Assembly: GCA_964633325.1 (NCBI GenBank) | Contig: CAZWFS010000002.1 | Coordinates: 25,657-89,656, forward strand | Length of the DNA stretch: 64,000 nt | Reading direction: 5' to 3' | Origin: an uncultured Candidatus Saccharibacteria bacterium | Lineage (GTDB): Bacteria; Patescibacteriota; Saccharimonadia; Saccharimonadales; CAZWFS01 | Shown here: in pieces, positions 1 to 64,000 of the stretch | Numbering within the stretch: the first letter of the stretch is position 1 | Layout: every line of letters begins with the position of its first letter | Program-made: the position numbers and the translations under genes | The notes under the pieces: generated by a model | What the model saw: the letters and a program-made list of their open reading frames with translations, nothing else | The model's database searches: none | Told to the model about the DNA's origin: nothing

Positions 1-466
1 CAGCAAGGCTCAAACTATCACTTCCGCTCCCTTGTGCCATAATGATAATATTTTAACACATTAGGTATGATATGCCAAGATTGTATATAGAGGTCGCTCT
101 AGTGTATTGATACCATTCACAAGGCTCTAGCAATAATTCTGTTGCCCTTTCAGGGCATGCCATGCTCTGTCGCAGGCTCTGTAAGCTCCTGATGAGTGAA
201 TGTCAAAGACACAATTGGTAGCGTGGAGATGTTTAAGCCCTCTTTCCTCATTGATGACTATTAAAGAAAAGGGTGAGTTCTCCTAAGCATTGTGTCGCAT
301 GACGATGAACTCATAAAGAGCTGGAATCGCCTGTGGGCTTTTGGGTTTCGTTTGCCGGTTCAAAAGGTACAGAGCATTTGGTACTTTGGTAAGGTACCCG
401 CCCCCTGTAGTGATAAATGATTTATTAGTTATGCACAGGAATGTGAGATATTTAACATAATCGTTA

Positions 467-495
467 TTGACAGTTTGGTTTGTAATTTATAAGAT
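467..495 (+). promoter_or_regulatory. sigma70-type promoter candidate (TTGACA, 17-nt spacer, TAAGAT)
   Basis: Hexamers and spacer read directly from the sequence. It lies in a 500-bp ORF-free region upstream of comM. Confidence 0.4.
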
Positions 496-502
496 AGGGA
501 CG

Positions 503-707
503 GTGCTTGAATACAAAAAGTACTCAGCCCACAAAAACAAAAACGACCTTCGAAACAACGGCTTCTCGCAAGCCGTTGTTCCATGAAAAATCCAAAACTC
601 AAAGCTTTTATAAAAATTACCCACTAAAAACCAAAACCATAAAAACTCTCGCATACGATCCGCCCCAGCCTTCGATAAACTCAGGCTAAAGCGGATCGTT
701 TTCGTTT
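503..707 (+). ncRNA. candidate C/A-rich small RNA or long comM leader
   Basis: Downstream of the promoter at 467-495. It has an 11-bp hairpin at 554-580, and a terminal hairpin (acgatccgc/gcggatcgt, 655-699) followed by tttcgttt. The only ORF here (507-689) is low-complexity and has no RBS. Confidence 0.25.
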
Positions 708-775
708 ATCACCCCCCTACCACTTAGATTACACACATTACAGATGCCAGACAGCAGACAAATTGCAGCGAAAGT

Positions 776-819
776 CTGTAATCTGTTCTCTGTTAAATTT
801 CTGTCATCTGTAATCTGTT
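776..819. repeat. TCTGTNN heptad tract containing the 12-nt direct repeat CTGTAATCTGTT twice
   Basis: ctgtaatctgtt occurs at 776-787 and 808-819, with the heptads tctgtaa/tctgttc/tctgtta/tctgtca between them, directly upstream of the comM start region. Confidence 0.7.
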
Positions 820-2439
820 ATGTATGTTTATCTATTAATTGCTTGCTACAATATGCTTATGAATAAGGGTGAAGAGAGCATCCAAGCCCCTGCCATAAGT
901 GCCAGAAGGCGGGACAGCGCGGTGCGTGGCTTTGTACGGAGTGTAGTAGAAAGCGGCATGAAGGGCATGGTAGTAGACATAGAGTGCCATATCTCTAATG
1001 GGCTACCTAATATAATCATCGTAGGCTTCGGTAACAAAGCCGTAGACGAGGCCAAAGAGCGGGTTCGAAGCGCGTTCACCTCTGCTAAATTGAATTTACC
1101 CCGTAAACGTATAACCTTGAACCTGGCACCAGCCGATATCCCTAAAGAAGGTGCGAGTTACGACGTGGCTATCGCTGTAGCGATACTGGCTGCCAGCGAT
1201 CAGCTCAAAATCCAGCCCAAAAAGACCGAAGCTTACATCGGTGAGTTGGGTCTGGATGGTACTATCCGGCCAGTCCGCGGAATCATCGGAAAACTCCTGG
1301 CCGGACAGAAAAAAGGTATCAAAACGTTCTATGTGCCGGCCGGCAACCTGGAGCAAGCCTTGCTGGTGCCGGGCGTAACTTTATTTGCCGCCGACAATCT
1401 GAAAGACTTGTATCTGCATTTAACTGACGCGCTGGCCCTTAAACCTATAATTTCCGACACCAAACAGGTTAAAAAGCGCTTAAAAACTCTGGCACATGAA
1501 GACTTTAAATCCATCATCGGCCAACAGCGAGCCAAGCGAGCCCTAGAGATAGCAGCCGCTGGCGCCCACAACGTGCTACTGAACGGGCCGCCTGGCACAG
1601 GCAAGAGTATGTTGGCCAAGGCCTTGCCCTCTATCCTGCCGGTGATGAGCCACCAGGAGATGCTAGAGGTTACCCATCTGCACTCCCTGGCTAGCGCCGA
1701 TTACGAAACAATAGTTACTACCCGGCCCTTCCGGGCGCCGCACCATAGCGCCAGTGATATTGCTATAATCGGTGGTGGCCAGCGTCCTCGGCCAGGCGAA
1801 ATCAGCATGAGCCATCACGGCGTACTTTTCTTTGATGAGCTGCCAGAGTTCAGCCGGGCGGCCATAGAAGCCCTAAGACAACCATTGGAAGACCGCATAA
1901 TAAGCATCTCCCGTGCCAAAGAGACCCTGACGCTGCCAGCTAACTTTATCTTGGTGGCCACCTCCAACCCTTGTCCTTGTGGTTATTACGGCACAAATAA
2001 ATCCTGCAGCTGCCTTCCCTATCAGGTGCTGAATTACCAGCGAAAGATTTCCGGCCCGGTGCTAGACCGGATAGATATGTATGTTGACGTTGATGAAGTC
2101 GTGCACGAAAAGCTGCTGACTAGCGGCAATGAAGAATCCAGCGAAGACGTCCTAGCCAGGGTGGAGAGAGCCCGCAGCACCCAGACCGAACGCTTCGGCA
2201 AAAATCACAAGACCAACAGTAACCTGACCAATACAGAGATAAAACAGCTTGCTGCCCTAACAGATGAAGCCCGTGAGTTCCTAAACGCAGCCGCCGAACG
2301 TCTGCAGATCTCCGCCCGCAACTACATGCGCAGCATCAAGGTGGCCCGGACAATAGCCGACCTGGAGGAATCGCCGGATATCAAGACGGAACATATAGCA
2401 GAAGCCCTGCAATACCGCCGCCAACCCCTTACGCTGTAG
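820..2439 (+). CDS. comM: YifB/ComM family Mg-chelatase-like AAA+ ATPase
   Basis: Walker A motif LNGPPGTGKSM, Walker B motif VLFFDELPEF, a Cys-rich CPCGYYG...CSC segment and a C-terminal Mg-chelatase-like tail. The true start is probably the internal Met near 853 (MLMNKGE). Confidence 0.9.
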   Translation: MYVYLLIACYNMLMNKGEESIQAPAISARRRDSAVRGFVRSVVESGMKGMVVDIECHISNGLPNIIIVGFGNKAVDEAKERVRSAFTSAKLNLPRKRITLNLAPADIPKEGASYDVAIAVAILAASDQLKIQPKKTEAYIGELGLDGTIRPVRGIIGKLLAGQKKGIKTFYVPAGNLEQALLVPGVTLFAADNLKDLYLHLTDALALKPIISDTKQVKKRLKTLAHEDFKSIIGQQRAKRALEIAAAGAHNVLLNGPPGTGKSMLAKALPSILPVMSHQEMLEVTHLHSLASADYETIVTTRPFRAPHHSASDIAIIGGGQRPRPGEISMSHHGVLFFDELPEFSRAAIEALRQPLEDRIISISRAKETLTLPANFILVATSNPCPCGYYGTNKSCSCLPYQVLNYQRKISGPVLDRIDMYVDVDEVVHEKLLTSGNEESSEDVLARVERARSTQTERFGKNHKTNSNLTNTEIKQLAALTDEAREFLNAAAERLQISARNYMRSIKVARTIADLEESPDIKTEHIAEALQYRRQPLTL

Positions 2440-2476
2440 GATTATTTTAGCAATGTAGTTTTGGTATGCTTGTTGC

Positions 2477-3223
2477 ATGCTTGACCGATTATTTAGTAGG
2501 GGCGGCGCAGACCGTTACGTGCTTAGTACTCCATCATATAAGCCCGAGGATGCTGTGCAGAGTATGCGCTTAGTAAACCCTGGCGCGCCACGATTAGCGG
2601 TAATGTTCCCACCGTGGCACGGGGGTAGTTGGCCTTATCAAGCACTAGTGAAAAGACTGGTGAAACAAAATTGGGCGGTCATGGACAACACATTCAGTGG
2701 CGAAATTCTTAAACCGGACGCGTCTCAAGTACTAGCCTCTTTCAATAATATCCAAGCTACAGTAACAGATGAGCTTAGAAGGGTGGTAGACGAGGAGAGA
2801 TATGAAAGTATCCATCTGATCGGGTTAAGCATTGGCAACGCGGCACTCGCCCTCGTGGCGTCTGCATATGGTGAGTTTACCGGAGCTACAATGATTACGC
2901 CGGGTAGCAGCCTTGCGGAATGCGTCTGGGACGGCATCCGCACACAGCATATCCGCGAGGGACTTGAGCATCAGTATAGTAGGACGACCCTAAATGAAGA
3001 ATGGCAGACTCTAGCGCCGATAGAATATGCACCATGTTTTACCGGCCTACCCGTAAACCTCGTCATATCTACTTCAGATGAAATTATTCCTGCTAGTTCG
3101 CAAAAAGAGTTCGCAGGCGCGCTTGCAGAAACTGGTGCCTATACCAGTGTTACTAGTACTTCTTTAGGCCACGTTGCTACTATCGCCAGATTCTGCGCTA
3201 GAGGACGGATAGGAAATTACTGA
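2477..3223 (+). CDS. alpha/beta-hydrolase fold esterase-like protein
   Basis: Nucleophile elbow G-L-S-I-G, a later Asp (STSDEII) and His (LGHVAT) in catalytic-triad order; 248 aa. Confidence 0.55.
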   Translation: MLDRLFSRGGADRYVLSTPSYKPEDAVQSMRLVNPGAPRLAVMFPPWHGGSWPYQALVKRLVKQNWAVMDNTFSGEILKPDASQVLASFNNIQATVTDELRRVVDEERYESIHLIGLSIGNAALALVASAYGEFTGATMITPGSSLAECVWDGIRTQHIREGLEHQYSRTTLNEEWQTLAPIEYAPCFTGLPVNLVISTSDEIIPASSQKEFAGALAETGAYTSVTSTSLGHVATIARFCARGRIGNY

Positions 3224-3229
3224 TTTGAT

Positions 3230-3859
3230 TTGCTAATTGTTGAACTCTGTTGGCTTACCTGTTACACTGGCGGGAGTGTTAAGGATATCAAGGAGAACGA
3301 TACTATAAATCGGAGCACTCGCCTGAACGAGGCGATTCGGGCGCCCGAACTGCGTGTTATCACAGAAGATGGCCAGCAGTTGGGGGTGTTAACAAGAAGT
3401 GAGGCGCTGCGAGCCGCCGAAGAGCGCGAGCTTGATTTGGTGGAAATATCGCCAGAAGCCAATCCGCCAGTAGCCAAGATTGTCGACTGGGGCAAGTACA
3501 ATTACCAGCGCACCAAGCAGCTGCAGAAGAACAAGCGCAACACTAAGACCTTAGACGTGAAGCAGATCCGCTTTGGGCTAAAGATAAGCGACCACGATTT
3601 AGGGGTTAAGCTTAAAAAAGTCAGCGAGTTTCTGGAAGAAGGCCATAAGGTCAAAATAGTCATCTTCTACCGCGGACGTGAACTGGCCCACCGGGATATC
3701 GGCTTCAAACTGGCAGAGCGAGTCATAAATGGCTACGAAGGCGTGGCAGTTACAGACCATAACCCCGTACTACTGGGCAAGCAACTAAATTTCGTCCTTA
3801 GGAGCACCTCTGCCACCAAAGTTGCCAACAAAAAGTCAGAGCCAGCTGAAACTAAATAG
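3230..3859 (+). CDS. infC: translation initiation factor IF-3
   Basis: IF-3 N- and C-domain sequence (INEAIRAPELRVI..., DLVEISPEANPPVAKIVDWGKY) in infC-rpmI-rplT order. The real start is probably a non-AUG codon downstream (ATC 3287 or ATA 3305, after AAGGAG at 3290-3295). Confidence 0.9.
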   Translation: MLIVELCWLTCYTGGSVKDIKENDTINRSTRLNEAIRAPELRVITEDGQQLGVLTRSEALRAAEERELDLVEISPEANPPVAKIVDWGKYNYQRTKQLQKNKRNTKTLDVKQIRFGLKISDHDLGVKLKKVSEFLEEGHKVKIVIFYRGRELAHRDIGFKLAERVINGYEGVAVTDHNPVLLGKQLNFVLRSTSATKVANKKSEPAETK

Positions 3860-3916
3860 ATAAAAACCGAGCCAAACAGTATAATGAATCTTTACAGAGA
3901 AAGTTTAGGAGCCTGA

Positions 3917-4114
3917 ATGCCAAAGCTAAAAACCCATAGCGGAACCAAAGACCGCATTAGAATCACCAAGAACGGCAAGGTCATGCGCCGACATTCTACC
4001 GGTACGCACTTTTTGGAAAAGAAAAGCGCATCGCGCAAACGCACCTTTGCTGGACTGGAAGTTATGACCGGTAAAAGTGCCAAGAACATGAAGCTAAAGC
4101 TGGGATCGAAGTAA
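3917..4114 (+). CDS. rpmI: 50S ribosomal protein L35
   Basis: MPKLKTHSGTKDRIRITKNGKVMRR is a typical L35 sequence; operon context supports it. Confidence 0.9.
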   Translation: MPKLKTHSGTKDRIRITKNGKVMRRHSTGTHFLEKKSASRKRTFAGLEVMTGKSAKNMKLKLGSK

Positions 4115-4115
4115 G

Positions 4116-4463
4116 ATGAGAGTCAAGAGAGGCGTTACAAGCCACAAACGACATAATAAGATCCGCAAAGCCACAAAAGGTATGACGCGGTCAAACCGTT
4201 CATCCATCAAGCGCGGCAAGCAGGCTGTGACCCGTTCCTTGCAGTTCGCCTATCGTGACCGCCGCAACCGCAAGCGGACATTCCGAGAACTATGGAACGC
4301 CCGCATCAACGCCGCCGCCCGCCTAAATGGCACGACTTATTCCCGTCTAATAGCCGCCCTAAAAGGCAGCAACATCACCCTGGACCGCAAAATCCTGGCC
4401 GAACTAGCTGTGAACGAACCCAAAGCCTTCACCGCCGTAGTCGAAGCCACCAGCAAACACTAA
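4116..4463 (+). CDS. rplT: 50S ribosomal protein L20
   Basis: MRVKRGVTSHKRHNKI...FAYRDRRNRKR is a typical L20 sequence, starting 1 nt after rpmI. Confidence 0.95.
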   Translation: MRVKRGVTSHKRHNKIRKATKGMTRSNRSSIKRGKQAVTRSLQFAYRDRRNRKRTFRELWNARINAAARLNGTTYSRLIAALKGSNITLDRKILAELAVNEPKAFTAVVEATSKH

Positions 4464-4817
4464 AAAGTTACCTTCGACTTTTTATAAAACGCTGCGCCCT
4501 TATCAAACCTGCTCCTGCAACACACCTATCAAAAGCACATCCAACAAAAATAGATTGCCTGAATTCTCGCCATAAACCCATAACATCTCTATCATTTTGG
4601 GTAAGATTACTATGCATTAATTCTCTTACGAGTGATAAGTTTTGCATTGCGGGCCCAAATACCGTGGACAGTGCCGCAGCTCTTATATAATTACCGCCGC
4701 CAAGGGTGCCCATGATTCCTATAAAAATACCATAAAATTGTAGTGATCGCTTTGCCTTTTCTATATCTATGTTGGCAGCCGTTGAGGCCTCTCTTAGGCC
4801 AGCCTTAACCGCACTGT

Positions 4818-5297
4818 TTATGTACCGCGCTCTACTTTTGCGTCAAATAGCCCTTCACTACCAGCAACGTCTTTGACTTGCTCTTGGGTTTCCGAATTAT
4901 TCACCTCTACTGTTACGTCTGGTTTACCAAAAGAACTTGTACCGAGCGGCCACGATATATTAGCCGAAGACAGGGGCTTATTATGCCGTTTAGATACTGC
5001 CCCAAGCGATGCTGTGCCCGATTCGTCCGTACTTCCTATTTGATAGTCATAACCGCCGACATCGCCACTAGTACCGACTATGCTAATATCACCCAACCCC
5101 GCCACAGCACGCACTCTATGGAAGGCACGGAGATTCACCAGCAGCCGCTCGTCGTCAAAACCTACTGGCAATCCTAAGTTCCCAATAGTTAATTCGTCTG
5201 CATACTGGTTTACTTCTGGCAACGGTACATTGGTCGGCAATCTCTTCACAATTGTGCAATATAACAACAAGATTGGATTTTTGCAAGACTCAACCAT
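4818..5297 (-). CDS. hypothetical protein (start uncertain)
   Basis: A 187-aa ORF with no recognisable motif. The longest form overlaps the RNase P RNA 5' end, so I moved the start to the internal Met (MVESC). Confidence 0.3.
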   Translation of the reverse strand: MVESCKNPILLLYCTIVKRLPTNVPLPEVNQYADELTIGNLGLPVGFDDERLLVNLRAFHRVRAVAGLGDISIVGTSGDVGGYDYQIGSTDESGTASLGAVSKRHNKPLSSANISWPLGTSSFGKPDVTVEVNNSETQEQVKDVAGSEGLFDAKVERGT

Positions 5298-5321
5298 ACC
5301 AGCCAATGTTATAATAGCTAT

Positions 5322-5700
5322 GCTAGGTTGTCGGCTGATCGCCTGCCCCTGAAAAAGGCGGGAGGAAAGTCCGGGCAGCATAGGGAATGGCAGTTGCTAA
5401 CGGCAACCGGGGGCAACCCTAGGGAAAGTGCCACAGAAACTATACCGCTGGTCCGCAAGGATTGGTAAGGATGAAAAGAGTGGGGTAAGAGCCCACAGTC
5501 TTTGACGGTGACGTCAGAGAGAGGTAAACCCTGCCTGCTGCAAGGAGATGGATCCTTTCGGGCCTAAAGCCCGGAAGTTTCCCGCTGAGGATTCATCATA
5601 AGAACCGCTCGATTCCACTGGCAACAGTGGGACTAGATAGATGATCAGCAAGTCCGCCTAAAAACGGATAAACAAAACCCGGCTTACAGACAACCTAGCG
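5322..5700 (+). ncRNA. rnpB: RNase P RNA, bacterial type A
   Basis: Conserved GGAGGAAAGTCCGGGC, CCACAGAAA and ACAAAACCCGGCTTA blocks. P1 pairs gctaggttgtc (5322-) with gacaacctagc (-5699). Confidence 0.85.
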
Positions 5701-5715
5701 CTAAAACCGAAAACC

Positions 5716-5745
5716 AAGCTGCTCCTAAACAGAGCAGCTTTTTTA
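5716..5745 (+). terminator. intrinsic terminator after rnpB
   Basis: aagctgctc / gagcagctt stem followed by a T-run. Confidence 0.7.
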
Positions 5746-5804
5746 ATCCCCTACTGCTTGCAAAATATCATTTCTAGATAATAATGTGATCTAAGGAGAT
5801 AGTT

Positions 5805-6053
5805 ATGGGAGAACCTAGAACTGAGCTTGATGGAGTTGCACGACAAAGCGTAGGCATGCGTGGAGCATTGGAAAATAGACCGGCCGAGGAAGTACTGAGC
5901 GCAGTAGATCTAGAAGTTTTAGCCCGTATTTACCCTCAGTGGTCACTAGTTTTCGGGGTAATAGATGGAGCTGTCAGGAAACAATATAGAAGAAGATTGG
6001 ATGATCTGACTCCAAGCGCACGTGAAGATGATGGACGTTTATCTGCGCTTTAG
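5805..6053 (+). CDS. hypothetical protein
   Basis: AAGGAG RBS 7 nt upstream of the ATG; no recognisable motif. Confidence 0.4.
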   Translation: MGEPRTELDGVARQSVGMRGALENRPAEEVLSAVDLEVLARIYPQWSLVFGVIDGAVRKQYRRRLDDLTPSAREDDGRLSAL

Positions 6054-6267
6054 TTCTGACTATGGCTTCGAGTTCGATCCCGGACTTTTGGAAATCTTTG
6101 CTTTCGAAGGCACATTTTCTGGAGACAAGAACATGCTTGGGAGCTTTACTATAACCGTCGATGGAGCAGATGGTATGACTATCGGTGATGTGAAAAGAAT
6201 TACCGAAGCTGAAGCATACTTGCAACGGACCGATTTATTCACCAACCCAGACACCCCCCAACCCTAA
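6022..6267 (+). CDS. hypothetical protein (overlaps the previous ORF by 32 nt in another frame)
   Basis: ORF only. It may be the second half of a frameshifted or recoded gene. Confidence 0.35.
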   Translation: MKMMDVYLRFSSDYGFEFDPGLLEIFAFEGTFSGDKNMLGSFTITVDGADGMTIGDVKRITEAEAYLQRTDLFTNPDTPQP

Positions 6268-6319
6268 TAAATATGCCCTTCCGGGGCATTCCATGGTCTT
6301 CCCCAGGCTCGAGAAAACC

Positions 6320-6438
6320 GGTTGGCTGACATCAGGTCAGGCCGGGTCAAGCCGAAACTCTGCCCGAGACTCCTTTGTTAAGCTGCGAGGGATGCTTGTC
6401 ATTGTTTTGGCGCGGCCTGACCTGGTATGACAGCCAGC
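6320..6438. repeat. 119-nt long-stem hairpin element
   Basis: ggttggctgacatcaggtcaggccg (6320-6344) pairs imperfectly with cggcctgacctggtatgacagccagc (6413-6438). It lies in a convergent intergenic region. Confidence 0.6.
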
Positions 6439-6549
6439 AGTGTTTTGGACTGCCTGCGGCTCTTTTGCATACTTTTGCAGCTGAAGGTAAAAGTATGTCG
6501 ACGGCCTAGCGAAACGGGGCGGTGAATGTCTTACGCACGCAACCGTAAT

Positions 6550-7350
6550 TTAGTTCTTCAAAGCCTCATCCAATGTCTCGTTCACCATCTTGTCTGCCTG
6601 AGAGTTCAGGGCGCGGGGTATGTGGGTGAATTCGATGCGCTTGAAATGGGTGGTGAGCTGCTCTATGGATTCATGTATAGGCCATAGGTCGCGGTTCTTG
6701 ACCTTGTATATTCCCTTCATCTGATTGATTACCAGCAGGCTGTCCAAATAGACATGTACTATTTCTGATTGCAGCTTCAACGCCTCTTCCAGCCCGGCCT
6801 TTAGGGCAAGGTATTCTGCTTGATTGTTGGTCGTGATACCAAGGTAAATCCCGGACTTAATTACAACAACATCATCCATATCCATTAGCACATAGCCACT
6901 GGCCGACGGCCCGGGATTCCCGCGAGAGCCACCATCGGCATAGAGCTTTATCTCTGTCACCTTCGTTGGATAGTTCGCCTCCGGCTGGAAACGCCGGGAA
7001 ATGGCGTAGGGCTCAAAGTGGAAACTTACAATCTTTACTGGGGTATCCGGCCCCACATTTTTGCCATAGAAGCGCCGCATCGTCTCATACATCTCCTTTT
7101 CGGAACCGAATTCCCCGCTCCGCTCTTTGTCCAGAGTATCCAGCTCGCCCAAGCGCTTCATAACTACGCTATCAATGTTGGCCACCCCGAATATCTCCCA
7201 GCTTGCCCGGTCCTTAGGCTCAACCTTATCCACGAACTCTACTTGGTCATTCACAGACAAATCCTTGTCGTCATTAATCCGCCACGTAGTAGTCTTCCTC
7301 CCCTCCCGCACGGCCATCGCCAGCTCATGATCCAATTTAAGCGTTTTCAT
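6550..7350 (-). CDS. ASCH-domain / RNase HI fusion protein
   Basis: The N-terminus is ASCH/PUA-like (LKLDHELAMAVREGRKTTTWRINDD). The C-terminus is RNase H type 1 (YADGGSRGNPGPSASGY...NNQAEYLAL...DSLLVINQ...NSQADKM). AGGAGG RBS present. Confidence 0.8.
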   Translation of the reverse strand: MKTLKLDHELAMAVREGRKTTTWRINDDKDLSVNDQVEFVDKVEPKDRASWEIFGVANIDSVVMKRLGELDTLDKERSGEFGSEKEMYETMRRFYGKNVGPDTPVKIVSFHFEPYAISRRFQPEANYPTKVTEIKLYADGGSRGNPGPSASGYVLMDMDDVVVIKSGIYLGITTNNQAEYLALKAGLEEALKLQSEIVHVYLDSLLVINQMKGIYKVKNRDLWPIHESIEQLTTHFKRIEFTHIPRALNSQADKMVNETLDEALKN

Positions 7351-7370
7351 CCTCCTATTCTAGCCTATAG

Positions 7371-7390
7371 CTGTTACAGATTACAGATAT
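7371..7390. repeat. reverse-complement copy of the CTGTAATCTGT motif seen at 776-819
   Basis: gttacagattacagat lies in the leader of the minus-strand ASCH/RNase H gene, so in gene sense it reads atctgtaatctgtaac. Confidence 0.6.
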
Positions 7391-7511
7391 ACGATAGAAT
7401 GTTGGAGCTAGAGGAGTCTGTATGGGGCAGATACCTTATGTAGCTTAAATCAAATTCCTGAGGGGATTCAGGAATTTGAGAGGAGGTAACTTCACCATCA
7501 CACGTTGACGA

Positions 7512-7554
7512 CGGGGTGTGGCGCAGTTGGTAGCGCGTACGGCTGGGGGCCGTG
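7512..7554 (+). pseudogene. truncated 5' copy of tRNA-Pro (positions 1-43)
   Basis: 43 nt identical to 7701-7743 (acceptor 5' strand through the anticodon stem), after which the sequences diverge. Confidence 0.8.
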
Positions 7555-7700
7555 CCTCTTTTTGCTCGCAAACGGCAAGCCTATTTGCTCGGCCAAGCAT
7601 GGAAAACATATATTGCCGCTGGCAATCTATGGGTCTTAGGTTCTGTGAACCCGCTCCCCTCACGGCTTCTACATAATTAAGTTATACTATCGTCTGTTAA

Positions 7701-7776
7701 CGGGGTGTGGCGCAGTTGGTAGCGCGTACGGCTGGGGGCCGTGAGGTCGCAGGTTCAAGTCCTGTCACCCCGACCA
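7701..7776 (+). tRNA. tRNA-Pro (anticodon GGG), CCA encoded
   Basis: Cloverleaf folded by hand: acceptor cggggtg/caccccg, anticodon loop ctGGGgg, T-arm gcagg-ttcaagt-cctgt. Confidence 0.9.
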
Positions 7777-7937
7777 GGCTAGAACTCATTTTATGTCAAA
7801 AAGCTGAAAACTAGTAGGGCGAGCGGAAGCCCGTGGGCGATACGCGAGCCTGTGCGTGAGCCCCAGCTCCGCCGCCTGTCAGCCGAAGGCTGACCGCTTG
7901 CGGTCAGAGGCGAAGATTGTAAGCTGCCATGGCTAAA
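7773..7937. repeat. left arm of the ~165-nt inverted repeat bounding the PLP-enzyme cassette
   Basis: Reverse complement of 10336-10594. The first ~95 nt are identical by eye, and the arm starts within the tRNA-Pro ACCA. Confidence 0.85.
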
Positions 7938-7974
7938 ACAATAAACCATGAATGCATAGTGTAAAATAACATGC

Positions 7975-9204
7975 ATGAATATTGATGGTTTTTTCTCTAA
8001 GATACGTGATGATGAGAATTTAGATGCCAATTTTTTACACCTTACCTCGAACGAACCATTTATGTCACAAACAGCTCGAACCTTTGCGAACTCTAGGCTA
8101 GCCGATCGTTACTTTATGGGTGGTGGCGAAGATGGGTTTGTCGATCTTGAACCATTCACTACACTTGGACTCCCAGGCGTACAAGCCCTAGTTACAGCAG
8201 CAGAAGAAGCTGCTCAAGAGATGCTGCACGCCGCTTCAGTTAATCTTAGTTGCTTATCTGGTGTTCATGCCATGATGTGCGTACTGTTATCAGTAACTGA
8301 ACCGGGTGATACGGTCATGACAGTTGACCATGATCATGGCGGACACTTTGCAACCGAGAATATAGTAGCCCGTATTGGCCGCAAACGCGTCACGACCTCA
8401 TACAATTACGAAACCCTGTCTTTCGATGCTCAAGCAATAGCGCAGACTTTTAAGGAGAGTGGGGCCAGGGCTTTCTATATGGACGTTTCCTACTATCTGA
8501 ATCCCCATAATTTACGTGAAATCCGTCAGGCATTAGGTGAAGATGTAATTATTATCTATGATGCCAGTCATACTATGGGTCTTATCATGGGCCAGCAGTT
8601 CCAAGCTCCTCTTAAAGAAGGAGCTAATGTAATTTGTGCCAATACCCACAAAACGCTACCTGGTCCGCAAAAAGGAATGATTGCCTTTCGCGATGCTGAT
8701 CTTGCAGAGAGGGCCAATAGAATAATTGAGGACGGCCTCTTTTCTAGTCCACATACCGCTTCAATGATTGCTCTATCCACTACCATCCTCGAAATGAAAG
8801 AATACGGACAAGATTATGCTAAGCAAGTTATTGCTAATTCTAACGCTCTGGCAAGTGCTCTAGCCTCTCTTGGGTATAAAATCCGTAAAGCCAATACCGG
8901 ACGCTACTCAGAAAACCATCAAGTTCATGTACTAACCGAGCATATTGGTGATTATAGGGACCTATACAAGCGTTTGTACCGTAATAATACTAACGTTAAT
9001 TTTGATAGCCCGGATGTCTTCAAGCAAGGTATGTTTATTCGGCTTGGGACACAAGAGCTTACGCGTAGAGGCATGAAAGAGAGCGAGATGGAGCAGGTAG
9101 CTAACTTTCTGCACCGTGGATTACATGATGAAGTTTTTCCAAGTGAAGTGACTGACTTTATTAGACGCTATCAGCAAGCGCATTATTCTTTTGATGCAAT
9201 CTAA
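7975..9204 (+). CDS. serine hydroxymethyltransferase-family PLP enzyme (divergent)
   Basis: SHMT-like PLP-lysine motif NTHKTLPGPQKG and a fold-type I layout. No SD; TAAAAT lies 7 nt upstream of the ATG. Confidence 0.7.
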   Translation: MNIDGFFSKIRDDENLDANFLHLTSNEPFMSQTARTFANSRLADRYFMGGGEDGFVDLEPFTTLGLPGVQALVTAAEEAAQEMLHAASVNLSCLSGVHAMMCVLLSVTEPGDTVMTVDHDHGGHFATENIVARIGRKRVTTSYNYETLSFDAQAIAQTFKESGARAFYMDVSYYLNPHNLREIRQALGEDVIIIYDASHTMGLIMGQQFQAPLKEGANVICANTHKTLPGPQKGMIAFRDADLAERANRIIEDGLFSSPHTASMIALSTTILEMKEYGQDYAKQVIANSNALASALASLGYKIRKANTGRYSENHQVHVLTEHIGDYRDLYKRLYRNNTNVNFDSPDVFKQGMFIRLGTQELTRRGMKESEMEQVANFLHRGLHDEVFPSEVTDFIRRYQQAHYSFDAI

Positions 9205-9208
9205 TTTA

Positions 9209-10246
9209 TTATTTCAATTTGTTGGCGGCTGCGGTAAATGCGTCAACTTCTTCGATGGTCGTGCAATAAGAGGTCATAAATCTATAAAGATTAGTGCTGG
9301 GATCCCAGTCTTCAAAAGCAAACTGATCTCTAAGTTCTTCGGCCCGATCTACCTCCATGACTCCCCAGACGCCATTTGTTTGCACCTCTTCAGTAACATT
9401 AATTGGCGCGTCTTTGATACCCTGTCCTAGCCTACCAGCCATTGCGTTAGAGTGGGCAGCAAGCTGTAGACCAAAATCATCTTGTAACAATACGCTCCAC
9501 TGCGGAGTAATAAGACGTGCTTTTGTAACAACAAACCCCATCTGCTTTATGAGTAAATCTAGGTTTCTACCTACTTCTGGATTGGCAAAGACTACAGCTT
9601 CTCCTATGCCTAAGCCGCCGTTCTTTCCGGCACCCACAGAAATAACGTCTACACCAAGCGTGGTAGTAAAATCAGCCAAACCAATACCTAAACGAGCCGC
9701 CGCATTAAAAATTCTTGCTCCATCCATATGTACCAGTACGTCTTTTTCATGCGCCAGGTCTACTATGTCTCGTATTTCTTCTGGAGTGTATACGGTTCCT
9801 ACTTCGCTAGGCTGAGTTATACTGACTACTCCAGGCCTACCAGTGTGCTTATCGTATGTCCCGCCAAGCATACTTGCAAACATGTCTCTGTCTAGCTTGC
9901 CATGTACTGATTCCAGAGGTCGTATAGGAGATCGTGTAGCGTATTCTATGCCACCGGCTTCAAAGTTGTTAATATGCGACATATCGGTCGCCACAATAAA
10001 AGTGCCTGGGGGCGTCATTCCCCTAAGCGCAGTCACATTTGCTGCTGTGCCCCCACCGCCCACAAAGTAAACTTCACCTGTTGTACCAAATGCTTGTTGT
10101 AATTGTTCTGTGGCTGCAATTGTGAACGCATCGTCACCATAGCTCTCTGCATAGCCTGTTTGGGCTTCTATGATAGCTTGCATTATATTCGGGTGGACTG
10201 GCGCATGATGATCAGCTTCAAACGAAGGTTTTTGTAGTTGGTTCAT
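9209..10246 (-). CDS. ltaE: threonine aldolase-like PLP enzyme
   Basis: Beta-eliminating lyase/threonine aldolase N-terminus (YGDDAFT...VGGGGTAANV). Start chosen at MNQLQKP, with TGcTACAAT 10 nt upstream. Confidence 0.7.
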   Translation of the reverse strand: MNQLQKPSFEADHHAPVHPNIMQAIIEAQTGYAESYGDDAFTIAATEQLQQAFGTTGEVYFVGGGGTAANVTALRGMTPPGTFIVATDMSHINNFEAGGIEYATRSPIRPLESVHGKLDRDMFASMLGGTYDKHTGRPGVVSITQPSEVGTVYTPEEIRDIVDLAHEKDVLVHMDGARIFNAAARLGIGLADFTTTLGVDVISVGAGKNGGLGIGEAVVFANPEVGRNLDLLIKQMGFVVTKARLITPQWSVLLQDDFGLQLAAHSNAMAGRLGQGIKDAPINVTEEVQTNGVWGVMEVDRAEELRDQFAFEDWDPSTNLYRFMTSYCTTIEEVDAFTAAANKLK

Positions 10247-10335
10247 AACAATATAAATTGTAGCACAATATTGATAATATTGCAAGGTTTTACTTTACGC
10301 AACAGATTAGCACTGGGGGTAGACGTCGAGATAAG

Positions 10336-10594
10336 TTTAGCTATGGCAGCTAACAATCTTCGCCTCTGACCGCAAGCGGGCAGCACACCGACAGTCCTGA
10401 CTTTTCTCCTATTTCAATTTTTTTCGGCGGGGCGACAATCCAAAAATGCAAAAGTTAGGACTGGCGGGGCGGTCAGCCTTCGGCTGACAGGCGGCGGGGC
10501 TGGTGCTCCACGCACAGGCTCGCGTATCGCCCACGGGCTTCCGCTCGCCCTACTAGTTTTCAGCTTTTTGACATAAAATGAGTTCTAGCCTGGT
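10336..10594. repeat. right arm of the inverted repeat (carries a 93-nt insertion)
   Basis: Reverse complement of 7773-7937, with extra sequence at 10380-10472. Confidence 0.85.
10380..10472. mobile_element. MITE-like 93-nt insertion inside the right arm
   Basis: Absent from the left arm. Internal inverted repeat cagtcctgactttt / aaaagttaggactg, with GCGG on both flanks. Confidence 0.45.
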
Positions 10595-10641
10595 TGTACA
10601 AGGAGACCAGATTTATAGTTTAAAGAGGCAAAGAAGAATAT

Positions 10642-11031
10642 ATGGTACATAGTGGAGAGATACCCGATTTATCTGGGGATTGGCTTAGTAGGTACTTATA
10701 CTACAGCGACTCAGAGCAAGCGGAACGTGATACAGAACATAGGCTTAGGCTTGTACAAGTTGGAGATGATGTTACAGGCACTAGCCACCCAGATTTGACT
10801 GGCTCAGAACTTGAGCTACATCTCGTTATAAGGGGCAGGAAACTAGATGGTAGATGGCACGAAAAAACCTCCCCCAGAGGTGAGTTTAAAGGCCGAGTAC
10901 TTGAAGGCTTAGTTATGTTTGCTGTTGGAGCCGAGGGCTCACAAATAAATGGAAAACGTCTTATTTACAACCCCTTTCATGGCCGCGTAAACGTGGGCGA
11001 ATGGGTGCTCGACAAAGTGTCTAGCGAGTAA
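10642..11031 (+). CDS. hypothetical protein
   Basis: A 129-aa ORF followed by a strong terminator. Confidence 0.5.
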   Translation: MVHSGEIPDLSGDWLSRYLYYSDSEQAERDTEHRLRLVQVGDDVTGTSHPDLTGSELELHLVIRGRKLDGRWHEKTSPRGEFKGRVLEGLVMFAVGAEGSQINGKRLIYNPFHGRVNVGEWVLDKVSSE

Positions 11032-11042
11032 GTGACAAACGT

Positions 11043-11069
11043 AAAAAGTCCCTGTACGCGGGACTTTTT
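11043..11069 (+). terminator. intrinsic (potentially bidirectional) terminator
   Basis: aaaaagtccc-tgtacgc-gggacttttt. Confidence 0.75.
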
Positions 11070-11356
11070 GCTTAGCTGGGGGTTACCGAGGTGATTAAAC
11101 CTGTCGGTAAACAGGTGGGTGCTCGCACGTGTCGGCCTCGGCCGACCCAAATGTTGAGCTCCCATATGATTGGTAACAGATAATCATATACTCGGCTGCC
11201 CAGCCAAGCCCAATTATATGCTTCTGCGGCAGAATGGTCGAGAGATTTTTATCTTTTTTCCGCACACCCCGAAAACGGAAGCCAGAAATCGTCTTCACAG
11301 GCTTTCGCACTTGATTGCAGTCCGCCTGAGGTGGATGTGCCAAGTGCGAAAGCCTA

Positions 11357-12025
11357 CTAAAGGAAAAAATCTATTAGGCTCTCATTGACCATCACCACCG
11401 CCGGGCCGAGGACCGGGAAAAGTAGGAACATAAATATGATTATTGCCATGAAGCCCATAGACTCTATCTGGTACATGAACCGCTGCAGGGGCTCTGGGGC
11501 AAAGGCGTACAACAGGCGCGAACCATCAAGTGGCGGAAATGGAATCATATTGAAAACAAAGAACGCGATATTCACCTCTAAGAACAGCCTCATGACCGCA
11601 AACACCGTCGTCCCATCGGCCGCGCCAGTCAGCCGAATCAATACCGCGGTAACAGCGGCAAGCGCAAGGTTTGTTAGTGGCCCGGCGATTCCGACAAGAG
11701 CGGCACCATACTCCTCAAACTTAACGCGGGATGGATTGAATGGCACTGGCTTTGCCGCAAAGAACGGCGGGAATCCGGATAATATCAGAACCAGTGGCAA
11801 CAAAACGGTAGTGAAAAGATCTCTGTGCCTAAGCGGATTTAACGTAACCCTTCCCAAATCGCTTGCCGTCGTATCCCCTAGCCAGTGGGCTGTCATGGCA
11901 TGCATTGCCTCATGAAATCCAACGGCCAACAAGATGGAAATTATTAGGAAAAATATTTCGGTGGCCTGTAAACCTGCTGTCATATTACGTATAAGTATAG
12001 CAACTGGTATGGCCTCCTTGACCAT
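11357..12025 (-). CDS. site-2 protease family (M50) membrane metalloprotease
   Basis: HEAMHAMTAHWLGD (HExxH) within a TM helix; polytopic membrane protein. Confidence 0.75.
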   Translation of the reverse strand: MVKEAIPVAILIRNMTAGLQATEIFFLIISILLAVGFHEAMHAMTAHWLGDTTASDLGRVTLNPLRHRDLFTTVLLPLVLILSGFPPFFAAKPVPFNPSRVKFEEYGAALVGIAGPLTNLALAAVTAVLIRLTGAADGTTVFAVMRLFLEVNIAFFVFNMIPFPPLDGSRLLYAFAPEPLQRFMYQIESMGFMAIIIFMFLLFPVLGPAVVMVNESLIDFFL

Positions 12026-12076
12026 TTCTGATAAAACCTATAAAATAACACCTTGAATCTTAAGGACCTAGTAGAT

Positions 12077-12268
12077 ATGCAAATATGTGAACTTACGGGC
12101 AAGGGCAAGCAATTCGGCAACAACGTTCCCTTTTCCCAGAAAAAGACCAAGAAAGTCTGGAAGCCCAACCTGCAGACCAAAACACTGACCATAGACGGCC
12201 GCAAAGTACGTATGCAAATAAGCACCCAAGCTATAAGAACCCTCAAGAAAAAAGGCCTCCTAGTTTAG
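12077..12268 (+). CDS. rpmB: 50S ribosomal protein L28
   Basis: MQICELTGKGKQFGNNVPFSQKKTKKVWKPNLQ is typical L28. Start moved to the internal Met. Confidence 0.9.
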   Translation: MQICELTGKGKQFGNNVPFSQKKTKKVWKPNLQTKTLTIDGRKVRMQISTQAIRTLKKKGLLV

Positions 12269-12362
12269 GTTAGAGGTTATAGCTCAGCCCGTTCTCTGTT
12301 ACTTATGTAGCAGAGTATGTTTTGTAATTTCTCTGCTGTAACCTATCACCTATAACCTTTTC

Positions 12363-12989
12363 CTACTGTCTTTCTAGGACGATAAGCTGAGTGTTGTCGG
12401 TCAAGTCTATAGGCTTGATTTTTAATTTTGGTACAGTTTGGGCGGGTTCCATAGCCATACTTTTAAGCACATCCTCCAGACTTGATTGGGTCACTGGGTA
12501 CGTTAGAGCCTTGTCGGCGTAGTGTGTTGGAATGACCAGCTTAGGTTCGATCTTCTTAATAATAGCTAGCGCGCCTTCGCCGTCCATCGTATAGCCATTG
12601 CCGCCTAACGGAATAATAAGAACATCCGCGGTTCCGATGGCTTCTAGTTGCCAATCGTTAAGCTCCGGATAGATATGTCCCGTGATGACCAGACGGATAT
12701 CATCTGCAGTTATTCGGAAGACAGTAGCCGTAGATTGACCAGCTTCATCCAGATGTGAGCGCGCGGCAATGCCCTGGACAGAAACATCAGACACCTCATA
12801 TTCGCCTGGCTGGTCGATGACCAATTTGCTGTCATCAGCCGCCGTGGCGTGTGGCCCAGTTAACAGGATGACATCGCCAGATTTGGCGACGGTCTTCAGC
12901 CCAAGATCGGCAAGGTTATCATCCACTATCAAGCTGGCCTTTTTGGTAGTTATGCGCAAACAGTTAGCCCCTAAGTACTGTAATTCCAT
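12363..12989 (-). CDS. metallo-beta-lactamase-fold hydrolase-like protein
   Basis: Its overall pattern resembles the UPF0173/COG2220 family (LGANCLRI..., ...LVIPTHY). The canonical HxHxDH motif is not obvious. Confidence 0.5.
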   Translation of the reverse strand: MELQYLGANCLRITTKKASLIVDDNLADLGLKTVAKSGDVILLTGPHATAADDSKLVIDQPGEYEVSDVSVQGIAARSHLDEAGQSTATVFRITADDIRLVITGHIYPELNDWQLEAIGTADVLIIPLGGNGYTMDGEGALAIIKKIEPKLVIPTHYADKALTYPVTQSSLEDVLKSMAMEPAQTVPKLKIKPIDLTDNTQLIVLERQ

Positions 12990-13005
12990 CAAAACTCACC
13001 CCCGG

Positions 13006-13040
13006 TGAGAGAAGTGAGAAGTGAGAAGTTAGAAGTGAGT
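13006..13040. repeat. heptad tandem repeat (AAGTGAG x5; CTCACTT in gene sense)
   Basis: gtgagagaagtgagaagtgagaagttagaagtgag lies 14 nt upstream of the minus-strand start at 12992. Confidence 0.8.
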
Positions 13041-13077
13041 ATACAGCCATGCCGTTCAGATTCTTGCTTGAGGTTAT

Positions 13078-13109
13078 CCGTTCCCCGTTCCCTGTCCGCT
13101 GTCCGCTGG
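13078..13109. repeat. second short tandem repeat tract (CCGTTCC x2, CTGTCCG x2)
   Basis: ccgttccccgttccctgtccgctgtccgctgg, immediately downstream of the stop at 13114. Confidence 0.7.
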
Positions 13110-13113
13110 TATC

Positions 13114-13773
13114 TCATTCTTGCTCCTCGTTATCCGCATCATTATCGACCTTAGGCTCTAATTCGGCAACTTCAGCACCTGGCGAAATAAGATTGTGTTT
13201 ATCTATCAAAACCTGGTTTTTGGCTTCCATTACATTAGCCAGGAAACGATCTTTGACTTGCTGGCGATAGCGGAACTCCCCGACCGGCATCATGGTGTAG
13301 CGTATCTCTTTGCCTTCTTTTGCTTCTAGCTCCGAGATAAAGTGATTCAGCTTAGCCTGATTTACATCGCCTACTATCAGAAAGTCTATGCCGCTGCTCT
13401 CATCCCGTGTAAACTGGCCAGTATAAAGCGCCAATTCGACATTGCCCAAGGATTTTATAGTCTTGATTTCGCTGTCGCCACTTTCGCCTACTGTGGCCCT
13501 CTTTATCGTGGACACTGGTTCCTCACCGAATATAGCGGATAAGGCATGAAAATATTCATAGTTCTGATTAACCTCATAGTAAAGGCGGTTGTTGTTGGTG
13601 TCGGAAGATATAATGCCTATACTAAGCAGATTGGCCAGCTCACGGCGAACAGAATTGATCTGTTCATCTATCTTGCGGGTAATTTCGCGCACGTAAAAAG
13701 AACGATTGGGATTGCTATAAAACAGCCTCAATAGCTTGACTCTAGTTTTAGATCCAAATAATTGTTCTACCAT
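13114..13773 (-). CDS. putative winged-helix transcriptional regulator
   Basis: The N-terminus (TRVKLLRLFYSNPNRSFYVREITRKIDEQINSVRRELANL) resembles ArsR/MarR-type wHTH domains. Confidence 0.45.
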   Translation of the reverse strand: MVEQLFGSKTRVKLLRLFYSNPNRSFYVREITRKIDEQINSVRRELANLLSIGIISSDTNNNRLYYEVNQNYEYFHALSAIFGEEPVSTIKRATVGESGDSEIKTIKSLGNVELALYTGQFTRDESSGIDFLIVGDVNQAKLNHFISELEAKEGKEIRYTMMPVGEFRYRQQVKDRFLANVMEAKNQVLIDKHNLISPGAEVAELEPKVDNDADNEEQE

Positions 13774-13839
13774 GAAAACTTACCCCCGACTTGTTCAGCC
13801 ATAGTCATATTGTAGCAGACAAGACGCGTAACTAGACGA

Positions 13840-14736
13840 TCATTTACTCAAATAACGTGTAACAATATCTACAGCATTACTGGGGTCATCCAACCAGAGA
13901 ATACTTTTGTTACGTTTAAACCAAGTGCGCTGGCGTTTCGCCAAGCCTAAAGTGGATTTTATTATTCGAGCTTTGGTTTCTTGAACCGTCTGATTACCCT
14001 CAAAGTATGGCTGCCACTCGCGGTAGCCTATGCCTTTGAGGGCTTCACAACCCCAACCGTACTTATGCGCTAGCTTGCTCACCTCCTGCTCCAGCCCTTG
14101 GTCGATCATACGCTGTGCGCGGCGCTCAATCCGTTCCTTTAACTCTTTATGCGGAACCCTTAGGCCCAATATCAGTGTGTTAGGCCGCAGAGACTTTCTT
14201 GTAGGCCGTGCGCCCTCAGTTTCTAGCAAGCGGATAAGCCGTCGCTTGTTGCGAACATCCAGGCCGGAGTCATCCAAACCCTTGTCTGCAATAAGCTCCC
14301 GAAGCTGCTCTACAGTTTTATTATTGAGCTCTTTGCGCGCTTCTCTATCGCCCGCTGGCAAAAAACCATAGTCATATATAACGCCATCAATATATAATCC
14401 AGTTCCGCCAACTATAAATGGTAGCTTTTTCCGATTAATTATATCGCTTATGGTATTATTTGCCATACTTTTGAACACCGCGGCCGTGAAATCCTCGCAC
14501 GGGTCCACTATATCAAGCAGATGGTGCGGAACCCGGGCACGTTCCTCCGCTGATGGTTTGGCCGTCCCGATGTCCACCTCCCGGCGTACCGTCCAAGAAT
14601 CCGCACATATGATTTCCCCATTAAGTCTCACGGCCAGATCCAATGCTAGCGCGCTCTTGCCCGAGCTTGTCTCGCCGACTATGACTATAAGTTTTTCAGG
14701 CATTTTCGGTGGGAATATACTCTGGTGGTGGGACAA
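13840..14736 (-). CDS. miaA: tRNA dimethylallyltransferase
   Basis: P-loop GETSSGKS, GGTGLY motif, and full-length MiaA-like sequence. The start may be Met-12 (14703). Confidence 0.9.
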   Translation of the reverse strand: MSHHQSIFPPKMPEKLIVIVGETSSGKSALALDLAVRLNGEIICADSWTVRREVDIGTAKPSAEERARVPHHLLDIVDPCEDFTAAVFKSMANNTISDIINRKKLPFIVGGTGLYIDGVIYDYGFLPAGDREARKELNNKTVEQLRELIADKGLDDSGLDVRNKRRLIRLLETEGARPTRKSLRPNTLILGLRVPHKELKERIERRAQRMIDQGLEQEVSKLAHKYGWGCEALKGIGYREWQPYFEGNQTVQETKARIIKSTLGLAKRQRTWFKRNKSILWLDDPSNAVDIVTRYLSK

Positions 14737-15103
14737 ATAGCGCTCTTGCCATGGCTTCTTCGCATGGTGGCGTAGATTTGCTGAATGATTCCGGAAGCCT
14801 AATTTCTAACTGGAGTAACATGAGCTCAGCGTCATCGACCATATCATCCCCGAGCTGCAACGTTCCGGCTTCTATACACATACCGACTTGCCAGCTCAAC
14901 ATAAAACGGATCTCACGTATGTTCTCGACCACCCAGCCCCTGATCACTAACTCTTCATGGGGAGTGAGAATGGTATTCGGTTCACGACTATGCTGCATGA
15001 CCACTGCTTTCACCAGTAGCGCCACTTTTCCTCGGGCATAACTATATCTATCGAGTGGGGATTTTGGTACGTCAATATCTACTGGGGCTTCTAATGTATC
15101 CAC
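14696..15103 (-). CDS. hypothetical protein
   Basis: ORF only; its end overlaps the miaA start. Confidence 0.4.
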   Translation of the reverse strand: MDTLEAPVDIDVPKSPLDRYSYARGKVALLVKAVVMQHSREPNTILTPHEELVIRGWVVENIREIRFMLSWQVGMCIEAGTLQLGDDMVDDAELMLLQLEIRLPESFSKSTPPCEEAMARALFVPPPEYIPTENA

Positions 15104-15133
15104 TCAGTTACTTCCTTAGTTGAAGTATCTAGT

Positions 15134-15457
15134 CTATCTTTCATTCGGCAACCAAGCAAGTTGCCCGATATCTACGGTATAGTCTGAACTTACCACAACC
15201 CCTTCGGCTTCCAGGGCTTTTCTGTGGCCTCCCAGGCCGCCCCAGGTGTAGCCGCGGGCTAGGCCGCCTTGTTTGTTTACCACCCTTTGCCACGGTAAAT
15301 CTGCCGGCCCGAAATGAGCCATCTGCCCGACTTCCCATGCCGCATACGACGCGCCACAAAGCGCAGCGATCTGCCCATACGTCATCACTTTGCCTTTAGG
15401 AATCTGAGAGACCAGAGCATAAACCCTGCTTTTGAACTCCGCATCAACGCGTGGCAT
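15134..15457 (-). CDS. alkyltransferase-like (ATL) protein: MGMT DNA-binding domain without the catalytic Cys
   Basis: MTYGQIAA...LPWQRVVN, where MGMT has PCHRV. Start set at the internal Met (MPRVDAEF). Confidence 0.65.
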   Translation of the reverse strand: MPRVDAEFKSRVYALVSQIPKGKVMTYGQIAALCGASYAAWEVGQMAHFGPADLPWQRVVNKQGGLARGYTWGGLGGHRKALEAEGVVVSSDYTVDIGQLAWLPNER

Positions 15458-16055
15458 GATTGAAGTATCCCTCGATTTCCTTCCAATCCTTACACCGTAC
15501 AACCTCCGCAGGCAGCTCTTCCTCTTGCCAGCCGTACTTTCCGAATAAGACCGCCTGGATGCCTGCTTCCATAGCAGAAAGGCAGTGCGCAGGGTTGTCA
15601 TCAATCAGCCATTTTGCTCCAAGCCGCTTGCACACATTTCCCTTTGTCTCGGACGCGACCGAGACATGGCCCAGCAGGATGACCTGCTTAAAGACCCCGT
15701 TAAAGTAACGGTTCATCCATTGCATAGTGGCTGTTTCCATAGAAAGATCGCGGGAAGTTACTGCTAATAAATCGAACCTTTCTTTCAGATGATTAACTCC
15801 GCCTTCTGCTCCCGCAACTGGAAATACGTCATCCTGGTTCGTTCTCAACGCTTCATGGAAATCTCCGAATAAGGTTGGATCGGCTATGCTATAGTTCTGC
15901 CATACCTTTTCATAGTAGCCCCAGTATGGAGCACTGATTAGATAGCTGTCCTTGTTTAGGCTGAGTCCTGTGCGCCGGTTCACAAAATGACGTAAGGTCT
16001 CAGTAGTATCGGCAATTACGTCATCAATATCAATTGCGATCATCCCTGTACTCAC
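15444..16055 (-). CDS. HAD-superfamily 5'(3')-deoxyribonucleotidase-like protein
   Basis: Motif I IAIDIDDVI and an NT5C-like length. Confidence 0.6.
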   Translation of the reverse strand: MSTGMIAIDIDDVIADTTETLRHFVNRRTGLSLNKDSYLISAPYWGYYEKVWQNYSIADPTLFGDFHEALRTNQDDVFPVAGAEGGVNHLKERFDLLAVTSRDLSMETATMQWMNRYFNGVFKQVILLGHVSVASETKGNVCKRLGAKWLIDDNPAHCLSAMEAGIQAVLFGKYGWQEEELPAEVVRCKDWKEIEGYFNHATR

Positions 16056-17905
16056 AGGGATGATTTATTAGCTCGGTTTTGGGCTTCTTGGGCTATTTTC
16101 TCTAGAAATTCGTCTACTGACAAAGTTGTAGGCTCGGTGTCTTTAGCCACGTCCTTGCGGATACGGGGGGTAAGCTGACCAGAATCAATTTCCTTCTCGC
16201 CTATCACCACCGTATATGGAATCTTCATGAGCTCAGCAGCCCGGATCTTCTTGCCTACCGATTCATTAGAGTCATCGATTTCCGCTCTTAGTCTTAGCTC
16301 TTTTGCTTGCCTGAGAATGTCGCCTGCGAATGTGGCTGTTTTTTCTTCCTGGTTTACGGTAATGATACGAATCTGCTCCGGTGCCAGCCATACTGGAAAC
16401 TTTCCTGCGAGGTGCTCTATCAAGATACCTATAAACCGCTCCAAAGACCCGTAGATTACCCGATGGATAACGATAGGTGTTTTTTCCTGGCCGTCAGCGT
16501 CAGTGTATTTAAGCTCAAATCTGAGTGGTTGTTGGAAATCGAGCTGAATAGTCCCCATCTGCCATGGTCGTCCTAGTACATCTTTCATTAGGATATCTAT
16601 CTTGGGTCCGTAAAAGGCTCCGTCACCTTCTTCAACAGAGTATTCCTTATCACTCTCCTCTAGGATTTCTTTCAGCGTCTGCTCCGCGCTATCCCAAAGC
16701 TTAGGATCACCCATAAATTTGTCCGGGCGCGTACCCAGACGAAAGGAGTAAGACATATTAAATATTGAGTAAAACAGCTCGGTAATTTCGAATATACGCT
16801 TGTATTCATCTTTTATCTGATTCTGGGACACAAATATATGCGCATCGTCCTGGCGAAATTCGCGTACCCTTAGCAGCCCATTAAGGGTACCTGAGCGCTC
16901 GTATCGGTGGAGGGTATCTGTATCACTCAAGCGCGTGGGCAATTCGCGATAAGATCGTTGTCTACTACCAAAAACAACCATGGCGTTAGGGCAGTTCATA
17001 GCCTTAAGGCCATAGAGTTCTCCCTCTTCGGTCTCAGCGGTAGTGAACATCTCATCCCAATAATGATCAAAATGCCCAGAAGTTTGGTAGAGTTCCTTCT
17101 TATTTATAAGTGGTGATACGATTTCCTTATAATCACGTTTTCCGTGTTCCATGCGCCAAAAATTTACAAGCTCATTGTAGATAATAACTCCCCTAGGTAG
17201 CCAGTAAGGCATGCCTGGAGCGGTTTCGTGAAAGAAAAACAGCTCTAGTTCCTGACCGAGTTTACGGTGATCACGAGCTCTGGCTTCTTCAAGCATTCTG
17301 AGGTGTTTATCTAGTTCTTCCGGTGTCTCGAATGCTGCGCCGTATATGCGCTGCATCTGTGGGTTTTTCTCTTTGCCGCGCCAGTAGGCGCCGGAGATCC
17401 TTTGAAGTTTGAAAGCGCCGACTTTGCCGGTTGATTCTACGTGTGGGCCGCGACAGAGGTCTGTGAAGTCGCCATTCTTATAGAAAGATACACTCCCGAC
17501 CATGGCTTCTGCATGGGCTGAGCCTGTTATGCCTGCGGGCAGACCCATCATTGTGGAGTTCAGTTCACTAGCTAGAGTAGTGCCCTCCCGCTTTAAATCA
17601 TTCAGCAGCTCCTCCTTGTAAGGCTGCCTCTCCTCCCGGGTCCAGCCTATCGCCTCATCAATAGGCATCTCCATACGTTCAAACGACTGGTCTTCCTTGA
17701 TAATCTTACGCATCTCAGCCTCGATTTTTTCGAAATCCACCTCCGATAGTTTTGTTTCGCCCAGATCAATATCGTAATAAAAGCCATTCTCCACCACGGG
17801 CCCCACCCCAAACTTGGCTCCCGGCCACAAACGCCGCACTGCCGCCGCCATAATGTGCGCCAACGAATGCCTCATCGGGTACAACTGATTCTGCTTATCG
17901 TCCAT
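16052..17905 (-). CDS. thrS: threonyl-tRNA synthetase (no N-terminal TGS domain)
   Basis: Editing-domain RHSLAHIM is at residue 12. Class II core and anticodon-binding domain are present; 617 aa. Confidence 0.95.
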   Translation of the reverse strand: MDDKQNQLYPMRHSLAHIMAAAVRRLWPGAKFGVGPVVENGFYYDIDLGETKLSEVDFEKIEAEMRKIIKEDQSFERMEMPIDEAIGWTREERQPYKEELLNDLKREGTTLASELNSTMMGLPAGITGSAHAEAMVGSVSFYKNGDFTDLCRGPHVESTGKVGAFKLQRISGAYWRGKEKNPQMQRIYGAAFETPEELDKHLRMLEEARARDHRKLGQELELFFFHETAPGMPYWLPRGVIIYNELVNFWRMEHGKRDYKEIVSPLINKKELYQTSGHFDHYWDEMFTTAETEEGELYGLKAMNCPNAMVVFGSRQRSYRELPTRLSDTDTLHRYERSGTLNGLLRVREFRQDDAHIFVSQNQIKDEYKRIFEITELFYSIFNMSYSFRLGTRPDKFMGDPKLWDSAEQTLKEILEESDKEYSVEEGDGAFYGPKIDILMKDVLGRPWQMGTIQLDFQQPLRFELKYTDADGQEKTPIVIHRVIYGSLERFIGILIEHLAGKFPVWLAPEQIRIITVNQEEKTATFAGDILRQAKELRLRAEIDDSNESVGKKIRAAELMKIPYTVVIGEKEIDSGQLTPRIRKDVAKDTEPTTLSVDEFLEKIAQEAQNRANKSSL

Positions 17906-17963
17906 CCATAGCTCCTCTAGTCAGCTATAATATATCTTATCAGCAAAGAGCCATAGGCGTGGA

Positions 17964-18020
17964 ATTAAAAAAGACGCGCCTTTTGAATACTCTCGCATGG
18001 TATTCAAAATAGCGCGTCTC
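17964..18020 (-). terminator. intrinsic terminator/attenuator inside the thrS leader
   Basis: In gene sense: agacgcgc-tattttgaatac...gtattcaaaa-gcgcgtct followed by tttttt, ~60 nt upstream of the thrS ATG. Confidence 0.6.
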
Positions 18021-18253
18021 CGACCTTGGAATTGTACGACATACAATTCTCGGGCCTTTCACCGATTTCCCATCTGGCCTGCAATAGCTAAGGACGGGCA
18101 CTCATTGCAAAGTGCGAACACTTTGCCCTGCCGACGAGTTCGGCGGTCGGTAACGCCGCTTCACATCTCTTTGGATACATTACCTCTTGAACTATCCCAC
18201 CGGTCAAGTTCGAAAGTTCAGAGTTTTGCTAAGGGAGACCTTAGCTAGCACTG

Positions 18254-18285
18254 ATTGTAACACATCCCAGAATTCCGCCTGACAA
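18254..18285 (-). promoter_or_regulatory. candidate extended -10 promoter of the thrS leader (TGTTACAAT)
   Basis: TGnTACAAT read on the minus strand. TTGTCA lies 20 nt upstream, which is poor spacing. Confidence 0.35.
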
Positions 18286-18420
18286 GAACAATCATAGCAC
18301 GGTTAGTATTATAATGCTAGTACTAATCTATTGTTATTATTACACCTGCTCCGTGTATACTTTCCCCAGCACGGCAAACTTAAAGTATCCTGTATAATCT
18401 GGGATGTTCAGCTGTATAGC

Positions 18421-18497
18421 GGGCGATTAGCTCATTTGGCTAGAGCGCCGCATTGACGTTGCGGAGGTGGCAGGTTCGAATCCTGCATCGCCCACCA
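18421..18497 (+). tRNA. tRNA-Val (anticodon GAC), CCA encoded
   Basis: Acceptor gggcgat/atcgccc, anticodon loop ttGACgt, T-arm gcagg-ttcgaat-cctgc. Confidence 0.9.
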
Positions 18498-18538
18498 GCT
18501 ACTTATAATATACAGTCCATTTATGCACTTTACTTGGG

Positions 18539-18567
18539 TTGACTATTATTACTTTATGTGTTAGCAT
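18539..18567 (+). promoter_or_regulatory. sigma70-type promoter candidate (TTGACT, 17-nt spacer, TAGCAT)
   Basis: Read directly from the sequence, between tRNA-Val and nrdR. Confidence 0.4.
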
Positions 18568-18573
18568 TAGCGG

Positions 18574-18773
18574 GTTAATTCGGGAGGTTTATGAGAATTA
18601 ACCTAGTAAGCCCTCTTGAGGGCTTTCAGCTGTTTTATGAGGACCTTGCGTCTATCGAAGCAGCGAATCGCTTGCGACGAATGAGGTGGCTTAAAAGCTC
18701 CTTGTAACTTGCAAACGATCAGAGGTGGTAAATTATAGAAACTTCGGCTATAAAAGGCCGAAGTTTCTATTTA
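18574..18773 (+). ncRNA. candidate ~200-nt structured RNA or nrdR leader of unknown class
   Basis: No ORF. Hairpins ggttaattc/gaattaacc and aagccctc/gagggctt, plus a terminal hairpin tagaaacttcggc/gccgaagtttcta followed by ttt. Confidence 0.3.
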
Positions 18774-18846
18774 AAGTAGGGTTTACCCACATAATTCTCT
18801 TCCTTATACACTAGCATTTTTAATAGCGGCATGACAATATGTAGCC

Positions 18847-19251
18847 ATGGTATGTATATATTGCGGTTCTGATACGCAGGTAATTAATTCACGACCAAAA
18901 AAAAGGGTTAACCACATTTGGCGACGTAGGCAATGCGCTAATTGTGCGGCTACTTTTACTACCACTGAAGCTCCGGAGCTCAGTTCATCCATAATGGTTA
19001 AAAAAGTGGACGTAATAGAGCCATTTTCGCGCGATAAGCTCTTTCTAAGTGTCTACGAGAGCTGCAAGCACCGAAAAGACGCTCTAGGCGACTCCCAAGC
19101 CCTCACCGCCACTATAATTACCAAGTTACTTCCCCATGTCCAGGATGCTTCACTTCCAAACCGTGAGGTTATAGTCGTAACGACAAAAGTCTTAAAGCGC
19201 TTCGATAAGGCCGCCCACGCCCACTACCAGGCTTTTCACCCAGCAAAGTAG
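18847..19251 (+). CDS. nrdR: transcriptional repressor NrdR
   Basis: N-terminal zinc ribbon CIYCGS...CANC followed by an ATP-cone. Confidence 0.9.
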   Translation: MVCIYCGSDTQVINSRPKKRVNHIWRRRQCANCAATFTTTEAPELSSSIMVKKVDVIEPFSRDKLFLSVYESCKHRKDALGDSQALTATIITKLLPHVQDASLPNREVIVVTTKVLKRFDKAAHAHYQAFHPAK

Positions 19252-19262
19252 AGTTTTTTATG

Positions 19263-20945
19263 TTACGAATTGCTGGGGCGACGGCGCCAACTGCGTGGGT
19301 TCCACCACCGGGCACGGCGCTTCTTGCCCTCTCCAGCCCTAACTACAGTTAGGTTATCTTCCGTTACTACCGCCTTGGTGGTCAGGTCGAATGACTCTAA
19401 GTATCTAGCGAACAATAAGCGAGTCTGCGATGTAAGCGAGGCGGAAGACGCATAACAGATGCCTGTTATCGGCAGATAGACCCACTGCAAAATCATAAAT
19501 ATTGAACGATGTGCCTTGTAACGCTTGGGCTTGGGTGGCAACACCTTCACGCTGAGGTACAGGGTGATTACGATTCCGATCATAGCTATCTGCTGGATGC
19601 GACTGGCGATGAGCGGCAATTGGTTCGCAGCAATCTCGTCGGAGTTGATAAGCAGCGGTATGAACGCCGCGAACGCCATGATGAGTGGTGCTGTGGCCCA
19701 GCTGACGTGCCCTTCCAGCAGGCGTAGGAACTTGAACGTCAGGTCCAGTGTGGGAATCTTATTCTTGGTGAAGAACCCTTTCTCCGCGACATAGGCGACG
19801 TCCGAAGCACCGTAGGCCCAACGCCTTAGCTGTATGAACTGCGCCTTCAGGGTCTTACGCATTGTGCCGGCGAATACGGCATCCTGATAGATGGGCACCA
19901 TTATGGGATAGACCTCGTGCATGCCCTCATAGCGGAAATACGTCCGCCAGAACTGGTGGCCGTCCTCAACGATGGTCCGTACGCTCCAGAAATCGGTATC
20001 AATGACGGCCTGCATGGATTGGGCGTGGGCCGAAAAATTTCGTAAGATATGCGGCCGCAGCGCCAGCACAATCATCCAGAACGAGTTGCCGGTGGCGATG
20101 ACGCGCATCGGCGCCGGCGCGTCCCAGATATTGTTAGTGAACATCGGAATCGGCTGGTAAGAGATGCGAACCGGATCCGGGCAGACACAGTACATGTATG
20201 TCAGGGCAGCCAGATACTTATGGTGCGGGCGATTGTCTGAATCCAGGGTGGTAACCACCACATTTACCGGATCTATGCCCTCGACCTCCAGGTGTTTCTG
20301 CAACACGCGGCCGGCATTGGTAATGTTGCCCCCCTTGCCGATGACCTCCCCCGGTTTATCCTGATGTTTGGCGGCTATGGAGTAGCGGAATTTGCCGCGG
20401 CATTCTTCTACCAGGGCTAGCGCCTGCTCTTCCACCGCTTTTCCGCCACGTTCTTCATAAGCCAGTACAAATATGACATTCTGCATGTCGTAATTGGAAT
20501 CCAGGATGGCTTGTATAGTTGGCTCCAAAACTTCCCGGCTCTCGTTCCATGTGGCCACGATTATGGCGTGGATGACTTCGCTGGGCTTGACCTTGGCCGA
20601 CTGTACCTGCAGACGCAGCAGATTGCTGTAATGCCACTTAGGGCGGACGGCCTGGGGACTGCTTACCTCGCCCTCTTCTAGCTCCTTGACCAGCTCCTGC
20701 CAGTCCAGCCGCATGTGTTGTTGGAGCGTGCGCCACCCCTGAAGTACACGTATGTTCAGGGCGATGGCCTTAGTGAACCACATCAACATGTAGGACAGGA
20801 TGAAAAACACTGTCAGACGTGGATTGACGAAGCTAAGCACGAACGGCAATACCAGGATGGACCAGCTTAGCAGACCCGGCAGCATCTCGAAGAAGCGGTA
20901 GCGCCGGCCCCTTTCCTCTTTGAATGGTATCTCGATATCTGTCAT
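19263..20945 (-). CDS. processive family-2 glycosyltransferase (membrane-embedded synthase type)
   Basis: GT2 motifs (VATWNES, TLDSDN) and QLRRWAYG (QxxRW), with multiple TM segments. Confidence 0.8.
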   Translation of the reverse strand: MTDIEIPFKEERGRRYRFFEMLPGLLSWSILVLPFVLSFVNPRLTVFFILSYMLMWFTKAIALNIRVLQGWRTLQQHMRLDWQELVKELEEGEVSSPQAVRPKWHYSNLLRLQVQSAKVKPSEVIHAIIVATWNESREVLEPTIQAILDSNYDMQNVIFVLAYEERGGKAVEEQALALVEECRGKFRYSIAAKHQDKPGEVIGKGGNITNAGRVLQKHLEVEGIDPVNVVVTTLDSDNRPHHKYLAALTYMYCVCPDPVRISYQPIPMFTNNIWDAPAPMRVIATGNSFWMIVLALRPHILRNFSAHAQSMQAVIDTDFWSVRTIVEDGHQFWRTYFRYEGMHEVYPIMVPIYQDAVFAGTMRKTLKAQFIQLRRWAYGASDVAYVAEKGFFTKNKIPTLDLTFKFLRLLEGHVSWATAPLIMAFAAFIPLLINSDEIAANQLPLIASRIQQIAMIGIVITLYLSVKVLPPKPKRYKAHRSIFMILQWVYLPITGICYASSASLTSQTRLLFARYLESFDLTTKAVVTEDNLTVVRAGEGKKRRARWWNPRSWRRRPSNS

Positions 20946-20955
20946 AAAGCAGAAG

Positions 20956-21321
20956 CTACCTTAAGACTAGCAAGGCGTTACTGACCACCACGGCCAGGGT
21001 TAGTAGTAAGACGCCTAGTCCCAAGATCGCCATCGCGGCATGGCGCCGCAACGGATAAACGCGCAGACTGAGCATAAAATGGAACAAAGAAACAATAAAT
21101 AAAAAGACAATAAAGGCTAGTATTTCGGCTACAGTACCGGATGTAAACTTACTGATTGCGGCCGCATTAGTACAGTCACGGCATTGGACAATATAGCTAC
21201 CGCTGCGATCGGTATCTAGTTTTAGTAGCACCAGGATAGTTCCCAGCACCACTAAAAAGGCACTGGCGGCAAGCAGCAGCAGCACGACGCGGTCGTGAAA
21301 ATATCTTTTTGGTGTCGCCAT
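20956..21321 (-). CDS. small polytopic membrane protein
   Basis: Three or four hydrophobic helices, downstream of the GT2 gene. Confidence 0.5.
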   Translation of the reverse strand: MATPKRYFHDRVVLLLLAASAFLVVLGTILVLLKLDTDRSGSYIVQCRDCTNAAAISKFTSGTVAEILAFIVFLFIVSLFHFMLSLRVYPLRRHAAMAILGLGVLLLTLAVVVSNALLVLR

Positions 21322-21363
21322 ATATAAATAGCTTATATGTTTTAGGTTCTAGGTGCTAGTATC

Positions 21364-21437
21364 TGGTGCGGGTAGAGAGAATCGAACTCTCGCCTCGACC
21401 TTGGGAAGGTCGCATCCTGCCATTAAACCATACCCGC
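21364..21437 (-). tRNA. tRNA-Gly (anticodon CCC), CCA encoded
   Basis: Acceptor gcgggta/tacccgc, anticodon loop ttCCCaa, T-arm gagag-ttcgatt-ctctc. Confidence 0.9.
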
Positions 21438-21549
21438 CCGAGTGGTCCCCAGCAAGAGAGGATTCTTGCTGGGGTAAAGCGTAGGAATTGTTGGAGTTGG
21501 AGGTAAAACAATCCCTTGTTTTACCGTAAACCGGAATACAATTTCAAGC

Positions 21550-21626
21550 TGGAGCCGATGGTGGGACTCGAACCCGCGACCCCCACTTTACGAAAGTGGT
21601 GCTCTAGCCAGCTGAGCTACATCGGC
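21550..21626 (-). tRNA. tRNA-Thr (anticodon CGT), CCA encoded
   Basis: Acceptor gccgatg/catcggc, anticodon loop ttCGTaa. There is one C-A mismatch in the T-stem. Confidence 0.85.
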
Positions 21627-21669
21627 AATAATATAAAGTAGTCTCAGGCCAAATTATAGCAAAAGGGTC

Positions 21670-22017
21670 TCAGGCAGTATTTTCGTCTGGTGTTTCTAGG
21701 ATTTCACGGACTTCAATTGTTCCGCTGCCGTATCCGCCCCTTAGTTGCGGGCAATCCTGGCAGAGTTCTACTGCTTCGTCCATGGTGGCCGTTTGAACAA
21801 CACAGTAACCACCGACGTTAGAGTCGTTTTTCCAGTTGTATTCCCGGACTTTGCCTGGGGCAGTGACAACTTTGTGCTCGTTTCCGAACGGTATTCCGTC
21901 CAGTAGCTTTTCGTGGCGAGCCAGCCCGCTCATCCACCTGTCCCAGTCCCTAGTGTTTTGTTCCCGTTTGTCATCCGTAACCATGCCGCCCACAAAAAGT
22001 AGCGCGAATTTAGCCAT
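21670..22017 (-). CDS. YCII-related domain protein
   Basis: MAKFALLFVGG... with an overall YciI/DGPF-like pattern. Start set at the internal Met. Confidence 0.5.
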   Translation of the reverse strand: MAKFALLFVGGMVTDDKREQNTRDWDRWMSGLARHEKLLDGIPFGNEHKVVTAPGKVREYNWKNDSNVGGYCVVQTATMDEAVELCQDCPQLRGGYGSGTIEVREILETPDENTA

Positions 22018-22113
22018 TCCTGTCTCCTTATTAACTATACCTAGCATATCAAAAACTCTCCTGAGTTCATGATAATGTAAGAAGTTAGAGCTTCTTTCCT
22101 TTATACTTAGCGC

Positions 22114-22605
22114 ATGAAGCAGGAGTTTCGTCGGGATACCCTAGTATTTTTACTGAAGAAGGATTCTGTACTGCTGGCTATGAAAAAGCGCGGGTTCGGC
22201 ATGGGACGATGGAACGGCGTGGGAGGCAAGGTCGAACAAGGCGAAACCCTGGATGAAGCAGCTATTCGCGAAACGAAGGAAGAAATCGGCGTTACGCCCT
22301 TAGTTATTACTCCGGTGGCTACACTTAAGTTCTATTACCCACCCCAAAGGGCCAAAGGCAAAAATATCCAAGTAAAAGTATACACGTGTACGGCCTGGCA
22401 GGGCGAGCCAGCTGAAACTGAAGAAATGAGACCGCAGTGGTTTGGGATTGATAAAATTCCCTACGAGGAAATGTGGTCTGACGACAAGTATTGGCTACCG
22501 CTAGTGTTAGGGGGTAAAAAGTTAGAGGCAGAATTTTATTTTGATAGTAGCGATGGCATTAAAAACTATGAGCTGAAGGAATTACATGAAAAAGCTGCCG
22601 TTTAG
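22114..22605 (+). CDS. NUDIX hydrolase (MutT-like)
   Basis: Nudix box GGKVEQGETLDEAAIRETKEEIG. Confidence 0.8.
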   Translation: MKQEFRRDTLVFLLKKDSVLLAMKKRGFGMGRWNGVGGKVEQGETLDEAAIRETKEEIGVTPLVITPVATLKFYYPPQRAKGKNIQVKVYTCTAWQGEPAETEEMRPQWFGIDKIPYEEMWSDDKYWLPLVLGGKKLEAEFYFDSSDGIKNYELKELHEKAAV

Positions 22606-23482
22606 CCGAATAAGCATTATCTATAACCCCAACAGCACCGGTCTGGCGGTTGAAAAGGCCGAGAAGCTTCATGATGAACTAAAGTCAAAATTGGCCGGTG
22701 TCCCCCTAAGCCTGCGCCCGACTGATCGCGCTGGCCACGGAGAAGAGCTGGCCTATGACATAACCAAGCAGGCCAAAAATCCCTTGATTATCTCCGTCAG
22801 CGGCGACGGCGGCTACAACGAGGTCATAAACGGCGCGCTACGGGCGGCCGAAGAGCTGGGTGCTAAGCCGATCTGTGCAGTGCACAACGCCGGCAATGCC
22901 AACGACCACCACCGTACCTTGCAGGAGAACCCCTTGATAGAAGCGATAACGGATGGCAAGACCCAGGATATCGACCTCCTAAAGCTGGATGTCGTCGGCT
23001 CCAAAGCCTCTCTTACACGCTACGCACACTCTTATATAGGGTTAGGCCTGACGCCCGCCATAGCCGACGAGCTGAACCAGCAGCAGCTGAACCGCTGGCG
23101 GGAGACATTGTTGGTTTGGAAGACGTTTTGGCGCTACACCCCTATTACACTGGAGGTAGAGGGAGAGCGGCGTCAGTTTGACAGCTTGGTATTCGCCAAC
23201 ATAAACCAGATGGCCAAGGTGCTTACCCTGAGCAAGGACGGCCACCCCACGGATGGCAAGTTCGAGGTGATAGAGATGCCGCACATCCGCAAGATCCGCC
23301 TCTTCATCGTGGCCATCCGGGCAGCCTTGAGGGACCTGGGTGCTCAGCCGCGTCGGAAGAAGTACCAGTTCGGCGTGGTAGAGGACGTTCCCCTGCAGCT
23401 TGATGGCGAAGTCTTGCAACTCCACAGCGGTGACACCGTAACGGTCCATATAGCCCCCCAGATCCTACGCACCGTCCTATAA
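22586..23482 (+). CDS. diacylglycerol/lipid kinase family protein (YegS/BmrU-like)
   Basis: DAGK catalytic motif ISVSGDGGYNEVINGA. Confidence 0.75.
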   Translation: MKKLPFSRISIIYNPNSTGLAVEKAEKLHDELKSKLAGVPLSLRPTDRAGHGEELAYDITKQAKNPLIISVSGDGGYNEVINGALRAAEELGAKPICAVHNAGNANDHHRTLQENPLIEAITDGKTQDIDLLKLDVVGSKASLTRYAHSYIGLGLTPAIADELNQQQLNRWRETLLVWKTFWRYTPITLEVEGERRQFDSLVFANINQMAKVLTLSKDGHPTDGKFEVIEMPHIRKIRLFIVAIRAALRDLGAQPRRKKYQFGVVEDVPLQLDGEVLQLHSGDTVTVHIAPQILRTVL

Positions 23483-23498
23483 ATCCTTTATAATAGAA

Positions 23499-24161
23499 TT
23501 GATGGTCAAAGGCGTACTTCTGGACATGGACGGCACACTTGTGCTGAGTAACGACGCCCACGCGCTAGCGTGGGTAGAAGCCTTTGCTCATCACGGCTAT
23601 ACGATCGATTATGAAGCTGTACGACCGTTAATCGGTATGGGCGGCGACAAGCTGATGCCTAGGCTTGTGCCAGATTTGGACAAGAATTCCGGACCCGGTA
23701 AAGCCATAGGCGAATTCCGGACCAAACTTTTCCTACATAAATACGCCCCCGGTTTACAACCAGCGCCCGGCACCCGCGAATTAGTTCAAAGATTACAAGC
23801 AGACGGATTCAAGCTGATAGTGGCCAGCTCCGCCAAAGATGAAGAACTGGAAGTTCTGCTCAAGGTAGCCAAAGTGGATGACTTACTAAAACTATCCACC
23901 ACATCCAGTGATACTGACGGCTCCAAGCCCGAGCCAGACATTGTCCAAGCCGCCCTGGACAAGCTCGGCATGTTCGGACAAGAAACCATTATGCTTGGCG
24001 ACACCCCTTATGACGTTGAGGCTGCAAGCGCGTCGGGTGTTCCCCTGGTGGCCGTACGATGCGGCGGTTTCAGCGATCAAGACTTGGCTGGAGCAGAAGC
24101 CATTTACGACAGCCCGGCTGACCTACTAGACCATTACGATTCTTCCCTTTTCGTGGGCTAA
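23499..24161 (+). CDS. HAD-superfamily phosphatase
   Basis: Motif I LLDMDGTLV, with GDTPYD later. Confidence 0.8.
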   Translation: MMVKGVLLDMDGTLVLSNDAHALAWVEAFAHHGYTIDYEAVRPLIGMGGDKLMPRLVPDLDKNSGPGKAIGEFRTKLFLHKYAPGLQPAPGTRELVQRLQADGFKLIVASSAKDEELEVLLKVAKVDDLLKLSTTSSDTDGSKPEPDIVQAALDKLGMFGQETIMLGDTPYDVEAASASGVPLVAVRCGGFSDQDLAGAEAIYDSPADLLDHYDSSLFVG

Positions 24162-24172
24162 TGGGAAGTTTT

Positions 24173-24535
24173 CTATAAACTACTATAGAAGATTTTCGGA
24201 TGAGCTATACGTTCTCTGTCCACTTCTACAAGAAAAAGGTAGCCGTAATGACGATTCCTAACCCCCGCTATCTGTGCACCTGGTCGCCAGGCATCTTCAG
24301 ATACTGGATCGGTCACTTCCACGCCAGAGAACCATTCCAAGTGCGCTCCTTGGTCATGTTCTCTTACTACTTCTACCTTTACTTCGGGCCTAACCCAACC
24401 CCCTTCACTAAAAAAGAATGCCAGCTCGATAATTTCTCCTGGTTCCAGGGTAAAGTTAGGCCTTAGATGCATAATGGGCGCCCCCAAGTTCAACAGTTCG
24501 GAGCCTGCTTCGTGGGGATCTGATGATTCACTCAT
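24173..24535 (-). CDS. hypothetical protein
   Basis: ORF only. Confidence 0.4.
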   Translation of the reverse strand: MSESSDPHEAGSELLNLGAPIMHLRPNFTLEPGEIIELAFFFSEGGWVRPEVKVEVVREHDQGAHLEWFSGVEVTDPVSEDAWRPGAQIAGVRNRHYGYLFLVEVDRERIAHPKIFYSSL

Positions 24536-24673
24536 AAGACAGGAATATTACACTAATACTATTGCCACAATCAACCTTAAGATGAAAAGGCATAACTCCT
24601 CTTTTGAAGTTACCCAAACGGGACAGCGTCAGTCCTTAATACCAGGACAGCCCTATCAACCTGTTGAAGTTTA

Positions 24674-25870
24674 TCAAACCTTCGTGGATTTCTGGTTTAC
24701 AATAAGAGGCACTAGTAGTGAACCGATTGCACCCAGCCCGAAGGCCATTAACATGACCCTGTTTTGCGTAAATTGAAACGTAAATATCAACAGAATTGCC
24801 CAAAAAACCGCCCTTCCGATGCAGACCGCCATTTCCATTGCAGCTATATAGGCTGCTCTGTCCGATTCACTGGCATGTTCATAAAACTTGATGTTCCACG
24901 GCACACGAAATAGCGCATGCGCGCCGTCCGCGGCAAAATTTATAAATATCACAGAGGCAAAACTGCTGCCAAGAAATCGTAGAAAATGGACCATGGCGCT
25001 CGTCAAAGAACCTGCGCGCATAAGCTGGCGTGCCCTTCCCTTATCCGCCAGCCGCCCTACGGTGGCTACCAAAACTAATGTAAATAATAGGGATGCTGTA
25101 ACTATAAAGCCCACAGAGATATAGGTATTGACTACCAAGAATATAAATAGCGGCCAGACTATGGTTGCCGCCATTTCGCTAATCCCAAATCCTATATTGC
25201 TTAAGAGGTCCCCGGTTGGTGCGGAGGTGGCTGCGGCTCGCATAGAAAATTGATAATGCGCAGTGCCGTCGGCAGTACTTAACAACGGGAGGATACTCAA
25301 CGTTACAATAACCAGTGCGGCTACTAACGCAACTTGAAGGCTGAGAATAGTCGCCACCAGCCCCCCGATAAGCGGCCCCAACGCTTCCACAATACATATA
25401 AGGTTATCCATACGGCTAAGTTGCCTTCCGCCATGAGACTTTGTCATGGCGGCCGAAAAAAGGAAGTGGTAAGGAAGAAAGAAAAAGCTGATAGCCGCCC
25501 CTTCCATTATGGCGACCGGAATGAACAGCGCAGAGTGGTTGGGTAGTAAGTAAAGCATGTATAAGCTTGTCATCGCCAGAAAACAACCGGCAGTCAGTAC
25601 CCGCTTAACCCCGAAGCGTGCCATAAATATACTGGTAACAAAAACAAGGCTTAGTTCGGCCAATTCCCTCACTAAAAAATACACCAGGATAAGACGAAGC
25701 GAATAGCCCAAATTGTAAAGGTAAATCGGCACAAATACGCCTACAAGACTGATGCCAAGTGTCTTGATGCTCATAGTCCAGTAAATGCGGCTTCGCTCAA
25801 GAGCAGGAGTCGTATGTAGATGATACCGGACAAGATGCTGCATTAGTAAAGCATAGCAAAAAGCTAGCAA
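24674..25870 (-). CDS. MFS-type transporter
   Basis: About 12 hydrophobic segments, 398 aa. Confidence 0.55.
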   Translation of the reverse strand: MLAFCYALLMQHLVRYHLHTTPALERSRIYWTMSIKTLGISLVGVFVPIYLYNLGYSLRLILVYFLVRELAELSLVFVTSIFMARFGVKRVLTAGCFLAMTSLYMLYLLPNHSALFIPVAIMEGAAISFFFLPYHFLFSAAMTKSHGGRQLSRMDNLICIVEALGPLIGGLVATILSLQVALVAALVIVTLSILPLLSTADGTAHYQFSMRAAATSAPTGDLLSNIGFGISEMAATIVWPLFIFLVVNTYISVGFIVTASLLFTLVLVATVGRLADKGRARQLMRAGSLTSAMVHFLRFLGSSFASVIFINFAADGAHALFRVPWNIKFYEHASESDRAAYIAAMEMAVCIGRAVFWAILLIFTFQFTQNRVMLMAFGLGAIGSLLVPLIVNQKSTKV

Positions 25871-25879
25871 GCTCGGTCT

Positions 25880-26320
25880 CTATAAATTAATAATGAATTT
25901 TTGAATTTCTGGTAGTTTCTGCTCGAAGAATAACTTATCTTTGGGGTGAGTCAGCAAACTAGCTACCTTTTCTGGACCAACCCAGCGGATTTCTGTGTGT
26001 CGTGGGTCAATAGGATTAAATTCTATCTCATCTGTGGTATATAAAAATAGGGTGATGGCTTTTAGCAGGGTTTTATCCTCGCCGATGCCACCCTTGCCTA
26101 TTCTGTGCCGCCTGTAAGTGCCCAACCCTTTAATAAACGTCAGCTGGCTTACTCCACTCTCTTCATATATTTCCCGCTCCGCCGCCTGCAGAGCCGTCTC
26201 ACCCGGATCTACATGGCCTTTAGGCAACGACCAAGAAACGCCATCCTGGTTCACCACCAGCACCCGTCCATCTCTACTCAACACTACCCCACCCGCACTA
26301 TGAGAAATATCATCGACCAT
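25880..26320 (-). CDS. NUDIX hydrolase
   Basis: Nudix box GHVDPGETALQAAEREIYEESG. Confidence 0.8.
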   Translation of the reverse strand: MVDDISHSAGGVVLSRDGRVLVVNQDGVSWSLPKGHVDPGETALQAAEREIYEESGVSQLTFIKGLGTYRRHRIGKGGIGEDKTLLKAITLFLYTTDEIEFNPIDPRHTEIRWVGPEKVASLLTHPKDKLFFEQKLPEIQKFIINL

Positions 26321-26983
26321 CTAAACCTCTTGCAGAATCGTTCTTAGATCTGTTATCAAATAATCGGCTTTTATGGGTTTATTTGTAGGGGTAACATGTG
26401 GGTGTGTATAAAAGTAGCTAACACCCCCAGTTACCTTTGCGAGCTCCATATCAGCTTGCGAATCACCTATACACACTACGACATCAAATTGCTTGCCTTG
26501 CATGTAACTTTCCAGCACTTCTTTTTTGGCACCTTTACGTTCATGGGTGTTAACGCCAAACATCTTGTCCTTCGGAAAGAATTTCTTCAATCCTACTGCG
26601 TTAATAAACCATTCAAGATCGGAGGGTCTAGAATTCGATAGCAAGATTTGGTCATGTTTGGCGCGCTTGATAGCTTTTAACACATCGACAGTATAATCAT
26701 TCGGCTTGATGTGCTTTTTTAGGACGTGTAAATTCTCTTCCGCATAATGGAAACAGGCCGCTTGTAGCGCCAGATGCTCCTCGCGACTAAGACGAGGCAA
26801 TAGGTATTCGAAGTACTCGTACCAGCGGCGTCCATACAAATTGCGGTTGTCGTCATCCGTAAAACTCTCCTTAAAGCCTTCCTGCTCCAATACCTTGTTC
26901 GAAATTTCCAACACCCCCAGTTCATTATCCTTCTCGAGCACACCATGAAAATCCCAGACAAACAGTTTCACGGATGTAATCAT
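26321..26983 (-). CDS. HAD-like hydrolase (atypical motif I)
   Basis: VWDFHGVL in place of DxDGxL, with GDSQAD later. Abuts the NUDIX gene with no gap. Confidence 0.5.
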   Translation of the reverse strand: MITSVKLFVWDFHGVLEKDNELGVLEISNKVLEQEGFKESFTDDDNRNLYGRRWYEYFEYLLPRLSREEHLALQAACFHYAEENLHVLKKHIKPNDYTVDVLKAIKRAKHDQILLSNSRPSDLEWFINAVGLKKFFPKDKMFGVNTHERKGAKKEVLESYMQGKQFDVVVCIGDSQADMELAKVTGGVSYFYTHPHVTPTNKPIKADYLITDLRTILQEV

Positions 26984-26995
26984 ACCAAAAGGGCT

Positions 26996-27244
26996 CTAAC
27001 CCTTACCCTTTTCAGTCTTTTTGCGCAGGCGTTTTTTCTTTGATTTATCTCGCATAAACTCGCCAAAGCCCGCTTGCGCTACATTTATAGCCGCGCCAGC
27101 CCCCAATACCGCCCCGCCCACCGGTACGATTACCGCTAGGCCGCCCAAGGCTAGCGCGCCCAAAATATTGAAATTCTTATAAAAACGCCAGCCACGCTCT
27201 GCTGTGCCTTCTTTGTCTGACCCGCTTTCCTTAGACCTCGCCAT
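26996..27244 (-). CDS. small membrane protein with a Lys-rich tail
   Basis: A Gly/Ala-rich TM hairpin and a KKKRLRKKTEKGKG tail. Confidence 0.4.
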   Translation of the reverse strand: MARSKESGSDKEGTAERGWRFYKNFNILGALALGGLAVIVPVGGAVLGAGAAINVAQAGFGEFMRDKSKKKRLRKKTEKGKG

Positions 27245-27335
27245 ATCCTTATTATATATGGGTAATCAGGAATATCGCTTCCGGGCTTGTTCTGCACGGA
27301 GTTTCGGAACACAATAAATATATGAGGAGTTATTT

Positions 27336-28112
27336 ATGAAGAAAAAAGTCGCCATAGTATTGTTACTTGTAGTAATCGTAGCTGCGGCTTATTTGTCTGG
27401 CACTAGAACAATGAATAAAAAGGAGGGTTCCTCCGGCGATAATTCGCAAGCCCAGACCGAAACGCCTGCCACACCAGCACCGGCTGCGGATATTGTCTTT
27501 GTGAATCCTAAAAAAGGCGCGCATTTTGAATCCAGCACTCCGTCACATGGCGCCACTTTGGCTGCCTCCCCTGCTGGCATAGTGATTGACTTCAATTTTG
27601 ATCTAGCCAGTAATTCCACTATAAAAATCGAGAAAGATGGCAGAGATTACGGCACCGGATCTACCACAATTGATAATAATAAGCTGGCTATGCGCCGAGG
27701 CATGGCCGCGGATGCGTCTGATGGTCTTTATACTGTCAACTATAACGGTTGCTGGCCCGATCGTTCATGCCATGATGGACACTTCCAGTTCGCCGTCAAC
27801 CGTCAGCTTCTAAGCGGCTACCAAGATTTGCGTAGCGAGAAGGACGTAACAATCCACCTTAGCCAAACCAAATTTCAGCCTATGAATATACGCCTAAGTA
27901 AAAATACCAAGGTTACCTGGGTAAATGATGACAGTGTGGAGCATTACGTTAATACTGATTCGCACCCTGCCCATACGCACACCCTTGGCTTGAATTCCCG
28001 AGCCCTGGCAAAAGGGTCCAGCTTTGCCTTTACTTTTGCGAACGCGGGAGCATACCCCTACCACTGCAGCGCCCATGCGAGCCAGATGACTGGCAGTATA
28101 GTGGTGGAATAG
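27336..28112 (+). CDS. secreted CopC-like / cupredoxin fusion protein
   Basis: Signal/TM segment, a CopC-like start (PKKGAHFESSTPSHGATL), and C-terminal blue-copper ligands (H...YPYHCSAHASQM). Confidence 0.65.
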   Translation: MKKKVAIVLLLVVIVAAAYLSGTRTMNKKEGSSGDNSQAQTETPATPAPAADIVFVNPKKGAHFESSTPSHGATLAASPAGIVIDFNFDLASNSTIKIEKDGRDYGTGSTTIDNNKLAMRRGMAADASDGLYTVNYNGCWPDRSCHDGHFQFAVNRQLLSGYQDLRSEKDVTIHLSQTKFQPMNIRLSKNTKVTWVNDDSVEHYVNTDSHPAHTHTLGLNSRALAKGSSFAFTFANAGAYPYHCSAHASQMTGSIVVE

Positions 28113-28182
28113 CCTAAATTTAGTTAGCACTTATTCCACAATGCTTATGGTAAACTTATAATTAATGAAGCGTACTGAATAG

Positions 28183-28809
28183 ATGAAAAAAGGTACTATA
28201 CCAATCTATATAGCCCTTGTTCTAAGTGTTGTCTTGATAGCGCCGCTTATCCTAGCGTCTTCTGTTTATGCCGCCTTACCTCCTGGCGCGCCCGCGCCTG
28301 GCAGCACCTTCGCGCAGCGGCTGGAGCAGCGCAAACAAGAGCAACAAGTGAAAATGGACAAAAAAGAAATGGACCGGCTAAGTGGGCGGTGCATAAACGT
28401 ACAAAGTTTAATTCGTCCTTTACAGCAAGCCACGGGCCAGACCGTTTCCAAGCGCACCAGCACCTATCAAAAGATTGACGCCAAGTTATGGGTGGTCATC
28501 GGTCAATTAAAACTGGCAGGCAAAGATACTTTTAAGCTAGAAAAGCAGCGTACTGAACTAGCCGGCAAGGCAGCAGCCTTCCAAACGGTTAGCGCGCAGT
28601 ACCAACAGACAATGGATGACATCCTGATTATTAACTGCCAAGCTGACATTGTAGGATTTAAGTCGCTTCTTGAGACCGTGCGGGCATACCACAATCAAGT
28701 ACGCACCGGTTCAGCTGATGTCCGGTCATTCGTTCTGGACACTATAAAACCCTCTTTGGCTGATTACGTAACGCAGTTGCAGCCTCAAGCAGAAACGGGA
28801 GGACAATAA
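28183..28809 (+). CDS. secreted hypothetical protein
   Basis: An N-terminal signal-like helix followed by a Q/K-rich, coiled-coil-like sequence. Confidence 0.5.
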   Translation: MKKGTIPIYIALVLSVVLIAPLILASSVYAALPPGAPAPGSTFAQRLEQRKQEQQVKMDKKEMDRLSGRCINVQSLIRPLQQATGQTVSKRTSTYQKIDAKLWVVIGQLKLAGKDTFKLEKQRTELAGKAAAFQTVSAQYQQTMDDILIINCQADIVGFKSLLETVRAYHNQVRTGSADVRSFVLDTIKPSLADYVTQLQPQAETGGQ

Positions 28810-28811
28810 AT

Positions 28812-29237
28812 ATGTATCCGGATCAGCAACAGCCAGGGCCCCCTCCGGGACCAGCAGCACCATATGGGGCACCGCAGCCTCCGGCCGACACGCCAGGGTA
28901 CGGTCCCAATCCCGAGCCTAATGGCGGGCCATCGGTCTACCCGGTAAAAAATCCACCAAAAAGCAAACGTAAACTCATCATAATAGTAGCGTCCGCTCTT
29001 GCTGCGCTTGTGATAATTGTCATTATCGTAGTAGTTGTGGCCGGTGGTAAAAAACCATCAACACCCGCCAAACCAGCGCAAGACCCCAATGAGAACAGCC
29101 AGTCCCAAGGCCCGCAACCTGCCACGTCCTTAGGGGTGGAGCAAATCAATAATTCCATCAGCCAGGACATCAGCGGGCTGAACGATGACCAAGACTATCC
29201 GCCGACCAAACTCGACGACAAAACATTGACGCTATAG
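28812..29237 (+). CDS. proline-rich single-pass membrane protein
   Basis: A P/G-rich N-terminus and one TM (LIIIVASALAALVIIVIIVVVVAG); starts 2 nt after the previous stop. Confidence 0.5.
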   Translation: MYPDQQQPGPPPGPAAPYGAPQPPADTPGYGPNPEPNGGPSVYPVKNPPKSKRKLIIIVASALAALVIIVIIVVVVAGGKKPSTPAKPAQDPNENSQSQGPQPATSLGVEQINNSISQDISGLNDDQDYPPTKLDDKTLTL

Positions 29238-29352
29238 AACCCATAAAAAATCTAGGTAGCATGACGGCTAGCGTGGAAAACCTCCTCCAATTATCTATGT
29301 CTTAAATCATTAGAATGAAGTATACTAATTCCGGATATAAAAAATAAAAATC

Positions 29353-31239
29353 ATGAAAAAATCCGTACGCTCAGCGCATAAGAATTCCAGCACTAAGTAT
29401 TTGGAAATTTTGCCATGGCTACTATACGTCCATTATTCTCATAATTATCCAGATAAAGCCGCGCACCGGCCAGTCCATCATATCCAGAAGCCAAAGATTA
29501 TACCAGCGGCCACGCTTCCCGCTCCGCCCCAGGGATTCCCCCTTGCCAGCTTGGTCAAACCACCCAAACCACCGCACCACAAGCGCACAGCACTAATCGT
29601 CTTCGCTTGCACCGTGTTGGTAGTCATTGTGCAACTAGCCTATCCGAATAATCGAGCCCTCCCATTCAGCCGGCTGGAGGCGAACGGCTTTGTAGGCTTT
29701 GATTCAGAGGAAGAAATCGCCCAGAAATTCCAGGATTTTGATACCCGAACTGTAACGGTGCACACCCACAATAAGATCCTGACTACCTCCTACGCAGACC
29801 TAGGTGTTACCCCCAGGCTGGAGGCCACATTTGGTTCGTTAAGCTCATACTCAAAAATGCAACGCATGATCCCTTTTTCCCTATTAGTGGTTGGCAACAA
29901 GACCTACTCCATACGCCGCGACCTTAACGAATCCCAGATTCAGTTATATGCCCGTGACGTCATAGCCGAGACCAACAAGCAGCCTAAAGACGCGGGCATT
30001 TCTATTGAGGACTCAAAGCTGGTGGTCTCGCCGTCCGAAGAAGGCTATGAGTACCAGGCATCTTACCTGAAATCCCAAGTGTTGAAGTCAGATTTGCAGG
30101 ACAAGGGTTCAATTGTTTTTGCGCCGACTATCTTGTCGCCAAAGATTACGACTGAAGCCGCCGAATATGCCGTCAGTAAAATGCAGCAACGCATAGATAC
30201 CCCCATCAACCTTAGGGCGGAAGACAAAAGCATGACGATCGAGTCCAAGACTATCGCCGGATGGGTAGAAATTGCACCAAAGGTTCAAGACGGCGGCATT
30301 GAACTGACGTTCAACAAAGCAAAAGTTAGCGATTCGCTCCGACCTTTCGCAACTCAAGTGGATGCCCGCTCCATCCCTACGGTTATTACATTGTTGAATG
30401 GGATGGAAGCCGGCCGGGCCATTGGTACCCAGGACAAGGTATTGCAATTCGATGAGCTAGTAGACAAGGTATCCGAGTTATCAAATTATCCATTAGTAGA
30501 AACTGTAGAAGCCAAGGTTACGACAACTCCACCCAAAGACACGACCGTGCGACGCTACACTAGGGACAGCACAGGCATGCAGAACCTACTCAATTATTGG
30601 TCACAGAACCACAAAGGCCAATACAGCGTTGATTTTAGGACGCAAAATGGGCGGATAGAGGCGAACATCAACCCCTATCGAAGCTTCCCTGCCATCGGCA
30701 TTTATAGGTTATTCCTGGCCCATACCGTTTATGGGCGAATAAACGCCCGGACCTTGAGCGGTGGCAGCCGGACGACTGCCGGCTATAACGTTGATTCGTG
30801 CTTGAATGAAATGATGCTGAATTCTAACGAGGCCTGTTCGGCGGCACTGGGTGACATAGTTGGCTGGAGCACCAACGACGACATGCTGCGCGCCCAAGGC
30901 TTCGAAAACACCACCCTTCTGCGCGGCGCCCCTATCACGACGGCCAATGACACCTCCGATTGGCTGTTGAAACTATTAGAAGGCAGCATCGCCACCGGAT
31001 CCCAGTCCGTGAACCTAGCCGATATGATGAAAAGGCAGGTATCACGCGCCGGCATCCCGGCCGGCTCACGTAACATCCCGGTTGCCAACAAGCCCGGTGC
31101 CTACGGCGGCTGGGTCCACGACGCTGGCATCGTTTACCACCCCAAGAGCACCTATGTCCTATCCATATTCTCCGCTGGTGGTAGTTACACAGATATTGCT
31201 GACCTTACTTCTGAAATAAACAAGGTAATTAGTGAATAG
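29353..31239 (+). CDS. membrane-anchored protein with a C-terminal class-A beta-lactamase/PBP-like domain (possibly non-catalytic)
   Basis: SDN-like NSNEA and KTG-like NKPG motifs. The expected SxxK position reads GIYR. Confidence 0.45.
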   Translation: MKKSVRSAHKNSSTKYLEILPWLLYVHYSHNYPDKAAHRPVHHIQKPKIIPAATLPAPPQGFPLASLVKPPKPPHHKRTALIVFACTVLVVIVQLAYPNNRALPFSRLEANGFVGFDSEEEIAQKFQDFDTRTVTVHTHNKILTTSYADLGVTPRLEATFGSLSSYSKMQRMIPFSLLVVGNKTYSIRRDLNESQIQLYARDVIAETNKQPKDAGISIEDSKLVVSPSEEGYEYQASYLKSQVLKSDLQDKGSIVFAPTILSPKITTEAAEYAVSKMQQRIDTPINLRAEDKSMTIESKTIAGWVEIAPKVQDGGIELTFNKAKVSDSLRPFATQVDARSIPTVITLLNGMEAGRAIGTQDKVLQFDELVDKVSELSNYPLVETVEAKVTTTPPKDTTVRRYTRDSTGMQNLLNYWSQNHKGQYSVDFRTQNGRIEANINPYRSFPAIGIYRLFLAHTVYGRINARTLSGGSRTTAGYNVDSCLNEMMLNSNEACSAALGDIVGWSTNDDMLRAQGFENTTLLRGAPITTANDTSDWLLKLLEGSIATGSQSVNLADMMKRQVSRAGIPAGSRNIPVANKPGAYGGWVHDAGIVYHPKSTYVLSIFSAGGSYTDIADLTSEINKVISE

Positions 31240-31273
31240 TTTGACTGTATAGAGTTCTTGTCAGATTAATCAG

Positions 31274-31909
31274 CTAAAAGGCGTCCATCACCACGACATT
31301 GGCTGTACTAAGCGGCTCTTCTAAAACACCCCGTCTATTATCAATGACCCGCCTAGTGAGAGCCTCCAGACCCGGGGATACCCTGACGCCCGTCTTATCG
31401 ACAGGCTTAAGTTCACTGCGATAATTAACTACTGTGCTATCCACCGGATCCCCGCGTTTTTTGGCCCCCAAGGCGAACAACCGTAGTCTTACACCTATGT
31501 CCTCAAGGCCCATCAAATGAGCTGCCCGCCCACGTTCTCTGGCTACCTCGTCAGGCGTGTTGACAACATTAACCAGCATGATTTCCTTGCCGTTCATGAA
31601 TTCGGCATAACGACCCACCCGTTCCATTAGTTCCCGAGGAGCAGTTCGTTCGTAGTCCGGCAACTCAAGTCCGCTTTTTACCGTAATCTCAAAAGTCTCC
31701 GGGTTGAACTCCGTCTCGTATGAGCCCAGGGCCTCTTCTTCAGACTCAATAACATCAACCAGGAGAGGATATAATGCGACGGCGCCAAACAATCCTAGAA
31801 TCTCATCATAGCCTTGCTCCAGCCTTAACGCTGGTTGAGCGACGAATAGTTCATCAGGTGCACGAACTTCAACTCCAAGGGAAAGATCAGTATATGTTTG
31901 TATTGCCAT
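31274..31909 (-). CDS. hypothetical acidic protein
   Basis: ORF; TTGACA-17-GATACT lies upstream. Confidence 0.5.
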   Translation of the reverse strand: MAIQTYTDLSLGVEVRAPDELFVAQPALRLEQGYDEILGLFGAVALYPLLVDVIESEEEALGSYETEFNPETFEITVKSGLELPDYERTAPRELMERVGRYAEFMNGKEIMLVNVVNTPDEVARERGRAAHLMGLEDIGVRLRLFALGAKKRGDPVDSTVVNYRSELKPVDKTGVRVSPGLEALTRRVIDNRRGVLEEPLSTANVVVMDAF

Positions 31910-32132
31910 TTTAGTTTGCAGCTATACGCTAATGTTTATGCAATGAGTATCCGCCCACTATGTATAATTGTCAACACCAACTTTGTGGGGGTAGTTTTCA
32001 AGTCGGATTTCCGAACAGCATTTATATGTGCTTGGGGGCACAGTTACACTAGTCAGTCTGCTTATCTTCTGGCGGTTTAGTCGCAGTACCCTCATCAATA
32101 CCGTCCACTGCCTCTTGAACAAATTTCATATC

Positions 32133-32288
32133 TCACAACGTATCTGGCACATCTTCAAGGATACCCCTTATCCTATTACGTCTGGTCTCAGCCGCTCGTA
32201 GGGCGGCCTCTTCCTTGTCTGTCAGATTTACCTCCTGTGGTACTCCATGCCCCATGCCACGGTTTAGACCGTCATGTGCTTCGTCCAT
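32133..32288 (-). CDS. possible 51-aa small ORF (below the track cutoff)
   Basis: Hand-translated as MDEAHDGLNRGMGHGVPQEV...EDVPDTL. No other support. Confidence 0.2.
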   Translation of the reverse strand: MDEAHDGLNRGMGHGVPQEVNLTDKEEAALRAAETRRNRIRGILEDVPDTL

Positions 32289-32381
32289 GGATTATATTTT
32301 CTAACTATTATTGGAGTTTTGCAAGCAGCAGTGGTATGGGAATATATCAATGACAAGCTTTGGCTTTACGTAATGGAACTA

Positions 32382-32735
32382 TTATATTTCTGTGGGGGTA
32401 AGTAAATGTTCGAGGGCAACTGTAGCAAGTTCGTTTTGTGGGCTAAGAGCTTGTAATCTAGATGCGATCAAGTCAACTGTCACTGATTCGGCGGGACCGG
32501 TAGAGTAGAAATGGTTTGGATCAAGATCATGATTAGCTCTTAAAGCTTCTATGGTCACATTCCGATGTCCCGGCTGCCGGGTAGCAGTCACAATTTGTGG
32601 CGGCTGAACGTCATCTCTCAGGACCCGTAGTACAAAACCAGAGCCTCGTGAACTAGTAAGTTCACGAAAGGTCAGGCCCTCTTGCCACACTTTATTTATC
32701 GCTGAATGATTTCTTGACGTGAAGATACGATACAA
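32382..32735 (-). CDS. hypothetical protein
   Basis: ORF only. Confidence 0.45.
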   Translation of the reverse strand: MYRIFTSRNHSAINKVWQEGLTFRELTSSRGSGFVLRVLRDDVQPPQIVTATRQPGHRNVTIEALRANHDLDPNHFYSTGPAESVTVDLIASRLQALSPQNELATVALEHLLTPTEI

Positions 32736-32786
32736 TAGTTATGAAAGTATGTCTAGTTGTCGAGCCGTAACTTTGGAGGTTTGGGA

Positions 32787-33221
32787 CTATTTTTGCTGTA
32801 GTGCTTCAACGAAGTGCTCGACTTCGTTAAGCCTTGAGTCAAAGTAAGGGTCACCGCCGTCATGAGCTACACTTGCTTGCTGAGCACGCAGAAGCCCCAT
32901 TTCTATATAACCAGACATAGTAAGTACAGTTCGAGTGATTTCGGGATTTGCCCTCCAATGTTCCGGGAGTGCTTCGTGACCAGCAGCAAACATTCCAGCG
33001 AGCACTGTAGTAGATTCGCTTCCTATAGTGTTCAAATCTATACATACACCAAGCGCATCTCTCTCTGGATAGTGTGTGCGAGTTATTTCTGCCGCCCATT
33101 CCATATCTGCTGGGCTCTGTTCGCCAGTACGTGTCAAATGGTCGGCAATTACAGCAATTGGGTCATTTTTATACCCAGCTTCACCTACTAATGGGTCTTG
33201 CGAAGGATCTTTATCTGTCAT
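32787..33221 (-). CDS. hypothetical protein (apparently leaderless)
   Basis: Start set at MTDKD. TATGAT lies 6 nt upstream and TTGACT 17 nt further. Confidence 0.5.
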   Translation of the reverse strand: MTDKDPSQDPLVGEAGYKNDPIAVIADHLTRTGEQSPADMEWAAEITRTHYPERDALGVCIDLNTIGSESTTVLAGMFAAGHEALPEHWRANPEITRTVLTMSGYIEMGLLRAQQASVAHDGGDPYFDSRLNEVEHFVEALQQK

Positions 33222-33227
33222 AAGTAC

Positions 33228-33256
33228 ATCATAGCACAATAATGATACTTAGTCAA
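33228..33256 (-). promoter_or_regulatory. promoter TTGACT-17-TATGAT abutting repeat A
   Basis: Read directly; the -10 is 6 nt from the ATG. Confidence 0.5.
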
Positions 33257-33259
33257 TGC

Positions 33260-33385
33260 GGCGGGCTTGACCGGATTAGTGGACTGCGTCCTTTATCCAT
33301 TCCGGCGTGCTCGGTGCGAGCACCTGCGCGCATCCTCATTCCACGAACCGGCGCCCTTGCGGGCTATGCCGGTTCCAAGTCGCAA
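33260..33385. repeat. repeat A: ~125-nt structured repeat beginning with a tRNA-Asp 3'-end copy
   Basis: Roughly 90% identical by eye to 34526-34647. 33260-33277 matches the tRNA-Asp 3' end at 17 of 18 positions. Confidence 0.85.
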
Positions 33386-33486
33386 GCCGTTACTTTACAA
33401 GCATGAAACTATTTTGTAGAAACACAATCAACAAAACTGCAACTTATCTTTTCTAAGCACGTCGTCAGAGCTTAATCAGCTTCTGG

Positions 33487-34332
33487 CTATTCGCCCGCTG
33501 GTTGTGGGAGTTCAAAATCTTGGTAACGTAGGAACATATGGGCTTCGGTTTGGCGAAGTTTTTTTAGACCGTCAGCAGTTTGAGCAAAGAGGTAATTTCT
33601 TTCTGGTTTGGCAAACTGATAGTTTGGCTTGCTGCTTTGGTCTACTTGTAGGGCAGCCAATGACATGGTCAGACTAGCTTTAGCTCCGTCAAAACCAGCT
33701 TCTTTAGGATTAAAGCCAGGTACCCGTTCTGCATAGGTTTCAACTAATCCTAAAGCCGTCCTGAGTTGGTCAGCGCTACCCCATCTATTTAACTTGTATT
33801 GACCGTCAGCTACAAGTAGCCGGATGGTCTTGGTAGCTTTCGCCAGTACAGCAGGATTTTGTAGTTCGCCTGTATCAACTAATCCATCAAGCTCGCCACC
33901 CACATTAAAATCAACTACATCAGGCCCTGCCTGTACACGCTCAGGTTCAGTCGTACCGCGCATATCTAATGTTACGCTGGTCACGACTTTATCAAAGACA
34001 TCTTTTTCTTCTTCTGGCTTGGCTACATTAGGGGCTTCTTCTGCTAAGATTTCCTTAACTTCACCGTAAGAACGGCGTGCTTCTTGCTTTTTTACAGCTT
34101 CCCATACATTAACTCGCTCGGCTTCACGGTGTCCACCAACTGCTTTTACAATTACTTCCCGTTGAGAACTTAAATTAGCAGTAGTTTGTTCCTGTAAGGC
34201 ACCTTCAAGGAACCCAACCTTTTGCTCATAAAGCTTATCGTCAACGGGTGGCGTAACATTACCGCCAAGCACAGAGGGGTCAGTAGCGGGTGCTTCTTGT
34301 GGAGTTGGATTAGGGGGTAGTGGTTCGCTCAT
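33487..34332 (-). CDS. hypothetical acidic protein
   Basis: A 281-aa ORF with a promoter upstream. Confidence 0.55.
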   Translation of the reverse strand: MSEPLPPNPTPQEAPATDPSVLGGNVTPPVDDKLYEQKVGFLEGALQEQTTANLSSQREVIVKAVGGHREAERVNVWEAVKKQEARRSYGEVKEILAEEAPNVAKPEEEKDVFDKVVTSVTLDMRGTTEPERVQAGPDVVDFNVGGELDGLVDTGELQNPAVLAKATKTIRLLVADGQYKLNRWGSADQLRTALGLVETYAERVPGFNPKEAGFDGAKASLTMSLAALQVDQSSKPNYQFAKPERNYLFAQTADGLKKLRQTEAHMFLRYQDFELPQPAGE

Positions 34333-34379
34333 TGCTTTCTTGTTCCTATATTATTTTTGATTTTTATTAACCTACATGC

Positions 34380-34408
34380 ATACTAGCATTAGCTTGATGA
34401 ATTGTCAA
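34380..34408 (-). promoter_or_regulatory. promoter TTGACA-17-TAGTAT
   Basis: Read directly, ~45 nt upstream of the 34332 start. Confidence 0.5.
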
Positions 34409-34525
34409 GTATACGTAATGGTTCAATAGCTTGGAATCATCCGCAAAGGAGTCCAAGCTATGGACATGAGCTGTCCCAAGAACCCCAACCTATAAGTCCC
34501 CGGGCGTAAAAATCTGAGGTGTTAT

Positions 34526-34647
34526 CGGGCTCGAACGGATTAGCGGACTCCGTCCTTTATCCATTCCGGCGTGCTCGGTGCGAGCACCTGCGCGCATCCT
34601 CATTCCACGAACCGGCGCCCATGCGGGCTATGCCGGCTCTAATCGCA
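34526..34647. repeat. repeat B: second copy of the ~125-nt repeat
   Basis: Aligns with 33260-33385. 34526-34541 matches the tRNA-Asp 3' end at 15 of 16 positions. Confidence 0.85.
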
Positions 34648-34738
34648 GACAAGTTTACCCAAAGTAAAAGCCCTATCACTAGGATAGGACATTTACTTTG
34701 GCGGACTGTTGCGGAACAGGTATGGAACTATTTTGTTG

Positions 34739-35239
34739 TTAGCTCTGAGGTGCTTGACTTACAGACGATTGAACGTCAGAAGTTAACTGTTCTTGCATAG
34801 TTCGCATTGCGACAATATCCTCAACTACGGCCTGCATATCTCGCAAACTATACTCCCCACCAGCGAGTGGGTTATCAAAGGACCCTAACTCTTTGGGTTC
34901 CTGCTCTGGAGTATCGGAGTTTATGCTTGTTACGATAATCGTAGCGTCCTCATTGCTCGTGAACTGACCCATATCCAGAACTTCTGCTTTTATATGTACG
35001 CTCATCTCAGGCACAGTAAGCTCTTTAGGAGGACGAGAGCTGAGTGCGGCCATGGGGACGGATTTTGGCGTGGCGTCTTGCGCTAAGGGGTGCGTCAAGA
35101 TTACATTAGCACGGCCTTTGACGGCGTCTGCACGAGCTTTGGTAAGCTGTTTTTTACCCATTACTTCTAAGCTGTCACGCAAATCCTTAAAAGGATCACG
35201 GTCTGGATTTTCACTTGGACTTTCATGTGTTTGAGTCAT
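34739..35239 (-). CDS. hypothetical acidic protein (apparently leaderless)
   Basis: TAACAT lies 6 nt upstream of the ATG. Confidence 0.5.
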   Translation of the reverse strand: MTQTHESPSENPDRDPFKDLRDSLEVMGKKQLTKARADAVKGRANVILTHPLAQDATPKSVPMAALSSRPPKELTVPEMSVHIKAEVLDMGQFTSNEDATIIVTSINSDTPEQEPKELGSFDNPLAGGEYSLRDMQAVVEDIVAMRTMQEQLTSDVQSSVSQAPQS

Positions 35240-35245
35240 GAATAC

Positions 35246-35274
35246 ATGTTATCATAATATGATAATCTTGTCAA
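35246..35274 (-). promoter_or_regulatory. promoter TTGACA-17-TAACAT abutting the tRNA-Asp 3' fragment
   Basis: Read directly. Confidence 0.5.
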
Positions 35275-35276
35275 CT

Positions 35277-35294
35277 TGGCGGGCTCGACCGGAT
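35277..35294 (-). pseudogene. 18-nt exact copy of the tRNA-Asp 3' end (att-like)
   Basis: tggcgggctcgaccggat is identical to 35466-35483. Confidence 0.75.
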
Positions 35295-35465
35295 GTATAG
35301 CTTCTAGCCGGGTTGGCTATTTTACAAGTAAGGAGTGGCCAACTCGGTTTCGGCATATAATCTCGCTGACCGCTCGATTATGACCCGGCTTTCCCAGGTT
35401 CAAATCACGAGTTGAAACTCGTCCAGAAATAAAACAGCCATCCATAAGGACGGCTACTTTATTTC

Positions 35466-35541
35466 TGGCGGGCTCGACCGGATTTGAACCGGCGATCTCC
35501 TCCGTGACAGGGAGGCGTGATAACCACTTCACTACGAGCCC
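35466..35541 (-). tRNA. tRNA-Asp (anticodon GTC), CCA encoded
   Basis: Acceptor gggctcg/cgagccc, anticodon loop ctGTCac, T-arm gccgg-ttcaaat-ccggt. Confidence 0.9.
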
Positions 35542-35742
35542 TTGTTTACCCCACAAAACAGGTTTTGCGGGGACCCCGATGTCAGAACCGAGGGTCAGCT
35601 TGCACAGAACCAATGAATTGCTTCTGCTCCACCTTCTAGTCGCTTCTTCCTCTCAGTCCTTCAAACAGACAAGTCTTGGTTTGAAGAACTGGCTTAGACC
35701 AGCGACCAAGTAGCAATAGCACAGTAGCGACTTCCATTTACT

Positions 35743-35868
35743 AGGAGTTCCGCAGGATAGTACAGTTTGGGATGAAGGCCGAGCACCGAAGCGGAAGCGT
35801 ACAAATCGGTACGGAGAGCATCGGAGACGCAGGCTTTCGCCCGAAATGTGCTATTCTGCGAAGCTCCT
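35743..35868. repeat. 126-nt end-to-end hairpin element, copy 1
   Basis: Homologous to 61387-61509. A ~28-bp imperfect outer stem with G-U pairs on the + strand. Confidence 0.75.
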
Positions 35869-35939
35869 AAAAAGGACAATTGTGAGCATATCAACTACAG
35901 GGGTAAAAAGCAAACTGTTCGGTTACTTATGTCAGGGGT

Positions 35940-37073
35940 TCAAGGTGAGACGGGTTGGTCTTTGGCGGGGGCGTCTTCTGGGTTAGCCTTGGAGGGTTCA
36001 GGGAGGTTTATGTATAGACGGGCTTTTTTCTCTTCTTTGGCGGGGTTAAGGTATTCGTTAATATCCTTGAAGTTAAACAATATGTGGGCGGCACGGATCT
36101 TATCGGCCTGCTGTTCGATGTTCTTGATTATTTCTAACCCGTAGCCGACATTGATGATTTCCGAGAACTTACCCGGTTGGAGCTTAAATAGCGCGTCAGT
36201 CGTCAGGGCACTTAGGTCCCGGTTGGTTTTGTCTATAGGAAAGCCGAATTCACCATTGTTGTCTTTGCTGGCCGGGTCCTCGGATGACTTTTTGGCTACT
36301 GCGCCAAAATCAGCGCCGGCTTTAAGCTCGGTCAGCGCTGCTTCCGCTTTGGCGTGTGCTTCTTTGTCCAACGCGGAAACTACTTTTTGGGCAAGCATCT
36401 GTTGCTTCAATGAACGCTTAAAGTCACTTACGGACCAGCCAAAGTTTTCCTTCAGGGCATCCTCGAAGCTACGATCGCTCGCTCCCAGCCGATTCTGGTT
36501 ACGGACGATTACAATCTGATTTTCTAATTCTTGATTACTAACGGACACGTCATTTTTCTTTGCCAACTGTTTTACGTAGGCATCGTTAATGACCCGCTCT
36601 AGCGCCCTCTTTTTGTATTCAGCTAGCTGTTGCCTGCCGGCCTCACTGTTAAAATCCAGTTTCTGCTGCGTTTCATAATAGTGCGTGTAGTGGCGCAGTT
36701 CGAATAAATAATTTTCGTATGCGACATAATTCCCGCCGATTTTGGCGACCGGAAACGGAATTACACGCGTAACGCCATATAGAAAAGTCGATGTATCCTT
36801 AAGTCTATATAGGCCGATAATACAGTAGCTGAAGAAAGCTACCAGAGTAACAATGAACAAAGTAGTGGAGACAAGCACAATGCGGTGCTTAGAGTGCTGT
36901 AACGGGTAAATATATTTACGGGCACTGGATAGCACATCCTCGCGGTGGGCCGCGACTGTTTCGTTGGTAATGCGAGGCACACTCTCGGGTCCCGTCTCTA
37001 GGGGCCCAAGTTCTTTTTCCGGTATGACTTCTCGGTATTTACGGGGCCGGAGTAACTTTTTAATCTTCTTCAT
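35940..37073 (-). CDS. membrane-anchored PpiC/parvulin-type peptidyl-prolyl isomerase (PrsA/SurA-like)
   Basis: An N-terminal TM and a parvulin-like C-terminal domain (ELKAGADFGAVAKKSSEDPASKDNNGEFGF...). Confidence 0.55.
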   Translation of the reverse strand: MKKIKKLLRPRKYREVIPEKELGPLETGPESVPRITNETVAAHREDVLSSARKYIYPLQHSKHRIVLVSTTLFIVTLVAFFSYCIIGLYRLKDTSTFLYGVTRVIPFPVAKIGGNYVAYENYLFELRHYTHYYETQQKLDFNSEAGRQQLAEYKKRALERVINDAYVKQLAKKNDVSVSNQELENQIVIVRNQNRLGASDRSFEDALKENFGWSVSDFKRSLKQQMLAQKVVSALDKEAHAKAEAALTELKAGADFGAVAKKSSEDPASKDNNGEFGFPIDKTNRDLSALTTDALFKLQPGKFSEIINVGYGLEIIKNIEQQADKIRAAHILFNFKDINEYLNPAKEEKKARLYINLPEPSKANPEDAPAKDQPVSP

Positions 37074-37602
37074 CTAAGCCTACGTCCTTGTTTGCCGGGT
37101 AAGCCCCGGTGGTTATTCCCTGTTCCCTTAGGATTTCTTGAAACTTCTTTTGAATCTTGGCCGGATGATGTACGTCGTGGATTACCAGGTCGCCGACGTA
37201 CGTCTGCATCATAATAGTGCCATAGCCCAGCAGTGTCTCCTGCAAGCCTGCCACCTGATAGTTTACCATCTGTATCTGATTAAGCCCTAGGTCTACAACG
37301 CTGCGGTGGAACATACCTTTTTGGGTGATTTGTATTAGCCGCTGGTCCGTGACGATAAAAATACTATAAAACCAGCCCAGCCAGGCAGGAAATAGCAGCA
37401 GTCCACTTAGTATAAAACCGGCCGCCAAGCCGCCAAAGAATACCCCGAACCCCCATTCCGGCTTGATGGCCGCCGGGATCACCCCTAGGAGCGGACCTAG
37501 ACTGGCCAGCACAAGCCCCTTTCTCATTACCACAGGATGCCTTCGGAACACATACAGCACTTCCTCGTCGTCAAACTGGTCCTTGAAGTATTTTTGTGGC
37601 AT
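37060..37602 (-). CDS. membrane protein with a bacterial PH-like (YdbS/DUF304-like) domain
   Basis: EEVLYVFRRHP, then two TM helices, then a beta-rich domain. Confidence 0.45.
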   Translation of the reverse strand: MPQKYFKDQFDDEEVLYVFRRHPVVMRKGLVLASLGPLLGVIPAAIKPEWGFGVFFGGLAAGFILSGLLLFPAWLGWFYSIFIVTDQRLIQITQKGMFHRSVVDLGLNQIQMVNYQVAGLQETLLGYGTIMMQTYVGDLVIHDVHHPAKIQKKFQEILREQGITTGAYPANKDVGLDEED

Positions 37603-37607
37603 TTGCT

Positions 37608-37637
37608 AGGTTACAGGTTATAGGTTACAGGTTGTAG
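37608..37637. repeat. heptad tandem repeat (AGGTTAC/AGGTTAT/AGGTTGT x4)
   Basis: aggttacaggttataggttacaggttgtag begins 6 nt upstream of the minus-strand ATG at 37602. Confidence 0.8.
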
Positions 37638-37691
37638 TATAAACCATTAGGAGTTACCGATGCGTATTTTGGTATTTAGTATACTTGAGTA

Positions 37692-37727
37692 GCGCCCCTG
37701 TAGTTCAATGGATAAAACAACTCCGTC
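37692..37727 (+). pseudogene. degenerate 5'-half copy of tRNA-Arg
   Basis: gcgcccctgtagttcaatggataaaacaactccgtc compared with the 5' half of the tRNA at 37791. A 14-nt exact core, and no matching 3' half. Confidence 0.55.
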
Positions 37728-37790
37728 AAACCACCCCAAAAAATGCACTTCGTTGGCATTTTCCGGGGACCCCTATACAATTTCTGCTGT

Positions 37791-37866
37791 GGCCCGGTAG
37801 TTCAATGGATAGAACACCACCGTCCTAAGGTGGGTGTTGGGGGTTCGACTCCCTCCCGGGTCACCA
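37791..37866 (+). tRNA. tRNA-Arg (anticodon CCT), CCA encoded
   Basis: Acceptor ggcccgg/ccgggtc, anticodon loop gtCCTaa, T-arm ggggg-ttcgact-ccctc. Confidence 0.85.
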
Positions 37867-38005
37867 TTTTTATTAGACAAGCTAGAGGTGAGAACTGCTA
37901 GCAGCAGTTGTGCCGGGGAAACCTTTCAGATTACCAACTTGTTGGTAGTACGAAAGTTTTGGGGTCGCGGAGCGTGACCGAATCCTCTCGGGAGCACCAA
38001 ATCTG

Positions 38006-38470
38006 TTATTGCCGCTCGTTGTCCGGGTAGACATGCAGATACTCGGACTTGTCGTAGGCGAATAGTTCATCTTTCTTGAAGAAACGTCCGACTTCTTCCT
38101 GACCGTTTTCTTTGCTATCCGATGCATGGACCAGATTGCGACCGATTCCCATAGCATAATCACCCCTTATCGTTCCTGCTTGAGCTTGACGAGGGTTTGT
38201 GGCGCCTATCACCAGACGTACAGATTCTATGCATTCGTAACCCTCCCACGCCATAACGGTAACCGGTGAACTCTTCATAAACTGCTCCAGGTCGGCGTAA
38301 AACGGCTTGTCGACATGGTGGGCGTAATGGGCGGCCAATTCGGCCTCATCTAGCCTCATCATCTTCATGCCAATCAACTTAAGGCCTTTTCGTTCTAGGC
38401 GGCTGATTATTTCGCCCACAAGACCCCTTTGCACTGCGTCTGGTTTGGCTATTATCAACGTTCGTTCCAT
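38006..38470 (-). CDS. ndk: nucleoside diphosphate kinase
   Basis: MERTLIIAKPDAVQRGLVGEIISRLERKGL... and NLVHASDS. Confidence 0.95.
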   Translation of the reverse strand: MERTLIIAKPDAVQRGLVGEIISRLERKGLKLIGMKMMRLDEAELAAHYAHHVDKPFYADLEQFMKSSPVTVMAWEGYECIESVRLVIGATNPRQAQAGTIRGDYAMGIGRNLVHASDSKENGQEEVGRFFKKDELFAYDKSEYLHVYPDNERQ

Positions 38471-38558
38471 GTAAACTCCGTATTAAGTAATTCGTAATAA
38501 AGTATAACAGATACGGCAGGGCAAAGCCCTGGCCGTACAACTGGAAGCTGCTGATCGC

Positions 38559-40769
38559 CTAAAGCACCGGCGGCATACTGCTGATGGCGTCGTATTTGGT
38601 ACCAGTGGTGGTCGAACTGTAGGAGAACGGGGCTGCCAGCCACATCTCTGGGCTGAAGCTGAAGACCTCGGCTATGCTGGGGTCGGTGGCGGTCTCGGTG
38701 GGGATGCTGGCCCGTAGCGAGCCATTGGTACGCAGCAGCTTGATGGACCTGGCTATGAAGGAGCCATTAACCGTCAGGGCGGCCGGGACTGGGTTGCCGT
38801 CGCACTCGCTCATGAAGGTACCGTCCAGGTCAGGCAGGGCTCCGGTGATGCCGGTCCACTTGGCGCAGGTGTAGATATTGCCGCGGGCATCGGCCGCGTC
38901 CGGCTGGGCCACATAGACCCCGTCCAGCTGGGTGACGTCCTTGTCTATATAGATGTTGCCTTTGGCTATTAGGTAGAAGGATGGGATGTTGGGGGCGGTC
39001 CAGGGCCCGGCGGCATAGGTGATGTTGGCGTCGATGAACACGTCGCCGTCCACGAAGACCTTGGTGGGCGTGGCTGCGGCGGGGATGACCGCTCCTGGGT
39101 GGGAGTATGGGCCGGTGATGATGGGTGCCGGGCCGGAAGTGCCGAAGTAGTTTGGGTTCGGGCAGCGGGAGTCCCTGAAGCCACCGCCGTAAGTTGAGCC
39201 GGCATCGGCCGGGTCACCGGCGTTGGCGAAAGTCAGGCCTTTGGGTGGTGTCGGCTCGGTCGGGCTGGCGGGCCCGGCCCGGCCAGCGGCAGAGCTGAAC
39301 TCCTCTATCTTAGACATAGCCTGGGCAGCCAGCTGGGTAGCGGCGCCGGAACCGTCATCCTTGGCAAAGCCCAGGATGCGGCTGCCGGGTGTGGAGGCGG
39401 AACAGCCGACGCTATTGAACTCTGGCAGGCCGGCTAGGACGTCGCCGCCGTAGACACGGAAGTAAGGTTTGTTGAGCGAACTTAATGGATGACTACATGG
39501 CGGTGTTCCGGGAGGAGTATTGCCTCCGCTGATCGCTATGGTCACCGTATAATTACCGGCCGTAGGTAGGGTAAGGCTGTTAATCGTACCATTAGCGGTC
39601 ACCCCAGGTGGTAAGGGATTGGGCGTGAACGCTACGACAGTGGGTCCGTAGACCCCACCAGAGACAGTTACCGTCATAGTGGCGCCATTAAGGGTACCTC
39701 CGCCTAGGTCATTATTAAAACTCACGTTCAGGTTGAACAACTGGCCCGGATCAACCTCCCCTGGGCTAATGCCACTGCACGAGATGTCCGGGGGGGGCGG
39801 GGGCGCGACGCAAGGCCCAATATTGGTCTCGCCTATGAGGTAAGTTCTATTATCAGGTTCGCCATTCCCCTTGACACCATTGGCGTACACCTTGAAGTTG
39901 TGGACACTACTATCCTTATACATCCCGATAGGTATATTGAACTTATGATTCACGGTACGGAATGTACCTTTGCTTACCCCGTCCAAGAACCAAGTGACGT
40001 CGAAGTCAGCATCCGGATCGTCCGCATCGGACACGGTACCATTCAAGGAGTCACATGTAGAGTTCGGGGTTCCGACGGGAGGGTAAACCACCCCTTCCGG
40101 CCTATCGTTAGGGTTATAAAACACATAAAAGGTTACAGTGCCAGAGTCTCTGCAGGGCGGCGAATAAAACTTCCCGTTTTTGTCTATACAGCTCCAGCCT
40201 GGTGGCAAGTCACTAATCAGTTCCATTTCAAGGATAATCTGATTCTGGCCTTCGCGCAGCTTGGAAACATCAATGTCTATAGGCAGGCTATCACCCCGGG
40301 ACTCGTCTTGAGATATGTTGCCTAGGTTGAACTGGTTACCGCTGGGAAAAGATATTACCCCTGTCTCATTCCACACCCCTGAACCTGGCCAAGAGACGGC
40401 GGAATCATGGATAGCGGTCCTGACATTCCGCCAAGCAGATGCAGATGTGGGTGAAACCCAAGCTACGGATATCATATTCGTACTGATCTTGCGGATATCC
40501 CTGAAAAGTGTGTATTCATCCTGTTCAAGATAGACAAAATTTATCAAATCGTCAGGATATCTATTGTGGGTATCCTGAAAGCACTCCTTAAGCCGTTGAG
40601 GCGCATTGAACCCGGAAGCAATAGCGATATCGTTAATGCTAGGAGTGGTTATGGGGGCGGGATTGCAAGGACCTGTATGATTGGCGTAAGCAGGACGCGC
40701 GGTGGAAAACAAGGCTAGAATTGTAAGCCCGGTACTTATAAAAGCTAACGGCCAAATATACCGCTTCAT
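38559..40769 (-). CDS. large secreted protein, T4P-flanking paralog 1 (variable N-terminus, shared C-terminal domain)
   Basis: Signal peptide. The C-terminal ~282 aa are identical to the 899-aa paralog, with a poly-Pro/Cys linker between the regions. Confidence 0.7.
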   Translation of the reverse strand: MKRYIWPLAFISTGLTILALFSTARPAYANHTGPCNPAPITTPSINDIAIASGFNAPQRLKECFQDTHNRYPDDLINFVYLEQDEYTLFRDIRKISTNMISVAWVSPTSASAWRNVRTAIHDSAVSWPGSGVWNETGVISFPSGNQFNLGNISQDESRGDSLPIDIDVSKLREGQNQIILEMELISDLPPGWSCIDKNGKFYSPPCRDSGTVTFYVFYNPNDRPEGVVYPPVGTPNSTCDSLNGTVSDADDPDADFDVTWFLDGVSKGTFRTVNHKFNIPIGMYKDSSVHNFKVYANGVKGNGEPDNRTYLIGETNIGPCVAPPPPPDISCSGISPGEVDPGQLFNLNVSFNNDLGGGTLNGATMTVTVSGGVYGPTVVAFTPNPLPPGVTANGTINSLTLPTAGNYTVTIAISGGNTPPGTPPCSHPLSSLNKPYFRVYGGDVLAGLPEFNSVGCSASTPGSRILGFAKDDGSGAATQLAAQAMSKIEEFSSAAGRAGPASPTEPTPPKGLTFANAGDPADAGSTYGGGFRDSRCPNPNYFGTSGPAPIITGPYSHPGAVIPAAATPTKVFVDGDVFIDANITYAAGPWTAPNIPSFYLIAKGNIYIDKDVTQLDGVYVAQPDAADARGNIYTCAKWTGITGALPDLDGTFMSECDGNPVPAALTVNGSFIARSIKLLRTNGSLRASIPTETATDPSIAEVFSFSPEMWLAAPFSYSSTTTGTKYDAISSMPPVL
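38629..39474. repeat. 846-bp direct repeat, copy 1
   Basis: Offset of 15,926 nt to 54555-55400. All overlapping track ORFs translate identically in both copies. Confidence 0.9.
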
Positions 40770-41023
40770 GGTTTTCCGGCACGTAGTGTCGTCGGCTGAG
40801 GCGCTTTAGTCGGAGGGTTGTCTTTAAACACCGGATCCAGATTCTTGGCTTCCGGCAGTTGCTCCGCTGCCTTCTGTCCCGACGAATCGGATGACTTGGC
40901 CTGCTGGATCCTACTGTACAAGAAGCCACCTAAAGCAGCGAGGACGACGATTACAATTATCGCCAGAATCACGGCTTTGCGTCTACTATGGGCCGTAATA
41001 CTAGCGTCTTTGAACGGATCCAT
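40766..41023 (-). CDS. small single-pass membrane protein
   Basis: One TM (AVILAIIVIVVLAALGGFLY); 4-nt overlap with the downstream gene. Confidence 0.5.
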   Translation of the reverse strand: MDPFKDASITAHSRRKAVILAIIVIVVLAALGGFLYSRIQQAKSSDSSGQKAAEQLPEAKNLDPVFKDNPPTKAPQPTTLRAGKP

Positions 41024-41225
41024 CTTACTTTAAAGAATATACCCATTATGCTTAAAGCGTCAACATCGCGATATTAGAGGTATATACGGATAATAAGCGT
41101 GAACTCTGGCCGAATCTGCGCTAGCACGTGGTTATCGGCGACCCTAGCACATATTTCCATTTCGCAGTAGCGAAAGGTGCTGAAACAAGCTTCCACAGAA
41201 TGATTTTGGGTATACAATAACCACC

Positions 41226-42140
41226 ATGCTATTCGCTAAAGCTAAGACGACCTTCTTGGAATATTTGGAAATCGAACAGAACCGTTCCCAGAAGACAATC
41301 CGCAATTATGATCATTATTTGACCAGGCTTGATGATTTCGCAGGAGACATCGAAGTTAAGGATATAGACGCGGAACTTATTCGCAAATGGCGACTCTGGC
41401 TGAACCGTCTGGGCACCAATGTGTCAGACGAATTGCAGAAGTCTACACAGAACTATCACTTAATTGCTCTGAGAAGTTTTCTTAAATTCTGTGCCAAGCG
41501 TGATATCCCCGCCCTGCCGGCAGATAAAGTGGAGCTGGGACGCACGATCCGAAAGCAGGTCACTTTTCTCACGCCTGAAGAGCTGGAACGATTATTCGCC
41601 CAGTCGGACATATCTACTCTGCCCGGCCTGCGTGACCGTTCTATTTTGGAGCTGTTGTTCTCCTCCGGCTTGCGTGTGTCGGAGCTAGTGGGACTGGACA
41701 AAGATCATGTTAACCTGAAGCGCCGTGAATTCATGGTGCGAGGTAAAGGCCAGAAAGACCGGCCGATCTTCATCAGCGAAAGGACGGCCGACTGGGTGCA
41801 GCGGTATCTGGATCGTCGCACCGATAACGTCAAGCCACTGTTTATCCGCTTCGGGGGCAACAAGCAGGTTGACCTAAGCGGTAACTATCATCGCCTGACT
41901 GCCCGTAGCGTCCAGCGGATGGTAGCCCGCTACGCCCTGATGGCCGGCATCACTAAGCACGTCAGCCCCCATACTCTCAGGCATAGTTTCGCGACGGACC
42001 TACTCATGAACGGTGCGGATTTGAGAAGCGTCCAGGCTATGCTGGGACATGCTAATATTGCGACTACCCAGATATACACTCACGTCACTGACCCGCATCT
42101 GAAATCCGTACATGAACGTTTCCACGGGAAAAATACCTAA
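41226..42140 (+). CDS. xerC: tyrosine recombinase XerC/XerD family
   Basis: C-terminal catalytic motifs HTLRHSFATDLL...LGHANIATTQIYTHV, and an N-terminal SAM-like domain. Confidence 0.9.
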   Translation: MLFAKAKTTFLEYLEIEQNRSQKTIRNYDHYLTRLDDFAGDIEVKDIDAELIRKWRLWLNRLGTNVSDELQKSTQNYHLIALRSFLKFCAKRDIPALPADKVELGRTIRKQVTFLTPEELERLFAQSDISTLPGLRDRSILELLFSSGLRVSELVGLDKDHVNLKRREFMVRGKGQKDRPIFISERTADWVQRYLDRRTDNVKPLFIRFGGNKQVDLSGNYHRLTARSVQRMVARYALMAGITKHVSPHTLRHSFATDLLMNGADLRSVQAMLGHANIATTQIYTHVTDPHLKSVHERFHGKNT

Positions 42141-43282
42141 GGGCTCGGCGGGCAACCGGTAGTAGGATCAAAGTCCGGACTTATGCCTGGCGCAACCCTT
42201 ACCCGCTTGCATAAGGTGCCCATCGTTTCTATGGCGAATTCCGGGTAGATAGCGTTACTCCCCCGGTCCAATGGGACATGGACCCGTATACGCCTAAGTA
42301 CGTCGTTGGCCTTGCCAGTGGAATCTATAACAGCTTGTGCCCCGATGAGATCAGTCGCCACGCCGGCTACCTTTGCGCTCACCGTCAACGCCGAAGAACT
42401 ATAAATGGACTTCACCCGGATGGTATATTCGGAAGCGGCCAACCCATCGATGGTCACCGTGCAGAACCGGTCGCCGGAATTCGCATGGCAGTCGGCCGCA
42501 TGGATTACTCCCTGTTTGCCAAAGCCCTTGCCCGATGCGTAACCAAGGACTGTCCCACCTGCCGTACCCGGGCCTGTCTTGGGATACAGGAAGCCTGTGA
42601 AAGCATTGGCGGTCAGGCTGGCACGGTCAATCGAACCCCCGGTGGGTACCAGGTCTACCCTTAATACCCCGGGTTTACAGGGCCCCAATTCCTCCCATTT
42701 GTTTATGGCTGGAAAGTTGCTGTTTGGTGCCAACGCCTTGCAGCCGCTGACATCCGTACCACCGGTCTTTTCATGCCAGCTCAAGGTGACGTGGCTTATG
42801 GAACCTGCGGGAGAAGGTTTGACATTTATGACTGTGGAACGGTTGGTGTCGATGTTGTCATACACCAGCGTAGGCGGTGACTGATCTATTAATAGGCACG
42901 TATATTCGACGCCAGCTCCGGCATCGACCTCGTTACTATTGGCCTTTATGGTCCAGGCAGCGTTCAGCGTAAGGTCAGGCGATTGGTTCCAACCACATTT
43001 GGTCTTATCACGGTTATATCCCTCTTGTATAACTTTGACGGCGTCATTCACGCCCGTTTCGGCCGCGTAGAAGGCTTGGGTGTATAGTTGTTGGTCGAGG
43101 GACTGACGCTGTTCTCGGCGGATGACCTGGGCAAATCCCAGTACGATCAATGTAATCACCAGCATGAGGATGATGGTAACCATTATTGAAGCCATGCCTA
43201 TCTGATCACGGTACAGACCTTTTGCTCTGCTATCATTCATCGTCTGTTGCTTGTCCACCTTTCCCTGTTTACTTTCAGCCAT
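42137..43282 (-). CDS. PilX-like pilus assembly protein / minor pilin
   Basis: A PilX_N-like hydrophobic N-terminus (GMASIMVTIILMLVITLIVLGFA) followed by ...QAFYAAETG. Confidence 0.6.
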   Translation of the reverse strand: MAESKQGKVDKQQTMNDSRAKGLYRDQIGMASIMVTIILMLVITLIVLGFAQVIRREQRQSLDQQLYTQAFYAAETGVNDAVKVIQEGYNRDKTKCGWNQSPDLTLNAAWTIKANSNEVDAGAGVEYTCLLIDQSPPTLVYDNIDTNRSTVINVKPSPAGSISHVTLSWHEKTGGTDVSGCKALAPNSNFPAINKWEELGPCKPGVLRVDLVPTGGSIDRASLTANAFTGFLYPKTGPGTAGGTVLGYASGKGFGKQGVIHAADCHANSGDRFCTVTIDGLAASEYTIRVKSIYSSSALTVSAKVAGVATDLIGAQAVIDSTGKANDVLRRIRVHVPLDRGSNAIYPEFAIETMGTLCKRVRVAPGISPDFDPTTGCPPSP

Positions 43283-43303
43283 GGCTTATCCTTATAATAT
43301 ATC

Positions 43304-44056
43304 TCATTCTACCCGTTTCTGGATCACGGTTTGCAGTTCGCTTACCGCACAGAATTGTGTCCCGACCCTGAAACTCTTGCAGGAAATATCATCATTACCA
43401 AGATTTGAGCTGGTGCTGACATCGGCACAATCACCCGCAAAAGGGCTGCAGAGCATGTCACTGTCCCCATAAACTACCCTTATGGATACTTTATAAATCG
43501 AGTCAGGGGGACATAACGCGGGACCGGTGGCACACTTTATCTCCAGCTTGGCCAGGCGCATATTAGGAGCCAGAAGTTCACGTGACGAAGCGGTGGGCGT
43601 ACCTGAGACCAGATCCTGAGGCCCCAGGCCACATTTACCGGAGCCAGAGTCTACTACCAGGACGTTCTTGCTTTGGTCGGCGGCAGGAGAGTTACTAGCA
43701 GTCAGCTGCTTGTTACGCAAGAAGCTGTAGACCTTGTCGCCAACGCACGAATAGTCCAAGGGTGTCGTATTGTGAGTGGGTTCTAGCAGACCGCCACCAA
43801 ACTGGATAGAATTCGTTATGTCCTCCATGACCAGCCGGGCGACTTCCTGGGTCCTGGCAGTCGTGAGACCTTTATAGTATATCCGCCCAATCTGTATCAT
43901 GGCGGTAGTGAGCAGGAGCAGAAGTGTTGAGAACACGGCGGTGGCTATCAGAAGTTCGATGATCGTGAAACCTTCACTATGTCGTGTTGCCACAGGGCGT
44001 GTCGGCAGGCGTTTGTTCGCAGATCCAATGACAGAACGTCGTATGCGCCCGGTCAT
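43304..44056 (-). CDS. prepilin-type minor pilin
   Basis: Prepilin cleavage motif G|FTIIELLIATAVF with Glu+5. Confidence 0.75.
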   Translation of the reverse strand: MTGRIRRSVIGSANKRLPTRPVATRHSEGFTIIELLIATAVFSTLLLLLTTAMIQIGRIYYKGLTTARTQEVARLVMEDITNSIQFGGGLLEPTHNTTPLDYSCVGDKVYSFLRNKQLTASNSPAADQSKNVLVVDSGSGKCGLGPQDLVSGTPTASSRELLAPNMRLAKLEIKCATGPALCPPDSIYKVSIRVVYGDSDMLCSPFAGDCADVSTSSNLGNDDISCKSFRVGTQFCAVSELQTVIQKRVE

Positions 44057-44493
44057 GGTTGGTGCAACTTATAGGTTATCTTGGTATTCTGGGCAGTCCC
44101 GCCACCTAGACGTTCCCAATCAGCATTCACGGTAAATATCTTATCCGTCGCATCCCGTGCTATGGAAAGCTTATAAGAGACCCCCAGGACGGAGTTGATG
44201 CAGCTACCGGCCGGCGCGGCATCGACAAGGTTGTTTGAGTCATTTATGCAGAACGGCGAACTGAAGCTGAATATCCCACCGGTGAACGTAGCCTTTGCTT
44301 TCAATCGCTCCAACTGCTCTTCGACCAGTTTTAACGCTTCTACCCGTTCCTGGGACTGGCGGGCACCATTAAGGCTGTTGCTGGCAGAAATGTAAGCCCC
44401 ACTCAAGACCATACTAACTATAGTGATGGCTATCAGGACTTCCACTATAGTATCGCCCTTCTGGTGTAAATGTAAGAATTTGGAATATCTCAT
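44053..44493 (-). CDS. prepilin-type minor pilin
   Basis: G|DTIVEVLIAITIV with Glu+5; overlapping start/stop. Confidence 0.75.
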   Translation of the reverse strand: MRYSKFLHLHQKGDTIVEVLIAITIVSMVLSGAYISASNSLNGARQSQERVEALKLVEEQLERLKAKATFTGGIFSFSSPFCINDSNNLVDAAPAGSCINSVLGVSYKLSIARDATDKIFTVNADWERLGGGTAQNTKITYKLHQP

Positions 44494-45542
44494 GGCAATG
44501 GTGGCACGCAGCGGACTGGCTCCAGGGCCGCAGCGTCCCCGCTTAGTATCTCCAGGTTATTACCTCCGCTATTTGCCCCGCCTAACGTAAGCAACGCGTA
44601 CTGGTCGTTGCCGTTATCCCTAATACATATCACGATGCCGCTCGGGGGATTTATAGGACTAGGCCGGGCAGTAGGCCAATCCTCCACCATGGCGTTATGG
44701 AGGTGCCTTAGGAAGAATCTCTGATGTAGATTATTAAGCGGATCTTTGTGTAAGCCGCAAGAATAATTACCAGAGTGGAATGGGATAACATTGGTGGAAG
44801 TGGAGCCGGAAATCCTGCCGACAGCGTCGGCACTATTCAGCGAGGTGAAAAAGCCGAAGCCGCATATGTTCTGGATATCGCCAGCTGAATCCTTGTAGGT
44901 GACGTTACTGAACTTAAGCGAAAAGCTCAGAGGCTGGTTAAGGGAGCCTCCAGGATCGGTGAACCCGCAGGTGTTGATACGACTTCCGCAGTGGATACTG
45001 GTCGGTAGTGCCCTGTGTATGTCTTCGACCGGCCTCTCCGGTAGCTGCGGATCCAGCCGGCGGCCCATGATACTGTAGGCTCTCATCGTGTTGCCTTCCG
45101 TCGCAGCCTGGGGGTTGAACTGTATGCCCTGACCGATGAACATACACTCATCATTCTTGCCCGGCGTACTGCCGCTTTCTGGCACCTGGTAGGCGCGGGG
45201 GCGGAGACTGCCGCCGTCGACGACGTCGGCATCCGTAGAGGGATCAAATACAGGGGGCGCTGCTGGTCTCATCGGAAGAGTTCCTGTGTCGCAGGTGAAA
45301 TTGGATGTCTCAAAATAGTGGCCGGTAGCTACGTCATTCTGAATGTCGGTGATGCGCGATTGCAAATCCCTGACCGCCTGGGCAAATTCGGTCCTTCTTT
45401 GCTGGCCGGATACCAACAACACGACGCTGATGAATAAAGCGCTGCTGACTGCCAGGAAGATCATCGTCTCTATGATTGTATAACCACTCGAGGCAGCCTG
45501 CCGGACATTCATGCCCTTAAGTATAGCATAAGAGGAACGCAC
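44490..45542 (-). CDS. prepilin-type minor pilin (large, 350 aa)
   Basis: G|YTIIETMIFLAVSS with Glu+5. Confidence 0.7.
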   Translation of the reverse strand: MRSSYAILKGMNVRQAASSGYTIIETMIFLAVSSALFISVVLLVSGQQRRTEFAQAVRDLQSRITDIQNDVATGHYFETSNFTCDTGTLPMRPAAPPVFDPSTDADVVDGGSLRPRAYQVPESGSTPGKNDECMFIGQGIQFNPQAATEGNTMRAYSIMGRRLDPQLPERPVEDIHRALPTSIHCGSRINTCGFTDPGGSLNQPLSFSLKFSNVTYKDSAGDIQNICGFGFFTSLNSADAVGRISGSTSTNVIPFHSGNYSCGLHKDPLNNLHQRFFLRHLHNAMVEDWPTARPSPINPPSGIVICIRDNGNDQYALLTLGGANSGGNNLEILSGDAAALEPVRCVPPLP

Positions 45543-45594
45543 GAACAGGGGGGATGGAGAGAATTTTCCTTTTTTTGGGTTGAAGTTGATCTAC

Positions 45595-46437
45595 TTAGGC
45601 ATTCATTACAAGCAAACGGTTATACCAGGCGAATATGGCATTACCAAACAGGAGTGCGATGACGGCAGCCGCGATCAGGAACGGACCAAAAGGTATACGG
45701 GATTGCCGCGTCGCCTTACCAGTGAGTAGTAAGGGCATGATGACTAATGTGCCGAGCGTTGAGGCCATAAATAATACTAACAAGCTATTGATTGGTCCAC
45801 CCACTATCAAGCCCAACAGGAAGCCCAGCTTCACGTCACCCCCGCCTATCCATCTGCCGTTGGAAAACTGGAATAATAGGTAGAAAAGCCCTCCGGCAAT
45901 CGCTAGGCCCCATAATACTCCCGTAATGATGTCCCCGGCTCCCGCCGGTGAAAAGATTGACAGCACAATCACTTGAGTCACGGCGAGTCCGATCAAAGGA
46001 TATATAATCCTGTTTGGCAACAGCATCCAGCGAAGGTCGTAAACCACCAAGGCCATAAAACCAATCAACATTCCTAGCCATATGACGAACCGTACGATGC
46101 CTAAGGCATCGAAGTCATAAGGCCAAAAGACGTATGATATGACGAATAAAATCGCCGTTAAAAGCTCTACTACCGGATATTGCCACGATATAGGCCTATG
46201 ACAATATCGGCATTTGCCCCTACGGGCCAGCCAACTAAATACCGGGATAAGGTCAGCGATGGACAGCTGGTGGCGGCAGTGTACGCACATGGATCTGCCA
46301 CGGAAAACTGATAACTTTTGTTTTTTGGCTTTTGGCTTTTGGCTCTTTGATTGTTCACGAAGCCGCCACACCAGCGCGTTGACGAAGCTGCCAAAAGCTA
46401 GCCCCAGCCATCCCAAGACTATGATGATGGTTAACAT
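45595..46437 (-). CDS. pilD: prepilin peptidase (A24 family)
   Basis: Zinc-binding CxxC...CxxC segment (CVHCRH...CRYCH) and a polytopic membrane domain. Confidence 0.9.
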   Translation of the reverse strand: MLTIIIVLGWLGLAFGSFVNALVWRLREQSKSQKPKAKKQKLSVFRGRSMCVHCRHQLSIADLIPVFSWLARRGKCRYCHRPISWQYPVVELLTAILFVISYVFWPYDFDALGIVRFVIWLGMLIGFMALVVYDLRWMLLPNRIIYPLIGLAVTQVIVLSIFSPAGAGDIITGVLWGLAIAGGLFYLLFQFSNGRWIGGGDVKLGFLLGLIVGGPINSLLVLFMASTLGTLVIMPLLLTGKATRQSRIPFGPFLIAAAVIALLFGNAIFAWYNRLLVMNA

Positions 46438-46505
46438 TCCGAGATACCTGTTAACTCAGGCAAACCCGCCGTGACGGACCCGCCTGCCGCTCAGTTATTT
46501 CCTAC

Positions 46506-46985
46506 TTAAGATTCCTGGCAAAGTGGCTGCTGGGTGCCACCAGTCTCTACGGTGTAGAGGGCGGTATATTGTCTGGCCGATGCCCCTACGTTGGTCGCAT
46601 CACCGGTCGGTACACCCCCAGATAGCTCGCATTTTGTTCCGTTCGAGTAGAAGATAAATTCGATGTCATTGGGGTTAGCTACGTCGGCTGCCGCATTCTT
46701 ATGATCTACCTTGGTTGTATCATAAAAGCCGAGCTTTGCGTTATCGACGGCAGTCGCTAGTGTGGGCCCGTCGTTTGGTACCTTGCCGCCATTATTATTT
46801 ACGTACTCTGATACGGCCCCTAGCAAGTTAGCCACGTCGTTACGGCGCTGGGTATTACGCGAATTACGTTGCAGGGCGGGGACGGCCAGGAATACGATTA
46901 GCATTATAAGGCCGGCAATGGCCAGCACAATCAGGACTTCGATGATGGTGAAGCCTTCTTTTCCTTTTCTCAGATTTTTTAACAT
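46506..46985 (-). CDS. pilA: type IV major pilin
   Basis: MLKNLRKGKEG|FTIIEVLIVLAIAGL with Glu+5, and a C-terminal Cys pair. Confidence 0.85.
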   Translation of the reverse strand: MLKNLRKGKEGFTIIEVLIVLAIAGLIMLIVFLAVPALQRNSRNTQRRNDVANLLGAVSEYVNNNGGKVPNDGPTLATAVDNAKLGFYDTTKVDHKNAAADVANPNDIEFIFYSNGTKCELSGGVPTGDATNVGASARQYTALYTVETGGTQQPLCQES

Positions 46986-47087
46986 TGTTTCAAATGCCCC
47001 CTTTAGCATTTATTAATGACGGTTATGTTTAAAATACTACCCGCCCGCCAAGCAAAAAGCAAGCATTTCTCCTGATGAAAGGCTTCC

Positions 47088-48305
47088 CTACCTGATAATT
47101 GTCTTACCCGCCAGGCCATAGATTGGCAGCAGGACAGCGGCGACGATAATGAAGGCGAAGATACCCATGACTACCATCAGAAGCGGCTCAATGATGGTCG
47201 AAATGGTCTTAATTTGGTTGTCTACCTCTTTTTCGTAGTAGTCGGCTATTTTCTCTAGCATTTTCTCTATGGCTCCGGACTGCTCGCCAATATGTAGCAT
47301 GTTCGGCACCAGCACCAAAAAATTGGGGTCATTGGTCAGCGCTTCGGACAAAGCCTTGCCACCTTTCACTTTTTCGGTAGCCGTCTTTAGCGAGCGCTCA
47401 ATATGCACGTTATTGATGGCGGCACCAGTTATCTCTAGCACCTGTATCAGTGGCACCCCGCTGCCTACCAACGTAGATGCGGTGCGTGCGAATCTGGCCA
47501 TGTACATTTTCATGAATAGCGGTCCGAATGGCCAGGTACGCATCTTGGTACGATCAATTATGCTCTTGCCGCCTAACGTACGTGCCCAGCGCGTTCCCAT
47601 AAAGACGCCCAGGCCTATCAGGAGCACAACTATCCACCAAAACCTGGTCGCAAAATGCGCAACACTCAGCAATATGCGGGTCACAATCGGTAACGTAGCC
47701 CCCGGTATGCCATCATAAAGCACTTCCACCTGCGGCAAGACCTTGATAATCATAAAAGTCATGACAAGGACCATCACTACCATGACGATGGCGGGATAGA
47801 CCATAGCCCCGCGGACTTTGCTGACAATCTCGGCATCCTTCTCTTGTTGGTTGGCTATCCTTTCAAGCGACCGGTCTAGGGTGCCGGAGACTTCCCCGGC
47901 GGCAATTAGGCTTATGTAGACCTGGTTGAATACCATGGGGTGCCGGCTCATGGCCACCGACAGGGCCGACCCGGCTTCGACGTCGTTGATAAGCTTATTA
48001 ATGACTACCTTGAAAGGCTTGCTGGTAGTCTGGGAACCGACGCTGTGCAGGCTTTGAAGCAGGGGCAAACCGGCGTTTATGAGCGTCGACAGCTGGCGGG
48101 AAAAAAGTATTTTGTCTTTAGTCTTGACCTTGTTCAGTAATTTTCCAACACCTGTAACCTGACTATCCTGTAGTGTGACCTCGATCGGGGAAAGGCCGGA
48201 TTGCTTTATCAACTTGGCGGCCGCCTGCTCGCTATCAGCCTCTACTTCGGCCTTCACTTTCTGGCCGGTAGACGGATCCCTGGCAACGTATTTGTAACTC
48301 AGCAC
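47088..48305 (-). CDS. pilC: type IV pilus platform protein PilC (GspF family)
   Basis: Duplicated GspF domains, 405 aa, GTG start. Confidence 0.9.
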   Translation of the reverse strand: MLSYKYVARDPSTGQKVKAEVEADSEQAAAKLIKQSGLSPIEVTLQDSQVTGVGKLLNKVKTKDKILFSRQLSTLINAGLPLLQSLHSVGSQTTSKPFKVVINKLINDVEAGSALSVAMSRHPMVFNQVYISLIAAGEVSGTLDRSLERIANQQEKDAEIVSKVRGAMVYPAIVMVVMVLVMTFMIIKVLPQVEVLYDGIPGATLPIVTRILLSVAHFATRFWWIVVLLIGLGVFMGTRWARTLGGKSIIDRTKMRTWPFGPLFMKMYMARFARTASTLVGSGVPLIQVLEITGAAINNVHIERSLKTATEKVKGGKALSEALTNDPNFLVLVPNMLHIGEQSGAIEKMLEKIADYYEKEVDNQIKTISTIIEPLLMVVMGIFAFIIVAAVLLPIYGLAGKTIIR

Positions 48306-48325
48306 GACAAAACCTCGTTTCGGAG

Positions 48326-48354
48326 GGTTGTAGGTTGTAGGTTGTAGGTTGTAG
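48326..48354. repeat. heptad tandem repeat GGTTGTA x4 (CTACAAC in pilC sense)
   Basis: ggttgtaggttgtaggttgtaggttgtag lies 21 nt upstream of the pilC start. Confidence 0.85.
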
Positions 48355-48403
48355 CAAATGAAACCTCAGCAATGTAATGATTGTTGTGCTGTAACCTCAT
48401 AAT

Positions 48404-49477
48404 TTAGCCCCGCATTAAGCGGTCCAGCTCCTCGATATCGACAGCTACATTGCGAGCCTCGTCATATGTAATGGTACCGCTATGGATCATATTCACGAGA
48501 GTCTTGTCCATAGACTGCATCCCGAATTCCGCTCCAGTCTGTATAACAGCTTCCAGCTGGTGGCTCTTGCCTTCACGGACTATGTTACGGACGGCTGGCG
48601 TAGCGATGAGTATCTCGGCCGAGGCGATCCGGCCGCCACCAATGGCCGGAATGAGACGCTGCGAGCATATGGCTACCAGTATATTTGATAGCTGAGCGCG
48701 TATCTGGGGCTGCTGATGGGGTGGGAAGACATCTATCATACGGTCTATGCTCTGCGCCGCGCTGTTGGTATGCAGGGTCGCGAACACCAAATGCCCCGTC
48801 TCGGCTATGGTGATGGCAGCGGCGATGGTCTCTAGGTCACGCATCTCACCGATTAGCACGACGTCAGGATCCTCACGCAACGAGGAGCGTAGAGCCGCGG
48901 AGAATGAATAGGTATCGTAGTGCACTTCCCTCTGGACTATTACCGCCTTTTTAGACTTGTGGGTGAATTCTATCGGATCCTCGATGGTTATTATGTGGAC
49001 TGCTCGCTCCTGGTTGATCTTATGTATAAGGGCGGCTAAGGTTGTCGATTTGCCGGAACCAGTCGGGCCAGTAACCAGGACCAGGCCCCGTGGGTAGTCT
49101 GCGAACTTATTAACTATTTGTGGCAACCCAAGCTGTTCCACCGTCAACAGTTCGTTAGGAATCAGCCGCAGGGCGGCGGCCATGTTCCCACGCTCATGGA
49201 ATGCGTTAACCCGGAAGCGGCCTAGATCACCAAATGCGAAACTAAAGTCAAACTCTTTGTCCTTTAGCAGTATCTGCTTCTGATCCTCGTCCAATACGGC
49301 GAAGATCAAGCCTTCTACGGCTTCTTCGTTCAATATATTAGCCCCTATGACCGGCGCAAGCGCGCCATCGACACGTAACATAGGCGGCAGTCCGACCTGT
49401 AGGTGGAGGTCGGAGGCCTTTTTCTTGATGACCTCCTCGAGAAGTATCTCGATCCTGGGTTGCGCGGCAGTGGCCAT
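48404..49477 (-). CDS. pilT: twitching-motility ATPase PilT
   Basis: Walker A GPTGSGKSTT, Asp/His boxes, 357 aa. Confidence 0.9.
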   Translation of the reverse strand: MATAAQPRIEILLEEVIKKKASDLHLQVGLPPMLRVDGALAPVIGANILNEEAVEGLIFAVLDEDQKQILLKDKEFDFSFAFGDLGRFRVNAFHERGNMAAALRLIPNELLTVEQLGLPQIVNKFADYPRGLVLVTGPTGSGKSTTLAALIHKINQERAVHIITIEDPIEFTHKSKKAVIVQREVHYDTYSFSAALRSSLREDPDVVLIGEMRDLETIAAAITIAETGHLVFATLHTNSAAQSIDRMIDVFPPHQQPQIRAQLSNILVAICSQRLIPAIGGGRIASAEILIATPAVRNIVREGKSHQLEAVIQTGAEFGMQSMDKTLVNMIHSGTITYDEARNVAVDIEELDRLMRG

Positions 49478-49610
49478 TACAAGCCTCCTTTAAGTGTTAT
49501 GTCTGTAAGGTGGTAATGGTGAGTGGTACGAAAGATGCTATCTATCTGTGATTGTTCTTTGCTTTTTGCTCTAGTTTGTCTGTTCATCGTAAATCGTTCC
49601 CTGTGTTAAC

Positions 49611-51395
49611 TTAAGCGCTGTCGGTCGCCGCCACCCTGTTGACCTCATTCAACGTGGTGTAACCGGCCAAGGCTTTTAGGTAGCCGTCTTCGCGCATAAC
49701 TACCATCCCTTGGGCCTGCGCCGCATGCTGTATTTCCGTACTGGTAGAGCGTTTGAGGATGAGCTCCTGGATGGCTTCGGTAACTTCGAATACCTCATAC
49801 AAGCCCATGCGACCTTTGTAGCCGCCCGGGCTTTCAGAGCTATCTTTGCCCTTAAATAAAGTATAAGCGGTTTGCCCCTTAAGAGGCAAGGTCTTATAGC
49901 CTAGGTCTTCGGACGCCTTGAGGACATCCTCTTCCTTCTCTGGCAACAGATGGCCGAGGGATTCATGGATGGCTTCGGTCTCTGCAGCGTCAGACTGGTA
50001 TTTATCAGAAATCTTGGAATCTATACGCCGTACCAGCCGCTGACCGATAACAGTGTGCACTGTGGAGGCGATAAGGAATGGCTCGATACCCATATCCAAT
50101 AAACGGGGCAAGATGCCAGCCGCCGAGTTGGTGTGCAGCGTCGAAAATACAAGGTGACCCGTCAGCGCCGCTTGCACCGCCAGGGTAGCCGTCTCCTTAT
50201 CCCGTATCTCGCCTACCATCACGACGTCAGGGTCCTGGCGCAGTATGGAACGCAGGCCGGATGCGAATGTTAGGCCGACTTCAGCGTTGACCTGTATCTG
50301 ATTGATGCCGTCCATCTTGTACTCTACCGGATCCTCCAATGTGACGATATTGATAGAGTCATTCTTGATTTCCTGGATGAGCGCATACAACGATGTCGAC
50401 TTGCCTGAACCGGTCGGTCCGGAAGTTAGGATCATGCCATTCGGTCGTTCCAGGCCCTTTCGGATGACCCTAAGGGCACGACCATGATAGCCCATGTCCT
50501 CCAGCTTGAAGCTGGTACCGCTCTTATCCAGAAGCCGGATAACTACCTGTTCGCCCCACACCACCGGTGATATCGCGATTCTGAGGTCGATCGCCCGGTT
50601 CTCTACCAGCACGGTAAATTGACCGTCCTGTGGGATCCGGTGTTCATCAATTTTCAGATTGGAGAGAATCTTGATACGTGAAACCAGCGGAGGCTCCGTA
50701 CTTTTGGGTAACTTCATAATCTCCCTAAGCACACCGTCCACCCGGCAACGTATCTTCAGCTCTTTCTCGAGTGGTTCAATATGGATATCACTAGCCCTGT
50801 TCTTGGCGGCATACTCCAAGATAGTGGAAAGCGCCTTGCTTATGGGCGAATCCTGAACTATCGTCTTGATGTTCTTCTCTTCTTTTTTTACAGCACCTGG
50901 TGCGGTCGGATCTTCCTGCATAGCCAGAGCTCCGACAACATCTTGGCTTATGTTCGCCTTATACTGCCGGAGTACTTGCCTTATACCCTCTTCGCTAGCG
51001 GTATAGACCTTTAGCGGCCGCCCGATCTTATTGGCCAGGAAGTCGACGGCTTGGACATTGTCAGCATCCAACATGGCCACAACCAACCTGTTCTGCATCT
51101 CGCCAAGAGGTACAGCCATATAACGTTCCGCCAAATCCTGCGGCAATAGTGCCAAAGTATCGGGATTGATACGGGCGTTGCTAAGGTTGGCGTATGGAAG
51201 CTTGGTGATACGAGCGATAATCTTAGTTATCTCTTCGTTGGAGACGTGCCCCTCGCTGACTATCAGGCCCAGCAACGGCTGTTTGTCATGCTCTGCTTTT
51301 TCACGTAACCCTGCGAGCGTCTCCATATTCAGAAGTCCCGCCTCTACAAGCTTCTCCTCTACCTGCTTCTGGGTACTAGTGGATAGGACGCTCAT
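49611..51395 (-). CDS. pilB: type IV pilus assembly ATPase PilB (GspE family)
   Basis: Walker A GPTGSGKSTS, N-terminal GspE_N domains, 594 aa. Confidence 0.9.
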   Translation of the reverse strand: MSVLSTSTQKQVEEKLVEAGLLNMETLAGLREKAEHDKQPLLGLIVSEGHVSNEEITKIIARITKLPYANLSNARINPDTLALLPQDLAERYMAVPLGEMQNRLVVAMLDADNVQAVDFLANKIGRPLKVYTASEEGIRQVLRQYKANISQDVVGALAMQEDPTAPGAVKKEEKNIKTIVQDSPISKALSTILEYAAKNRASDIHIEPLEKELKIRCRVDGVLREIMKLPKSTEPPLVSRIKILSNLKIDEHRIPQDGQFTVLVENRAIDLRIAISPVVWGEQVVIRLLDKSGTSFKLEDMGYHGRALRVIRKGLERPNGMILTSGPTGSGKSTSLYALIQEIKNDSINIVTLEDPVEYKMDGINQIQVNAEVGLTFASGLRSILRQDPDVVMVGEIRDKETATLAVQAALTGHLVFSTLHTNSAAGILPRLLDMGIEPFLIASTVHTVIGQRLVRRIDSKISDKYQSDAAETEAIHESLGHLLPEKEEDVLKASEDLGYKTLPLKGQTAYTLFKGKDSSESPGGYKGRMGLYEVFEVTEAIQELILKRSTSTEIQHAAQAQGMVVMREDGYLKALAGYTTLNEVNRVAATDSA

Positions 51396-51518
51396 ATATC
51401 GGCTCCGTGGATATGCGGGTCAGGAGCCTGGGCATAGAGGGCAGGTAATTCCTCTTGATGCTCGACGCTATGCTGAAAAGCTGGTCTGTTCACTGTTCCC
51501 TGCTCGCTGCTTATATTT

Positions 51519-51761
51519 CTATTGTTTGAAGGGTTGGGGATTAGGGTTGTCGCCGATCTGGATAAGCTGGGTTGGATTGACCGCGTTGGCGTTGAAATAC
51601 TTACCATCAGGTTTAGGAAAGTCCGTAGAAATCTTTTCCACTACTTCGACTTTCTCCTGGCGGTTCTTGTCTGCGGTGAATAGGAGGTTGGATACGAAGA
51701 ATGACATTATCGCGCTTACGATGCTGGCTAGCACGATCAACGTGATATCTTTATGTTTCAT
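51519..51761 (-). CDS. small single-pass membrane protein in the pilus operon
   Basis: One TM; 4-nt overlap with the pilO-like gene. Confidence 0.45.
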   Translation of the reverse strand: MKHKDITLIVLASIVSAIMSFFVSNLLFTADKNRQEKVEVVEKISTDFPKPDGKYFNANAVNPTQLIQIGDNPNPQPFKQ

Positions 51762-52432
51762 CTTACTTCCTTCGTGGTTATGGTAAGTGTCTTCTCCGGT
51801 TGGTAGAAAGTCTTGGCACCTATCGTAAGCTGCATAAGACTGTCATTGCCAGAGAAGGATACTTTCTGCACATGGAAGGGGCGGACTGAACGTTCCATGA
51901 CAGATATGAGCGACTGAACGGCCGGATAGCTACCGCTTATATCTATCTCGAATGGAATGTCAACGACTACCGGAGCGGCTCCACCGCTGTTAGTCTTTTG
52001 GTTGAGCTCGTCGTCTTTTCCGGTGATACTACCAATCTTGTAAGCCTTGTTGCTAAGAATTTTATCTAGGGAGGTAGCCAGTGCTGGAAAATCATATTTG
52101 CTTGGTAGTGCATCCAGTATTATCTTGGCGTTATCGCCATCACGGTCTCCCCTGCCGTTCGGATTGCCCCCCAGCACGTTCTCCGGCGCCCCGATGAACT
52201 GCTGATATGACGCGGTCAGGCTTTGGGCAGCCTTGATATTTTCCTGAAGCTGCTTTTTGGCTTTATCTTTCTCTACAATGACTCTTGACTGATAGGCCCG
52301 TTGTTTAAGCAAGGCACGGCTGGCTATCAACCCGAAGATGATGATGAATGAGGCGCCTGCTATGATGGCCATCATGGTGGCGTTGGCCTTACTTATCTGT
52401 AGGCGTTTGCTAGATAATGCGAATTTTGCCAT
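51758..52432 (-). CDS. pilO: PilO-like pilus assembly protein
   Basis: TM plus coiled-coil plus C-terminal domain, positioned after pilN. Start set at MAKFALSS. Confidence 0.55.
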   Translation of the reverse strand: MAKFALSSKRLQISKANATMMAIIAGASFIIIFGLIASRALLKQRAYQSRVIVEKDKAKKQLQENIKAAQSLTASYQQFIGAPENVLGGNPNGRGDRDGDNAKIILDALPSKYDFPALATSLDKILSNKAYKIGSITGKDDELNQKTNSGGAAPVVVDIPFEIDISGSYPAVQSLISVMERSVRPFHVQKVSFSGNDSLMQLTIGAKTFYQPEKTLTITTKEVR

Positions 52433-52442
52433 AGTTGTATTC

Positions 52443-53126
52443 CTACCTGTTCGTTTCCGTATTAGCTGGCTGTTGGAACAATGCGCCCGGTTTCTCAATT
52501 TCGGAACGCGTGGTAATGATCTTCGGAACGGTCAGGGTTACTTCGCTGGCGGTGTCAAATATAACCGGATCGAAAACCAGCACTATATTGTAAGTAGCCC
52601 CCTTGTCATTCCTACCGAAATTAACAAGGACGACATCGGAGAATGACTTACCTTTCTTGCTGCCGTCGGAAGTATTGAAATCGGTAAACTTGATTGTGTC
52701 GATGAACTTATTGACCGTACTCAGGTTATCAGTATCTCCGGTGATATTTATGCTGTTCGCTTCAAAATCGATGTCGAGCTTAGATATGTTGACCTGTGTA
52801 GGTGTAATCTGAGTCAGATAATTGAATAGACGCGAGACTACCGGTTTCTTATTATGTAGCTCCGGTAGACTACCGAGCTGGTTCTGTACAGTTAGGATTT
52901 TATTAAGTTCCGGGGTAGCCTGCAACTGGTGGCTGTCGCGCTTTATGTCTTTGGTCAGGTTATCCGAGTGCTGTTTCTGGAATACCCTAACCACCATGAA
53001 CAGGGCGATGAATATCGTCAGAACCACGCCTGAAGCCAGCGCTGATACGACCATGACCACCCTCTTAGCACGACGTGCCTTTATGAACTGCAGTTTTACG
53101 TCGGGGAGTAAGTTGAACTGGATCAT
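52443..53126 (-). CDS. pilN: PilN fimbrial assembly protein
   Basis: MIQFNLLPDVKLQFIKARRAKR followed by a TM. Confidence 0.8.
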   Translation of the reverse strand: MIQFNLLPDVKLQFIKARRAKRVVMVVSALASGVVLTIFIALFMVVRVFQKQHSDNLTKDIKRDSHQLQATPELNKILTVQNQLGSLPELHNKKPVVSRLFNYLTQITPTQVNISKLDIDFEANSINITGDTDNLSTVNKFIDTIKFTDFNTSDGSKKGKSFSDVVLVNFGRNDKGATYNIVLVFDPVIFDTASEVTLTVPKIITTRSEIEKPGALFQQPANTETNR

Positions 53127-53150
53127 CGTAGTTCACCTCCTACAAAGTAA

Positions 53151-53179
53151 GGTTGTAGGTTGTAGCTTGTAGGTTGTAG
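53151..53179. repeat. heptad tandem repeat GGTTGTA/GCTTGTA x4
   Basis: ggttgtaggttgtagcttgtaggttgtag lies 25 nt upstream of the pilN ATG. Confidence 0.85.
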
Positions 53180-53200
53180 TAAATCAAAGTACTTACCTAA

Positions 53201-53225
53201 TTTGTAATTTGTAACTTGTAACTTA
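53201..53225. repeat. heptad tandem repeat TTTGTAA/CTTGTAA x3-4
   Basis: tttgtaatttgtaacttgtaactta, directly after the pilM stop. Confidence 0.8.
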
Positions 53226-53232
53226 TGGTGTG

Positions 53233-54273
53233 TCATTCTACGCGCTCCGCCAGTCCGGCTGCCACCCCGAAGTGATTAGAAACGGCCAGCAGTTCATTCT
53301 GGCGCTCTGCTGCGAAAGATACATTCCGCCATGCGTTGCCGATTTCTACGTTGATAGCGAACTTATTTGCTATATATAGTGGGAATTCTGGCAAGGCCGA
53401 GGCTCCGCCAGTGACAACTATCCTATCCACCATCACCGCCGGATAACGCGTCTGGAAGAACTTGATCGATTTATCTATCTCCGTCATCAGTATGTCTACC
53501 GTACCAATTATGGCGTTATATACCTGCCCTTCGAGCTTATCTTTGCTAAGGCCGAACTTGAATACGAACTGTTGAGCCTGGTTGTCGTCTATATTCAGAT
53601 TCTGTGTGGCTGCCTTAATAATGGCTTCTGAACCGGTAGGTATGGAACGTGTCAGGCGAGGCGCTCCGTTCATGCTCACCACGATGTCAGTGCTCTTATT
53701 TCCTATATCGACCACCATTTCCGGGGCAGTTGCTTCAGATGGCATAATAGCGCGGATCAGCGCCAGGTTGTCCGGCTCGAAGGCGATGACATTCAGACCT
53801 ATCGATTCCAAAAGATCTAGACGGGATTCTATGAATTTGTTAGTAACACTGGATAGAAGGACTTCTACCTTGTTCTTGTCCACGGGTGAATCGCCCAGTA
53901 CGGCCCAATCCAGCTTGGACTCGGATACGGCTGTGGGTATCAGGCCGTCCGCCTGGTAACGGATGGATTTGGCAAGCTCACCAGGACTGAGGCGATCAAT
54001 ATCAATCAATGTCGTAAAGACCCGTTGCGACGGGATGCCAACTGCTACGTTACGGGTAGTCACTTTGGCTTGGGCCAATAATTCACGGACGATCTCTATC
54101 ATTTTCTGCTGATCGGTACTGGAGTCGCTCATGGCAATCTTACTATCTACGGGAGCGTACGCGTACCGGTCCAACGCTTTCAGGCGGCCACTCCCACGCA
54201 ATTGCACTAACCGTATAGCGGTAGTGCCGATATCGAGTCCGAAAAAATCAGATACCCCACTCAGTAGACCCAT
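53233..54273 (-). CDS. pilM: PilM (actin-like pilus assembly ATPase)
   Basis: FGLDIGTTAIRLVQL and an actin/FtsA-like fold pattern. Confidence 0.9.
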   Translation of the reverse strand: MGLLSGVSDFFGLDIGTTAIRLVQLRGSGRLKALDRYAYAPVDSKIAMSDSSTDQQKMIEIVRELLAQAKVTTRNVAVGIPSQRVFTTLIDIDRLSPGELAKSIRYQADGLIPTAVSESKLDWAVLGDSPVDKNKVEVLLSSVTNKFIESRLDLLESIGLNVIAFEPDNLALIRAIMPSEATAPEMVVDIGNKSTDIVVSMNGAPRLTRSIPTGSEAIIKAATQNLNIDDNQAQQFVFKFGLSKDKLEGQVYNAIIGTVDILMTEIDKSIKFFQTRYPAVMVDRIVVTGGASALPEFPLYIANKFAINVEIGNAWRNVSFAAERQNELLAVSNHFGVAAGLAERVE

Positions 54274-54420
54274 ACTGCTACAGCCCTCGCCTGTCTATAA
54301 TTTTGTCGGTACCGACTATGTGCATGGTATTGGATGCCGCTTTTACTTTTTTCATATGCCCTGTCTTGGCTTTAACGAGACTCGTAGGACCTATATTCAT
54401 ATGCGCTTCGTTAAAAGTTC

Positions 54421-54443
54421 ATTGATTTGAATCAATTATAGCA
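54421..54443 (-). promoter_or_regulatory. extended -10 (TGCTATAAT) overlapping a perfect 16-bp palindrome ATTGATT-TG-AATCAAT
   Basis: Read directly in the 214-bp gap upstream of pilM. Confidence 0.45.
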
Positions 54444-54487
54444 TAAGCAAAATCGGGTAACCAGCAAAATTAACTTACTAATTCCTC

Positions 54488-57187
54488 TCATAATACCGGG
54501 GGCATGCTGCTAATAGCGTCGTACTTGACAGCCGTGTCCGTTATAGTCGGAAGAGGGGCTGCCAGCCACATCTCTGGGCTGAAGCTGAAGACCTCGGCTA
54601 TGCTGGGGTCGGTGGCGGTCTCGGTGGGGATGCTGGCCCGTAGCGAGCCATTGGTACGCAGCAGCTTGATGGACCTGGCTATGAAGGAGCCATTAACCGT
54701 CAGGGCGGCCGGGACTGGGTTGCCGTCGCACTCGCTCATGAAGGTACCGTCCAGGTCAGGCAGGGCTCCGGTGATGCCGGTCCACTTGGCGCAGGTGTAG
54801 ATATTGCCGCGGGCATCGGCCGCGTCCGGCTGGGCCACATAGACCCCGTCCAGCTGGGTGACGTCCTTGTCTATATAGATGTTGCCTTTGGCTATTAGGT
54901 AGAAGGATGGGATGTTGGGGGCGGTCCAGGGCCCGGCGGCATAGGTGATGTTGGCGTCGATGAACACGTCGCCGTCCACGAAGACCTTGGTGGGCGTGGC
55001 TGCGGCGGGGATGACCGCTCCTGGGTGGGAGTATGGGCCGGTGATGATGGGTGCCGGGCCGGAAGTGCCGAAGTAGTTTGGGTTCGGGCAGCGGGAGTCC
55101 CTGAAGCCACCGCCGTAAGTTGAGCCGGCATCGGCCGGGTCACCGGCGTTGGCGAAAGTCAGGCCTTTGGGTGGTGTCGGCTCGGTCGGGCTGGCGGGCC
55201 CGGCCCGGCCAGCGGCAGAGCTGAACTCCTCTATCTTAGACATAGCCTGGGCAGCCAGCTGGGTAGCGGCGCCGGAACCGTCATCCTTGGCAAAGCCCAG
55301 GATGCGGCTGCCGGGTGTGGAGGCGGAACAGCCGACGCTATTGAACTCTGGCAGGCCGGCTAGGACGTCGCCGCCGTAGACACGGAAGTAAGGTTTGTTG
55401 GTGATAGTTTCGCAGCTCACGACGGGAGGCGCGGTGCTAGCAAACGTGATACTACCATCCGGATGGACCGTCCCGGAAGTAGGAGTGAGAGTGAGCCGTG
55501 AGCATATCTTGTCTCCGGCGGTGACTACAGGCATCGTGCTTGAGTCAGGCGGGCTAAATACGGTAGTGCCAGGCGGGAAAAGATTGGTCCGGGGGTTCGG
55601 CGGGCTCGGTCCGGTGGGCATAGGAATTTCCGTACCGGGAGGAGCACCTAGAGGTACGCGGAAGTACTTGCGGGTAGTAGTCAGGTTTACCCCAGCCGGT
55701 GGTGCCGGCCCTCCAGGGTCAGGATTAAAGGTAAGTGTCACCCTATTATCGAATATGGCACTTGTAGGATTCTCGGTATCGGGATCCAAAGAGGCCGTGG
55801 TGCTACCACTGGCCGTGAATCCCCAACATATAGGCGCAACGAATTCGGCCGTCGCCGAGTGCCTTGCATAATTCTGGTACCAGACGCGTACCCAGTACTT
55901 TGAGCCACGATTCAGCACCATCGTAGGTGGTTTTCCTAATTGGCCAGTGAAGCTATTTGGTGCCGGGGTCGTGAATACCCCGGCTGGAATTGGTTTGTTC
56001 CAAAACCCGTTGTTGTTCCAATCATTGTCACTATCGAAATCCACGTAATAAGGAGTCGACCCCAGCCCACCATCGGTCCAATTGACATTGGCGGTGACGA
56101 CGCCATTGATACACTGGGTGGTTATAACAGGTGGCGGCGGATTGCATTGCTTATCATAATAAAAGCTGTCGAACGGTACCCACATCTGCACACCGTTATT
56201 ACGGTTGACCTTGTACCATTTCCAGATATATACCTTGTCCGAGCGGGCAGTGAAGCTGATATCCCTATACTGGCCGTTACCCCCTATGTTCGGTGCTGTA
56301 CCGGCATCTATGTTCCGGATCAGGACAGCACCCCCTCCACCCGGGTCTGCTTCGAACAGCTCGAAACGTATCTGGGTGTCGCCAGGAAATTGTGCCCCGT
56401 CCGCTGGCAAGCCGCCGTTACTGGCCGCGTCGGCATCATTCCATCTGAGGAGAGCGGTCTGTGAGCCGGGCGCATTACAAGGTGGCGCAAATTCAAAGGT
56501 AAAATCAATTTCCGTATTGGTTGCATTGACTCGGTCCTGGACGGCGTAGCCGCCGCCGCCCGACCAGTAGCTGGCTGTTCCACAGCATGACTTGGACGCT
56601 ATCTTAAAGCCATTTATGCGTCCTTCTGCTGGTCCGCCAGTCGTCCAAACTGCCCTGGTATAGATGACGTAACGAAAGCCAGCCCCAGTATCGAGAGGAC
56701 CAGATGGAGGTGTAGGTACCCCAAAATCATTCCAGATGTTGTTAGCCAAGCTACTACTATTAATCGTCATAAAGGGCCATGGTTCCGGGGTGCTCCCGTT
56801 GGTTGCGGCATCGCCGAAGTAAAACTCATAGTTGACCGCCCCGGCATCAAAACATCCTGAGGCGCCAGAACCCTGGGAGTCATATTGGTTAGAACCACAG
56901 TTTGAGAAATCGCCATCAAGTATTTGCATCCTAAGAGGAGGTGCAGCAGGAGTATAGTACATCTTTCCCCAGCTTTCTGGGGCGTTTAGGGCTATCCCCG
57001 ATCCTGGCTGGCTAATCTCAAGTGTCACATACCAGTTCGGAGGTCCGCCGCCGGGAGTAGTAAAGCCATTACTGTCGGGAAGTTCGTAGGATACTGCTCC
57101 GACTGACGGAGATTGCCCAAGCAAAAAGAGTACTGAAACAAATGCCATAAAAAACAAACCAACTTTTAACTTACGATGCATTGTCAT
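54488..57187 (-). CDS. large secreted protein, T4P-flanking paralog 2
   Basis: Signal peptide, a unique N-terminal ~600 aa, and the shared C-terminal domain. The start overlaps the upstream stop (TAATG). Confidence 0.7.
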   Translation of the reverse strand: MTMHRKLKVGLFFMAFVSVLFLLGQSPSVGAVSYELPDSNGFTTPGGGPPNWYVTLEISQPGSGIALNAPESWGKMYYTPAAPPLRMQILDGDFSNCGSNQYDSQGSGASGCFDAGAVNYEFYFGDAATNGSTPEPWPFMTINSSSLANNIWNDFGVPTPPSGPLDTGAGFRYVIYTRAVWTTGGPAEGRINGFKIASKSCCGTASYWSGGGGYAVQDRVNATNTEIDFTFEFAPPCNAPGSQTALLRWNDADAASNGGLPADGAQFPGDTQIRFELFEADPGGGGAVLIRNIDAGTAPNIGGNGQYRDISFTARSDKVYIWKWYKVNRNNGVQMWVPFDSFYYDKQCNPPPPVITTQCINGVVTANVNWTDGGLGSTPYYVDFDSDNDWNNNGFWNKPIPAGVFTTPAPNSFTGQLGKPPTMVLNRGSKYWVRVWYQNYARHSATAEFVAPICWGFTASGSTTASLDPDTENPTSAIFDNRVTLTFNPDPGGPAPPAGVNLTTTRKYFRVPLGAPPGTEIPMPTGPSPPNPRTNLFPPGTTVFSPPDSSTMPVVTAGDKICSRLTLTPTSGTVHPDGSITFASTAPPVVSCETITNKPYFRVYGGDVLAGLPEFNSVGCSASTPGSRILGFAKDDGSGAATQLAAQAMSKIEEFSSAAGRAGPASPTEPTPPKGLTFANAGDPADAGSTYGGGFRDSRCPNPNYFGTSGPAPIITGPYSHPGAVIPAAATPTKVFVDGDVFIDANITYAAGPWTAPNIPSFYLIAKGNIYIDKDVTQLDGVYVAQPDAADARGNIYTCAKWTGITGALPDLDGTFMSECDGNPVPAALTVNGSFIARSIKLLRTNGSLRASIPTETATDPSIAEVFSFSPEMWLAAPLPTITDTAVKYDAISSMPPVL
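54555..55400. repeat. 846-bp direct repeat, copy 2
   Basis: See copy 1. Confidence 0.9.
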
Positions 57188-57765
57188 TATCCGCCTAAAG
57201 CCTTAATTTTTGCCTCGTACTGCCCGATCTGCATCTGGGTCGACTCCCCGGATTGGCCCCGCAACCTGTCCAGTACCTTGCGATAGCCAGCAATGGCTTT
57301 TTCCTTGTCTCCGACCTTCTCGGCCGCTCTGGCAATGTAAAGTGCCGTATTTTCCGAGCCAGGCTGCCCCGTCTGCTGAGCCCGTTCGAACCAGCTGATC
57401 GATTTATTCCAGTCACTTTGATAAAAGTATACGTTGCCAAGACGCGATGAGACGGCGTAGACCTGCTCTGGCTTAATAGCTTTCGGGGCATATCCCTCCA
57501 ACAGTTTTATCGCCCCGCCGTTGTCCTGAATAGCGATTAATTGGTCTGCCGAACTGATAGTAGTTTCGAACTCGGTCCGTCGTTGGCTGGCTTCCTGGGC
57601 TTTTTTGGATTCGTAAGTACGAAGCGCATAGAATACACCGCCCGCTACCAAACAAGAAGCCAAGACTATAAGAACGATCGTCTTTAATTTTTTGGAATTT
57701 CTTGGCGGGGCGTAAGGAGGCGGAGTCTCGTTAGTCGCATGTTCGAGTTTATATTTTTCGGCCAT
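57187..57765 (-). CDS. membrane-anchored TPR-repeat protein
   Basis: One TM followed by TPR-like repeats (YFYQSDWNKSISWFERAQ; ARAAEKVGDKEKAIAGYRKVLD). Confidence 0.55.
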   Translation of the reverse strand: MAEKYKLEHATNETPPPYAPPRNSKKLKTIVLIVLASCLVAGGVFYALRTYESKKAQEASQRRTEFETTISSADQLIAIQDNGGAIKLLEGYAPKAIKPEQVYAVSSRLGNVYFYQSDWNKSISWFERAQQTGQPGSENTALYIARAAEKVGDKEKAIAGYRKVLDRLRGQSGESTQMQIGQYEAKIKALGG

Positions 57766-57899
57766 GAAGACAAAGCTACCTTTAACTGATCTATGCTAAT
57801 AATAGCAAAAGCGTTTCAAAAGTTCACTACCTTATTAACCGTCCTTCCGTCGACAAGAACTACATAAAGTACTCCTTGGACTCTGTTACAATGACGTCT

Positions 57900-58979
57900 A
57901 TGGCCTCCTTATCGATCGGTATCGTGGGATTGCCGAATGTCGGCAAGTCGACACTTTTTAACGCACTGACCGATAATTCCGTACTAGCGGCTAATTACCC
58001 TTTTGCCACGATTGAACCTAATACCGGCATAGTTCCTATTCCGGATGAGCGACTCGGTGAGCTAGCCATGCTCTATGAGACGGAAAAAATCGTGCCGGCT
58101 ACAGTCACTTTCGTGGATATAGCCGGCCTGGTCGCCGGCGCGGCCAAAGGCGAGGGGCTTGGCAACCAATTTCTGGCGCATATACGTAGCTGTAACGCCA
58201 TCGTCCAGGTGGTAAGGGCATTTGAGGATCCCAATGTTCAGCACGTCGACCAACAGTATGATCCCCTAAAAGATATAGAGGTTATCAATACAGAGCTTGT
58301 CTTGGCCGACCTTCAAACCGTAGAAAAACGCCTACCGAAAATAGAAAAAGAAGCCAAGACCGACTCCAAATTACGTCCTATTTATGAAACCCTGGCCAAG
58401 GCTCAAGCCCTACTGGATGAAGGCACGTCGCTTTCCAAGGTAAGAGATTTAGATTTTAGCCATGCTACCGATTTGCAGCTGTTGACCGTTAAGCCGCTAA
58501 TTTACTTGTTCAATGTTGACGAGCAGACTCTGGGTGACGATTCCAAAAGATCAGAATTATCTGGCCTAGCCGCACCATCCCAGGCCCTGTTTGTTTGCGC
58601 CAAGTTGGAGAGTGAATTACGTGGTCTAGATACTGAGGATGCTCAGGAGTTATTAGAGAGTTATGGCCAAACACAAACTGGGCTTATCCAGTTAATACAT
58701 ACCGCATATGATGTATTGGGCCTACAAAGTTTCCTGACTGCCGGCGAAAAAGAAGTCCGGGCCTGGACTATTGCCAAAGGCGCTACCACCCCGCAAGCCG
58801 CCGGGGTCATACACGGAGATTTTGAACGCGGGTTTATAGCAGCAGAAGTTGTGAGTTACACCGATCTAGTAGCCGCCGGCTCCCTCCAAGCCGCCCGCGC
58901 AGCTGGCAAAGTGCGTACCGAAGGTAAAACTTACGTCATGCGGCCGGACGATGTAGTGGAATTTAGGTTCAACGTCTAG
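57900..58979 (+). CDS. ychF: ribosome-binding ATPase YchF
   Basis: GIVGLPNVGKSTLFNALT and a C-terminal TGS-like domain. Start set at the internal Met. Confidence 0.9.
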   Translation: MASLSIGIVGLPNVGKSTLFNALTDNSVLAANYPFATIEPNTGIVPIPDERLGELAMLYETEKIVPATVTFVDIAGLVAGAAKGEGLGNQFLAHIRSCNAIVQVVRAFEDPNVQHVDQQYDPLKDIEVINTELVLADLQTVEKRLPKIEKEAKTDSKLRPIYETLAKAQALLDEGTSLSKVRDLDFSHATDLQLLTVKPLIYLFNVDEQTLGDDSKRSELSGLAAPSQALFVCAKLESELRGLDTEDAQELLESYGQTQTGLIQLIHTAYDVLGLQSFLTAGEKEVRAWTIAKGATTPQAAGVIHGDFERGFIAAEVVSYTDLVAAGSLQAARAAGKVRTEGKTYVMRPDDVVEFRFNV

Positions 58980-58983
58980 CGGA

Positions 58984-59640
58984 TCAGCGCCAGTTCAGAG
59001 CCGTTACACGGATTATTTCCAAGGCACCCTCATGGTCTGGCAAATCCTGTTCCTCGTAGTAGTGGTTGGTGTTGATATAATTGTCCAGCACGCTCAAGCA
59101 ATAGACATCATCGGCAAGCATGTGCATCCGGTCGATCGCCTGGACGCTTGCAATAGGCGCAGCCACGATAAGCCGTTTCATTTGGATAGGCTTTAGGAAT
59201 TGGACGGCGGCGTCAAGCGAGAAGCCGCTACTGAAACCATCCGAAACCAGGATGACGTTATGATGCCGCAACAGTTCCCTGGACACCATCCCCTCAGCCC
59301 CTAGGATATGGTTTATTTGGTGGAATTTCTCCATCTTCTCCTGCTCGATGAAATTATGATACTCTCCGGTAAATTCTTCCAGCTCTCCAGCCGAGAACAT
59401 ATTGTTATAGGTCATGCTGCCTTCTTGGTCCACAGTCGCGAGGGCGTCAGGCTCCCGGGGCAGCATTATAGGCGCAGTCAGCAACATCGAGACACCACAG
59501 TGCAAGCGGACAGCGATCTCGCTGGCCACAACTACGCCCCCATTGGTCAGCGACAATATGGCCGAGTTCTCTTGGCGGTATTTCGGAGCGAGCTGCTCCG
59601 CCAATTTCTCACCCGCCTCTTTGCGGTCCTTAAAATACAT
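58984..59640 (-). CDS. phosphoribosyltransferase-family protein
   Basis: MYFKDRKEAGEKLAEQL..., a PRTase-like VILVSDG motif. Confidence 0.65.
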   Translation of the reverse strand: MYFKDRKEAGEKLAEQLAPKYRQENSAILSLTNGGVVVASEIAVRLHCGVSMLLTAPIMLPREPDALATVDQEGSMTYNNMFSAGELEEFTGEYHNFIEQEKMEKFHQINHILGAEGMVSRELLRHHNVILVSDGFSSGFSLDAAVQFLKPIQMKRLIVAAPIASVQAIDRMHMLADDVYCLSVLDNYINTNHYYEEQDLPDHEGALEIIRVTALNWR

Positions 59641-59674
59641 GTATATAAAAGTCTATCATACTTCACCCGCCCGC

Positions 59675-60445
59675 CTAGTTTCCGCCAGTCACTAGTTTTC
59701 TAAGCATATAGAACCGCTCGACATTACCCTTTGAGCCAGCTACTTCCGAATCAGCCTTCCGGACTATGATGAACAAATCTCGTACCCAGGCTTCAAAACC
59801 CTTTAACACCTCCCGCCGCAGCTTATCATTTTTGATTACCCCTTTATTCTTGATGCTGGCTCCCGATTCGAACTGTGGTTTTACCATGGTTATCACCACA
59901 GACTTATCGGTCACGAGCCTTGATACGCTGGGCAGGATTTCGCGCAAGCTTACGAAGCTCACATCAATTAGGACTATGTCTGCTTTTTCTATCTTTATTT
60001 CTTCATTCTTACTACTTTCCTCTGTCTGTCGCGGACGGACATTCCTTATGTCGGTCTGCTCGTACAGTTCGACTCTTTTATCACTCTTAAGCGTCGGGTG
60101 CATCTGTCCCGTACCGACGTCTACGGCTATCACACGCTTGGCGCCCTGCCTTAAGGCATAGTCAGTGAAACCGCCGGTGGACGACCCCACATCCAGCACC
60201 GTCTTGTTTTTGAAATCGAAATTAAAGACGCTGGCGACGGAAGCAAGCTTCAGTGCCGCCCGCGAAACGTATTGCTCTTTGGCCGTGACTTTTATATTGT
60301 CCGCATCAGACACGAAAAGTCCGGGCTTGCTGATAGTCCGATTCCCCACCCTGACATATCCCAACTTAATATAGCTCTCCGCCTGGCTGCGGGAGCTAAC
60401 TAAACCCCGGCGCACCAATTCTTGATCAAGCCGCTTTTTGCTCAC
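59675..60445 (-). CDS. tlyA: TlyA-family rRNA 2'-O-methyltransferase
   Basis: S4 domain (KKRLDQELVRRGLVSSRSQA) plus an FtsJ-like SAM motif VLDVGSSTGGFTD. Confidence 0.85.
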   Translation of the reverse strand: MSKKRLDQELVRRGLVSSRSQAESYIKLGYVRVGNRTISKPGLFVSDADNIKVTAKEQYVSRAALKLASVASVFNFDFKNKTVLDVGSSTGGFTDYALRQGAKRVIAVDVGTGQMHPTLKSDKRVELYEQTDIRNVRPRQTEESSKNEEIKIEKADIVLIDVSFVSLREILPSVSRLVTDKSVVITMVKPQFESGASIKNKGVIKNDKLRREVLKGFEAWVRDLFIIVRKADSEVAGSKGNVERFYMLRKLVTGGN

Positions 60446-60483
60446 CCGTTACCACCTCTACAAAGAATTCTTTGGTGCACGGC

Positions 60484-61050
60484 TTAGTTCTTTACGCGCT
60501 CACGGTAGGCGCCGGTGGCCGTATCGACACTTATAACGTCATCTTGCTTTATAAACGCCGGCACCTTTATGGTGATGCCGGTTTCCAGCTGGGCGTCCTT
60601 GGTTATTGAAGATGAAGTATCTCCGCGGACAGCGGTTTCCGTATACGTTACCTTTAACGGCACGTTCTTGGACAGCTCAATATTGATAACCTGGCCGTTG
60701 AATAGCTGGGCCTGGACACGATCCCCCTCCTTCATATATCCAGCCTGTTCGCCGATAACTTTGGCGGATAGCTCGAACTGTTCGTAATTACCTTCGTCCA
60801 TGAAATAGAATTTGGCACCGTCATTATATAGGTACTGTACGCTCTTATTATTAACGTCGGCTGCCTCTAACTGTTCATTACCCTTGAAGGTCTTATCCAG
60901 AACGCGTCCGTCGGCTAAACTTTTGATTCGTACGTTAACTATGCTGCCGCCCCGCCCCATAACCTTCTGGGCATACTCAACTACTTTATACGGCACCTCT
61001 TCCCACTGGAAAATCGTTCCCTTCTTAAGATCAGTTACTCCTAAAGCCAT
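60484..61050 (-). CDS. efp: elongation factor P
   Basis: Full-length EF-P-like sequence (DLKKGTIFQWEEVPYKVVEYAQKVMGRGGS). Confidence 0.95.
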   Translation of the reverse strand: MALGVTDLKKGTIFQWEEVPYKVVEYAQKVMGRGGSIVNVRIKSLADGRVLDKTFKGNEQLEAADVNNKSVQYLYNDGAKFYFMDEGNYEQFELSAKVIGEQAGYMKEGDRVQAQLFNGQVINIELSKNVPLKVTYTETAVRGDTSSSITKDAQLETGITIKVPAFIKQDDVISVDTATGAYRERVKN

Positions 61051-61062
61051 GTCATAAAGTTC

Positions 61063-61368
61063 TTAATAATTATCGAATTTGCGCAGACTCATGCGAAGAT
61101 GTTCGAAGTTGTCATGCAGAAAGTCCGCATCGCGGTTATCCATGACCGGTGGCGTCCCCCGGTCGACGTCTTTCAACATGCGCTGAAGCTGTTTGATGCG
61201 TTCCTCGATGCTGCGCGGGTTTTTGTTCATCTCAAACTCATCCACGATCCGCTGAATTTCGTTTTCCAGAGTACGGGCCACCGGCTGACTTTTATCATCC
61301 AGCATATCCCGAAACTTGTGCTGCATCCGTACCGCCTGCTCCCTTGCCGCCTTATACTGTGGATTCAT
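61063..61368 (-). CDS. hypothetical helical protein
   Basis: ORF only. Confidence 0.45.
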   Translation of the reverse strand: MNPQYKAAREQAVRMQHKFRDMLDDKSQPVARTLENEIQRIVDEFEMNKNPRSIEERIKQLQRMLKDVDRGTPPVMDNRDADFLHDNFEHLRMSLRKFDNY

Positions 61369-61386
61369 AATCTACTCCATTCTCTT

Positions 61387-61509
61387 AGGACTTTCGCATA
61401 ATAGTGCAGTTTGGGATGAAAAGCGAGCACCGTAAGGGAGCCGTACGGGGAACGTACGGTGAGTGCGGAGCACAGGTTTTCGCCCAAAATGTGCATTATG
61501 GAAAGTCCT
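61387..61509. repeat. 123-nt end-to-end hairpin element, copy 2
   Basis: Homologous to 35743-35868; starts 3 nt beyond the rpsR stop. Confidence 0.75.
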
Positions 61510-61511
61510 AC

Positions 61512-61715
61512 TTAGCCGTTTGCAACGAATGGTAACAGGGCAATGTGCCTGGCGCGCTTGATGGCCGTTGCCAATCGTCGCTGCTGACTCTCTGTTAATC
61601 CAGTCTTCTTGCGGTTCTCTATCTGTCCATACTGGTTAATATACCGCTGCAAGGTCTTGAAATCCTTGTAGTCAAAAAACGCCACGTCCGTCCGATGTTT
61701 AAAAATCTTCGCCAT
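61512..61715 (-). CDS. rpsR: 30S ribosomal protein S18
   Basis: FFDYKDFKTLQRYINQYGQIENRKKTGL...AIKRARHIALLPF. Start set at MAKIF. Confidence 0.9.
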   Translation of the reverse strand: MAKIFKHRTDVAFFDYKDFKTLQRYINQYGQIENRKKTGLTESQQRRLATAIKRARHIALLPFVANG

Positions 61716-61728
61716 AATTATATTCCTT

Positions 61729-62007
61729 TCAAATTTTACGTGAAGGGCAGTTGTCTTCTGCAATTTTTTTGGCTGCGCTAACCACTACGTCAAACTCAGG
61801 GGGTTGGTTATCTGAAAAATTTTTCCTGAATTGATTATTTTCGTCTGTCCATCTATATAACGTATCGAATGAAGCCGCTTGCACTTGTCCAACTGTATGC
61901 TGAGCAAATACTGCATCGAGAGTTCTAGCCATTCCAAGCCGCGACTCATCCACTAAATTGTTTCCTGGGCAATTTTCACATGGATTTGTAAAACAAGTCT
62001 CTGGCAT
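61729..62007 (-). CDS. Cys-containing hypothetical protein inserted between ssb and rpsR
   Basis: A 92-aa ORF with an N-terminal CxxxxCxxC. Confidence 0.4.
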   Translation of the reverse strand: MPETCFTNPCENCPGNNLVDESRLGMARTLDAVFAQHTVGQVQAASFDTLYRWTDENNQFRKNFSDNQPPEFDVVVSAAKKIAEDNCPSRKI

Positions 62008-62014
62008 GTATCTC

Positions 62015-62500
62015 CTAAAATGGTATATCGTCTAAATTAATTGGTTCGTCGCCTATGTCTTCAATAACAATATCATCTTTCTTGGTTGCTTTTGTGGTTT
62101 TAGCAGTTTCCTCGACGCCGTTATCACTGTTTCCACTACCAGAATTGCCGCCTTGGCCACCTCCGCCACCAGCTCCCCCTAGAAACGTTACGTCTTGGGC
62201 AACTACCTCAACTTTACTTCGTTTCTGCCCGTCCTGTTCCCAGTTACTGCTCTGCAGGCGCCCATTTACCAGACAGGGCCGTCCCTTGGTCAGATATTGC
62301 GCCACGCGCTCACCGAGTGGTCCCCAAGCCACGATGTTGATGAAATCCGTGGCTTCCTGCCATTCGCCGTTGGAGCCCTTGTAACTGCGATTCAACGCCA
62401 GTCCGAAGCTGCAGACGCTCTGCCCGCTGGGCGTTTGCCTTAGCTCCGGATCGCGGGTCAGGTTACCCATTAATATTACTTGGTTAAAACTACGTGCCAT
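62015..62500 (-). CDS. ssb: single-stranded DNA-binding protein
   Basis: OB-fold N-terminus (NQVILMGNLTRDPELR), a Gly-rich linker, and an acidic tail ending DDIPF. Confidence 0.9.
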   Translation of the reverse strand: MARSFNQVILMGNLTRDPELRQTPSGQSVCSFGLALNRSYKGSNGEWQEATDFINIVAWGPLGERVAQYLTKGRPCLVNGRLQSSNWEQDGQKRSKVEVVAQDVTFLGGAGGGGGQGGNSGSGNSDNGVEETAKTTKATKKDDIVIEDIGDEPINLDDIPF

Positions 62501-62619
62501 AACGGCATTCCTCCTTGTAGGAACTATGTCCTTTATATTGATATTTTTTAATGTACGCCCTGCCCCGTTAACTCGTCAACCCACAAATGTTGTTATCTAG
62601 CAGGCTACAGACCTATCAA

Positions 62620-63033
62620 TTATCTGTCTTCAGAGCGTCTACTAAAATTGGCAGTTTGTTCCTCATCTTTTTCTTTGTCGTCCCTATCACCCCGCTCGGC
62701 CGCTTTAGCGGCTTTTTCCTTCTTGGCAGTTTCTGCCTTGGCGATTGCCTTTAGGTCGGGGCGGGTAAGCAGGAAACGGATTACTTCATCGGTAATATTT
62801 AGCGTATGTTCTACCTTCTGCACGCTTTCAGCCGGCAGATCCACCGTATAGAAAACGTATAATGCATGCTCGCTCTTCTTGATTGGGTAGGCTAATCTGC
62901 GCTTGCCCCAATTGTCGACATTGGCGACCTTGCCGCCATTGTCCGTTAATATTTTTTCCACCTTCTTGGTGGCCTTGTCCAGATCTATCTCTAAATCCGG
63001 ATGATACAATACGGCAATTTCGTATTGATTCAA
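62620..63033 (-). CDS. rpsF: 30S ribosomal protein S6
   Basis: MNQYEIAVLYHPDLE...WGKRRLAYPI, TTG start after GGAAGGAG. Confidence 0.9.
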   Translation of the reverse strand: MNQYEIAVLYHPDLEIDLDKATKKVEKILTDNGGKVANVDNWGKRRLAYPIKKSEHALYVFYTVDLPAESVQKVEHTLNITDEVIRFLLTRPDLKAIAKAETAKKEKAAKAAERGDRDDKEKDEEQTANFSRRSEDR

Positions 63034-63225
63034 ATGAACTCCTTCCTTTGGCTTACCCGGCTGTCTTGCAGACGGCCGGGTTTAAGACTGCGTGCTCTAA
63101 AGTTGGCCGCAACCTGAAGCTAGTCTCTAGCTCACAACACTCTACCTTATTCACCCCTGTAGGTCAACTATACTAATACAAATAGTGCAAGTTCACGTGA
63201 CGCGTAAAGAATTTGGTGACGCCGT

Positions 63226-64000
63226 TCAAACCCCCCGACTCTTACGTGTGTAATCGTCATACTTTCTCTGCAGCTGCTTCCGGTAGCGCCAATACAAGGC
63301 GCCTAGGATTGCCCCTATGATCGACGCAGTGATCGCCAGGACGGTAAGTATCTTCAGCCATATCGATACTTTCTTAACCTTGCCCATTGCCAAGAACGTA
63401 TTACCTTTGTCCAAGGTGAAGGTATCGGTATGTGTTTTGTCATCACGAGAAATAACTTCCAGCTTAGCTTGTTTGGTTTCATCACTGTAATACTCCAGCA
63501 GGCCCGATACGTTCTTGGGTGTTTCCAATGACCAACTTACGGTTATGGGCTTGTTGAAACTGTTAATAATAGAGCTATCGGCTTTTTTACATAAGATCTG
63601 GAAGGGTCCGCTGACTATCGTATAGCCGCCTAGTGGGGTCTCGATGCTCTTCAAGGCCGCAGGTTCTATGCCGCAGCTCGCCAGATCATCTAGAGCGCCT
63701 GTCGGCAGCGTAGCCTGAATCTTATTCTCCTCGTCCTTGATGTAGACATCTTTATCTGGCGACGCATTGCTATTGAATGAAGCGGATTGCGTATCGGCCG
63801 TGGCATACTCGGAGTTATTGCCAGCGCTATCAGTGGCGCGGATACGGTAATAGTAGTGGGTGTCGAATTTGACCTCTACGTCAGTGAAGGACGTGTCCTT
63901 TATATTTTCCGATATCACTGACCAATTTTGCTGGTCAGTTGATCTTTCCAGGCGATAGCTCACACTACCCGAGTTGTCTGTGACTTGGCGCCAGCTTAAT
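63226..64000 (-). CDS. fibronectin type III domain surface protein with a C-terminal TM anchor (5' end outside the window)
   Basis: FN3 pattern LSWRQVTDNSGSVSYRLERS...YYYRIRATDSAGN. The frame stays open to the window edge. Confidence 0.6.
   Translation of the reverse strand, partial: LSWRQVTDNSGSVSYRLERSTDQQNWSVISENIKDTSFTDVEVKFDTHYYYRIRATDSAGNNSEYATADTQSASFNSNASPDKDVYIKDEENKIQATLPTGALDDLASCGIEPAALKSIETPLGGYTIVSGPFQILCKKADSSIINSFNKPITVSWSLETPKNVSGLLEYYSDETKQAKLEVISRDDKTHTDTFTLDKGNTFLAMGKVKKVSIWLKILTVLAITASIIGAILGALYWRYRKQLQRKYDDYTRKSRGV

Follow-up and report, generated by a model that had tools for sequence, protein, structure and literature searches.

What are two genes for PLP enzymes doing between the arms of a long inverted repeat, one of which begins inside the 3' end of a tRNA-Pro(GGG) gene? 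The locus lies in a Saccharibacteria (CPR) MAG, and we analyzed it within a stretch of 64,000 nucleotides, referred to here as the window. The original prediction left two answers standing: the arms either end a mobile 2.8-kb cassette as its terminal inverted repeats or form a regulatory module shared by two functionally linked genes. Features of the locus are collected in Table 1; L numbers label the related loci and the contigs used for comparison.

Table 1. Features of the tRNA-Pro locus (positions in the window)
Feature	Position	Strand	Evidence and remarks
ASCH-RNase H gene, conserved left flank	6550..7350	-	Pfam ASCH + RNase_H/RVT_3; orthologues anchor 80 related loci
Exact copy of tRNA-Pro 5' 44 nt	7511..7554	+	189 nt upstream of the intact gene; ends in anticodon hairpin, then T-run
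tRNA-Pro(GGG), encoded CCA	7701..7776	+	ARAGORN; Rfam tRNA 63.3 bits; 3' end is the insertion point
Left arm	7773..7937	+	165 nt: ACCA, AT-rich ~40 nt, 72%-GC core with three hairpins (7817-7913), ~25 nt
SHMT-fold PLP enzyme gene	7975..9204	+	409 aa; THKTLPGP lysine motif; PF00464, 95.6 bits
L-threonine-aldolase family PLP enzyme gene	9209..10246	-	345 aa; PF01212 Beta_elim_lyase/threonine aldolase, 130.5 bits
Aldolase promoter-like site	10257..10285	-	TTGCAA-17-TGcTACAAT; ends 10 nt before the ATG at 10246; outside the repeat
Right arm	10336..10594	-	259 nt: inverted copy of the left arm plus 93-nt insertion
MITE-like insertion	10385..10477		84-nt hairpin, ~18-nt terminal inverted repeats (10388-10405 / 10450-10467)
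129-aa gene, uncharacterized domain family	10642..11031	+	In the inserted block, outside the inverted repeat
Ancestral bidirectional terminator	11044..11071		AAAAAGTCCC...GGGACTTTTT; right edge of the insertion
6S-like RNA gene	11069..11209	-	RF00013 33.9 bits, sub-threshold (gathering 46.4), E 1.8e-5
M50 peptidase gene, conserved right flank	11357..12025	-	Pfam; synteny

Two PLP-enzyme genes between inverted arms

Alignment of the two arms found the inverted repeat where it had been predicted. The outermost stretch is perfectly complementary, as claimed, but measures 86 nt (7773-7858 versus 10509-10594; 100%) rather than the ~95 nt estimated by eye. After a 1-nt indel, the similarity continues through 40 nt at 95% (7858-7897 / 10469-10508) and 49 nt at 94% (7889-7937 / 10336-10384), and the right copy holds exactly 93 extra nt, in line with the indel, few substitutions, and insertion described originally. 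Overall, the arms have ~165 nt in common at ~97% identity, with five differences that are uniformly distributed and in no case compensatory. Five differences in ~165 nt give a clean 86-nt run with a probability of ~0.07, so gene conversion is not required to account for the perfect outer part. Because the tRNA gene ends at 7776, the discriminator A and the CCA are the first nucleotides of the left arm, again as predicted. Both arms lie upstream of their own gene in the same relative orientation, at a distance from the ATG of 36 nt in one case and 90 nt in the other. An 82-nt arm probe allowing ≤3 mismatches detected only these two arms in the 64 kb and had a match in 0 of 100 shuffled sequences.

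The extra 93 nt of the right arm look like a small MITE-like insertion. The 84-nt element sits between a 9-nt direct repeat (GCTGACCGC / GCTGCCCGC) and falls inside the third hairpin of the arm.

A chimeric or mis-joined metagenome contig could also generate such a repeat, and the window is indeed a MAG contig whose interior segment has an atypical composition. The five small changes and the 93-nt insertion that separate the arms are, however, unlike artefactual inverted chimeras. Further, two of the junctions, inner-left and outer-right, are recovered in an independent Logan assembly of SRR13766249, which is interrupted exactly where the 86 nt are identical. At k = 31, contigs should terminate ~30 nt into a repeat, and three of them do: L001 (start 7829) and L093 (10565) within the identical 86 nt and L094 (ending at 7540) within the 44-nt tRNA half-copy. 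Breaks at these positions support the repeats as real sequence, and we consider an assembly artefact extremely improbable.

The enclosed genes are convergent, with 4 nt between their stop codons. Their proposed identities, an SHMT-family and a threonine-aldolase-like enzyme, are supported by matches to PF00464 and PF01212, and PDB matches agree. The SHMT-like protein matches 4bhd/4uqv (1e-48) and ObiH 7k34 (1e-42); it scores higher with the threonine-transaldolase model TIGR04506 (276 bits) than with the GlyA model NF000586 (196 bits), both below cut-off. The aldolase matches L-threonine aldolases in the PDB (4e-51), and its nearest homologues are 45-48% identical. By Pfam, PDB, and model matches, both enzymes belong to threonine/glycine aldol-type chemistry, as the prediction of linked functions had it. 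The two genes are also more AT-rich than their surroundings (GC of 0.437 and 0.451 versus 0.499 +/- 0.032), another feature noticed originally. Their GC3 values, 0.368 for the SHMT-like gene and 0.357 for the aldolase gene, compare with 0.541 +/- 0.083 for 52 ORFs (z-scores of about -2.1 and -2.2). Both PLP genes are compositionally foreign.

The pair does not occur together elsewhere among the homologue contexts examined. Orthologues of the SHMT-like gene (75-78% identity) were found in five other contexts, with different surroundings each time and with no tRNA, flanking repeats, or aldolase neighbor. Similarly, the two aldolase homologues examined lie on low-GC contigs without an SHMT-like neighbor; the 412-aa gene adjoining the closest homologue (L091) is not SHMT-like.

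A recurrent insertion hot spot at tRNA-Pro(GGG)

The order ThrRS, MiaA, hyp219, LactB3, M50, a gap, ASCH-RNase H, L20, IF3 is found at ~60 Saccharibacteria loci, and across the gap it reads M50 peptidase, 6S-like RNA, tRNA-Pro(GGG), ASCH-RNase H in ~60 related genomes. The 6S-like RNA between M50 and tRNA-Pro is conserved in relatives and can be aligned in L012, L020, L057, L026, L061, L022, and L027. The M50/ASCH-RNase H gap spans 4006 nt here versus 250-700 nt in most relatives, and the two PLP genes and the 129-aa gene are present in this gap at 0 of the ~60 syntenic loci. In L020, L069, L044, and L023, the tRNA-ACCA is followed by the terminator and then the 6S-like element, providing the empty site in relatives that the original prediction called for. 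The terminator hairpin of the window is the same in L020, where it follows the ACCA after 14 nt. Together with the atypical composition, these empty sites bear out the suggestion that DNA was acquired at the tRNA-Pro 3' end.

The inserted block measures 3.26 kb (7777 to ~11035) and fits exactly between the CCA end of the tRNA and the ancestral terminator. It consists of an arm, the SHMT/threonine-transaldolase-like gene, the threonine-aldolase gene, the other arm, and the 129-aa gene. The inverted-repeat segment is the larger part of this islet, and the view of the 2.8-kb unit as a whole cassette is not supported: the gene pair was not seen together in any other context, and the inserted block runs past the right arm with a third gene. 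The product of this third gene has 191 remote homologues, gave no match in Pfam, PHROG, or PADLOC, and is absent from all related loci; islet genes as a group returned nothing meaningful from PHROG and PADLOC. There is no integrase or transposase among the three islet genes, which code for the PLP enzymes and an uncharacterized domain, and no invertase or recombinase among the neighboring annotated genes. The nearest recombinase is an Xer-like gene at 41226-42140, 30 kb away.

At least 13 loci carry unrelated cargo of 0.6-3.8 kb on the 3' side of tRNA-Pro. In L027, direct repeats of 23 nt from the tRNA 3' end enclose a 556-aa serine-recombinase-like ORF; in L040, 22 nt of the tRNA 3' end are repeated, and beyond the cargo of L046 lies an inverted 40-nt copy of the tRNA 5' half. 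The varied cargo, together with the L027 recombinase and its tRNA-end direct repeats, identifies the 3' side of tRNA-Pro(GGG) as a recurrent insertion hot spot in Saccharibacteria.

Another islet in the window, at tRNA-Asp, provides an internal parallel. It has no integrase and contains three copies of the tRNA-Asp 3' 18-mer, and its near-leaderless, low-GC3 ORFs are preceded by a GC-rich repeat of 117 nt. The 117-nt repeats end in the tRNA's own 3' 18-mer. This islet indicates that serial insertion at tRNA ends, leaving duplicated junction modules, occurs in this genome. One additional GC-rich stretch was examined as a candidate module (28813-28947) and proved to be a Pro/Gly-rich coding region.

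A separate observation concerns the tRNA genes themselves, which at tRNA-Pro and at a neighboring locus have been flipped repeatedly in Saccharibacteria evolution. Literature on Saccharibacteria tRNA islands or inversions yielded nothing specific.

Nature and origin of the arms

The arms are GC-rich with nested hairpins, as predicted: the named hairpins are present, and the core has 72% GC versus 49.6% for the window. The predicted RNA fold of the core has an MFE of -52.3 kcal/mol for 97 nt (z = -3.0), and that of the left arm has a z-score of -3.1. Six-frame translation encounters stops in all frames, and the 1-nt indel leaves no frame common to both arms. In Rfam, searched with cmscan at the gathering cut-off and again at E <= 10, the sole match was the tRNA. 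A blastn search of the arm against phages and plasmids gave no match, and exact 22-26-mers from three arm parts, the form of match required in the collection scans, were absent from viral, genome, and metagenome collections (the source genome not among them). A covariance model of the arm core recovered only the two arms from the window and 79 related loci (1.07 Mb), the next best hit having E = 4.3. Further, no arm similarity was seen near the SHMT-like orthologues (L002-L010) or on the aldolase-homologue contigs (L091, L092). Among everything searched, the arm sequence is found only in this genome, an absence that carries little weight given that the nearest sampled genome has 55-78% protein identity and that the source genome lies outside the searched collections. 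Two motif candidates were set aside as weak. CCA(T)GGCTARAAC occurs as a direct repeat at either end of each arm, with a score that 4% of random windows reach, and GGCTAGAA is enriched (6 versus 2.1 expected), with the arms themselves making up two of the six.

If the arms were a cis-acting module, duplicated to control both threonine/glycine enzymes alike, possible forms would be a leader RNA, an array of operators, or a set of hairpins blocking read-through that enters from tRNA-Pro on one side and from M50/6S on the other. In favor of this proposal, both copies are oriented alike toward their genes and lie between an upstream transcription unit and the gene, the enzymes are functionally linked, and the core is a stable hairpin array. 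The predicted -10-like hexamers are present near both ATGs, with TAAAAT ending 7 nt before that of the SHMT-like gene, although the promoter scan gave no two-hexamer match there. The absence of a Shine-Dalgarno sequence, also remarked on originally, proved not to be distinctive, as about half of the checked ORFs, whose starts are uncurated, lack one. A promoter-like site lies between arm and ATG for each gene, so the arms are upstream of the putative promoters, as claimed; downstream of its arm, the predicted aldolase promoter would leave that arm outside the aldolase mRNA. This position argues against a shared module, as do the unequal spacing to the ATGs, the lack of U-runs after the hairpins, the lack of an Rfam family, and the absence of the arm upstream of the SHMT-like orthologues. 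The right copy also tolerates the 84-nt insertion in its third hairpin and two substitutions in the predicted long hairpin, both of which break pairs and neither of which is compensated between the two copies compared. We regard a regulatory or insulating role of the arms as unlikely.

Alternatively, the arms could be recombination sites through which a recombinase or transposase encoded elsewhere inserts genes at the tRNA-Pro 3' end. In one variant they would form the terminal inverted repeats of a single 2.8-kb unit; in the other, each would be the conserved "head" of a cassette with one gene. Long terminal inverted repeats of the kind expected for a transposon are present (165 and 259 nt, identical over the outer 86 nt) and begin exactly at the tRNA ACCA; the site is a hot spot, the genes are foreign in composition, and the tRNA-Asp islet likewise has repeated junction modules beside self-promoted single genes and no integrase. 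The MITE-like insertion, moreover, shows that some transposase acted in this genome. Against mobility, no target-site duplication surrounds the segment: its flanks (...CACCCCG and TGTACAAGG...) contain no direct repeat, and the 4 nt common to both outer ends (ACCA) are inverted, not direct. A search of the window at ≤3 mismatches found the tRNA-Pro 3' end just once (a GACCAG 6-mer at 10606 is too short to count), and stop codons only 4 nt apart leave no tail sequence for two independent cassettes. With the third gene outside the repeat, a gene pair seen in no other context, no further arm copy in the collections and the 1.07 Mb searched, and a distant Xer-like gene as the sole recombinase seen, mobile cassettes, in the two variants taken jointly, appear rather unlikely.

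A further possibility is a DNA switch in which crossing over between the arms inverts the block of two genes. Perfect inverted identity over 86 nt is ample for recombination, and the repeated flipping of tRNA genes here and at the neighboring locus is in keeping with inversion, but no invertase is encoded nearby. Since both genes have their promoter-like sites within the segment, flipping it would have no switching effect on expression. A programmed invertible segment is very unlikely.

The reading that we prefer, with about an even chance of being correct, is an accessory islet specific to this lineage and located at a tRNA hot spot, with arms that arose by recent inverted duplication of junction sequence. 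The arms would be two copies of a GC-rich, hairpin-rich junction sequence, produced by the recombination that built the islet. Two units of junction sequence, promoter, and gene may have been stacked at the tRNA end, one of them then being inverted, or the tRNA-proximal junction may have been copied in inverted form when the aldolase gene was added. After duplication, the MITE-like element would have struck one arm. The arms would have no dedicated regulatory role, each gene probably being driven by its own predicted promoter between arm and near-leaderless ATG. Their main present-day effect could be to permit homologous flip-flop inversion of the 2.4-kb interior, which would leave expression unchanged. 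Two observations weigh against this islet model. The outer edge of both arms falls exactly at ACCA, which would be rare for a random duplication and hints at a site-specific process, and a GC-rich module of three hairpins that precedes both linked genes in one and the same orientation may have a function.

Relation to known systems and implications

The islet resembles tRNA-linked genomic islands in its position directly 3' of a tRNA, its absence from the site in relatives, and its atypical composition; the same tRNA also bears other cargo elsewhere, in L027 with a recombinase and tRNA-end direct repeats. It differs in having no bounding tRNA direct repeat (attL/attR) and no integrase, in its size of just 3.3 kb, and in being partly bounded by a long inverted repeat. 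Pseudo-compound transposons consist of genes between two inverted MITE or IS-end copies and are mobilized in trans. Here, too, two inverted noncoding repeats bracket passenger genes with no transposase inside, but there is no target-site duplication, no further repeat copies were found, the 165-nt repeat is far longer than typical terminal repeats, and the arm itself has no convincing terminal inverted repeats. Invertons, shufflons, and plastid flip-flop inversion likewise involve a segment between inverted repeats long enough to recombine; this locus differs in having no invertase gene and no logic for switching a promoter or coding end.

Integron cassettes (attC) are small one- or few-gene units with a structured, GC-rich module, similar to the recombination-site-like module seen here, and the tRNA-Asp islet has a comparable tandem arrangement. 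This locus, in contrast, has no integron integrase and no attI, has a number of separate hairpins where attC forms a single imperfect one, and contains genes with promoters of their own in two mutually inverted units. It is doubtful, though conceivable, that Saccharibacteria collect integrase-less, self-promoted, near-leaderless single-gene cassettes at tRNA 3' ends by an integron-like capture in which the tRNA ends are the attachment sites. Such cassettes may be bounded by GC-rich structured junction modules, represented by the tRNA-Pro arms and the 117-nt tRNA-Asp repeats, and the capture may be connected with the way in which tRNA genes have repeatedly flipped in place across the group.

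Taken alone, the locus is of modest interest: another small accessory islet next to a tRNA gene, by which a reduced CPR genome gains a pair of threonine-to-glycine-type enzymes. Its wider relevance is that tRNA 3' ends appear to be the main places of gene addition in these tiny, recombinase-poor genomes, often without an integrase, and that these places feature junction modules in duplicate, partial copies of tRNAs, and tRNA genes that change orientation between otherwise collinear flanks. If a defined mechanism does underlie this pattern, it would help to explain how episymbiotic Saccharibacteria gain metabolic genes despite a minimal mobilome.

A long inverted repeat around two convergent genes

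A repeat search of the window, a MAFFT alignment and a probe search all recovered the inverted repeat that the original prediction had placed around two genes. The outermost 86 nt of the arms, the two inverted copies of this noncoding repeat, are 100% complementary, which corrects the ~95 nt originally read by eye, and the repeat search extends this match by segments of 40 nt (95%) and 49 nt (94%). Aligned with the reverse complement of the right arm, the left arm differs by one 1-nt indel and four substitutions, and a block of exactly 93 nt is present in the right arm only. Similarity stops 36 nt short of one ATG (7975) and 90 nt short of the other (10246); these begin two convergent open reading frames (ORFs) whose stop codons lie 4 nt apart. 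An 82-nt arm probe (≤3 mismatches) matched the 64-kb window twice, at the arms themselves, and had no match in shuffled sequences. Because ARAGORN places the end of tRNA-Pro(GGG) at 7776, the shared arm sequence starts at the discriminator base plus CCA.

In the independent Logan assembly of run SRR13766249, three contigs each end ~30 nt inside a repeat, which is the behavior of a k = 31 graph at true repeats. Since the contig ends match true repeats and the arms differ from each other, an assembly artifact is extremely unlikely.

Each arm consists of ACCA, ~40 AT-rich nt, a 97-nt core with 72% GC, and ~25 nt more. The core is predicted to fold into a long imperfect hairpin and two short perfect hairpins, GTCAGCC-GAA-GGCTGAC and CTGACCGC-TT-GCGGTCAG (minimum free energy of -52.3 kcal/mol; z = -3.0), and no reading frame is open in the arm. 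The arm matched no Rfam family at E ≤ 10; blastn detected no similarity at E < 0.01 in any fetched locus and none in phages or plasmids, and a covariance model of the core matched the two arms alone in 1.07 Mb. Exact 22- to 26-mers from three parts of the arm were absent from viral, genome, and metagenome collections. This absence carries a caveat, since the closest genomes sampled are distant (55 to 78% protein identity) and the source genome lies outside the searched collections.

The 93 extra nt of the right arm are built like a MITE, an 84-nt hairpin lying between the two copies of a 9-nt direct repeat, GCTGACCGC/GCTGCCCGC; the element occurs once in the window and is absent from the 94 fetched loci. 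The third arm hairpin is interrupted by this insertion and so is without strong constraint in the right copy. That the arms serve both genes as a shared cis-acting module is quite unlikely. They sit upstream of both predicted promoter-like sites, as originally proposed, and the two substitutions located within the long hairpin (C to A; U to C) each break a predicted pair and are uncompensated.

Enclosed genes and their origin

The product of the first gene matches the SHMT family weakly (PF00464, 95.6 bits) and contains the THKTLPGP lysine motif. Among PDB structures it is closest to an archaeal-type SHMT, that of Methanocaldococcus (4bhd/4uqv, 1e-48), and to ObiH, an L-threonine transaldolase (7k34, 1e-42), and the NCBIfam fluorothreonine-transaldolase model outscores the SHMT subfamily model (276 versus 196 bits), both below their cut-offs. 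The second protein belongs to the threonine-aldolase family (PF01212, 130.5 bits; PDB L-threonine aldolases, 4e-51). These family and PDB matches agree with the earlier grouping of the two enzymes, which would act in threonine/glycine/beta-hydroxy-amino acid chemistry.

By composition, the two PLP genes are foreign at the tRNA-Pro site, with GC3 values of 0.368 (SHMT-like) and 0.357 (aldolase) versus 0.541 ± 0.083 for 52 window ORFs. The SHMT-like protein has its homologs in Saccharibacteria and Patescibacteria, at 60 to 78% identity. Its gene has a new neighborhood in each of five other contexts (L002, L004, L005, L008, and an 11-kb contig encoding P0004), with RibD_C and NUDIX genes nearby in several; in the four of these that are fetched loci (L002, L004, L005, and L008), neither a tRNA nor flanking repeats lie beside it. 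The nearest homologs of the aldolase are 45 to 48% identical, no closer, and two fetched contigs that carry them, both low in GC, contain no SHMT-like neighbor. The differing contexts of the one gene, together with the lack of such a neighbor beside the other, suggest that the pairing is unique to this genome.

A promoter-like site (TTGCAA-17-TGcTACAAT) ends 10 nt before the aldolase ATG, in unique sequence between arm and gene; for the SHMT-like gene, TAAAAT lies 7 nt ahead of the ATG and there is no good -35 hexamer. With -10-like hexamers so close to the ATGs, near-leaderless expression of the two genes is plausible. A Shine-Dalgarno sequence is missing in about half of the inspected ORFs, several of which have -10-like hexamers just upstream (starts uncurated), so this arrangement looks like a habit of the whole genome rather than something peculiar to the cassette.

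A third gene, outside the repeat, encodes a 129-aa protein that is an orphan by word-indexed search. Exhaustive search finds 191 remote homologs (E ≤ 1e-3), either stand-alone proteins of ~120 aa or the C-terminal domain of 200- to 365-aa proteins. As none of seven homologs tested has a Pfam domain, the protein is a member of an undescribed domain family.

The tRNA-Pro site in other Saccharibacteria

Using the ASCH-RNase H gene as anchor, we fetched 80 Saccharibacteria loci. tblastn with window proteins gives the strongly conserved order ThrRS, MiaA, hyp219, LactB3, M50, gap, ASCH-RNase H, L20, IF3. RNase P RNA, IF3, L20, ThrRS, and MiaA are all encoded in the window. The SHMT-like, aldolase, and 129-aa genes are absent from all 80 loci by tblastn. 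In most, tRNA-Pro(GGG) occupies the gap between M50 and ASCH-RNase H, which mostly measures 250 to 700 nt in relatives versus 4,006 nt in the window. Where the tRNA is oriented as in the window (loci L020, L069, L044, L023, and L053), a short spacer rich in A comes after CCA, then a terminator hairpin, then a conserved element whose motif reads ...ACCTGG...CCAGGTGGGT.C.CGCAC... In the window this element lies at 11069-11209 and is a subthreshold match to 6S RNA. Many Saccharibacteria loci have kept this 6S-like element downstream of M50, and it is probably a divergent 6S RNA missed by the Rfam threshold. Retention of the ancestral terminator and 6S-like element delimits the inserted DNA to 7777 to ~11035. 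This 3.26-kb block, the islet, begins right after CCA, has its right end within ~12 nt of where the 129-aa gene stops, and is spanned over its first 2.82 kb by the inverted repeat.

The 3' side of tRNA-Pro(GGG) is an insertion hot spot: among loci with enlarged gaps, at least 13 have the extra DNA (0.6 to 3.8 kb) 3' of the tRNA and two have it 5'. The cargo ORFs are mutually unrelated and by eye include QueA-like, UbiB-kinase-like, aldo-keto-reductase, PIN, glycosyltransferase, and pilin-like proteins.

Features of the window and of comparison loci (L numbers denote fetched loci; L001, L093, and L094 are Logan contigs)
Feature	Position in window	Strand	Details
ASCH-RNase H gene	6550-7350	-	Conserved flank
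Contig L094	Ends at 7540
Partial tRNA-Pro copy	7511-7554		Exact copy of first 44 nt, 189 nt upstream of intact gene
tRNA-Pro(GGG)	7701-7776
Left arm	7773-7937
Right arm	10336-10594
Fully complementary block	7773-7858 / 10509-10594
Contig L001	Starts at 7829
SHMT-like ORF	7975-9204	+
Aldolase ORF	9209-10246	-
MITE-like insertion	10385-10477		84-nt hairpin, ~18-nt terminal inverted repeats, 9-nt flanking direct repeat
MITE-like terminal inverted repeats	10450-10467 and 10388-10405		CCGCCAGTCCTAACTTTT and CCGACAGTCCTGACTTTT
Contig L093	Starts at 10565
129-aa gene	10642-11031
Terminator	11044-11071		AAAAAGTCCC...GGGACTTTTT; matches L020 terminator
6S-like element	11069-11209	-	RF00013, 33.9 bits vs gathering 46.4, E 1.8e-5, subthreshold
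tRNA-Val(GAC)	18421-18497
tRNA-Asp islet	32787-35294	-
tRNA-Asp 18-mer copy 1	35294-35277		18/18
tRNA-Asp 18-mer copy 2	34540-34523		15/18
tRNA-Asp 18-mer copy 3	33276-33259		16/18
117-nt direct repeat	33262-33378 / 34526-34642		94%
tRNA-like stretch	35330-35420	-	Between tRNA-Asp terminator and first 18-mer copy
Partial tRNA-Arg(CCT) copy	37694-37727		88% copy of 5' ~32 nt, 97 nt upstream of intact gene
tRNA-Arg(CCT)	37791-37866
736-aa ORF	38559-40769		GC-rich
300-nt direct repeat	38629-38928 / 54555-54854		100% identical, 15.9 kb apart
Xer-like tyrosine recombinase	41226-42140		Phage_integrase + SAM_1, 304 aa, inside type IV pilus cluster
899-aa ORF	54488-57187		GC-rich
L027			3.5-kb insert, 556-aa large-serine-recombinase-like ORF, bounded by 23-nt direct repeats of tRNA 3' end
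L040			22-nt repeat of tRNA 3' end, 165 nt away
L046			One-gene cargo; 40-nt inverted copy of tRNA 5' half on its far side
Loci with cargo 3' of tRNA-Pro(GGG)			L027, L040, L046, L054, L042, L056, L038, L032, L031, L048, and others

Separately, tRNA-Pro(GGG) and tRNA-Val(GAC) hold a fixed position between conserved genes in variable orientation. Across the gap regions of L011 to L087, tRNA-Pro is on the plus strand in 25 loci and on the minus strand in 20; L020 and L057 have collinear flanks, and the inverted part is ~78 nt, the tRNA alone. On a rough neighbor-joining tree, tRNA-Pro needs at least nine flips and tRNA-Val at least six. We found no description of tRNA orientation flips in Saccharibacteria in the literature. 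Within the window, the partial tRNA-Pro copy has the anticodon hairpin and then a T-run, terminator-like in look, and the promoter-like TATACT of the intact gene falls within the 145 nt separating the two copies. A hairpin and an TATACAAT box lie between partial and intact tRNA-Arg(CCT).

A second tRNA-linked islet and the origin of the arms

Another low-GC3 islet in the window adjoins tRNA-Asp, whose 3' 18-mer (ATCCGGTCGAGCCCGCCA) has three further copies downstream; each copy of a GC-rich direct repeat ends in this 18-mer. Copies 1 and 3 run directly into a promoter-like site (TTGACx-17-TATGAT) with an ATG 6 to 11 nt on. For the three near-leaderless ORFs of this islet (166, 281, and 150 aa), searches of Pfam, PHROG, and PADLOC gave no match, and the islet has no integrase. 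At least once elsewhere in this genome, then, small genes with their own promoters were stacked at the 3' end of a tRNA and duplicated GC-rich junction modules were left behind. This raises the plausibility of the tRNA-Pro arms being junction sequence rather than a regulator. The two sites differ in that the Asp repeats are direct with a clear tRNA-end core, whereas the Pro repeats are inverted and have ACCA alone in common with the tRNA. Beside tRNA-Asp, a further stretch contains GATTTGAACC, the reverse complement of a T-arm, and by eye resembles a degraded tRNA-like fragment in inverted orientation; ARAGORN makes no call there.

We favor, with about even confidence, the reading that islet assembly at the hot spot recently duplicated junction sequence in inverted orientation and so gave rise to the arms. 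The arms would then have no dedicated function; their sole foreseeable effect would be to allow homologous inversion of the interior. That such inversion works as a programmed switch is very unlikely. The Xer-like gene is the only recombinase among the window ORFs scanned. The pilus cluster in which it lies is bracketed by two large ORFs (736 and 899 aa) that have no Pfam match and carry the 300-nt repeat at their 3' ends; they are probably paralogs with recent gene conversion.

A different origin, in which a recombinase acting in trans uses the arms as cassette ends, is unlikely. The strongest case for a site-specific process is that the arm boundary falls precisely at the tRNA end, but mobility of the unit is opposed by the lack of a target-site duplication, of an att-type direct repeat, and of a recombinase in the islet, by our finding no second copy of the arm, by the mere 4 nt between the stop codons, and by the position of the third gene beyond the repeat.

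Small islets linked to a tRNA are already known; the long inverted repeat surrounding this one is unusual and a single case. The broader pattern of flipping tRNA genes, 3'-side cargo, partial tRNA copies, and repeated junction modules is potentially more interesting than the islet itself.

Follow-up and report, generated by a model that had tools for sequence, protein, structure and literature searches.

The window, a stretch of 64,000 nucleotides from an uncultured Candidatus Saccharibacteria bacterium, contains on its minus strand a tRNA-Asp(GTC) gene followed, in tRNA sense, by the promoters, small open reading frames, terminators and repeats collected in Table 1. The 3'-terminal 18-mer of this tRNA, ATCCGGTCGAGCCCGCCA, has four matches in the 64 kb at up to three mismatches against 0.06 expected, a count reached in none of 100 shuffles. 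Besides the tRNA itself the matches are at 35277–35294 (no mismatches), 34523–34540 (three) and 33259–33276 (two), all at the array locus, and the other tRNAs of the window have no comparable copies of their 3' ends. The sequence-only reading had placed three extra copies of the tRNA-Asp 3' end downstream of the gene and this is borne out; the possibility that the 18-mers are common chance matches falls away since within the window they match only here. The junction between the CCA and a hairpin, seen at the window tRNA, is repeated after tRNA-Asp or after site A (described below) in loci L011, L046, L059, L070, L106, L118 and L146 of relatives.

Table 1. Features of the tRNA-Asp locus, in tRNA sense from the tRNA outwards.
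Feature	Position	Strand	Evidence or remark
tRNA-Asp(GTC), array anchor	35466-35541	-	ARAGORN; Rfam tRNA 70 bits; attB-like 3' end ...GGTTCAAATCCGGTCGAGCCCGCCA
Terminator-type hairpin	35423-35465	-	inverted repeat; immediately 3' of tRNA CCA
Type B copy 1, diverged (tentative)	35295-35422	-	alignment and shared 5' features: hairpin ACGAG..CTCGT and GATTTGAACCTGG
Exact 18-nt copy of tRNA-Asp 3' end (copy 1)	35277-35294	-	closes 189-nt ORF-less unit; adjoins ORF166 promoter
Cassette 1 (ORF166) promoter TTGACA-17-TAACAT	35246-35274	-	10/12; TG-extended -10
ORF166, cassette 1 cargo	34739-35239	-	strict orphan; pI 4.7
Site A no. 1 AAAATAGTTCCATACCTGTTCCGCAACAGTCCGCCA, att-type end of cassette 1	34699-34735	-	nhmmer E=1.2e-7
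Terminator hairpin directly 3' of site A no. 1	34659-34698	-	inverted repeat; terminator-like match
Type B copy 2	34524-34662	-	type B profile E=3e-30; 117-nt repeat
ORF281 module promoter TTGACA-17-TAGTAT	34380-34408	-	promoter scan; followed by 47-nt leader with AGGAA
ORF281	33487-34332	-	sole conserved cargo gene of the window
Site A no. 2, degenerate AAAATAGTTTCATGCTTGTAAAGTAACGGCTTGCGA, fused to type B copy 3	33385-33416	-	nhmmer E=0.05
Type B copy 3	33260-33400	-	type B profile E=8e-28; 94% identical to copy 2; 18-mer 33259-33276 at end
Cassette 4 (ORF144) promoter TTGACT-17-TATGAT with TG	33228-33256	-	promoter scan
ORF144, cassette 4 cargo	32787-33221	-	TAG stop inside site A; family of 4
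Site A no. 3 AAAATAGTCCCAAACCTCCAAAGTTACGGCTCGACA	32759-32793	-	nhmmer E=7e-7
Cassette 5 weak promoter TAGACA-17-TATCGT	32727-32755	-	promoter scan
Cassette 5: weak promoter and ORF117	32382-32755	-	ORF117 start codon uncertain
Decayed site A-like remnant after ORF117 ATAATAGTTCCATTACGTAAAGCCAAAGCTTGTCA	32351-32387	-	exact core 32373-32385; below nhmmer threshold

The 18-mer copies are carried by an ORF-less, non-coding module of 120–190 nt, here called type B, which lies between some of the units and is made up of a terminator, a dyad-rich segment of 120–150 nt and the tRNA T-loop-to-CCA 18-mer. The module sits between a terminator and the following promoter. The second and third 18-mers form the 3' ends of structured repeats of 117–140 nt that align as a direct repeat over 117 nt at 94% identity (33262–33378 and 34526–34642), and type B copy 2 holds CGCCGGTTCG, a 67-nt insert and the decayed second 18-mer. 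The segment preceding the exact 18-mer may be a further, diverged copy, as judged from the alignment and the shared 5' features; the type B profile at E≤0.01 misses it. Only the true tRNA was detected by ARAGORN and by the Rfam tRNA and tmRNA models, with no cloverleaf in type B or the 18-mer copies, and the repeats had no match in an Rfam search at E≤10. Double-sided changes were found in 7 of 20 predicted pairs of a type B hairpin across eight sequences.

The three promoters claimed earlier at these copies are the three best-scoring of the region in the promoter scan (35274–35246, 34408–34380 and 33256–33228), each at 10/12 with a TG-extended −10. For cassettes 1 and 4 the −35 begins 2 nt past the CCA and the 18-mer, respectively, and the −10 stops only 6 nt before the ATG (at 35239 and 33221), as had been proposed; this spacing would fit leaderless mRNAs. 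In the ORF281 module, homology to relatives begins at 34408–34423. The abutting outward promoter is present as described but is not special to the 18-mer copies, being the native junction after the CCA of the true tRNA-Asp and widespread in the lineage. A strict TTGAC directly follows that CCA in 10 of 26 cases of the unbiased sample, and more have near-consensus variants of the −35; the loci from the genome scan were chosen for TTGAC after the 18-mer, so that only the metagenome set is unbiased for this feature. Promoters start 0–8 nt past the CCA at many junctions across loci.

The main recurrent att site is a conserved 36-nt sequence, AAATAGTTCCAnACCTGnnnnGcTAcGGCCCGCCA, here called site A, whose final 9 nt are the 3' end of tRNA-Asp. 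In the window it follows ORF166, ORF281 and ORF144 and, in decayed form, ORF117; two of the four sites are degenerate (E=0.05 and below threshold) and the remnant at 32351–32387 is probably the distal end of the recognisable array. The motif AWAATAGTTYCAT has exactly three copies in the window. Each lies on the minus strand shortly after a stop codon, namely those of ORF117, ORF281 and ORF166; allowing one mismatch gives four matches against 0.38 expected. The sequence-only reading had noted ggaactatt(t/a)t past several stop codons and suggested modular duplication; the motif is real and is the core of site A. The motif of site A no. 2 also trails ORF281 homologs in L012, L005 and L002. A profile built from 35 sites (nhmmer) found 145 copies in 75 Saccharibacteria loci, with between one and five per locus. 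In every mapped locus site A is co-oriented with tRNA-Asp and, wherever the tRNA is on the contig, lies downstream of it. Alignment showed that the 36 nt are conserved and that the flanks differ between units without relation. Inspection of the 35-site alignment revealed no attC-type inverted repeats, no GTTRRRY and no dif-like 11-6-11 dyad, and site A was not found in viral contigs. The 18-mers, previously taken as the unit boundaries, are not the main ones, a role that belongs to site A. The footprint of serial site-specific insertion at tRNA-Asp stands and is supported by polymorphism at the boundaries in relatives.

The cargo of the window is largely without relatives. ORF166 had no Pfam or PHROG match and found only itself among 5.8 billion proteins, and ORF117 had no homolog among the fetched loci. 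ORF281 belongs to a family of 21 proteins of 49–100% identity found in several mobile contexts, with a confidently predicted all-alpha fold without known relatives. A homolog of ORF144 (63%) is encoded in L146 by the first cassette after tRNA-Asp and type B, so that a cassette that is unit 4 in the window is unit 1 there. The proteins had been described as acidic and this applies at pI 4.6–4.9, but ORF117 has a pI of 6.5.

Comparison of the loci gave 117 units bounded by site A (median 731 nt). Coding is predominantly in the sense direction in 110 of them, the stop codon of an ORF is embedded in site A in 64, and their 256 ORFs fall into 224 clusters of which 197 are singletons; in these terms the units are like those of an integron array. 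Recurring cassettes encode toxin-antitoxin pairs (YafQ/ParE with RHH, MazE with PIN, CopG-type) and GNAT acetyltransferases. Most units have no recombinase, and every array whose contig includes tRNA-Asp has the intact gene upstream of it. The tiny units lacking an integrase are present, as the sequence-only reading stated, but such units are typical of the array throughout the lineage and not peculiar to this genome.

The arrays differ between genomes. Identical cassettes occupy different positions in different arrays (c0 of L098 is c3 of L123, c0 of L076 is c2 of L141 and c0 of L102 is c1 of L121). The block of homology shared by L076 and L141 runs from the TTGACA just past the CCA through the site A belonging to that cassette, and that shared by L068 and L143 from the preceding site A to just short of the next. 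In L012-14 the ORF281 unit stands alone next to tRNA-Asp, the unit orders of L011 and L146 differ, and the inserts between the tRNA and the junction of 18-mer and TTGAC range from 117 to 6387 nt in seven genomes. Presence/absence polymorphism at the repeat boundaries is thus abundant, with differing cassette sets in the 75 loci, and the block is not one of conserved synteny free of indels. We consider it likely, at roughly 70%, that the window is a recombinase-less stretch of a tRNA-Asp-anchored cassette array of a type found across Saccharibacteria. No published description of this locus was found.

The 64-kb window has no recombinase gene besides a conserved Xer-like gene at 41226–42131, which agrees with the earlier remark that the units have no integrase; however, a probable cognate recombinase is present in relatives. 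Large serine recombinases (LSRs) have N-terminal Resolvase, Recombinase and zinc-ribbon domains in about 450–700 amino acids. In seven loci, genes for such enzymes, or their C-terminal remnants, directly border a CCA, either that of tRNA-Asp or that of a site A. In L059 the order is tRNA-Asp, a 520-aa LSR reading into the tRNA, cargo and site A. This protein has the domains of the class: Resolvase (PF00239, 5e-15), Recombinase (PF07508, 7e-11) and Zn_ribbon_recom (PF13408, 4e-5), the last at 24.3 bits and so slightly below the Pfam cut-off of 25.3 bits. Five ORFs of the L059 element scanned against Pfam gave a wHTH protein, a Ser/Thr kinase and the LSR, with no replication genes among them. 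In L132 the order is site A, LSR (538 aa, 68% identical to that of L059), cargo and site A. L129 has a C-terminal LSR fragment immediately after site A and L126 a partial LSR gene ∼380 nt downstream of site A. The complete L132 contig of 5852 nt has an exact terminal overlap of 123 nt and, on this overlap, appears to be a circle of 5729 bp; in it, site A-CCA and the LSR gene's 3' end would adjoin, as expected of attP. It is the sole circular contig favouring excision, a tandem duplication could mimic it, and no single-cassette circles were found.

That the array was made by site-specific recombination at the CCA junction is very probable. A unit starts right after the ...GCCCGCCA junction, given by the tRNA 3' end or by the end of the preceding unit, and usually comprises its own sigma-70-type promoter, one or a few small co-oriented ORFs and a terminal site A. 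Circular elements carrying site A-CCA as an attP-like site would recombine with the attB-like CCA end of tRNA-Asp. Since the incoming unit supplies its own ...GCCCGCCA, the tRNA would stay intact and the same junction would be restored, re-targetable in principle. Units would stack with older ones displaced distally, and the tRNA-proximal unit would be the newest. The enzyme is probably the LSR of the autonomous family members such as those in L059 and L132. The att sites of LSRs normally consist of two related half-sites; here, the right-hand side of the CCA junction varies greatly (a TTGAC promoter, a terminator or the 3' end of an LSR gene), which is awkward for a canonical LSR mechanism. 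The window mini-cassettes of ORF166, ORF281, ORF144 and ORF117, having no LSR, would be mobilised in trans or may now be fixed; for independent movement of mini-cassettes we would give slightly less than even odds. The type B module falls outside what this array model explains.

The array might instead be only the debris of full-size LSR elements that inserted repeatedly at tRNA-Asp and decayed, the mini-units never having been mobile themselves. C-terminal LSR remnants do lie immediately after tRNA-Asp in L012-14 and L137 and within the array in L116, full elements of 4–6 kb occur, and tycheposon islands likewise gather degenerate elements and partial tRNAs (10.1101/2020.12.28.424599). However, random deletion would not yield promoters within 8 nt of the CCA at so many junctions or place stop codons within site A in more than half of the units, nor would it produce identical, precisely bounded cassettes at different places in the arrays. 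Furthermore, the LSR-element genes of L059 are antisense to the tRNA whereas the cassette ORFs are co-oriented with it in 110/117 units. Decay as the sole origin is unlikely.

A tyrosine recombinase, either the Xer-like protein or an unseen integrase, could also drive the array in the manner of integrons or pdif modules, with the LSR elements mere passengers at a hotspot. The 300-aa Xer-like gene lies a few kb from tRNA-Asp and many genomes keep it in synteny with the locus (Xer-NDK-tRNA-Arg-bPH-PpiC-tRNA-Asp), the scale and cargo of the cassettes are integron-like, and tyrosine recombinases tolerate short identity cores such as GGCCCGCCA. However, the Xer-like protein is conserved at 65–82%, as for a housekeeping dif recombinase, and an inverted array segment has tRNA-Thr/Gly as neighbours. 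Site A lacks attC-type and dif-like features, and the LSR is the only recombinase adjoining CCA junctions with an element ending in site A, so we regard this explanation as quite improbable. Least probable is that site A and type B are 3'-UTR or tRNA-like RNA elements in a hypervariable region grown by local duplication: site A does lie at or over the stop codon, often with a terminator next, and there is some compensatory change in the one type B hairpin, but there is no Rfam family and no conserved pairing partner for site A, the 3' end of site A matches the tRNA end exactly at the DNA level, recombinase genes adjoin site A, which is also the junction of the seemingly circular contig, type B is placed between a terminator and the next promoter, and the cassette proteins are unrelated (the 197 singletons), so that duplication cannot be their source.

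The scale and cargo of the array, which was probably formed by recombination at the tRNA-Asp CCA, are reminiscent of integrons; its proposed mechanism recalls SCC elements and tycheposons. With integrons it shares a single fixed insertion point, long co-oriented arrays of units of ∼0.3–1.5 kb with one or a few ORFs each, a recombination site located at the stop codon or overlapping it, a cargo mainly of orphans, toxin-antitoxin pairs and acetyltransferases, and the occurrence of one cassette at different positions in different arrays. The parts differ. The integron attC is defined by structure (R''/L''/L'/R', GTTRRRY) whereas site A is conserved in sequence over 36 nt, ends in tRNA sequence and has no dyad; the anchor is a tRNA gene instead of attI; integron cassettes are generally promoterless and served by a common Pc whereas many cassettes here have their own promoter at the junction; and the associated recombinase is a serine enzyme instead of the tyrosine recombinase IntI. 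No IntI was seen beside the array, where the upstream neighbours are PpiC/bPH/tRNA-Arg/NDK or tRNA-Thr/Gly, and the only tyrosine recombinase detected is the Xer-like gene several kb from tRNA-Asp. A tentative reading is of an integron-like gene-capture platform built from other parts, in which sub-kb cassettes, with individual promoters and in many cases a leaderless ORF, would be placed by an LSR at the tRNA-Asp CCA via a 36-bp attP-type site, with regeneration of the target and outward growth, and with type B, a split tRNA T-arm copy, serving at the DNA level as an accessory or a landing site.

SCC elements (SCCmec and tandem or pseudo-SCC, with Ccr at rlmH) share the LSR, integration at the 3' end of a conserved housekeeping gene without disrupting it, tandem accretion, repeated att flanks (here up to five site A per locus) and units without a recombinase. 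Tandem cassettes that lie downstream of rlmH are moved one at a time or together by the Ccr serine recombinases, which also act on neighbouring cassettes outside SCCmec, the home of ccr (bioRxiv 10.1101/2023.03.17.533233); the apparent L132 circle, with its recombinase and three cassettes, may be compared with such excision. However, the target here is tRNA-Asp and the host Saccharibacteria, the units are of about 0.7 kb against ∼17 and ∼26 kb for SCC tandem cassettes (10.1101/2023.03.17.533233), and the att site has 36 nt with a long element-specific arm, unlike that of SCC.

Tycheposons and other tRNA-anchored islands share integration at a tRNA, the pushing of older elements into the island by new ones, fragmented integrases and partial tRNA repeats in the island, and cargo elements in a streamlined genome otherwise without common mobile elements. 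Tycheposons carry a lineage-specific tyrosine recombinase in 910 of 937 cases and LSRs in a minority, are kb-scale and have replication hallmark genes (10.1101/2020.12.28.424599). Here, in contrast, mini-cassettes are combined with a 36-nt site of their own and with an LSR whose gene reads outward into the tRNA. The CIMEs known from the ICESt1/CIME work in Streptococcus thermophilus are reportedly att-flanked, lack recombination genes and sit beside autonomous relatives in tandem, and their mobilisation in trans is presumed. They share att-flanked recombinase-less units in tandem at one attachment site, but they are few, kb-scale ICE derivatives served by tyrosine integrases and do not form arrays of sub-kb promoter-bearing cassettes. 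Finally, pdif modules and IMEX share small modules with short recombination sites and no recombinase of their own, whereas site A is not dif-like, and the modules here all share one orientation at a tRNA and have an associated LSR that is encoded by an element. If the tentative reading is true, Saccharibacteria would have their own gene-capture platform, functionally analogous to the integron.

The 3' end of tRNA-Asp(GTC) was found repeatedly downstream of the gene. At up to three mismatches its 3'-terminal 18-mer, ATCCGGTCGAGCCCGCCA, gave four matches in the window, the tRNA itself included, where 0.06 were expected and 100 shuffled sequences never gave as many. Comparable 3'-end copies were absent for the other five tRNAs in the window. 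The sequence-only reading had described these repeats together with promoters lying close to them, and both descriptions hold. The three promoters are the three best sigma-70-type matches in a scan of 32000–35700, each agreeing at 10 of 12 positions and having a TG-extended -10. Two of the three start 2 nt past an 18-mer and leave 6 nt between their end and an ATG, a geometry that would be compatible with leaderless mRNAs. A motif reported to recur past stop codons, AWAATAGTTYCAT, does occur exactly three times in the window, always on the minus strand and just past a stop codon, and the encoded proteins are indeed acidic. Pfam and PHROG searches of the window ORFs gave no match. A compositional island was rejected, GC and skew being unremarkable over 31–36 kb. 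Elsewhere in the window, GC reaches 0.62–0.68 at 38600–39600, just beyond the NDK gene, against a background of ∼0.48, and 5323–5702 is a bacterial RNase P RNA of class A (Rfam, 254 bits), an ordinary housekeeping RNA.

Features at and downstream of tRNA-Asp in the window, in tRNA sense where units are numbered. E-values are from the site A profile.
Feature	Position	Size	Content or score
tRNA-Asp(GTC), anchor	35541-35466	76 nt	minus strand (35466-35541); ARAGORN and Rfam; contains one 18-mer match
Unit 1	35465-35277	189 nt	ORF-less: terminator, diverged type B, exact 18-mer
Unit 2 (cassette 1)	35276-34699	578 nt	promoter, ORF166, site A
Unit 3	34698-34523	176 nt	ORF-less: terminator, type B, decayed 18-mer
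Unit 4	34522-33259	1264 nt	ORF281 with own promoter and leader; degenerate site A fused to type B; 18-mer
Unit 5 (cassette 4)	33258-32759	500 nt	promoter, ORF144, site A
Unit 6	32758-~32351	~408 nt	ORF117, decayed site
18-mer match	35277-35294		exact
18-mer match	34523-34540		3 mismatches
18-mer match	33259-33276		2 mismatches
Site A after ORF166	34699-34735		E=1e-7
Site A after ORF281	33385-33416		E=0.05
Site A over ORF144 stop codon	32759-32793		E=7e-7
Site A after ORF117	32351-32387		decayed remnant

The small motif proved to be the core of a conserved site of 36 nt, site A, with the sequence AAATAGTTCCAnACCTGnnnnGcTAcGGCCCGCCA, the last 9 nt of which are identical to the tRNA-Asp 3' end. 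A profile built from 35 copies detected 145 sites, spread over 75 loci that have at most five each. Site A is co-oriented with tRNA-Asp in every mapped locus and lies downstream of it where the tRNA is on the same contig. Identity with integron attC or dif-like sites was rejected on inspection of the alignment. The units bounded by CCA, that is by the 3' end of the tRNA or of the preceding unit, have a median length of 731 nt (range 255–7368 nt). Sense coding exceeds antisense coding in 110 of the 117 units, and in 64 of the 117 an ORF ends inside site A, the stop being the TAG or TAA of AAATAG or AAATAA in the cases inspected.

The abutting promoter, described earlier as following the repeat copies, is present at two of the copies in the window but is not special to them, since TTGAC also follows the native tRNA-Asp CCA. 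A genome scan found TTGAC within 0–5 nt of the true tRNA-Asp CCA in about 28 Saccharibacteria species; as these loci had been selected by the search pattern, their frequency was biased and was discarded, and it was recomputed on loci chosen independently. There, 10 of 26 tRNA-Asp genes and 16 of 93 site A copies have a strict TTGAC no more than 8 nt from their CCA. Near-consensus -35 variants occupy the same spot in many further CCA junctions, and the remaining junctions open with a terminator hairpin, the AGCATAAGCA motif or the 3' end of a recombinase gene. Judged from these sequences, the promoter abutting the CCA is the native tRNA-Asp junction of the lineage. In seven genomes, that of the window included, an insert of 117–6387 nt lies between the tRNA and an exact 18-mer with its promoter.

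The second and third 18-mer copies form the ends of a direct repeat of 117 nt whose two copies, both of an ORF-less module termed type B, are 94% identical; between genomes type B differs widely. In tRNA sense the module is made up of CGCCGGTTCG, corresponding to the 5' strand of the T-stem of tRNA-Asp plus the beginning of its T-loop; 67 nt of other sequence; and AATCCGGTC.AGCCCGCC, which completes the T-loop and supplies the 3' strands of both T-stem and acceptor. A profile search found type B in 11 genomes in an invariant context: CCA (of the tRNA or of site A), terminator hairpin, type B, 18-mer and, usually, a promoter. A role at the DNA level is favoured by the placement of the module, which has a terminator on one side and a promoter on the other. 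It is possible that type B is a displaced native flank of the attachment site, an ORF-less unit using a crossover in the T-loop, or a site for an accessory factor. RNAalifold applied to eight copies, two of them near-identical, gave 20 pairs, of which seven show changes on both sides, largely within a single central hairpin, and this covariation is suggestive only. Searches of the repeat against Rfam gave no match at gathering thresholds or at E<=10, and ARAGORN found no tRNA or tmRNA in it. An intron-bearing tRNA or a tmRNA-like gene was rejected on two grounds: nothing but the 3' third of tRNA-Asp is represented, split by 51–81 nt, and its position is between terminator and promoter.

In L001 (1–1254) the Logan assembly of the same genome as the window breaks exactly inside both copies of the 117-nt repeat. 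Since the repeat breaks short-read assembly, arrays are likely to be under-assembled in MAGs. A GC-rich, 'gcgagcg'-rich stretch directly past tRNA-Pro(ggg) at 7777–7900 of the window recalls the 5' portion of type B, and the type B profile had no match there; at tRNA-Pro in a relative, locus L009, there is a serine-recombinase element.

Comparison with relatives showed that the region is not a block of conserved synteny free of indels. The order in loci L012-14 is NDK, tRNA-Arg, bPH, PpiC, tRNA-Asp, ORF281 homolog and aminotransferase, with both the ORF166 unit and type B absent, and in L011 and L146 the units are different or differently ordered. The 256 cassette ORFs form 224 clusters, 197 of them singletons. 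Recurring cassettes encode GNAT acetyltransferases and type II toxin-antitoxin pairs (YafQ/ParE with an RHH antitoxin, MazE with PIN twice, and a CopG-type pair). Shared cassettes are found at differing positions in different arrays, and blocks of homology stop at the junctions; for the MazE-PIN cassette that L076 and L141 have in common, homology runs from the TTGACA just past the CCA through the end of the cassette's own site A. ORF144 has three relatives. The one in L146 is the first cassette past tRNA-Asp and type B, whereas ORF144 is the fourth unit in the window, and it has the same promoter-to-ATG geometry and a stop within site A. ORF166, searched against 5.8 billion proteins, proved to be a strict orphan.

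ORF281 (33487–34332) is a real gene family, with 21 proteins at 49–100% identity. Contigs that carry its relatives and a pattern scan across genomes place the window in Candidatus Saccharibacteria. In L009 its homolog is cargo of the 3.6-kb tRNA-Pro element, which encodes a 531-aa serine recombinase. The AlphaFold model of ORF281 is a confident one (pLDDT 86, pTM 0.82), all-alpha with a disordered N-terminus, and had no significant structural match in the PDB or BFVD; on this model ORF281 may represent a new fold family carried on small mobile units. Away from tRNA-Asp, in L005 (9289–11047) and L006, a perfect direct repeat of 31 bp lies on either side of an ORF281-homolog unit, which contains a 147-aa ORF, ORF293 and a site A-like end. 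One Logan contig closes on that repeat.

Several further arrangements were seen at the relatives' loci. Comparison of window 21364–35541 with L004, L027, L046, L057, L065, L069 and L089 showed that the segment with tRNA-Asp and the array, from PpiC to tRNA-Thr/Gly, is inverted in some species. At 5956–6497 of L090 (tRNA-sense orientation) tRNA-Asp has a 524-nt insert, encoding by eye a GNAT-like ORF and bounded by a 43-nt duplication starting in the anticodon loop; this is a different insertion class at the same tRNA. A tRNA-Gly(acc) gene lies inside the array of L106 (6120–6250), just upstream of site A, as if it were cassette cargo. Two contigs with a tRNA-Asp/site A array are labelled as MAGs of Limnocylindria (L027) and Sulfotelmatobacter (L044). 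The flanking tRNA-Gly/Thr arrangement of L027 is that of other loci, and both contigs are probably mis-binned.

The only recombinase gene in the 64-kb window is Xer-like (41226–42131). It is syntenic in many genomes and 65–82% conserved, as expected of a housekeeping enzyme. A different candidate was found in the arrays themselves. In the 6.4-kb insert of L059, the gene directly past the tRNA-Asp CCA reads into the tRNA and encodes a large serine recombinase of 520 aa, which has Resolvase, Recombinase and Zn-ribbon domains; behind it lies the cargo (a wHTH protein and a Ser/Thr kinase), and a site A closes the insert. This layout is repeated in the metagenome contig L132, where it starts at a mid-array site A and the recombinase is 68% identical to that of L059. 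Partial genes were also seen: a C-terminal fragment directly 3' of site A in L129, a partial gene ∼380 nt downstream of site A in L126, a C-terminal remnant directly past tRNA-Asp in L012-14 (48 codons, 75% identity), and further C-terminal remnants directly past tRNA-Asp in L137 and inside the array in L116. This adjacency of genes suggests that the large serine recombinase is the enzyme of the array, and the model would place its crossover in or next to GGCCCGCCA. To the right of such a crossover the sequence is more variable than a canonical serine recombinase would be expected to tolerate. L132 is complete at 5852 nt and has an exact terminal overlap of 123 nt. It probably represents a circle of 5729 bp that holds the recombinase gene together with three cassettes and in which the CCA of site A is joined to the recombinase 3' end; a tandem duplication would be the alternative explanation of the overlap. 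The shuffling of cassettes and this one apparently circular contig point to cassettes that may move independently. Among viral contigs, site A had no match and the junction pattern two, none informative on a phage or plasmid origin.

Saccharibacteria and other Patescibacteria have tiny genomes thought to be poor in classical mobile elements, and to our knowledge the means by which they acquire and shuffle accessory genes are largely unknown. A precisely bounded, conserved array at one tRNA in at least 75 loci and many species offers a concrete, testable route of gene flux, with toxin-antitoxin pairs, acetyltransferases and hundreds of orphan proteins as its cargo. The array would amount to an independently evolved second answer to the problem that integrons solve, based on a serine recombinase, on sites that are short and defined by sequence, and on cassettes that are self-expressed. 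With the 36-nt site as a probe, the cassette metagenome of the phylum can readily be mined. These organisms have reportedly become genetically tractable only recently, and the pair of recombinase and site could serve as a genetic tool in them.

No description of a tRNA-Asp cassette locus was found in the literature, coverage of which was incomplete so that this absence is no proof. The array resembles a chromosomal integron in scale, orientation, cargo and the placing of the recombination site at the stop codon, but it has neither IntI nor attC structure and its cassettes are not promoterless. Closest in mechanism are the SCC elements, whose Ccr serine recombinases stack cassettes at the rlmH 3' end and mobilise them one at a time or several together, neighbours outside the ccr-bearing SCCmec included (bioRxiv 10.1101/2023.03.17.533233). 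Also close are the tRNA islands of the tycheposon type, where serial integration leaves partial tRNAs and fragmented integrases (10.1101/2020.12.28.424599). From both, the array differs in its sub-kb units with their own promoters, its dedicated 36-nt site and its host lineage.

Follow-up and report, generated by a model that had tools for sequence, protein, structure and literature searches.

What kind of element carries a second copy of a tRNA 3' end, splits it with a folded insert and recurs between orphan genes? The question is raised by a 64-kb window of Saccharibacteria DNA (the window being the whole stretch that was analysed), in which two structured repeats, A and B, lie downstream of tRNA-Asp(GTC). 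An earlier note on this DNA had read the repeats as a T-arm and acceptor fragment of tRNA-Asp interrupted within the T-loop, and had offered three options: an att-site arm, a retro- or mini-element derived from a tRNA, and a tRNA-like regulatory RNA. The repeats turn out to belong to a family of units that sit behind tRNA genes, duplicate the tail of the tRNA, share a conserved fold and, in the window, line up as an array. This folded element is widespread in Saccharibacteria and apparently undescribed.

Copies of the tRNA-Asp 3' end in the window

Repeats A (33262-33378) and B (34526-34642) align over 117 nt without a gap and at 94% identity, a value that the earlier note had put at roughly 90% by eye. 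The last 18 nt of tRNA-Asp(GTC) occur three further times in the window, at 35277-35294, 34523-34540 and 33259-33276. The tail nearest the tRNA is perfect (18/18), while the outer tails have decayed to 15/18 (B) and 16/18 (A).

Read in the tRNA sense, repeat A contains GCCGGTTC (33352-33345), which is identical to the T-stem 5' strand plus TTC of tRNA-Asp, followed by a 68-nt insert (33344-33277) and then by AATCCGGTCAAGCCCGCC; the proposed splitting of the T-arm by an insert is thus reproduced. It is not a maintained, functional T-arm, as the T-stem 5' copy drifts from the tail elsewhere, for example in the Lys-ttt unit of the window's own genome. Only tRNA positions of about 44-57 and 59-76 are represented in A and B, and neither ARAGORN nor the Rfam tRNA model finds a tRNA or tRNA pseudogene at either repeat. 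The GGCTTG of the antisense arm in repeat A pairs with the CAAGCC of its tail, and the paired position differs from the tRNA in both.

The array behind tRNA-Asp

Moving outward from tRNA-Asp, the order is type-2 unit, ORF166, unit B, ORF281, unit A, ORF150 and further genes (Table 1). Between the units lie orphan genes with promoter-like sites of their own, and the whole makes up a cassette array behind the tRNA. The promoter-like sites of ORF166 and ORF150 each begin 3 nt past a tail (the perfect tail and tail A, respectively), and the five ORFs listed in Table 1 have no match in Pfam, PHROG, NCBIfam or PADLOC.

Table 1. Features of the tRNA-Asp array, in window coordinates
Feature	Position	Strand	Basis
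tRNA-Asp(GTC), array anchor; last 18 nt are the repeated tail	35466..35541	-	ARAGORN; Rfam tRNA 70 bits
Terminator T1; in the lower stem, tRNA CCA + A-tract pairs with T-tract + TGG	35423..35468	-	sequence reading
First unit behind the tRNA, "type 2" module	35277..35465	-	sequence comparison
Cassette gene ORF166 (34739-35239) with promoter-like TTGACA-17-TAACAT (35274-35246)	34739..35274	-	ORF call, promoter scan
Degenerate tail-like ...TCCGCCA, then T1-type terminator (stem 34690-34670)	34655..34705	-	sequence; terminator scan
Repeat B, type-1 unit	34523..34654	-	model R1 83.8 bits (match 34537-34617)
Cassette gene ORF281 (33487-34332) with promoter-like TTGACA-17-TAGTAT (34408-34380)	33487..34408	-	ORF call, promoter scan
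Repeat A, antisense arm (AS): tRNA-Asp acceptor 3' strand + T-arm, CGGCTTGCGAC..TTGGAACCGGC	33368..33389	-	comparison with tRNA reverse complement
Repeat A, apical hairpin hp1, GCCC-GCAA-GGGC	33353..33367	-	sequence, folding
Repeat A, copy of T-stem 5' strand + TTC (GCCGGTTC)	33345..33352	-	sequence
Repeat A, conserved type-1 module	33277..33344	-	model R1 81.5 bits (33273-33353); covariation
Repeat A, tail: tRNA-Asp positions 59-76, 16/18	33259..33276	-	sequence
Cassette gene ORF150 with promoter-like TTGACT-17-TATGAT (33256-33228)	32787..33256	-	ORF call, promoter scan
Orphan genes ORF117 (32382-32735) and ORF211 (31274-31909; promoter-like 31974-31946)	31274..32735	-	ORF call, promoter scan

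The type-2 unit combines T1 with a T-arm copy that is partial and antisense (GATTTGAACC), with a structured module and with the perfect 18-nt tail (35277-35294). Its first 69 nt are palindromic, with a second match on the opposite strand that spans the tRNA end, and its module core has BLAST matches in 8 of 100 relatives. Terminators of the T1 design also follow tRNAs and tails in related loci. In repeat B the antisense segment has decayed; the unit also has a hairpin, GCCGGTTCG, the module (model match 34537-34617) and the tail (34523-34540). A homologue of ORF281, 79% identical, is found in another Saccharibacteria MAG, where the flanks are unrelated and an Asp-like tail, a terminator, a type-1-like module and a tail lie 3' of the gene. 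Weak tail-like remnants occur between ORF117 and ORF211, a stretch that is probably the older end of the array.

A family of units behind tRNA genes

A search for further copies and a covariance scan against Rfam had both been suggested in the earlier note. The first succeeded: R1, a covariance model built here, matches 97 of the 151 sampled Saccharimonadales genomes, with 1-23 copies in each, and leaves 54 without a match; the genomes labelled "same phylum" gave no match to it. The second found no family for A or B. At the gathering threshold, Rfam 15 recognised only tRNA and RNase P in the window, with nothing on the repeats even at E <= 10, and the four module types in 10 related loci had no match at E <= 1. 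Nor did a full-text literature search, judged largely at abstract level, turn up a description of such units. Far from a one-off pair, A and B are members of an order-wide family behind tRNAs of many isotypes.

The family keeps close company with tRNA genes. Ninety-three of 133 model matches lie <=200 nt downstream of a same-strand tRNA of any isotype, and at least 17 isotypes have units. In the fetched loci, 49 of 92 tRNAs are followed by a copy of their own last 15 nt (<=2 mismatches), a share that is not a genome-wide rate since these loci were picked for holding the module; in 48 of the 49, the copy ends 117-231 nt past the tRNA. The block of identity between tail and tRNA has a median length of 18 nt, its left edge falls at tRNA position 58-60 in 42 of 54 units, and the junction lies directly 3' of TTCG or TTCA in 42 of 54. 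With other module types, the junction is found anywhere from tRNA position 52 to 61. In the window's own genome, 9 of 45 tRNAs have a unit behind them.

A typical unit runs from the tRNA and its CCA through a terminator, a diverged antisense copy of the tRNA 3' third and a hairpin to the T-stem 5' strand plus TTCG, the conserved module and the tail. The type-1 module is inserted where A58 of the tRNA would be, a slot that at least three further module types also use. The layout of cargo-less units is uniform and precise and begins immediately at the CCA; units are often flanked by two terminators, and the tail terminates in CCA. The antisense arm begins with TGG and matches the reverse complement of the tRNA 3' third at p <= 0.05 in 32 of 54 units and at p <= 0.01 in 12 of 54; the best example, at locus L068, extends over 31-32 nt with 2 mismatches and 1 gap and reaches to about tRNA position 44.

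Fold of the module

Folding statistics against shuffled controls had been named as a check on the repeats, and for single sequences they are modestly better than shuffles. On the tRNA-sense strand, repeat A folds with z = -1.88 (7/200 shuffles as good) and repeat B with z = -2.54 (1/200); the values for the opposite strand are -2.10 (A) and -0.27 (B). The strong evidence is comparative. In an alignment of 26 sequences, 87.7% of cells are paired and 13 of 17 pairs show compensatory changes, with 0/500 shuffles as good and slid controls at 20-41%. With 99 distinct sequences, in an alignment fitted to the model, 88.1% of cells are paired and 16 of 17 module pairs are compensatory. The module is a structured element with a conserved fold, and its compensatory changes go beyond the controls.

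The type-1 module is a stack of nested helices; its two internal loops (CGCGCA/GAGCA and GA/GNA) are conserved and concentrate the invariant nucleotides, and its hairpins in repeat A are GGTG-CTCG-CACC and GGAC-GCA-GTCC. The hairpins that the earlier note had sketched from the two copies hold up unequally in this comparison. The ggac-gca-gtcc hairpin has compensatory changes in 3/4 pairs among the 26 sequences and in 4/4 among the 99, and gccc-GCAA-gggc inside aaccgg/ccggtt is present. The outer ccgga...tccgg helix is seen in units on tRNAs whose T-stem is CCGG or CCGA and could not be established as a general feature. The proposed gtgctcg-cac-cgagcac hairpin forms in the window copies but breaks on variation in relatives (1/7 pairs compensatory); the conserved fold has in its place a GGTG/CACC stem, nested and capped by a CTYG loop, in which 4/4 pairs are compensatory and 98-99% paired. 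This stem has the loop CTTG or CTCG in 85 of 99 sequences. Three-base C(GNA)G loops, which stable DNA hairpins typically have and RNA seldom does, occur in 34 of 99. On the tRNA-sense strand there are 19 cells with G-T wobbles over 10 pairs and, leaving aside one conserved A-C position, 4 A-C cells.

A further helix, between the antisense arm and the T-stem 5' copy, consists mostly of the near-universal GAACC/GGTTC. It has at least 7 contiguous pairs in 17 of 37 units and reaches p <= 0.05 in 6 of 37 by a crude test. When partners were swapped between units, again in a crude test, the mean was 6.9 bp for a unit's own partner against 6.6 bp for others, and 3 of 26 units lay above the 90th percentile.

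Signs of insertion and turnover

The units have what insertion at a tRNA 3' end generally leaves behind, namely a distal copy of the tRNA 3' end and a tRNA that is itself intact. The core of the earlier suggestion of an att arm or tRNA-derived mini-element is supported: the repeats are units linked to tRNA 3' ends that border gene cassettes, and their tRNA-like parts copy the neighbouring tRNA-Asp. There are also signs of turnover. A tandem pair of identical 196-nt units lies behind a tRNA-Lys, and one and the same tRNA (Asp) is followed by different module types in different genomes. In the window, the perfect tail nearest the tRNA and the decayed tails beyond it fit turnover as well, and so does the ORF281 homologue, which has the same sort of 3' boundary in another context. 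Islands with genes are bounded by the tRNA on one side and by module plus tail on the other; one at a tRNA-Gly holds six accessory genes, and another has SMODS-SLATT cargo adjoining the module.

The Arg-tct unit of the window's own genome scores 94.7 bits, yet its tail has visibly diverged from the 3' end of its tRNA. An origin of this tail from a foreign tRNA allele was considered and rejected: there are 30 exact matches in 185,579 species genomes, all chance-like, and the only one from Saccharibacteria falls inside a coding region. Decay or co-evolution in place is the more likely history. Since tails decay while modules are highly conserved, a function of the module's own fits better than a pure att site. 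Soil-metagenome DNA contigs over the stretch break into unitigs at the repeats and provide no joints; they have no bearing on expression or excision.

The search for an enzyme or mobile form

The window's own genome, which is 96.5% complete, has genes for three large serine recombinases and a single recombinase of the Xer type, and a single phage-type integrase is encoded on another contig. Reverse transcriptase (PF00078) and the IS110-type DEDD transposase (PF01548) were not found in it, nor were the TnpB zinc ribbon (PF07282) and Y1 transposase (PF01797), for which positive controls matched; a Y2 profile had no match there, and its control matched nowhere either. No integron integrase lies beside the array: the only tyrosine recombinase of the window (41226-42140) is Xer-type, and its product scores 134.6 and 85.1 bits against NCBIfam integron-integrase models with cut-offs of 265 and 435, far below both. 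There is no integrase in the window array or in loci L247 and L248. The five highest-copy genomes have no phage-type integrase and at most one Xer-type tyrosine recombinase each, with none detected in G026.

Large serine recombinases are not associated with the module: the 2x2 count over 151 genomes, which assumes the same 151 genomes for both searches and includes G033, flagged unpublished, is 62/35/40/14 (odds ratio 0.62, p = 0.28). The 35 genomes that have the module and no such recombinase include the nearly complete G036, G058 and G040, with 7-11 copies. Eight of the 11 large serine recombinase genes examined are convergent with a tRNA, 5 of them overlapping it by 12-22 nt and 3 leaving gaps of 67-126 nt. 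At loci L292 and L296 a large-serine-recombinase element sits between tRNA and unit; the distal end of this element is separate and different, with the unit located past it.

Clustering of all ORFs in 60 loci gave no recurrent protein family beside the modules, duplicate regions aside. No free, attP-like form was found, and viral contigs gave 0 true matches: there were 0 exact matches to a 22-mer core, and the 118 matches to a degenerate 14-base pattern were discarded as chance because module flanking sequence was absent from all of them.

What the units may be

The preferred explanation, to which we give an even chance, is that A and B are Saccharimonadales-specific, protein-less insertion units at tRNA 3' ends, with the folded strand as their working form and likely a recombination site; in broader terms, the folded strand is best read as a recombination site or a non-coding RNA. 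Insertion would be site-specific, directed at the segment from the tRNA T-loop to the CCA; it would leave the tRNA intact and displace older insertions outward, each unit landing downstream of the tRNA or of an older unit. The tRNA-sense strand would fold, with the antisense and sense arms rebuilding a duplex image of the tRNA end and the module as a side branch. This folded form would be the working form, most likely a recombination site like integron attC or CTX-phage attP, and the enzyme would presumably act in trans. A double-stranded circle of 117-200 bp is physically implausible, so cargo-less units could not move as classical circles. Counting against the preferred explanation, no consistently linked recombinase, recurrent neighbour family or free form was found. 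The helix between antisense arm and T-stem 5' copy, which scores as well with swapped partners, also counts against it, and so does the decay of tails beside highly conserved modules.

A bolder proposal, rather unlikely as it stands, is that Saccharimonadales run an integron-like cassette platform on tRNA 3' ends, with no cassette- or array-borne integrase and with a folded single strand as the site. The antisense and sense copies of the tRNA 3' third would rebuild the target duplex, with the module protruding at the T-loop, and a host enzyme would handle the site, be it the lone Xer, competence or repair proteins, or a novel module-binding protein. Cargo-less units would serve as landing pads, and cassettes could be captured with the single-copy tRNA never broken.

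The same observations can be read in terms of RNA. It is possible, if doubtful, that the units are a family of non-coding RNA genes, stand-alone or co-transcribed with the tRNA, in which the module RNA binds a protein or is catalytic and the tail provides a tRNA-like 3' end processed as a tRNA. Their position would then come from shared transcription or processing and not from mobility, although the units could still have originated by insertion. Strong covariation, invariant nucleotides in G-A-rich internal loops, the wobble bias on the sense strand and the CTTG or CTCG stem loop (85/99) all suit an RNA, as do the two terminators that often bracket units, the CCA at the end of the tail, the conservation of the module beside a decaying tail and the absence of a linked enzyme. 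Yet at least four unrelated module types share one slot, identical copies stand in tandem and units form arrays, presence is patchy (54/151 genomes without a match), and the C(GNA)G loops (34/99) are of a kind typical of DNA hairpins. Moreover, from a reading of the sequence, the interval from T1 to the unit shows no conserved promoter, and transcripts that start at the tRNA should end at T1. A more specific RNA reading, which is very unlikely, makes module plus tail a guide of the TnpB omega-RNA type (IS200/IS605) or its descendant: a scaffold, then a 3' guide of ~18 nt matching the tRNA end, with the T-loop TTCRA as target-adjacent motif and insertion site. There may be a likeness of layout: TnpB omega-RNAs consist of a scaffold and then a short target-identical 3' segment, and here a structured scaffold precedes an 18-20-nt target-identical 3' segment, and the junction is directly 3' of TTCG/TTCA in 42/54 units. 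However, the window's own genome has no TnpB zinc ribbon, Y1 or IS110-type transposase, no such gene lies beside modules in 60 loci, there is no Rfam match, and the tRNA is intact, because the insert sits in the duplicated copy.

Partial-tRNA direct repeats from the T-loop to the 3' end are a hallmark of tRNA-targeting integrative elements, and the units could be attR-side scars of classical elements of this sort, mobilised by a tyrosine integrase or large serine recombinase, with the module as an arm and cargo-less units as deletion remnants. Such a history is improbable. The repeats do resemble those of such elements (10.1101/2020.12.28.424599), large serine recombinase genes do occur at tRNA 3' ends (8/11 convergent), and L292 and L296 do have a recombinase element between tRNA and unit. 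But that element ends separately, with the unit farther out; recombinase and module are not associated, 35 genomes having the module only, and high-copy genomes lack a phage-type integrase. Cargo-less units, precise from the CCA, are not ragged remnants, and compensatory base-pair changes are unexpected in arm sequence. It is hardly credible, finally, that the units are retro-copies, in which the tail and the TGG-initial antisense arm would be a product like a primer binding site, primed by the tRNA or copied from it up to the modified A58. LTR retroelements have an 18-nt primer binding site, the identity block here is 18 nt and ends at position 59, and the antisense arm opens with TGG; set against this, PF00078 is absent from the window's own genome, the best antisense arms run well past 18 nt to about position 44, and the junction of other module types ranges from 52 to 61.

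Significance

Saccharibacteria live as parasites, with genomes of ~1 Mb, tRNAs in single copy and few mobile elements that can be recognised, and in this way of life accessory genes matter. In Saccharimonadales, genome plasticity would have the units as its chief visible scaffold, and they mark sites where orphan, defence and metabolic genes are added. They also represent a new, well-supported structured nucleic-acid family, present in at least 97 of 151 sampled genomes and with 16/17 pairs covarying; the conservation of its internal loops asks for either a catalytic role or a protein that binds it. Should the fold work as single-stranded DNA, it would be the third fold-only recombination site after integron attC and CTX-type attP, and one that copies its own target. 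In practical terms, the covariance model is an annotation tool for island borders in metagenome-assembled Saccharibacteria, and the tails may be safe places to insert DNA for genetic work in those few strains that can be cultivated and are naturally transformable.

Comparison with known systems

Among known elements, tRNA-targeting integrative elements and their islands invite comparison, the tycheposons of Prochlorococcus being one example. They insert at tRNA 3' ends, keep the tRNA intact and are bounded by partial-tRNA direct repeats, and repeated insertion displaces older elements, so that accessory or orphan cargo comes to lie in arrays along with partial tRNAs in decay (10.1101/2020.12.28.424599). 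The intact tRNA, the partial-tRNA repeats and, in the window, the array pushed outward are shared features. Such elements carry their own integrase and replication genes, whereas most of the present units are gene-less and 117-231 nt long, and no recombinase is consistently present. The covarying module and the antisense copy of the tRNA end that precede the tail here do not figure in the passages of the tycheposon account consulted.

Integron cassettes and their attC sites, including integrase-less attC clusters, are similar in that same-strand, mostly orphan genes lie between imperfect palindromic sites, new cassettes are placed beside an anchor, structure is conserved above sequence and folding is strand-specific; the likeness to attC is architectural only. 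The anchor of the present units, however, is a tRNA gene, and one of many tRNAs, in place of an attI beside an integron integrase. In further contrast to integrons, the cassette genes have their own promoter-like sites, the site contains a copy of the target, and the only tyrosine recombinase in the window scores 134.6 against a required 265 bits.

CTX-type phages integrate by way of a folded single-strand attP that exploits Xer (IMEX). As in that attP, two inverted target-like arms could here fold into a duplex image of the chromosomal target, the order after integration would correspond (inverted arm, spacer and direct arm beside the distal junction), and the element encodes no recombinase. 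The target differs, being a tRNA T-loop plus acceptor and not dif, and no phage genome is attached. A role for Xer would be pure conjecture, and one high-copy genome is without any Xer match.

REP/BIME, Correia and MITE repeats are likewise short, structured, protein-less, intergenic and multi-copy, and often lie at the 3' ends of genes. Unlike the present units, they have terminal inverted repeats together with either short duplications of the target or a partner RAYT, and their insertion sites are many and intergenic, whereas the site here is always a tRNA 3' end with an 18-nt duplication; the window's own genome is also without a Y1 transposase. For IS110-type bridge RNAs the differences are that PF01548 is absent from the window's own genome and that no adjacent ORF family recurs. 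TnpB omega-RNAs and IS200/IS605 ends differ in having TnpB or TnpA, neither of which is found in the window's own genome, and the modules have no recurrent adjacent ORF in the 60 loci and no Rfam match; like the units, they have a structured scaffold that leads into a short 3' segment identical to the target, and they lie 3' of a short fixed motif.

Repeats A and B beside the tRNA-Asp gene

The last 18 nt of the tRNA-Asp gene recur three times downstream in the tRNA sense, and two of these copies form the 3' ends of repeats A and B, which are 94% identical across 117 nt (see table). In the tRNA sense, repeat A opens with a diverged antisense copy of the tRNA-Asp acceptor 3' strand and T-arm, continues through a GCCC-GCAA-GGGC hairpin to GCCGGTTC, which is identical to the T-stem 5' strand plus TTC of tRNA-Asp, and closes with a 68-nt module and the terminal copy of the tRNA 3' end (the tail). 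The split T-arm described in an earlier note, with an insert between T-stem strands, is therefore real. The likeness to a tRNA stands as well, but not as a maintained T-arm: in a unit behind tRNA-Lys-ttt the T-stem 5' copy and its antisense partner have diverged jointly from the tRNA, and the tail remains tRNA-like. Because the T-stem 5' copy can drift in this way, the T-arm is an inherited likeness. Folded as single sequences, the repeats have only a modest advantage over shuffled sequences, z being -1.9 and -2.5 for the sense orientation and -2.1 and -0.3 for the antisense.

Coordinates of the features discussed (window positions unless a contig of the window's own genome, C, or a fetched locus, L, is named)
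Feature	Position	Strand or sense	Remark
tRNA-Asp(GTC)	35466-35541	minus
tRNA-Asp 18-nt tail copy	35277-35294	tRNA sense	18/18
Tail copy, 3' end of repeat B	34523-34540	tRNA sense	15/18
Tail copy, 3' end of repeat A	33259-33276	tRNA sense	16/18
Antisense first part of repeat A	33389-33368	tRNA sense
Type-2 unit	35295-35465		core in 8/100 relatives
Type-3 modules	C3; C7 (two copies)		behind tRNA-Val-tac; tRNA-Lys-ttt
Type-4 modules	C3; C9		behind tRNA-Gln-ctg; tRNA-Met-cat
tRNA-Phe	C3 43737-43812
Tandem minimal units	L080 356-589		behind tRNA-Arg-ccg
~20-nt post-stop motif	34716-34736, 33397-33417, 32373-32388	minus-strand sense
tRNA-Arg(CCT) 5' part and duplicate	37696-37727, 37793-37824
18-nt palindromic motif	35563-35580, 37759-37776
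CBASS-like defence pair	L248 8324-9675
Xer-type recombinase	41226-42140
tRNA-overlapping large serine recombinase genes	L291 7089-8693, L292 9822-11423, L293 4633-6204, L296 7941-9542
tRNA-overlapping large serine recombinase gene	C1 35653-37155		outside window
Alanyl-tRNA-synthetase-like ORF and large serine recombinase	C1 52038-54997 (L246 39-2998)
Bacterial RNase P RNA, class A	5323-5702		254 bits

A module family tied to tRNA 3' ends

The further homologues that the note proposed to look for do exist, as a module family across the order Saccharimonadales; its suggested covariance-model scan of Rfam returned no resembling family, for either the window repeats or the modules in related loci. 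BLAST with repeat A matched 25 of 101 related genomes (the window's own counted), the core being the best-conserved portion. The exact core 22-mer occurs in 65 public genome stretches, 62 of them titled Saccharibacteria, Saccharimonadales, Saccharimonadia or Patescibacteria; the remaining three come from two contigs of MAGs with Bacillota-type titles. After a nested structure had been derived, a covariance model of the type-1 module (R1) was built from an alignment of 26 cores. R1 scores six times in the window's own genome, at repeats A and B and at units behind tRNA-Arg-tct, tRNA-Phe, tRNA-Ser-cga and, as a weak hit, tRNA-Glu-ttc. Of 151 genomes sampled from the order, 97 have a match, with up to 23 copies per genome. 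Across a 151-genome sample of the phylum it found only the window's genome and one other of the same order.

The family is tied to tRNA 3' ends. Among module matches in fetched loci, 93 of 133 lie at most 200 nt downstream of a same-strand tRNA, and many of the remainder have a flank of only ~400 nt. In 95 loci, 49 of 92 tRNAs are followed by a copy of their last 15 nt with at most 2 mismatches, a share that is biased because the loci were chosen for holding a module; this copy terminates 117-231 nt past the tRNA in 48 of the 49 cases. Units follow tRNAs for Asp, Tyr, Ser, Lys, Arg, Gly, Glu, Asn and Pro, as well as Ala, Phe, Gln, Met, Val, His, Ile and Thr. Over 54 units, the stretch identical to the tRNA has a median length of 18 nt, and its left edge falls within the T-loop directly past A58 (tRNA position 59 in 24 units, 58-60 in 42). 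Of the 45 tRNAs in the window's own genome, seven are followed by a clean tail copy and two others by a module whose tail has decayed.

Anatomy and fold of the units

Comparison of many units gives a common order. tRNA-CCA and a terminator right behind it (T1) are followed by an antisense copy of the tRNA 3' third and an apical hairpin; next come the T-stem 5' strand plus TTCG, copied in the sense orientation, then the module and the tail, and often a second terminator. In T1, the lower stem is formed by CCA and an A-tract on one side and by a T-tract and TGG on the other. The antisense copy, frequently broken by a small hairpin, is significant at p <= 0.05 in 32 of 54 units and at p <= 0.01 in 12; the best, at locus L068, is nearly perfect over 31-32 nt (2 mismatches, 1 gap). 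Its putative helix with the T-stem 5' copy would have a near-universal GAACC/GGTTC core. No fewer than three further module types hold the same slot. In types 3 and 4 the hairpins carry a CCAGYGG-like loop, and neither type matched Rfam in the loci tested. Past tRNA-Phe on C3 lies a type-1 unit whose tail is strongly decayed; it is followed by a stretch like a tRNA 5' end and D-arm, which runs directly into a type-3 module. The smallest form seen is a tandem of two near-identical 117-nt units lacking T1.

The type-1 fold is conserved. It is a coaxial stack that starts with a 2-bp helix, a GA/GNA internal loop and a 5-bp helix with one conserved A-C, and continues through two invariant G-C pairs, a CGCGCA/GAGCA internal loop and a 4-bp stem to a second hairpin. 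In 26 sequences, 87.7% of cells are paired and 13 of 17 pairs show compensatory changes; none of 500 shuffles equalled this, and slid controls paired 20-41%. The values for 99 distinct sequences (88.1%, 16 of 17) are flattered because that alignment was fitted to the model. The 7-bp hairpin of the earlier note forms in most sequences, but it breaks on variation, with compensation at one of seven pairs. With the single conserved A-C set aside, 19 G-T cells stand against 4 A-C cells, a wobble bias towards the tRNA-sense strand. The 4-bp stem is capped by CTTG or CTCG in 85 of the 99 sequences, and in 58 the loop of the second hairpin is 3 nt long, 34 of these being C(GNA)G. CTTG-type tetraloops are familiar from RNA, and C(GNA)G loops are associated with very stable DNA mini-hairpins; the folded molecule may be RNA or single-stranded DNA.

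Cassettes and cargo

The units form the borders of cassette-like insertions. Behind tRNA-Asp the array runs from the type-2 unit through ORF166, a degenerate tail with terminator, unit B, ORF281, unit A, ORF150, ORF117 and ORF211 to a convergent core gene. A promoter-like site scoring 10/12 lies upstream of each of ORF166, ORF281, ORF150 and ORF211, all minus-strand genes, and two of the sites begin 3 nt past a tail. The five ORFs had no match in Pfam, PHROGs, NCBIfam or PADLOC. An ORF281 homologue in another MAG (79% identity) has unrelated flanks, yet the same kind of boundary behind the gene, and at another locus a 5-kb island of six accessory genes is bounded by tRNA-Gly and a module plus tail. 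Elsewhere, in a genome carrying 23 modules, the cargo beside a type-1 module is a CBASS-like pair of genes, for an SMODS nucleotidyltransferase and a SLATT effector.

Tail decay does not rise steadily with distance, since the nearest tail is perfect and the two farther ones are both decayed. This tail pattern, the existence of tandem identical units and the differing module types behind one tRNA in different genomes together argue for recurrent insertion at the tRNA that displaces older material outward.

Other repeats were seen in the area. A ~20-nt motif, ACAAAATAGTTyCAT..., lies just past the stops of ORF166, ORF281 and ORF117; the tRNA-Arg(CCT) 5' part has a partial duplicate (88%) 97 nt upstream; and an 18-nt palindromic motif precedes both tRNA-Asp and tRNA-Arg.

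Candidate enzymes

No reverse transcriptase, TnpB, Y1 or IS110-type enzyme was found in the window's own genome, whose recombinases are one Xer-type, one phage-type integrase and three large serine recombinases. In the five genomes richest in modules, no more than one Xer-like tyrosine recombinase was found per genome, and one of the five yielded none. Eight of the 11 large serine recombinase genes examined run convergently towards a tRNA 3' end, and five overlap the tRNA by 12-22 nt; their final codons (..GRGERT*, ..GARERT*) and TGA stop are the antisense of the acceptor/T-stem and T-loop, so integration would set the enzyme's C-terminus. Two such elements sit between tRNA and unit. Large serine recombinases and modules showed no association over 151 genomes (62/35/40/14, p = 0.28), a table that presumes the same sample in both counts and includes one genome, G033, flagged unpublished. 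No protein family recurs beside modules in 60 module-bearing loci, and viral contigs yielded no free form of the unit. On C1 of the window's genome, a large serine recombinase gene (457 aa) comes directly after an alanyl-tRNA-synthetase-like ORF (509 aa); this may be an element inserted in or beside alaS.

A possible insertion site or RNA

These observations are best explained, we infer, by insertion with the folded tRNA-sense strand as the working form. The unit would insert at the T-loop-to-CCA segment of a tRNA gene, and its antisense and sense arms would rebuild an image of the target from which the module branches off. The folded-strand reading is weakened because no enzyme is linked to the units and because modules stay conserved while tails decay. 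A non-coding RNA with a function of its own would fit this pattern equally well; insertion through a folded strand and an RNA function are not mutually exclusive.

Relation to known systems

Integron attC and CTX-type attP offer a parallel to the proposed insertion, their working site likewise being a folded strand. A full-text literature search, judged at abstract level, found no description of such units. The nearest system found in the literature is the tycheposon islands of Prochlorococcus, which share the partial-tRNA repeats and the stacking (10.1101/2020.12.28.424599). Tycheposons differ in carrying their own integrases, and the available text of that work describes no structured, protein-less unit of the kind present in Saccharimonadales (10.1101/2020.12.28.424599).
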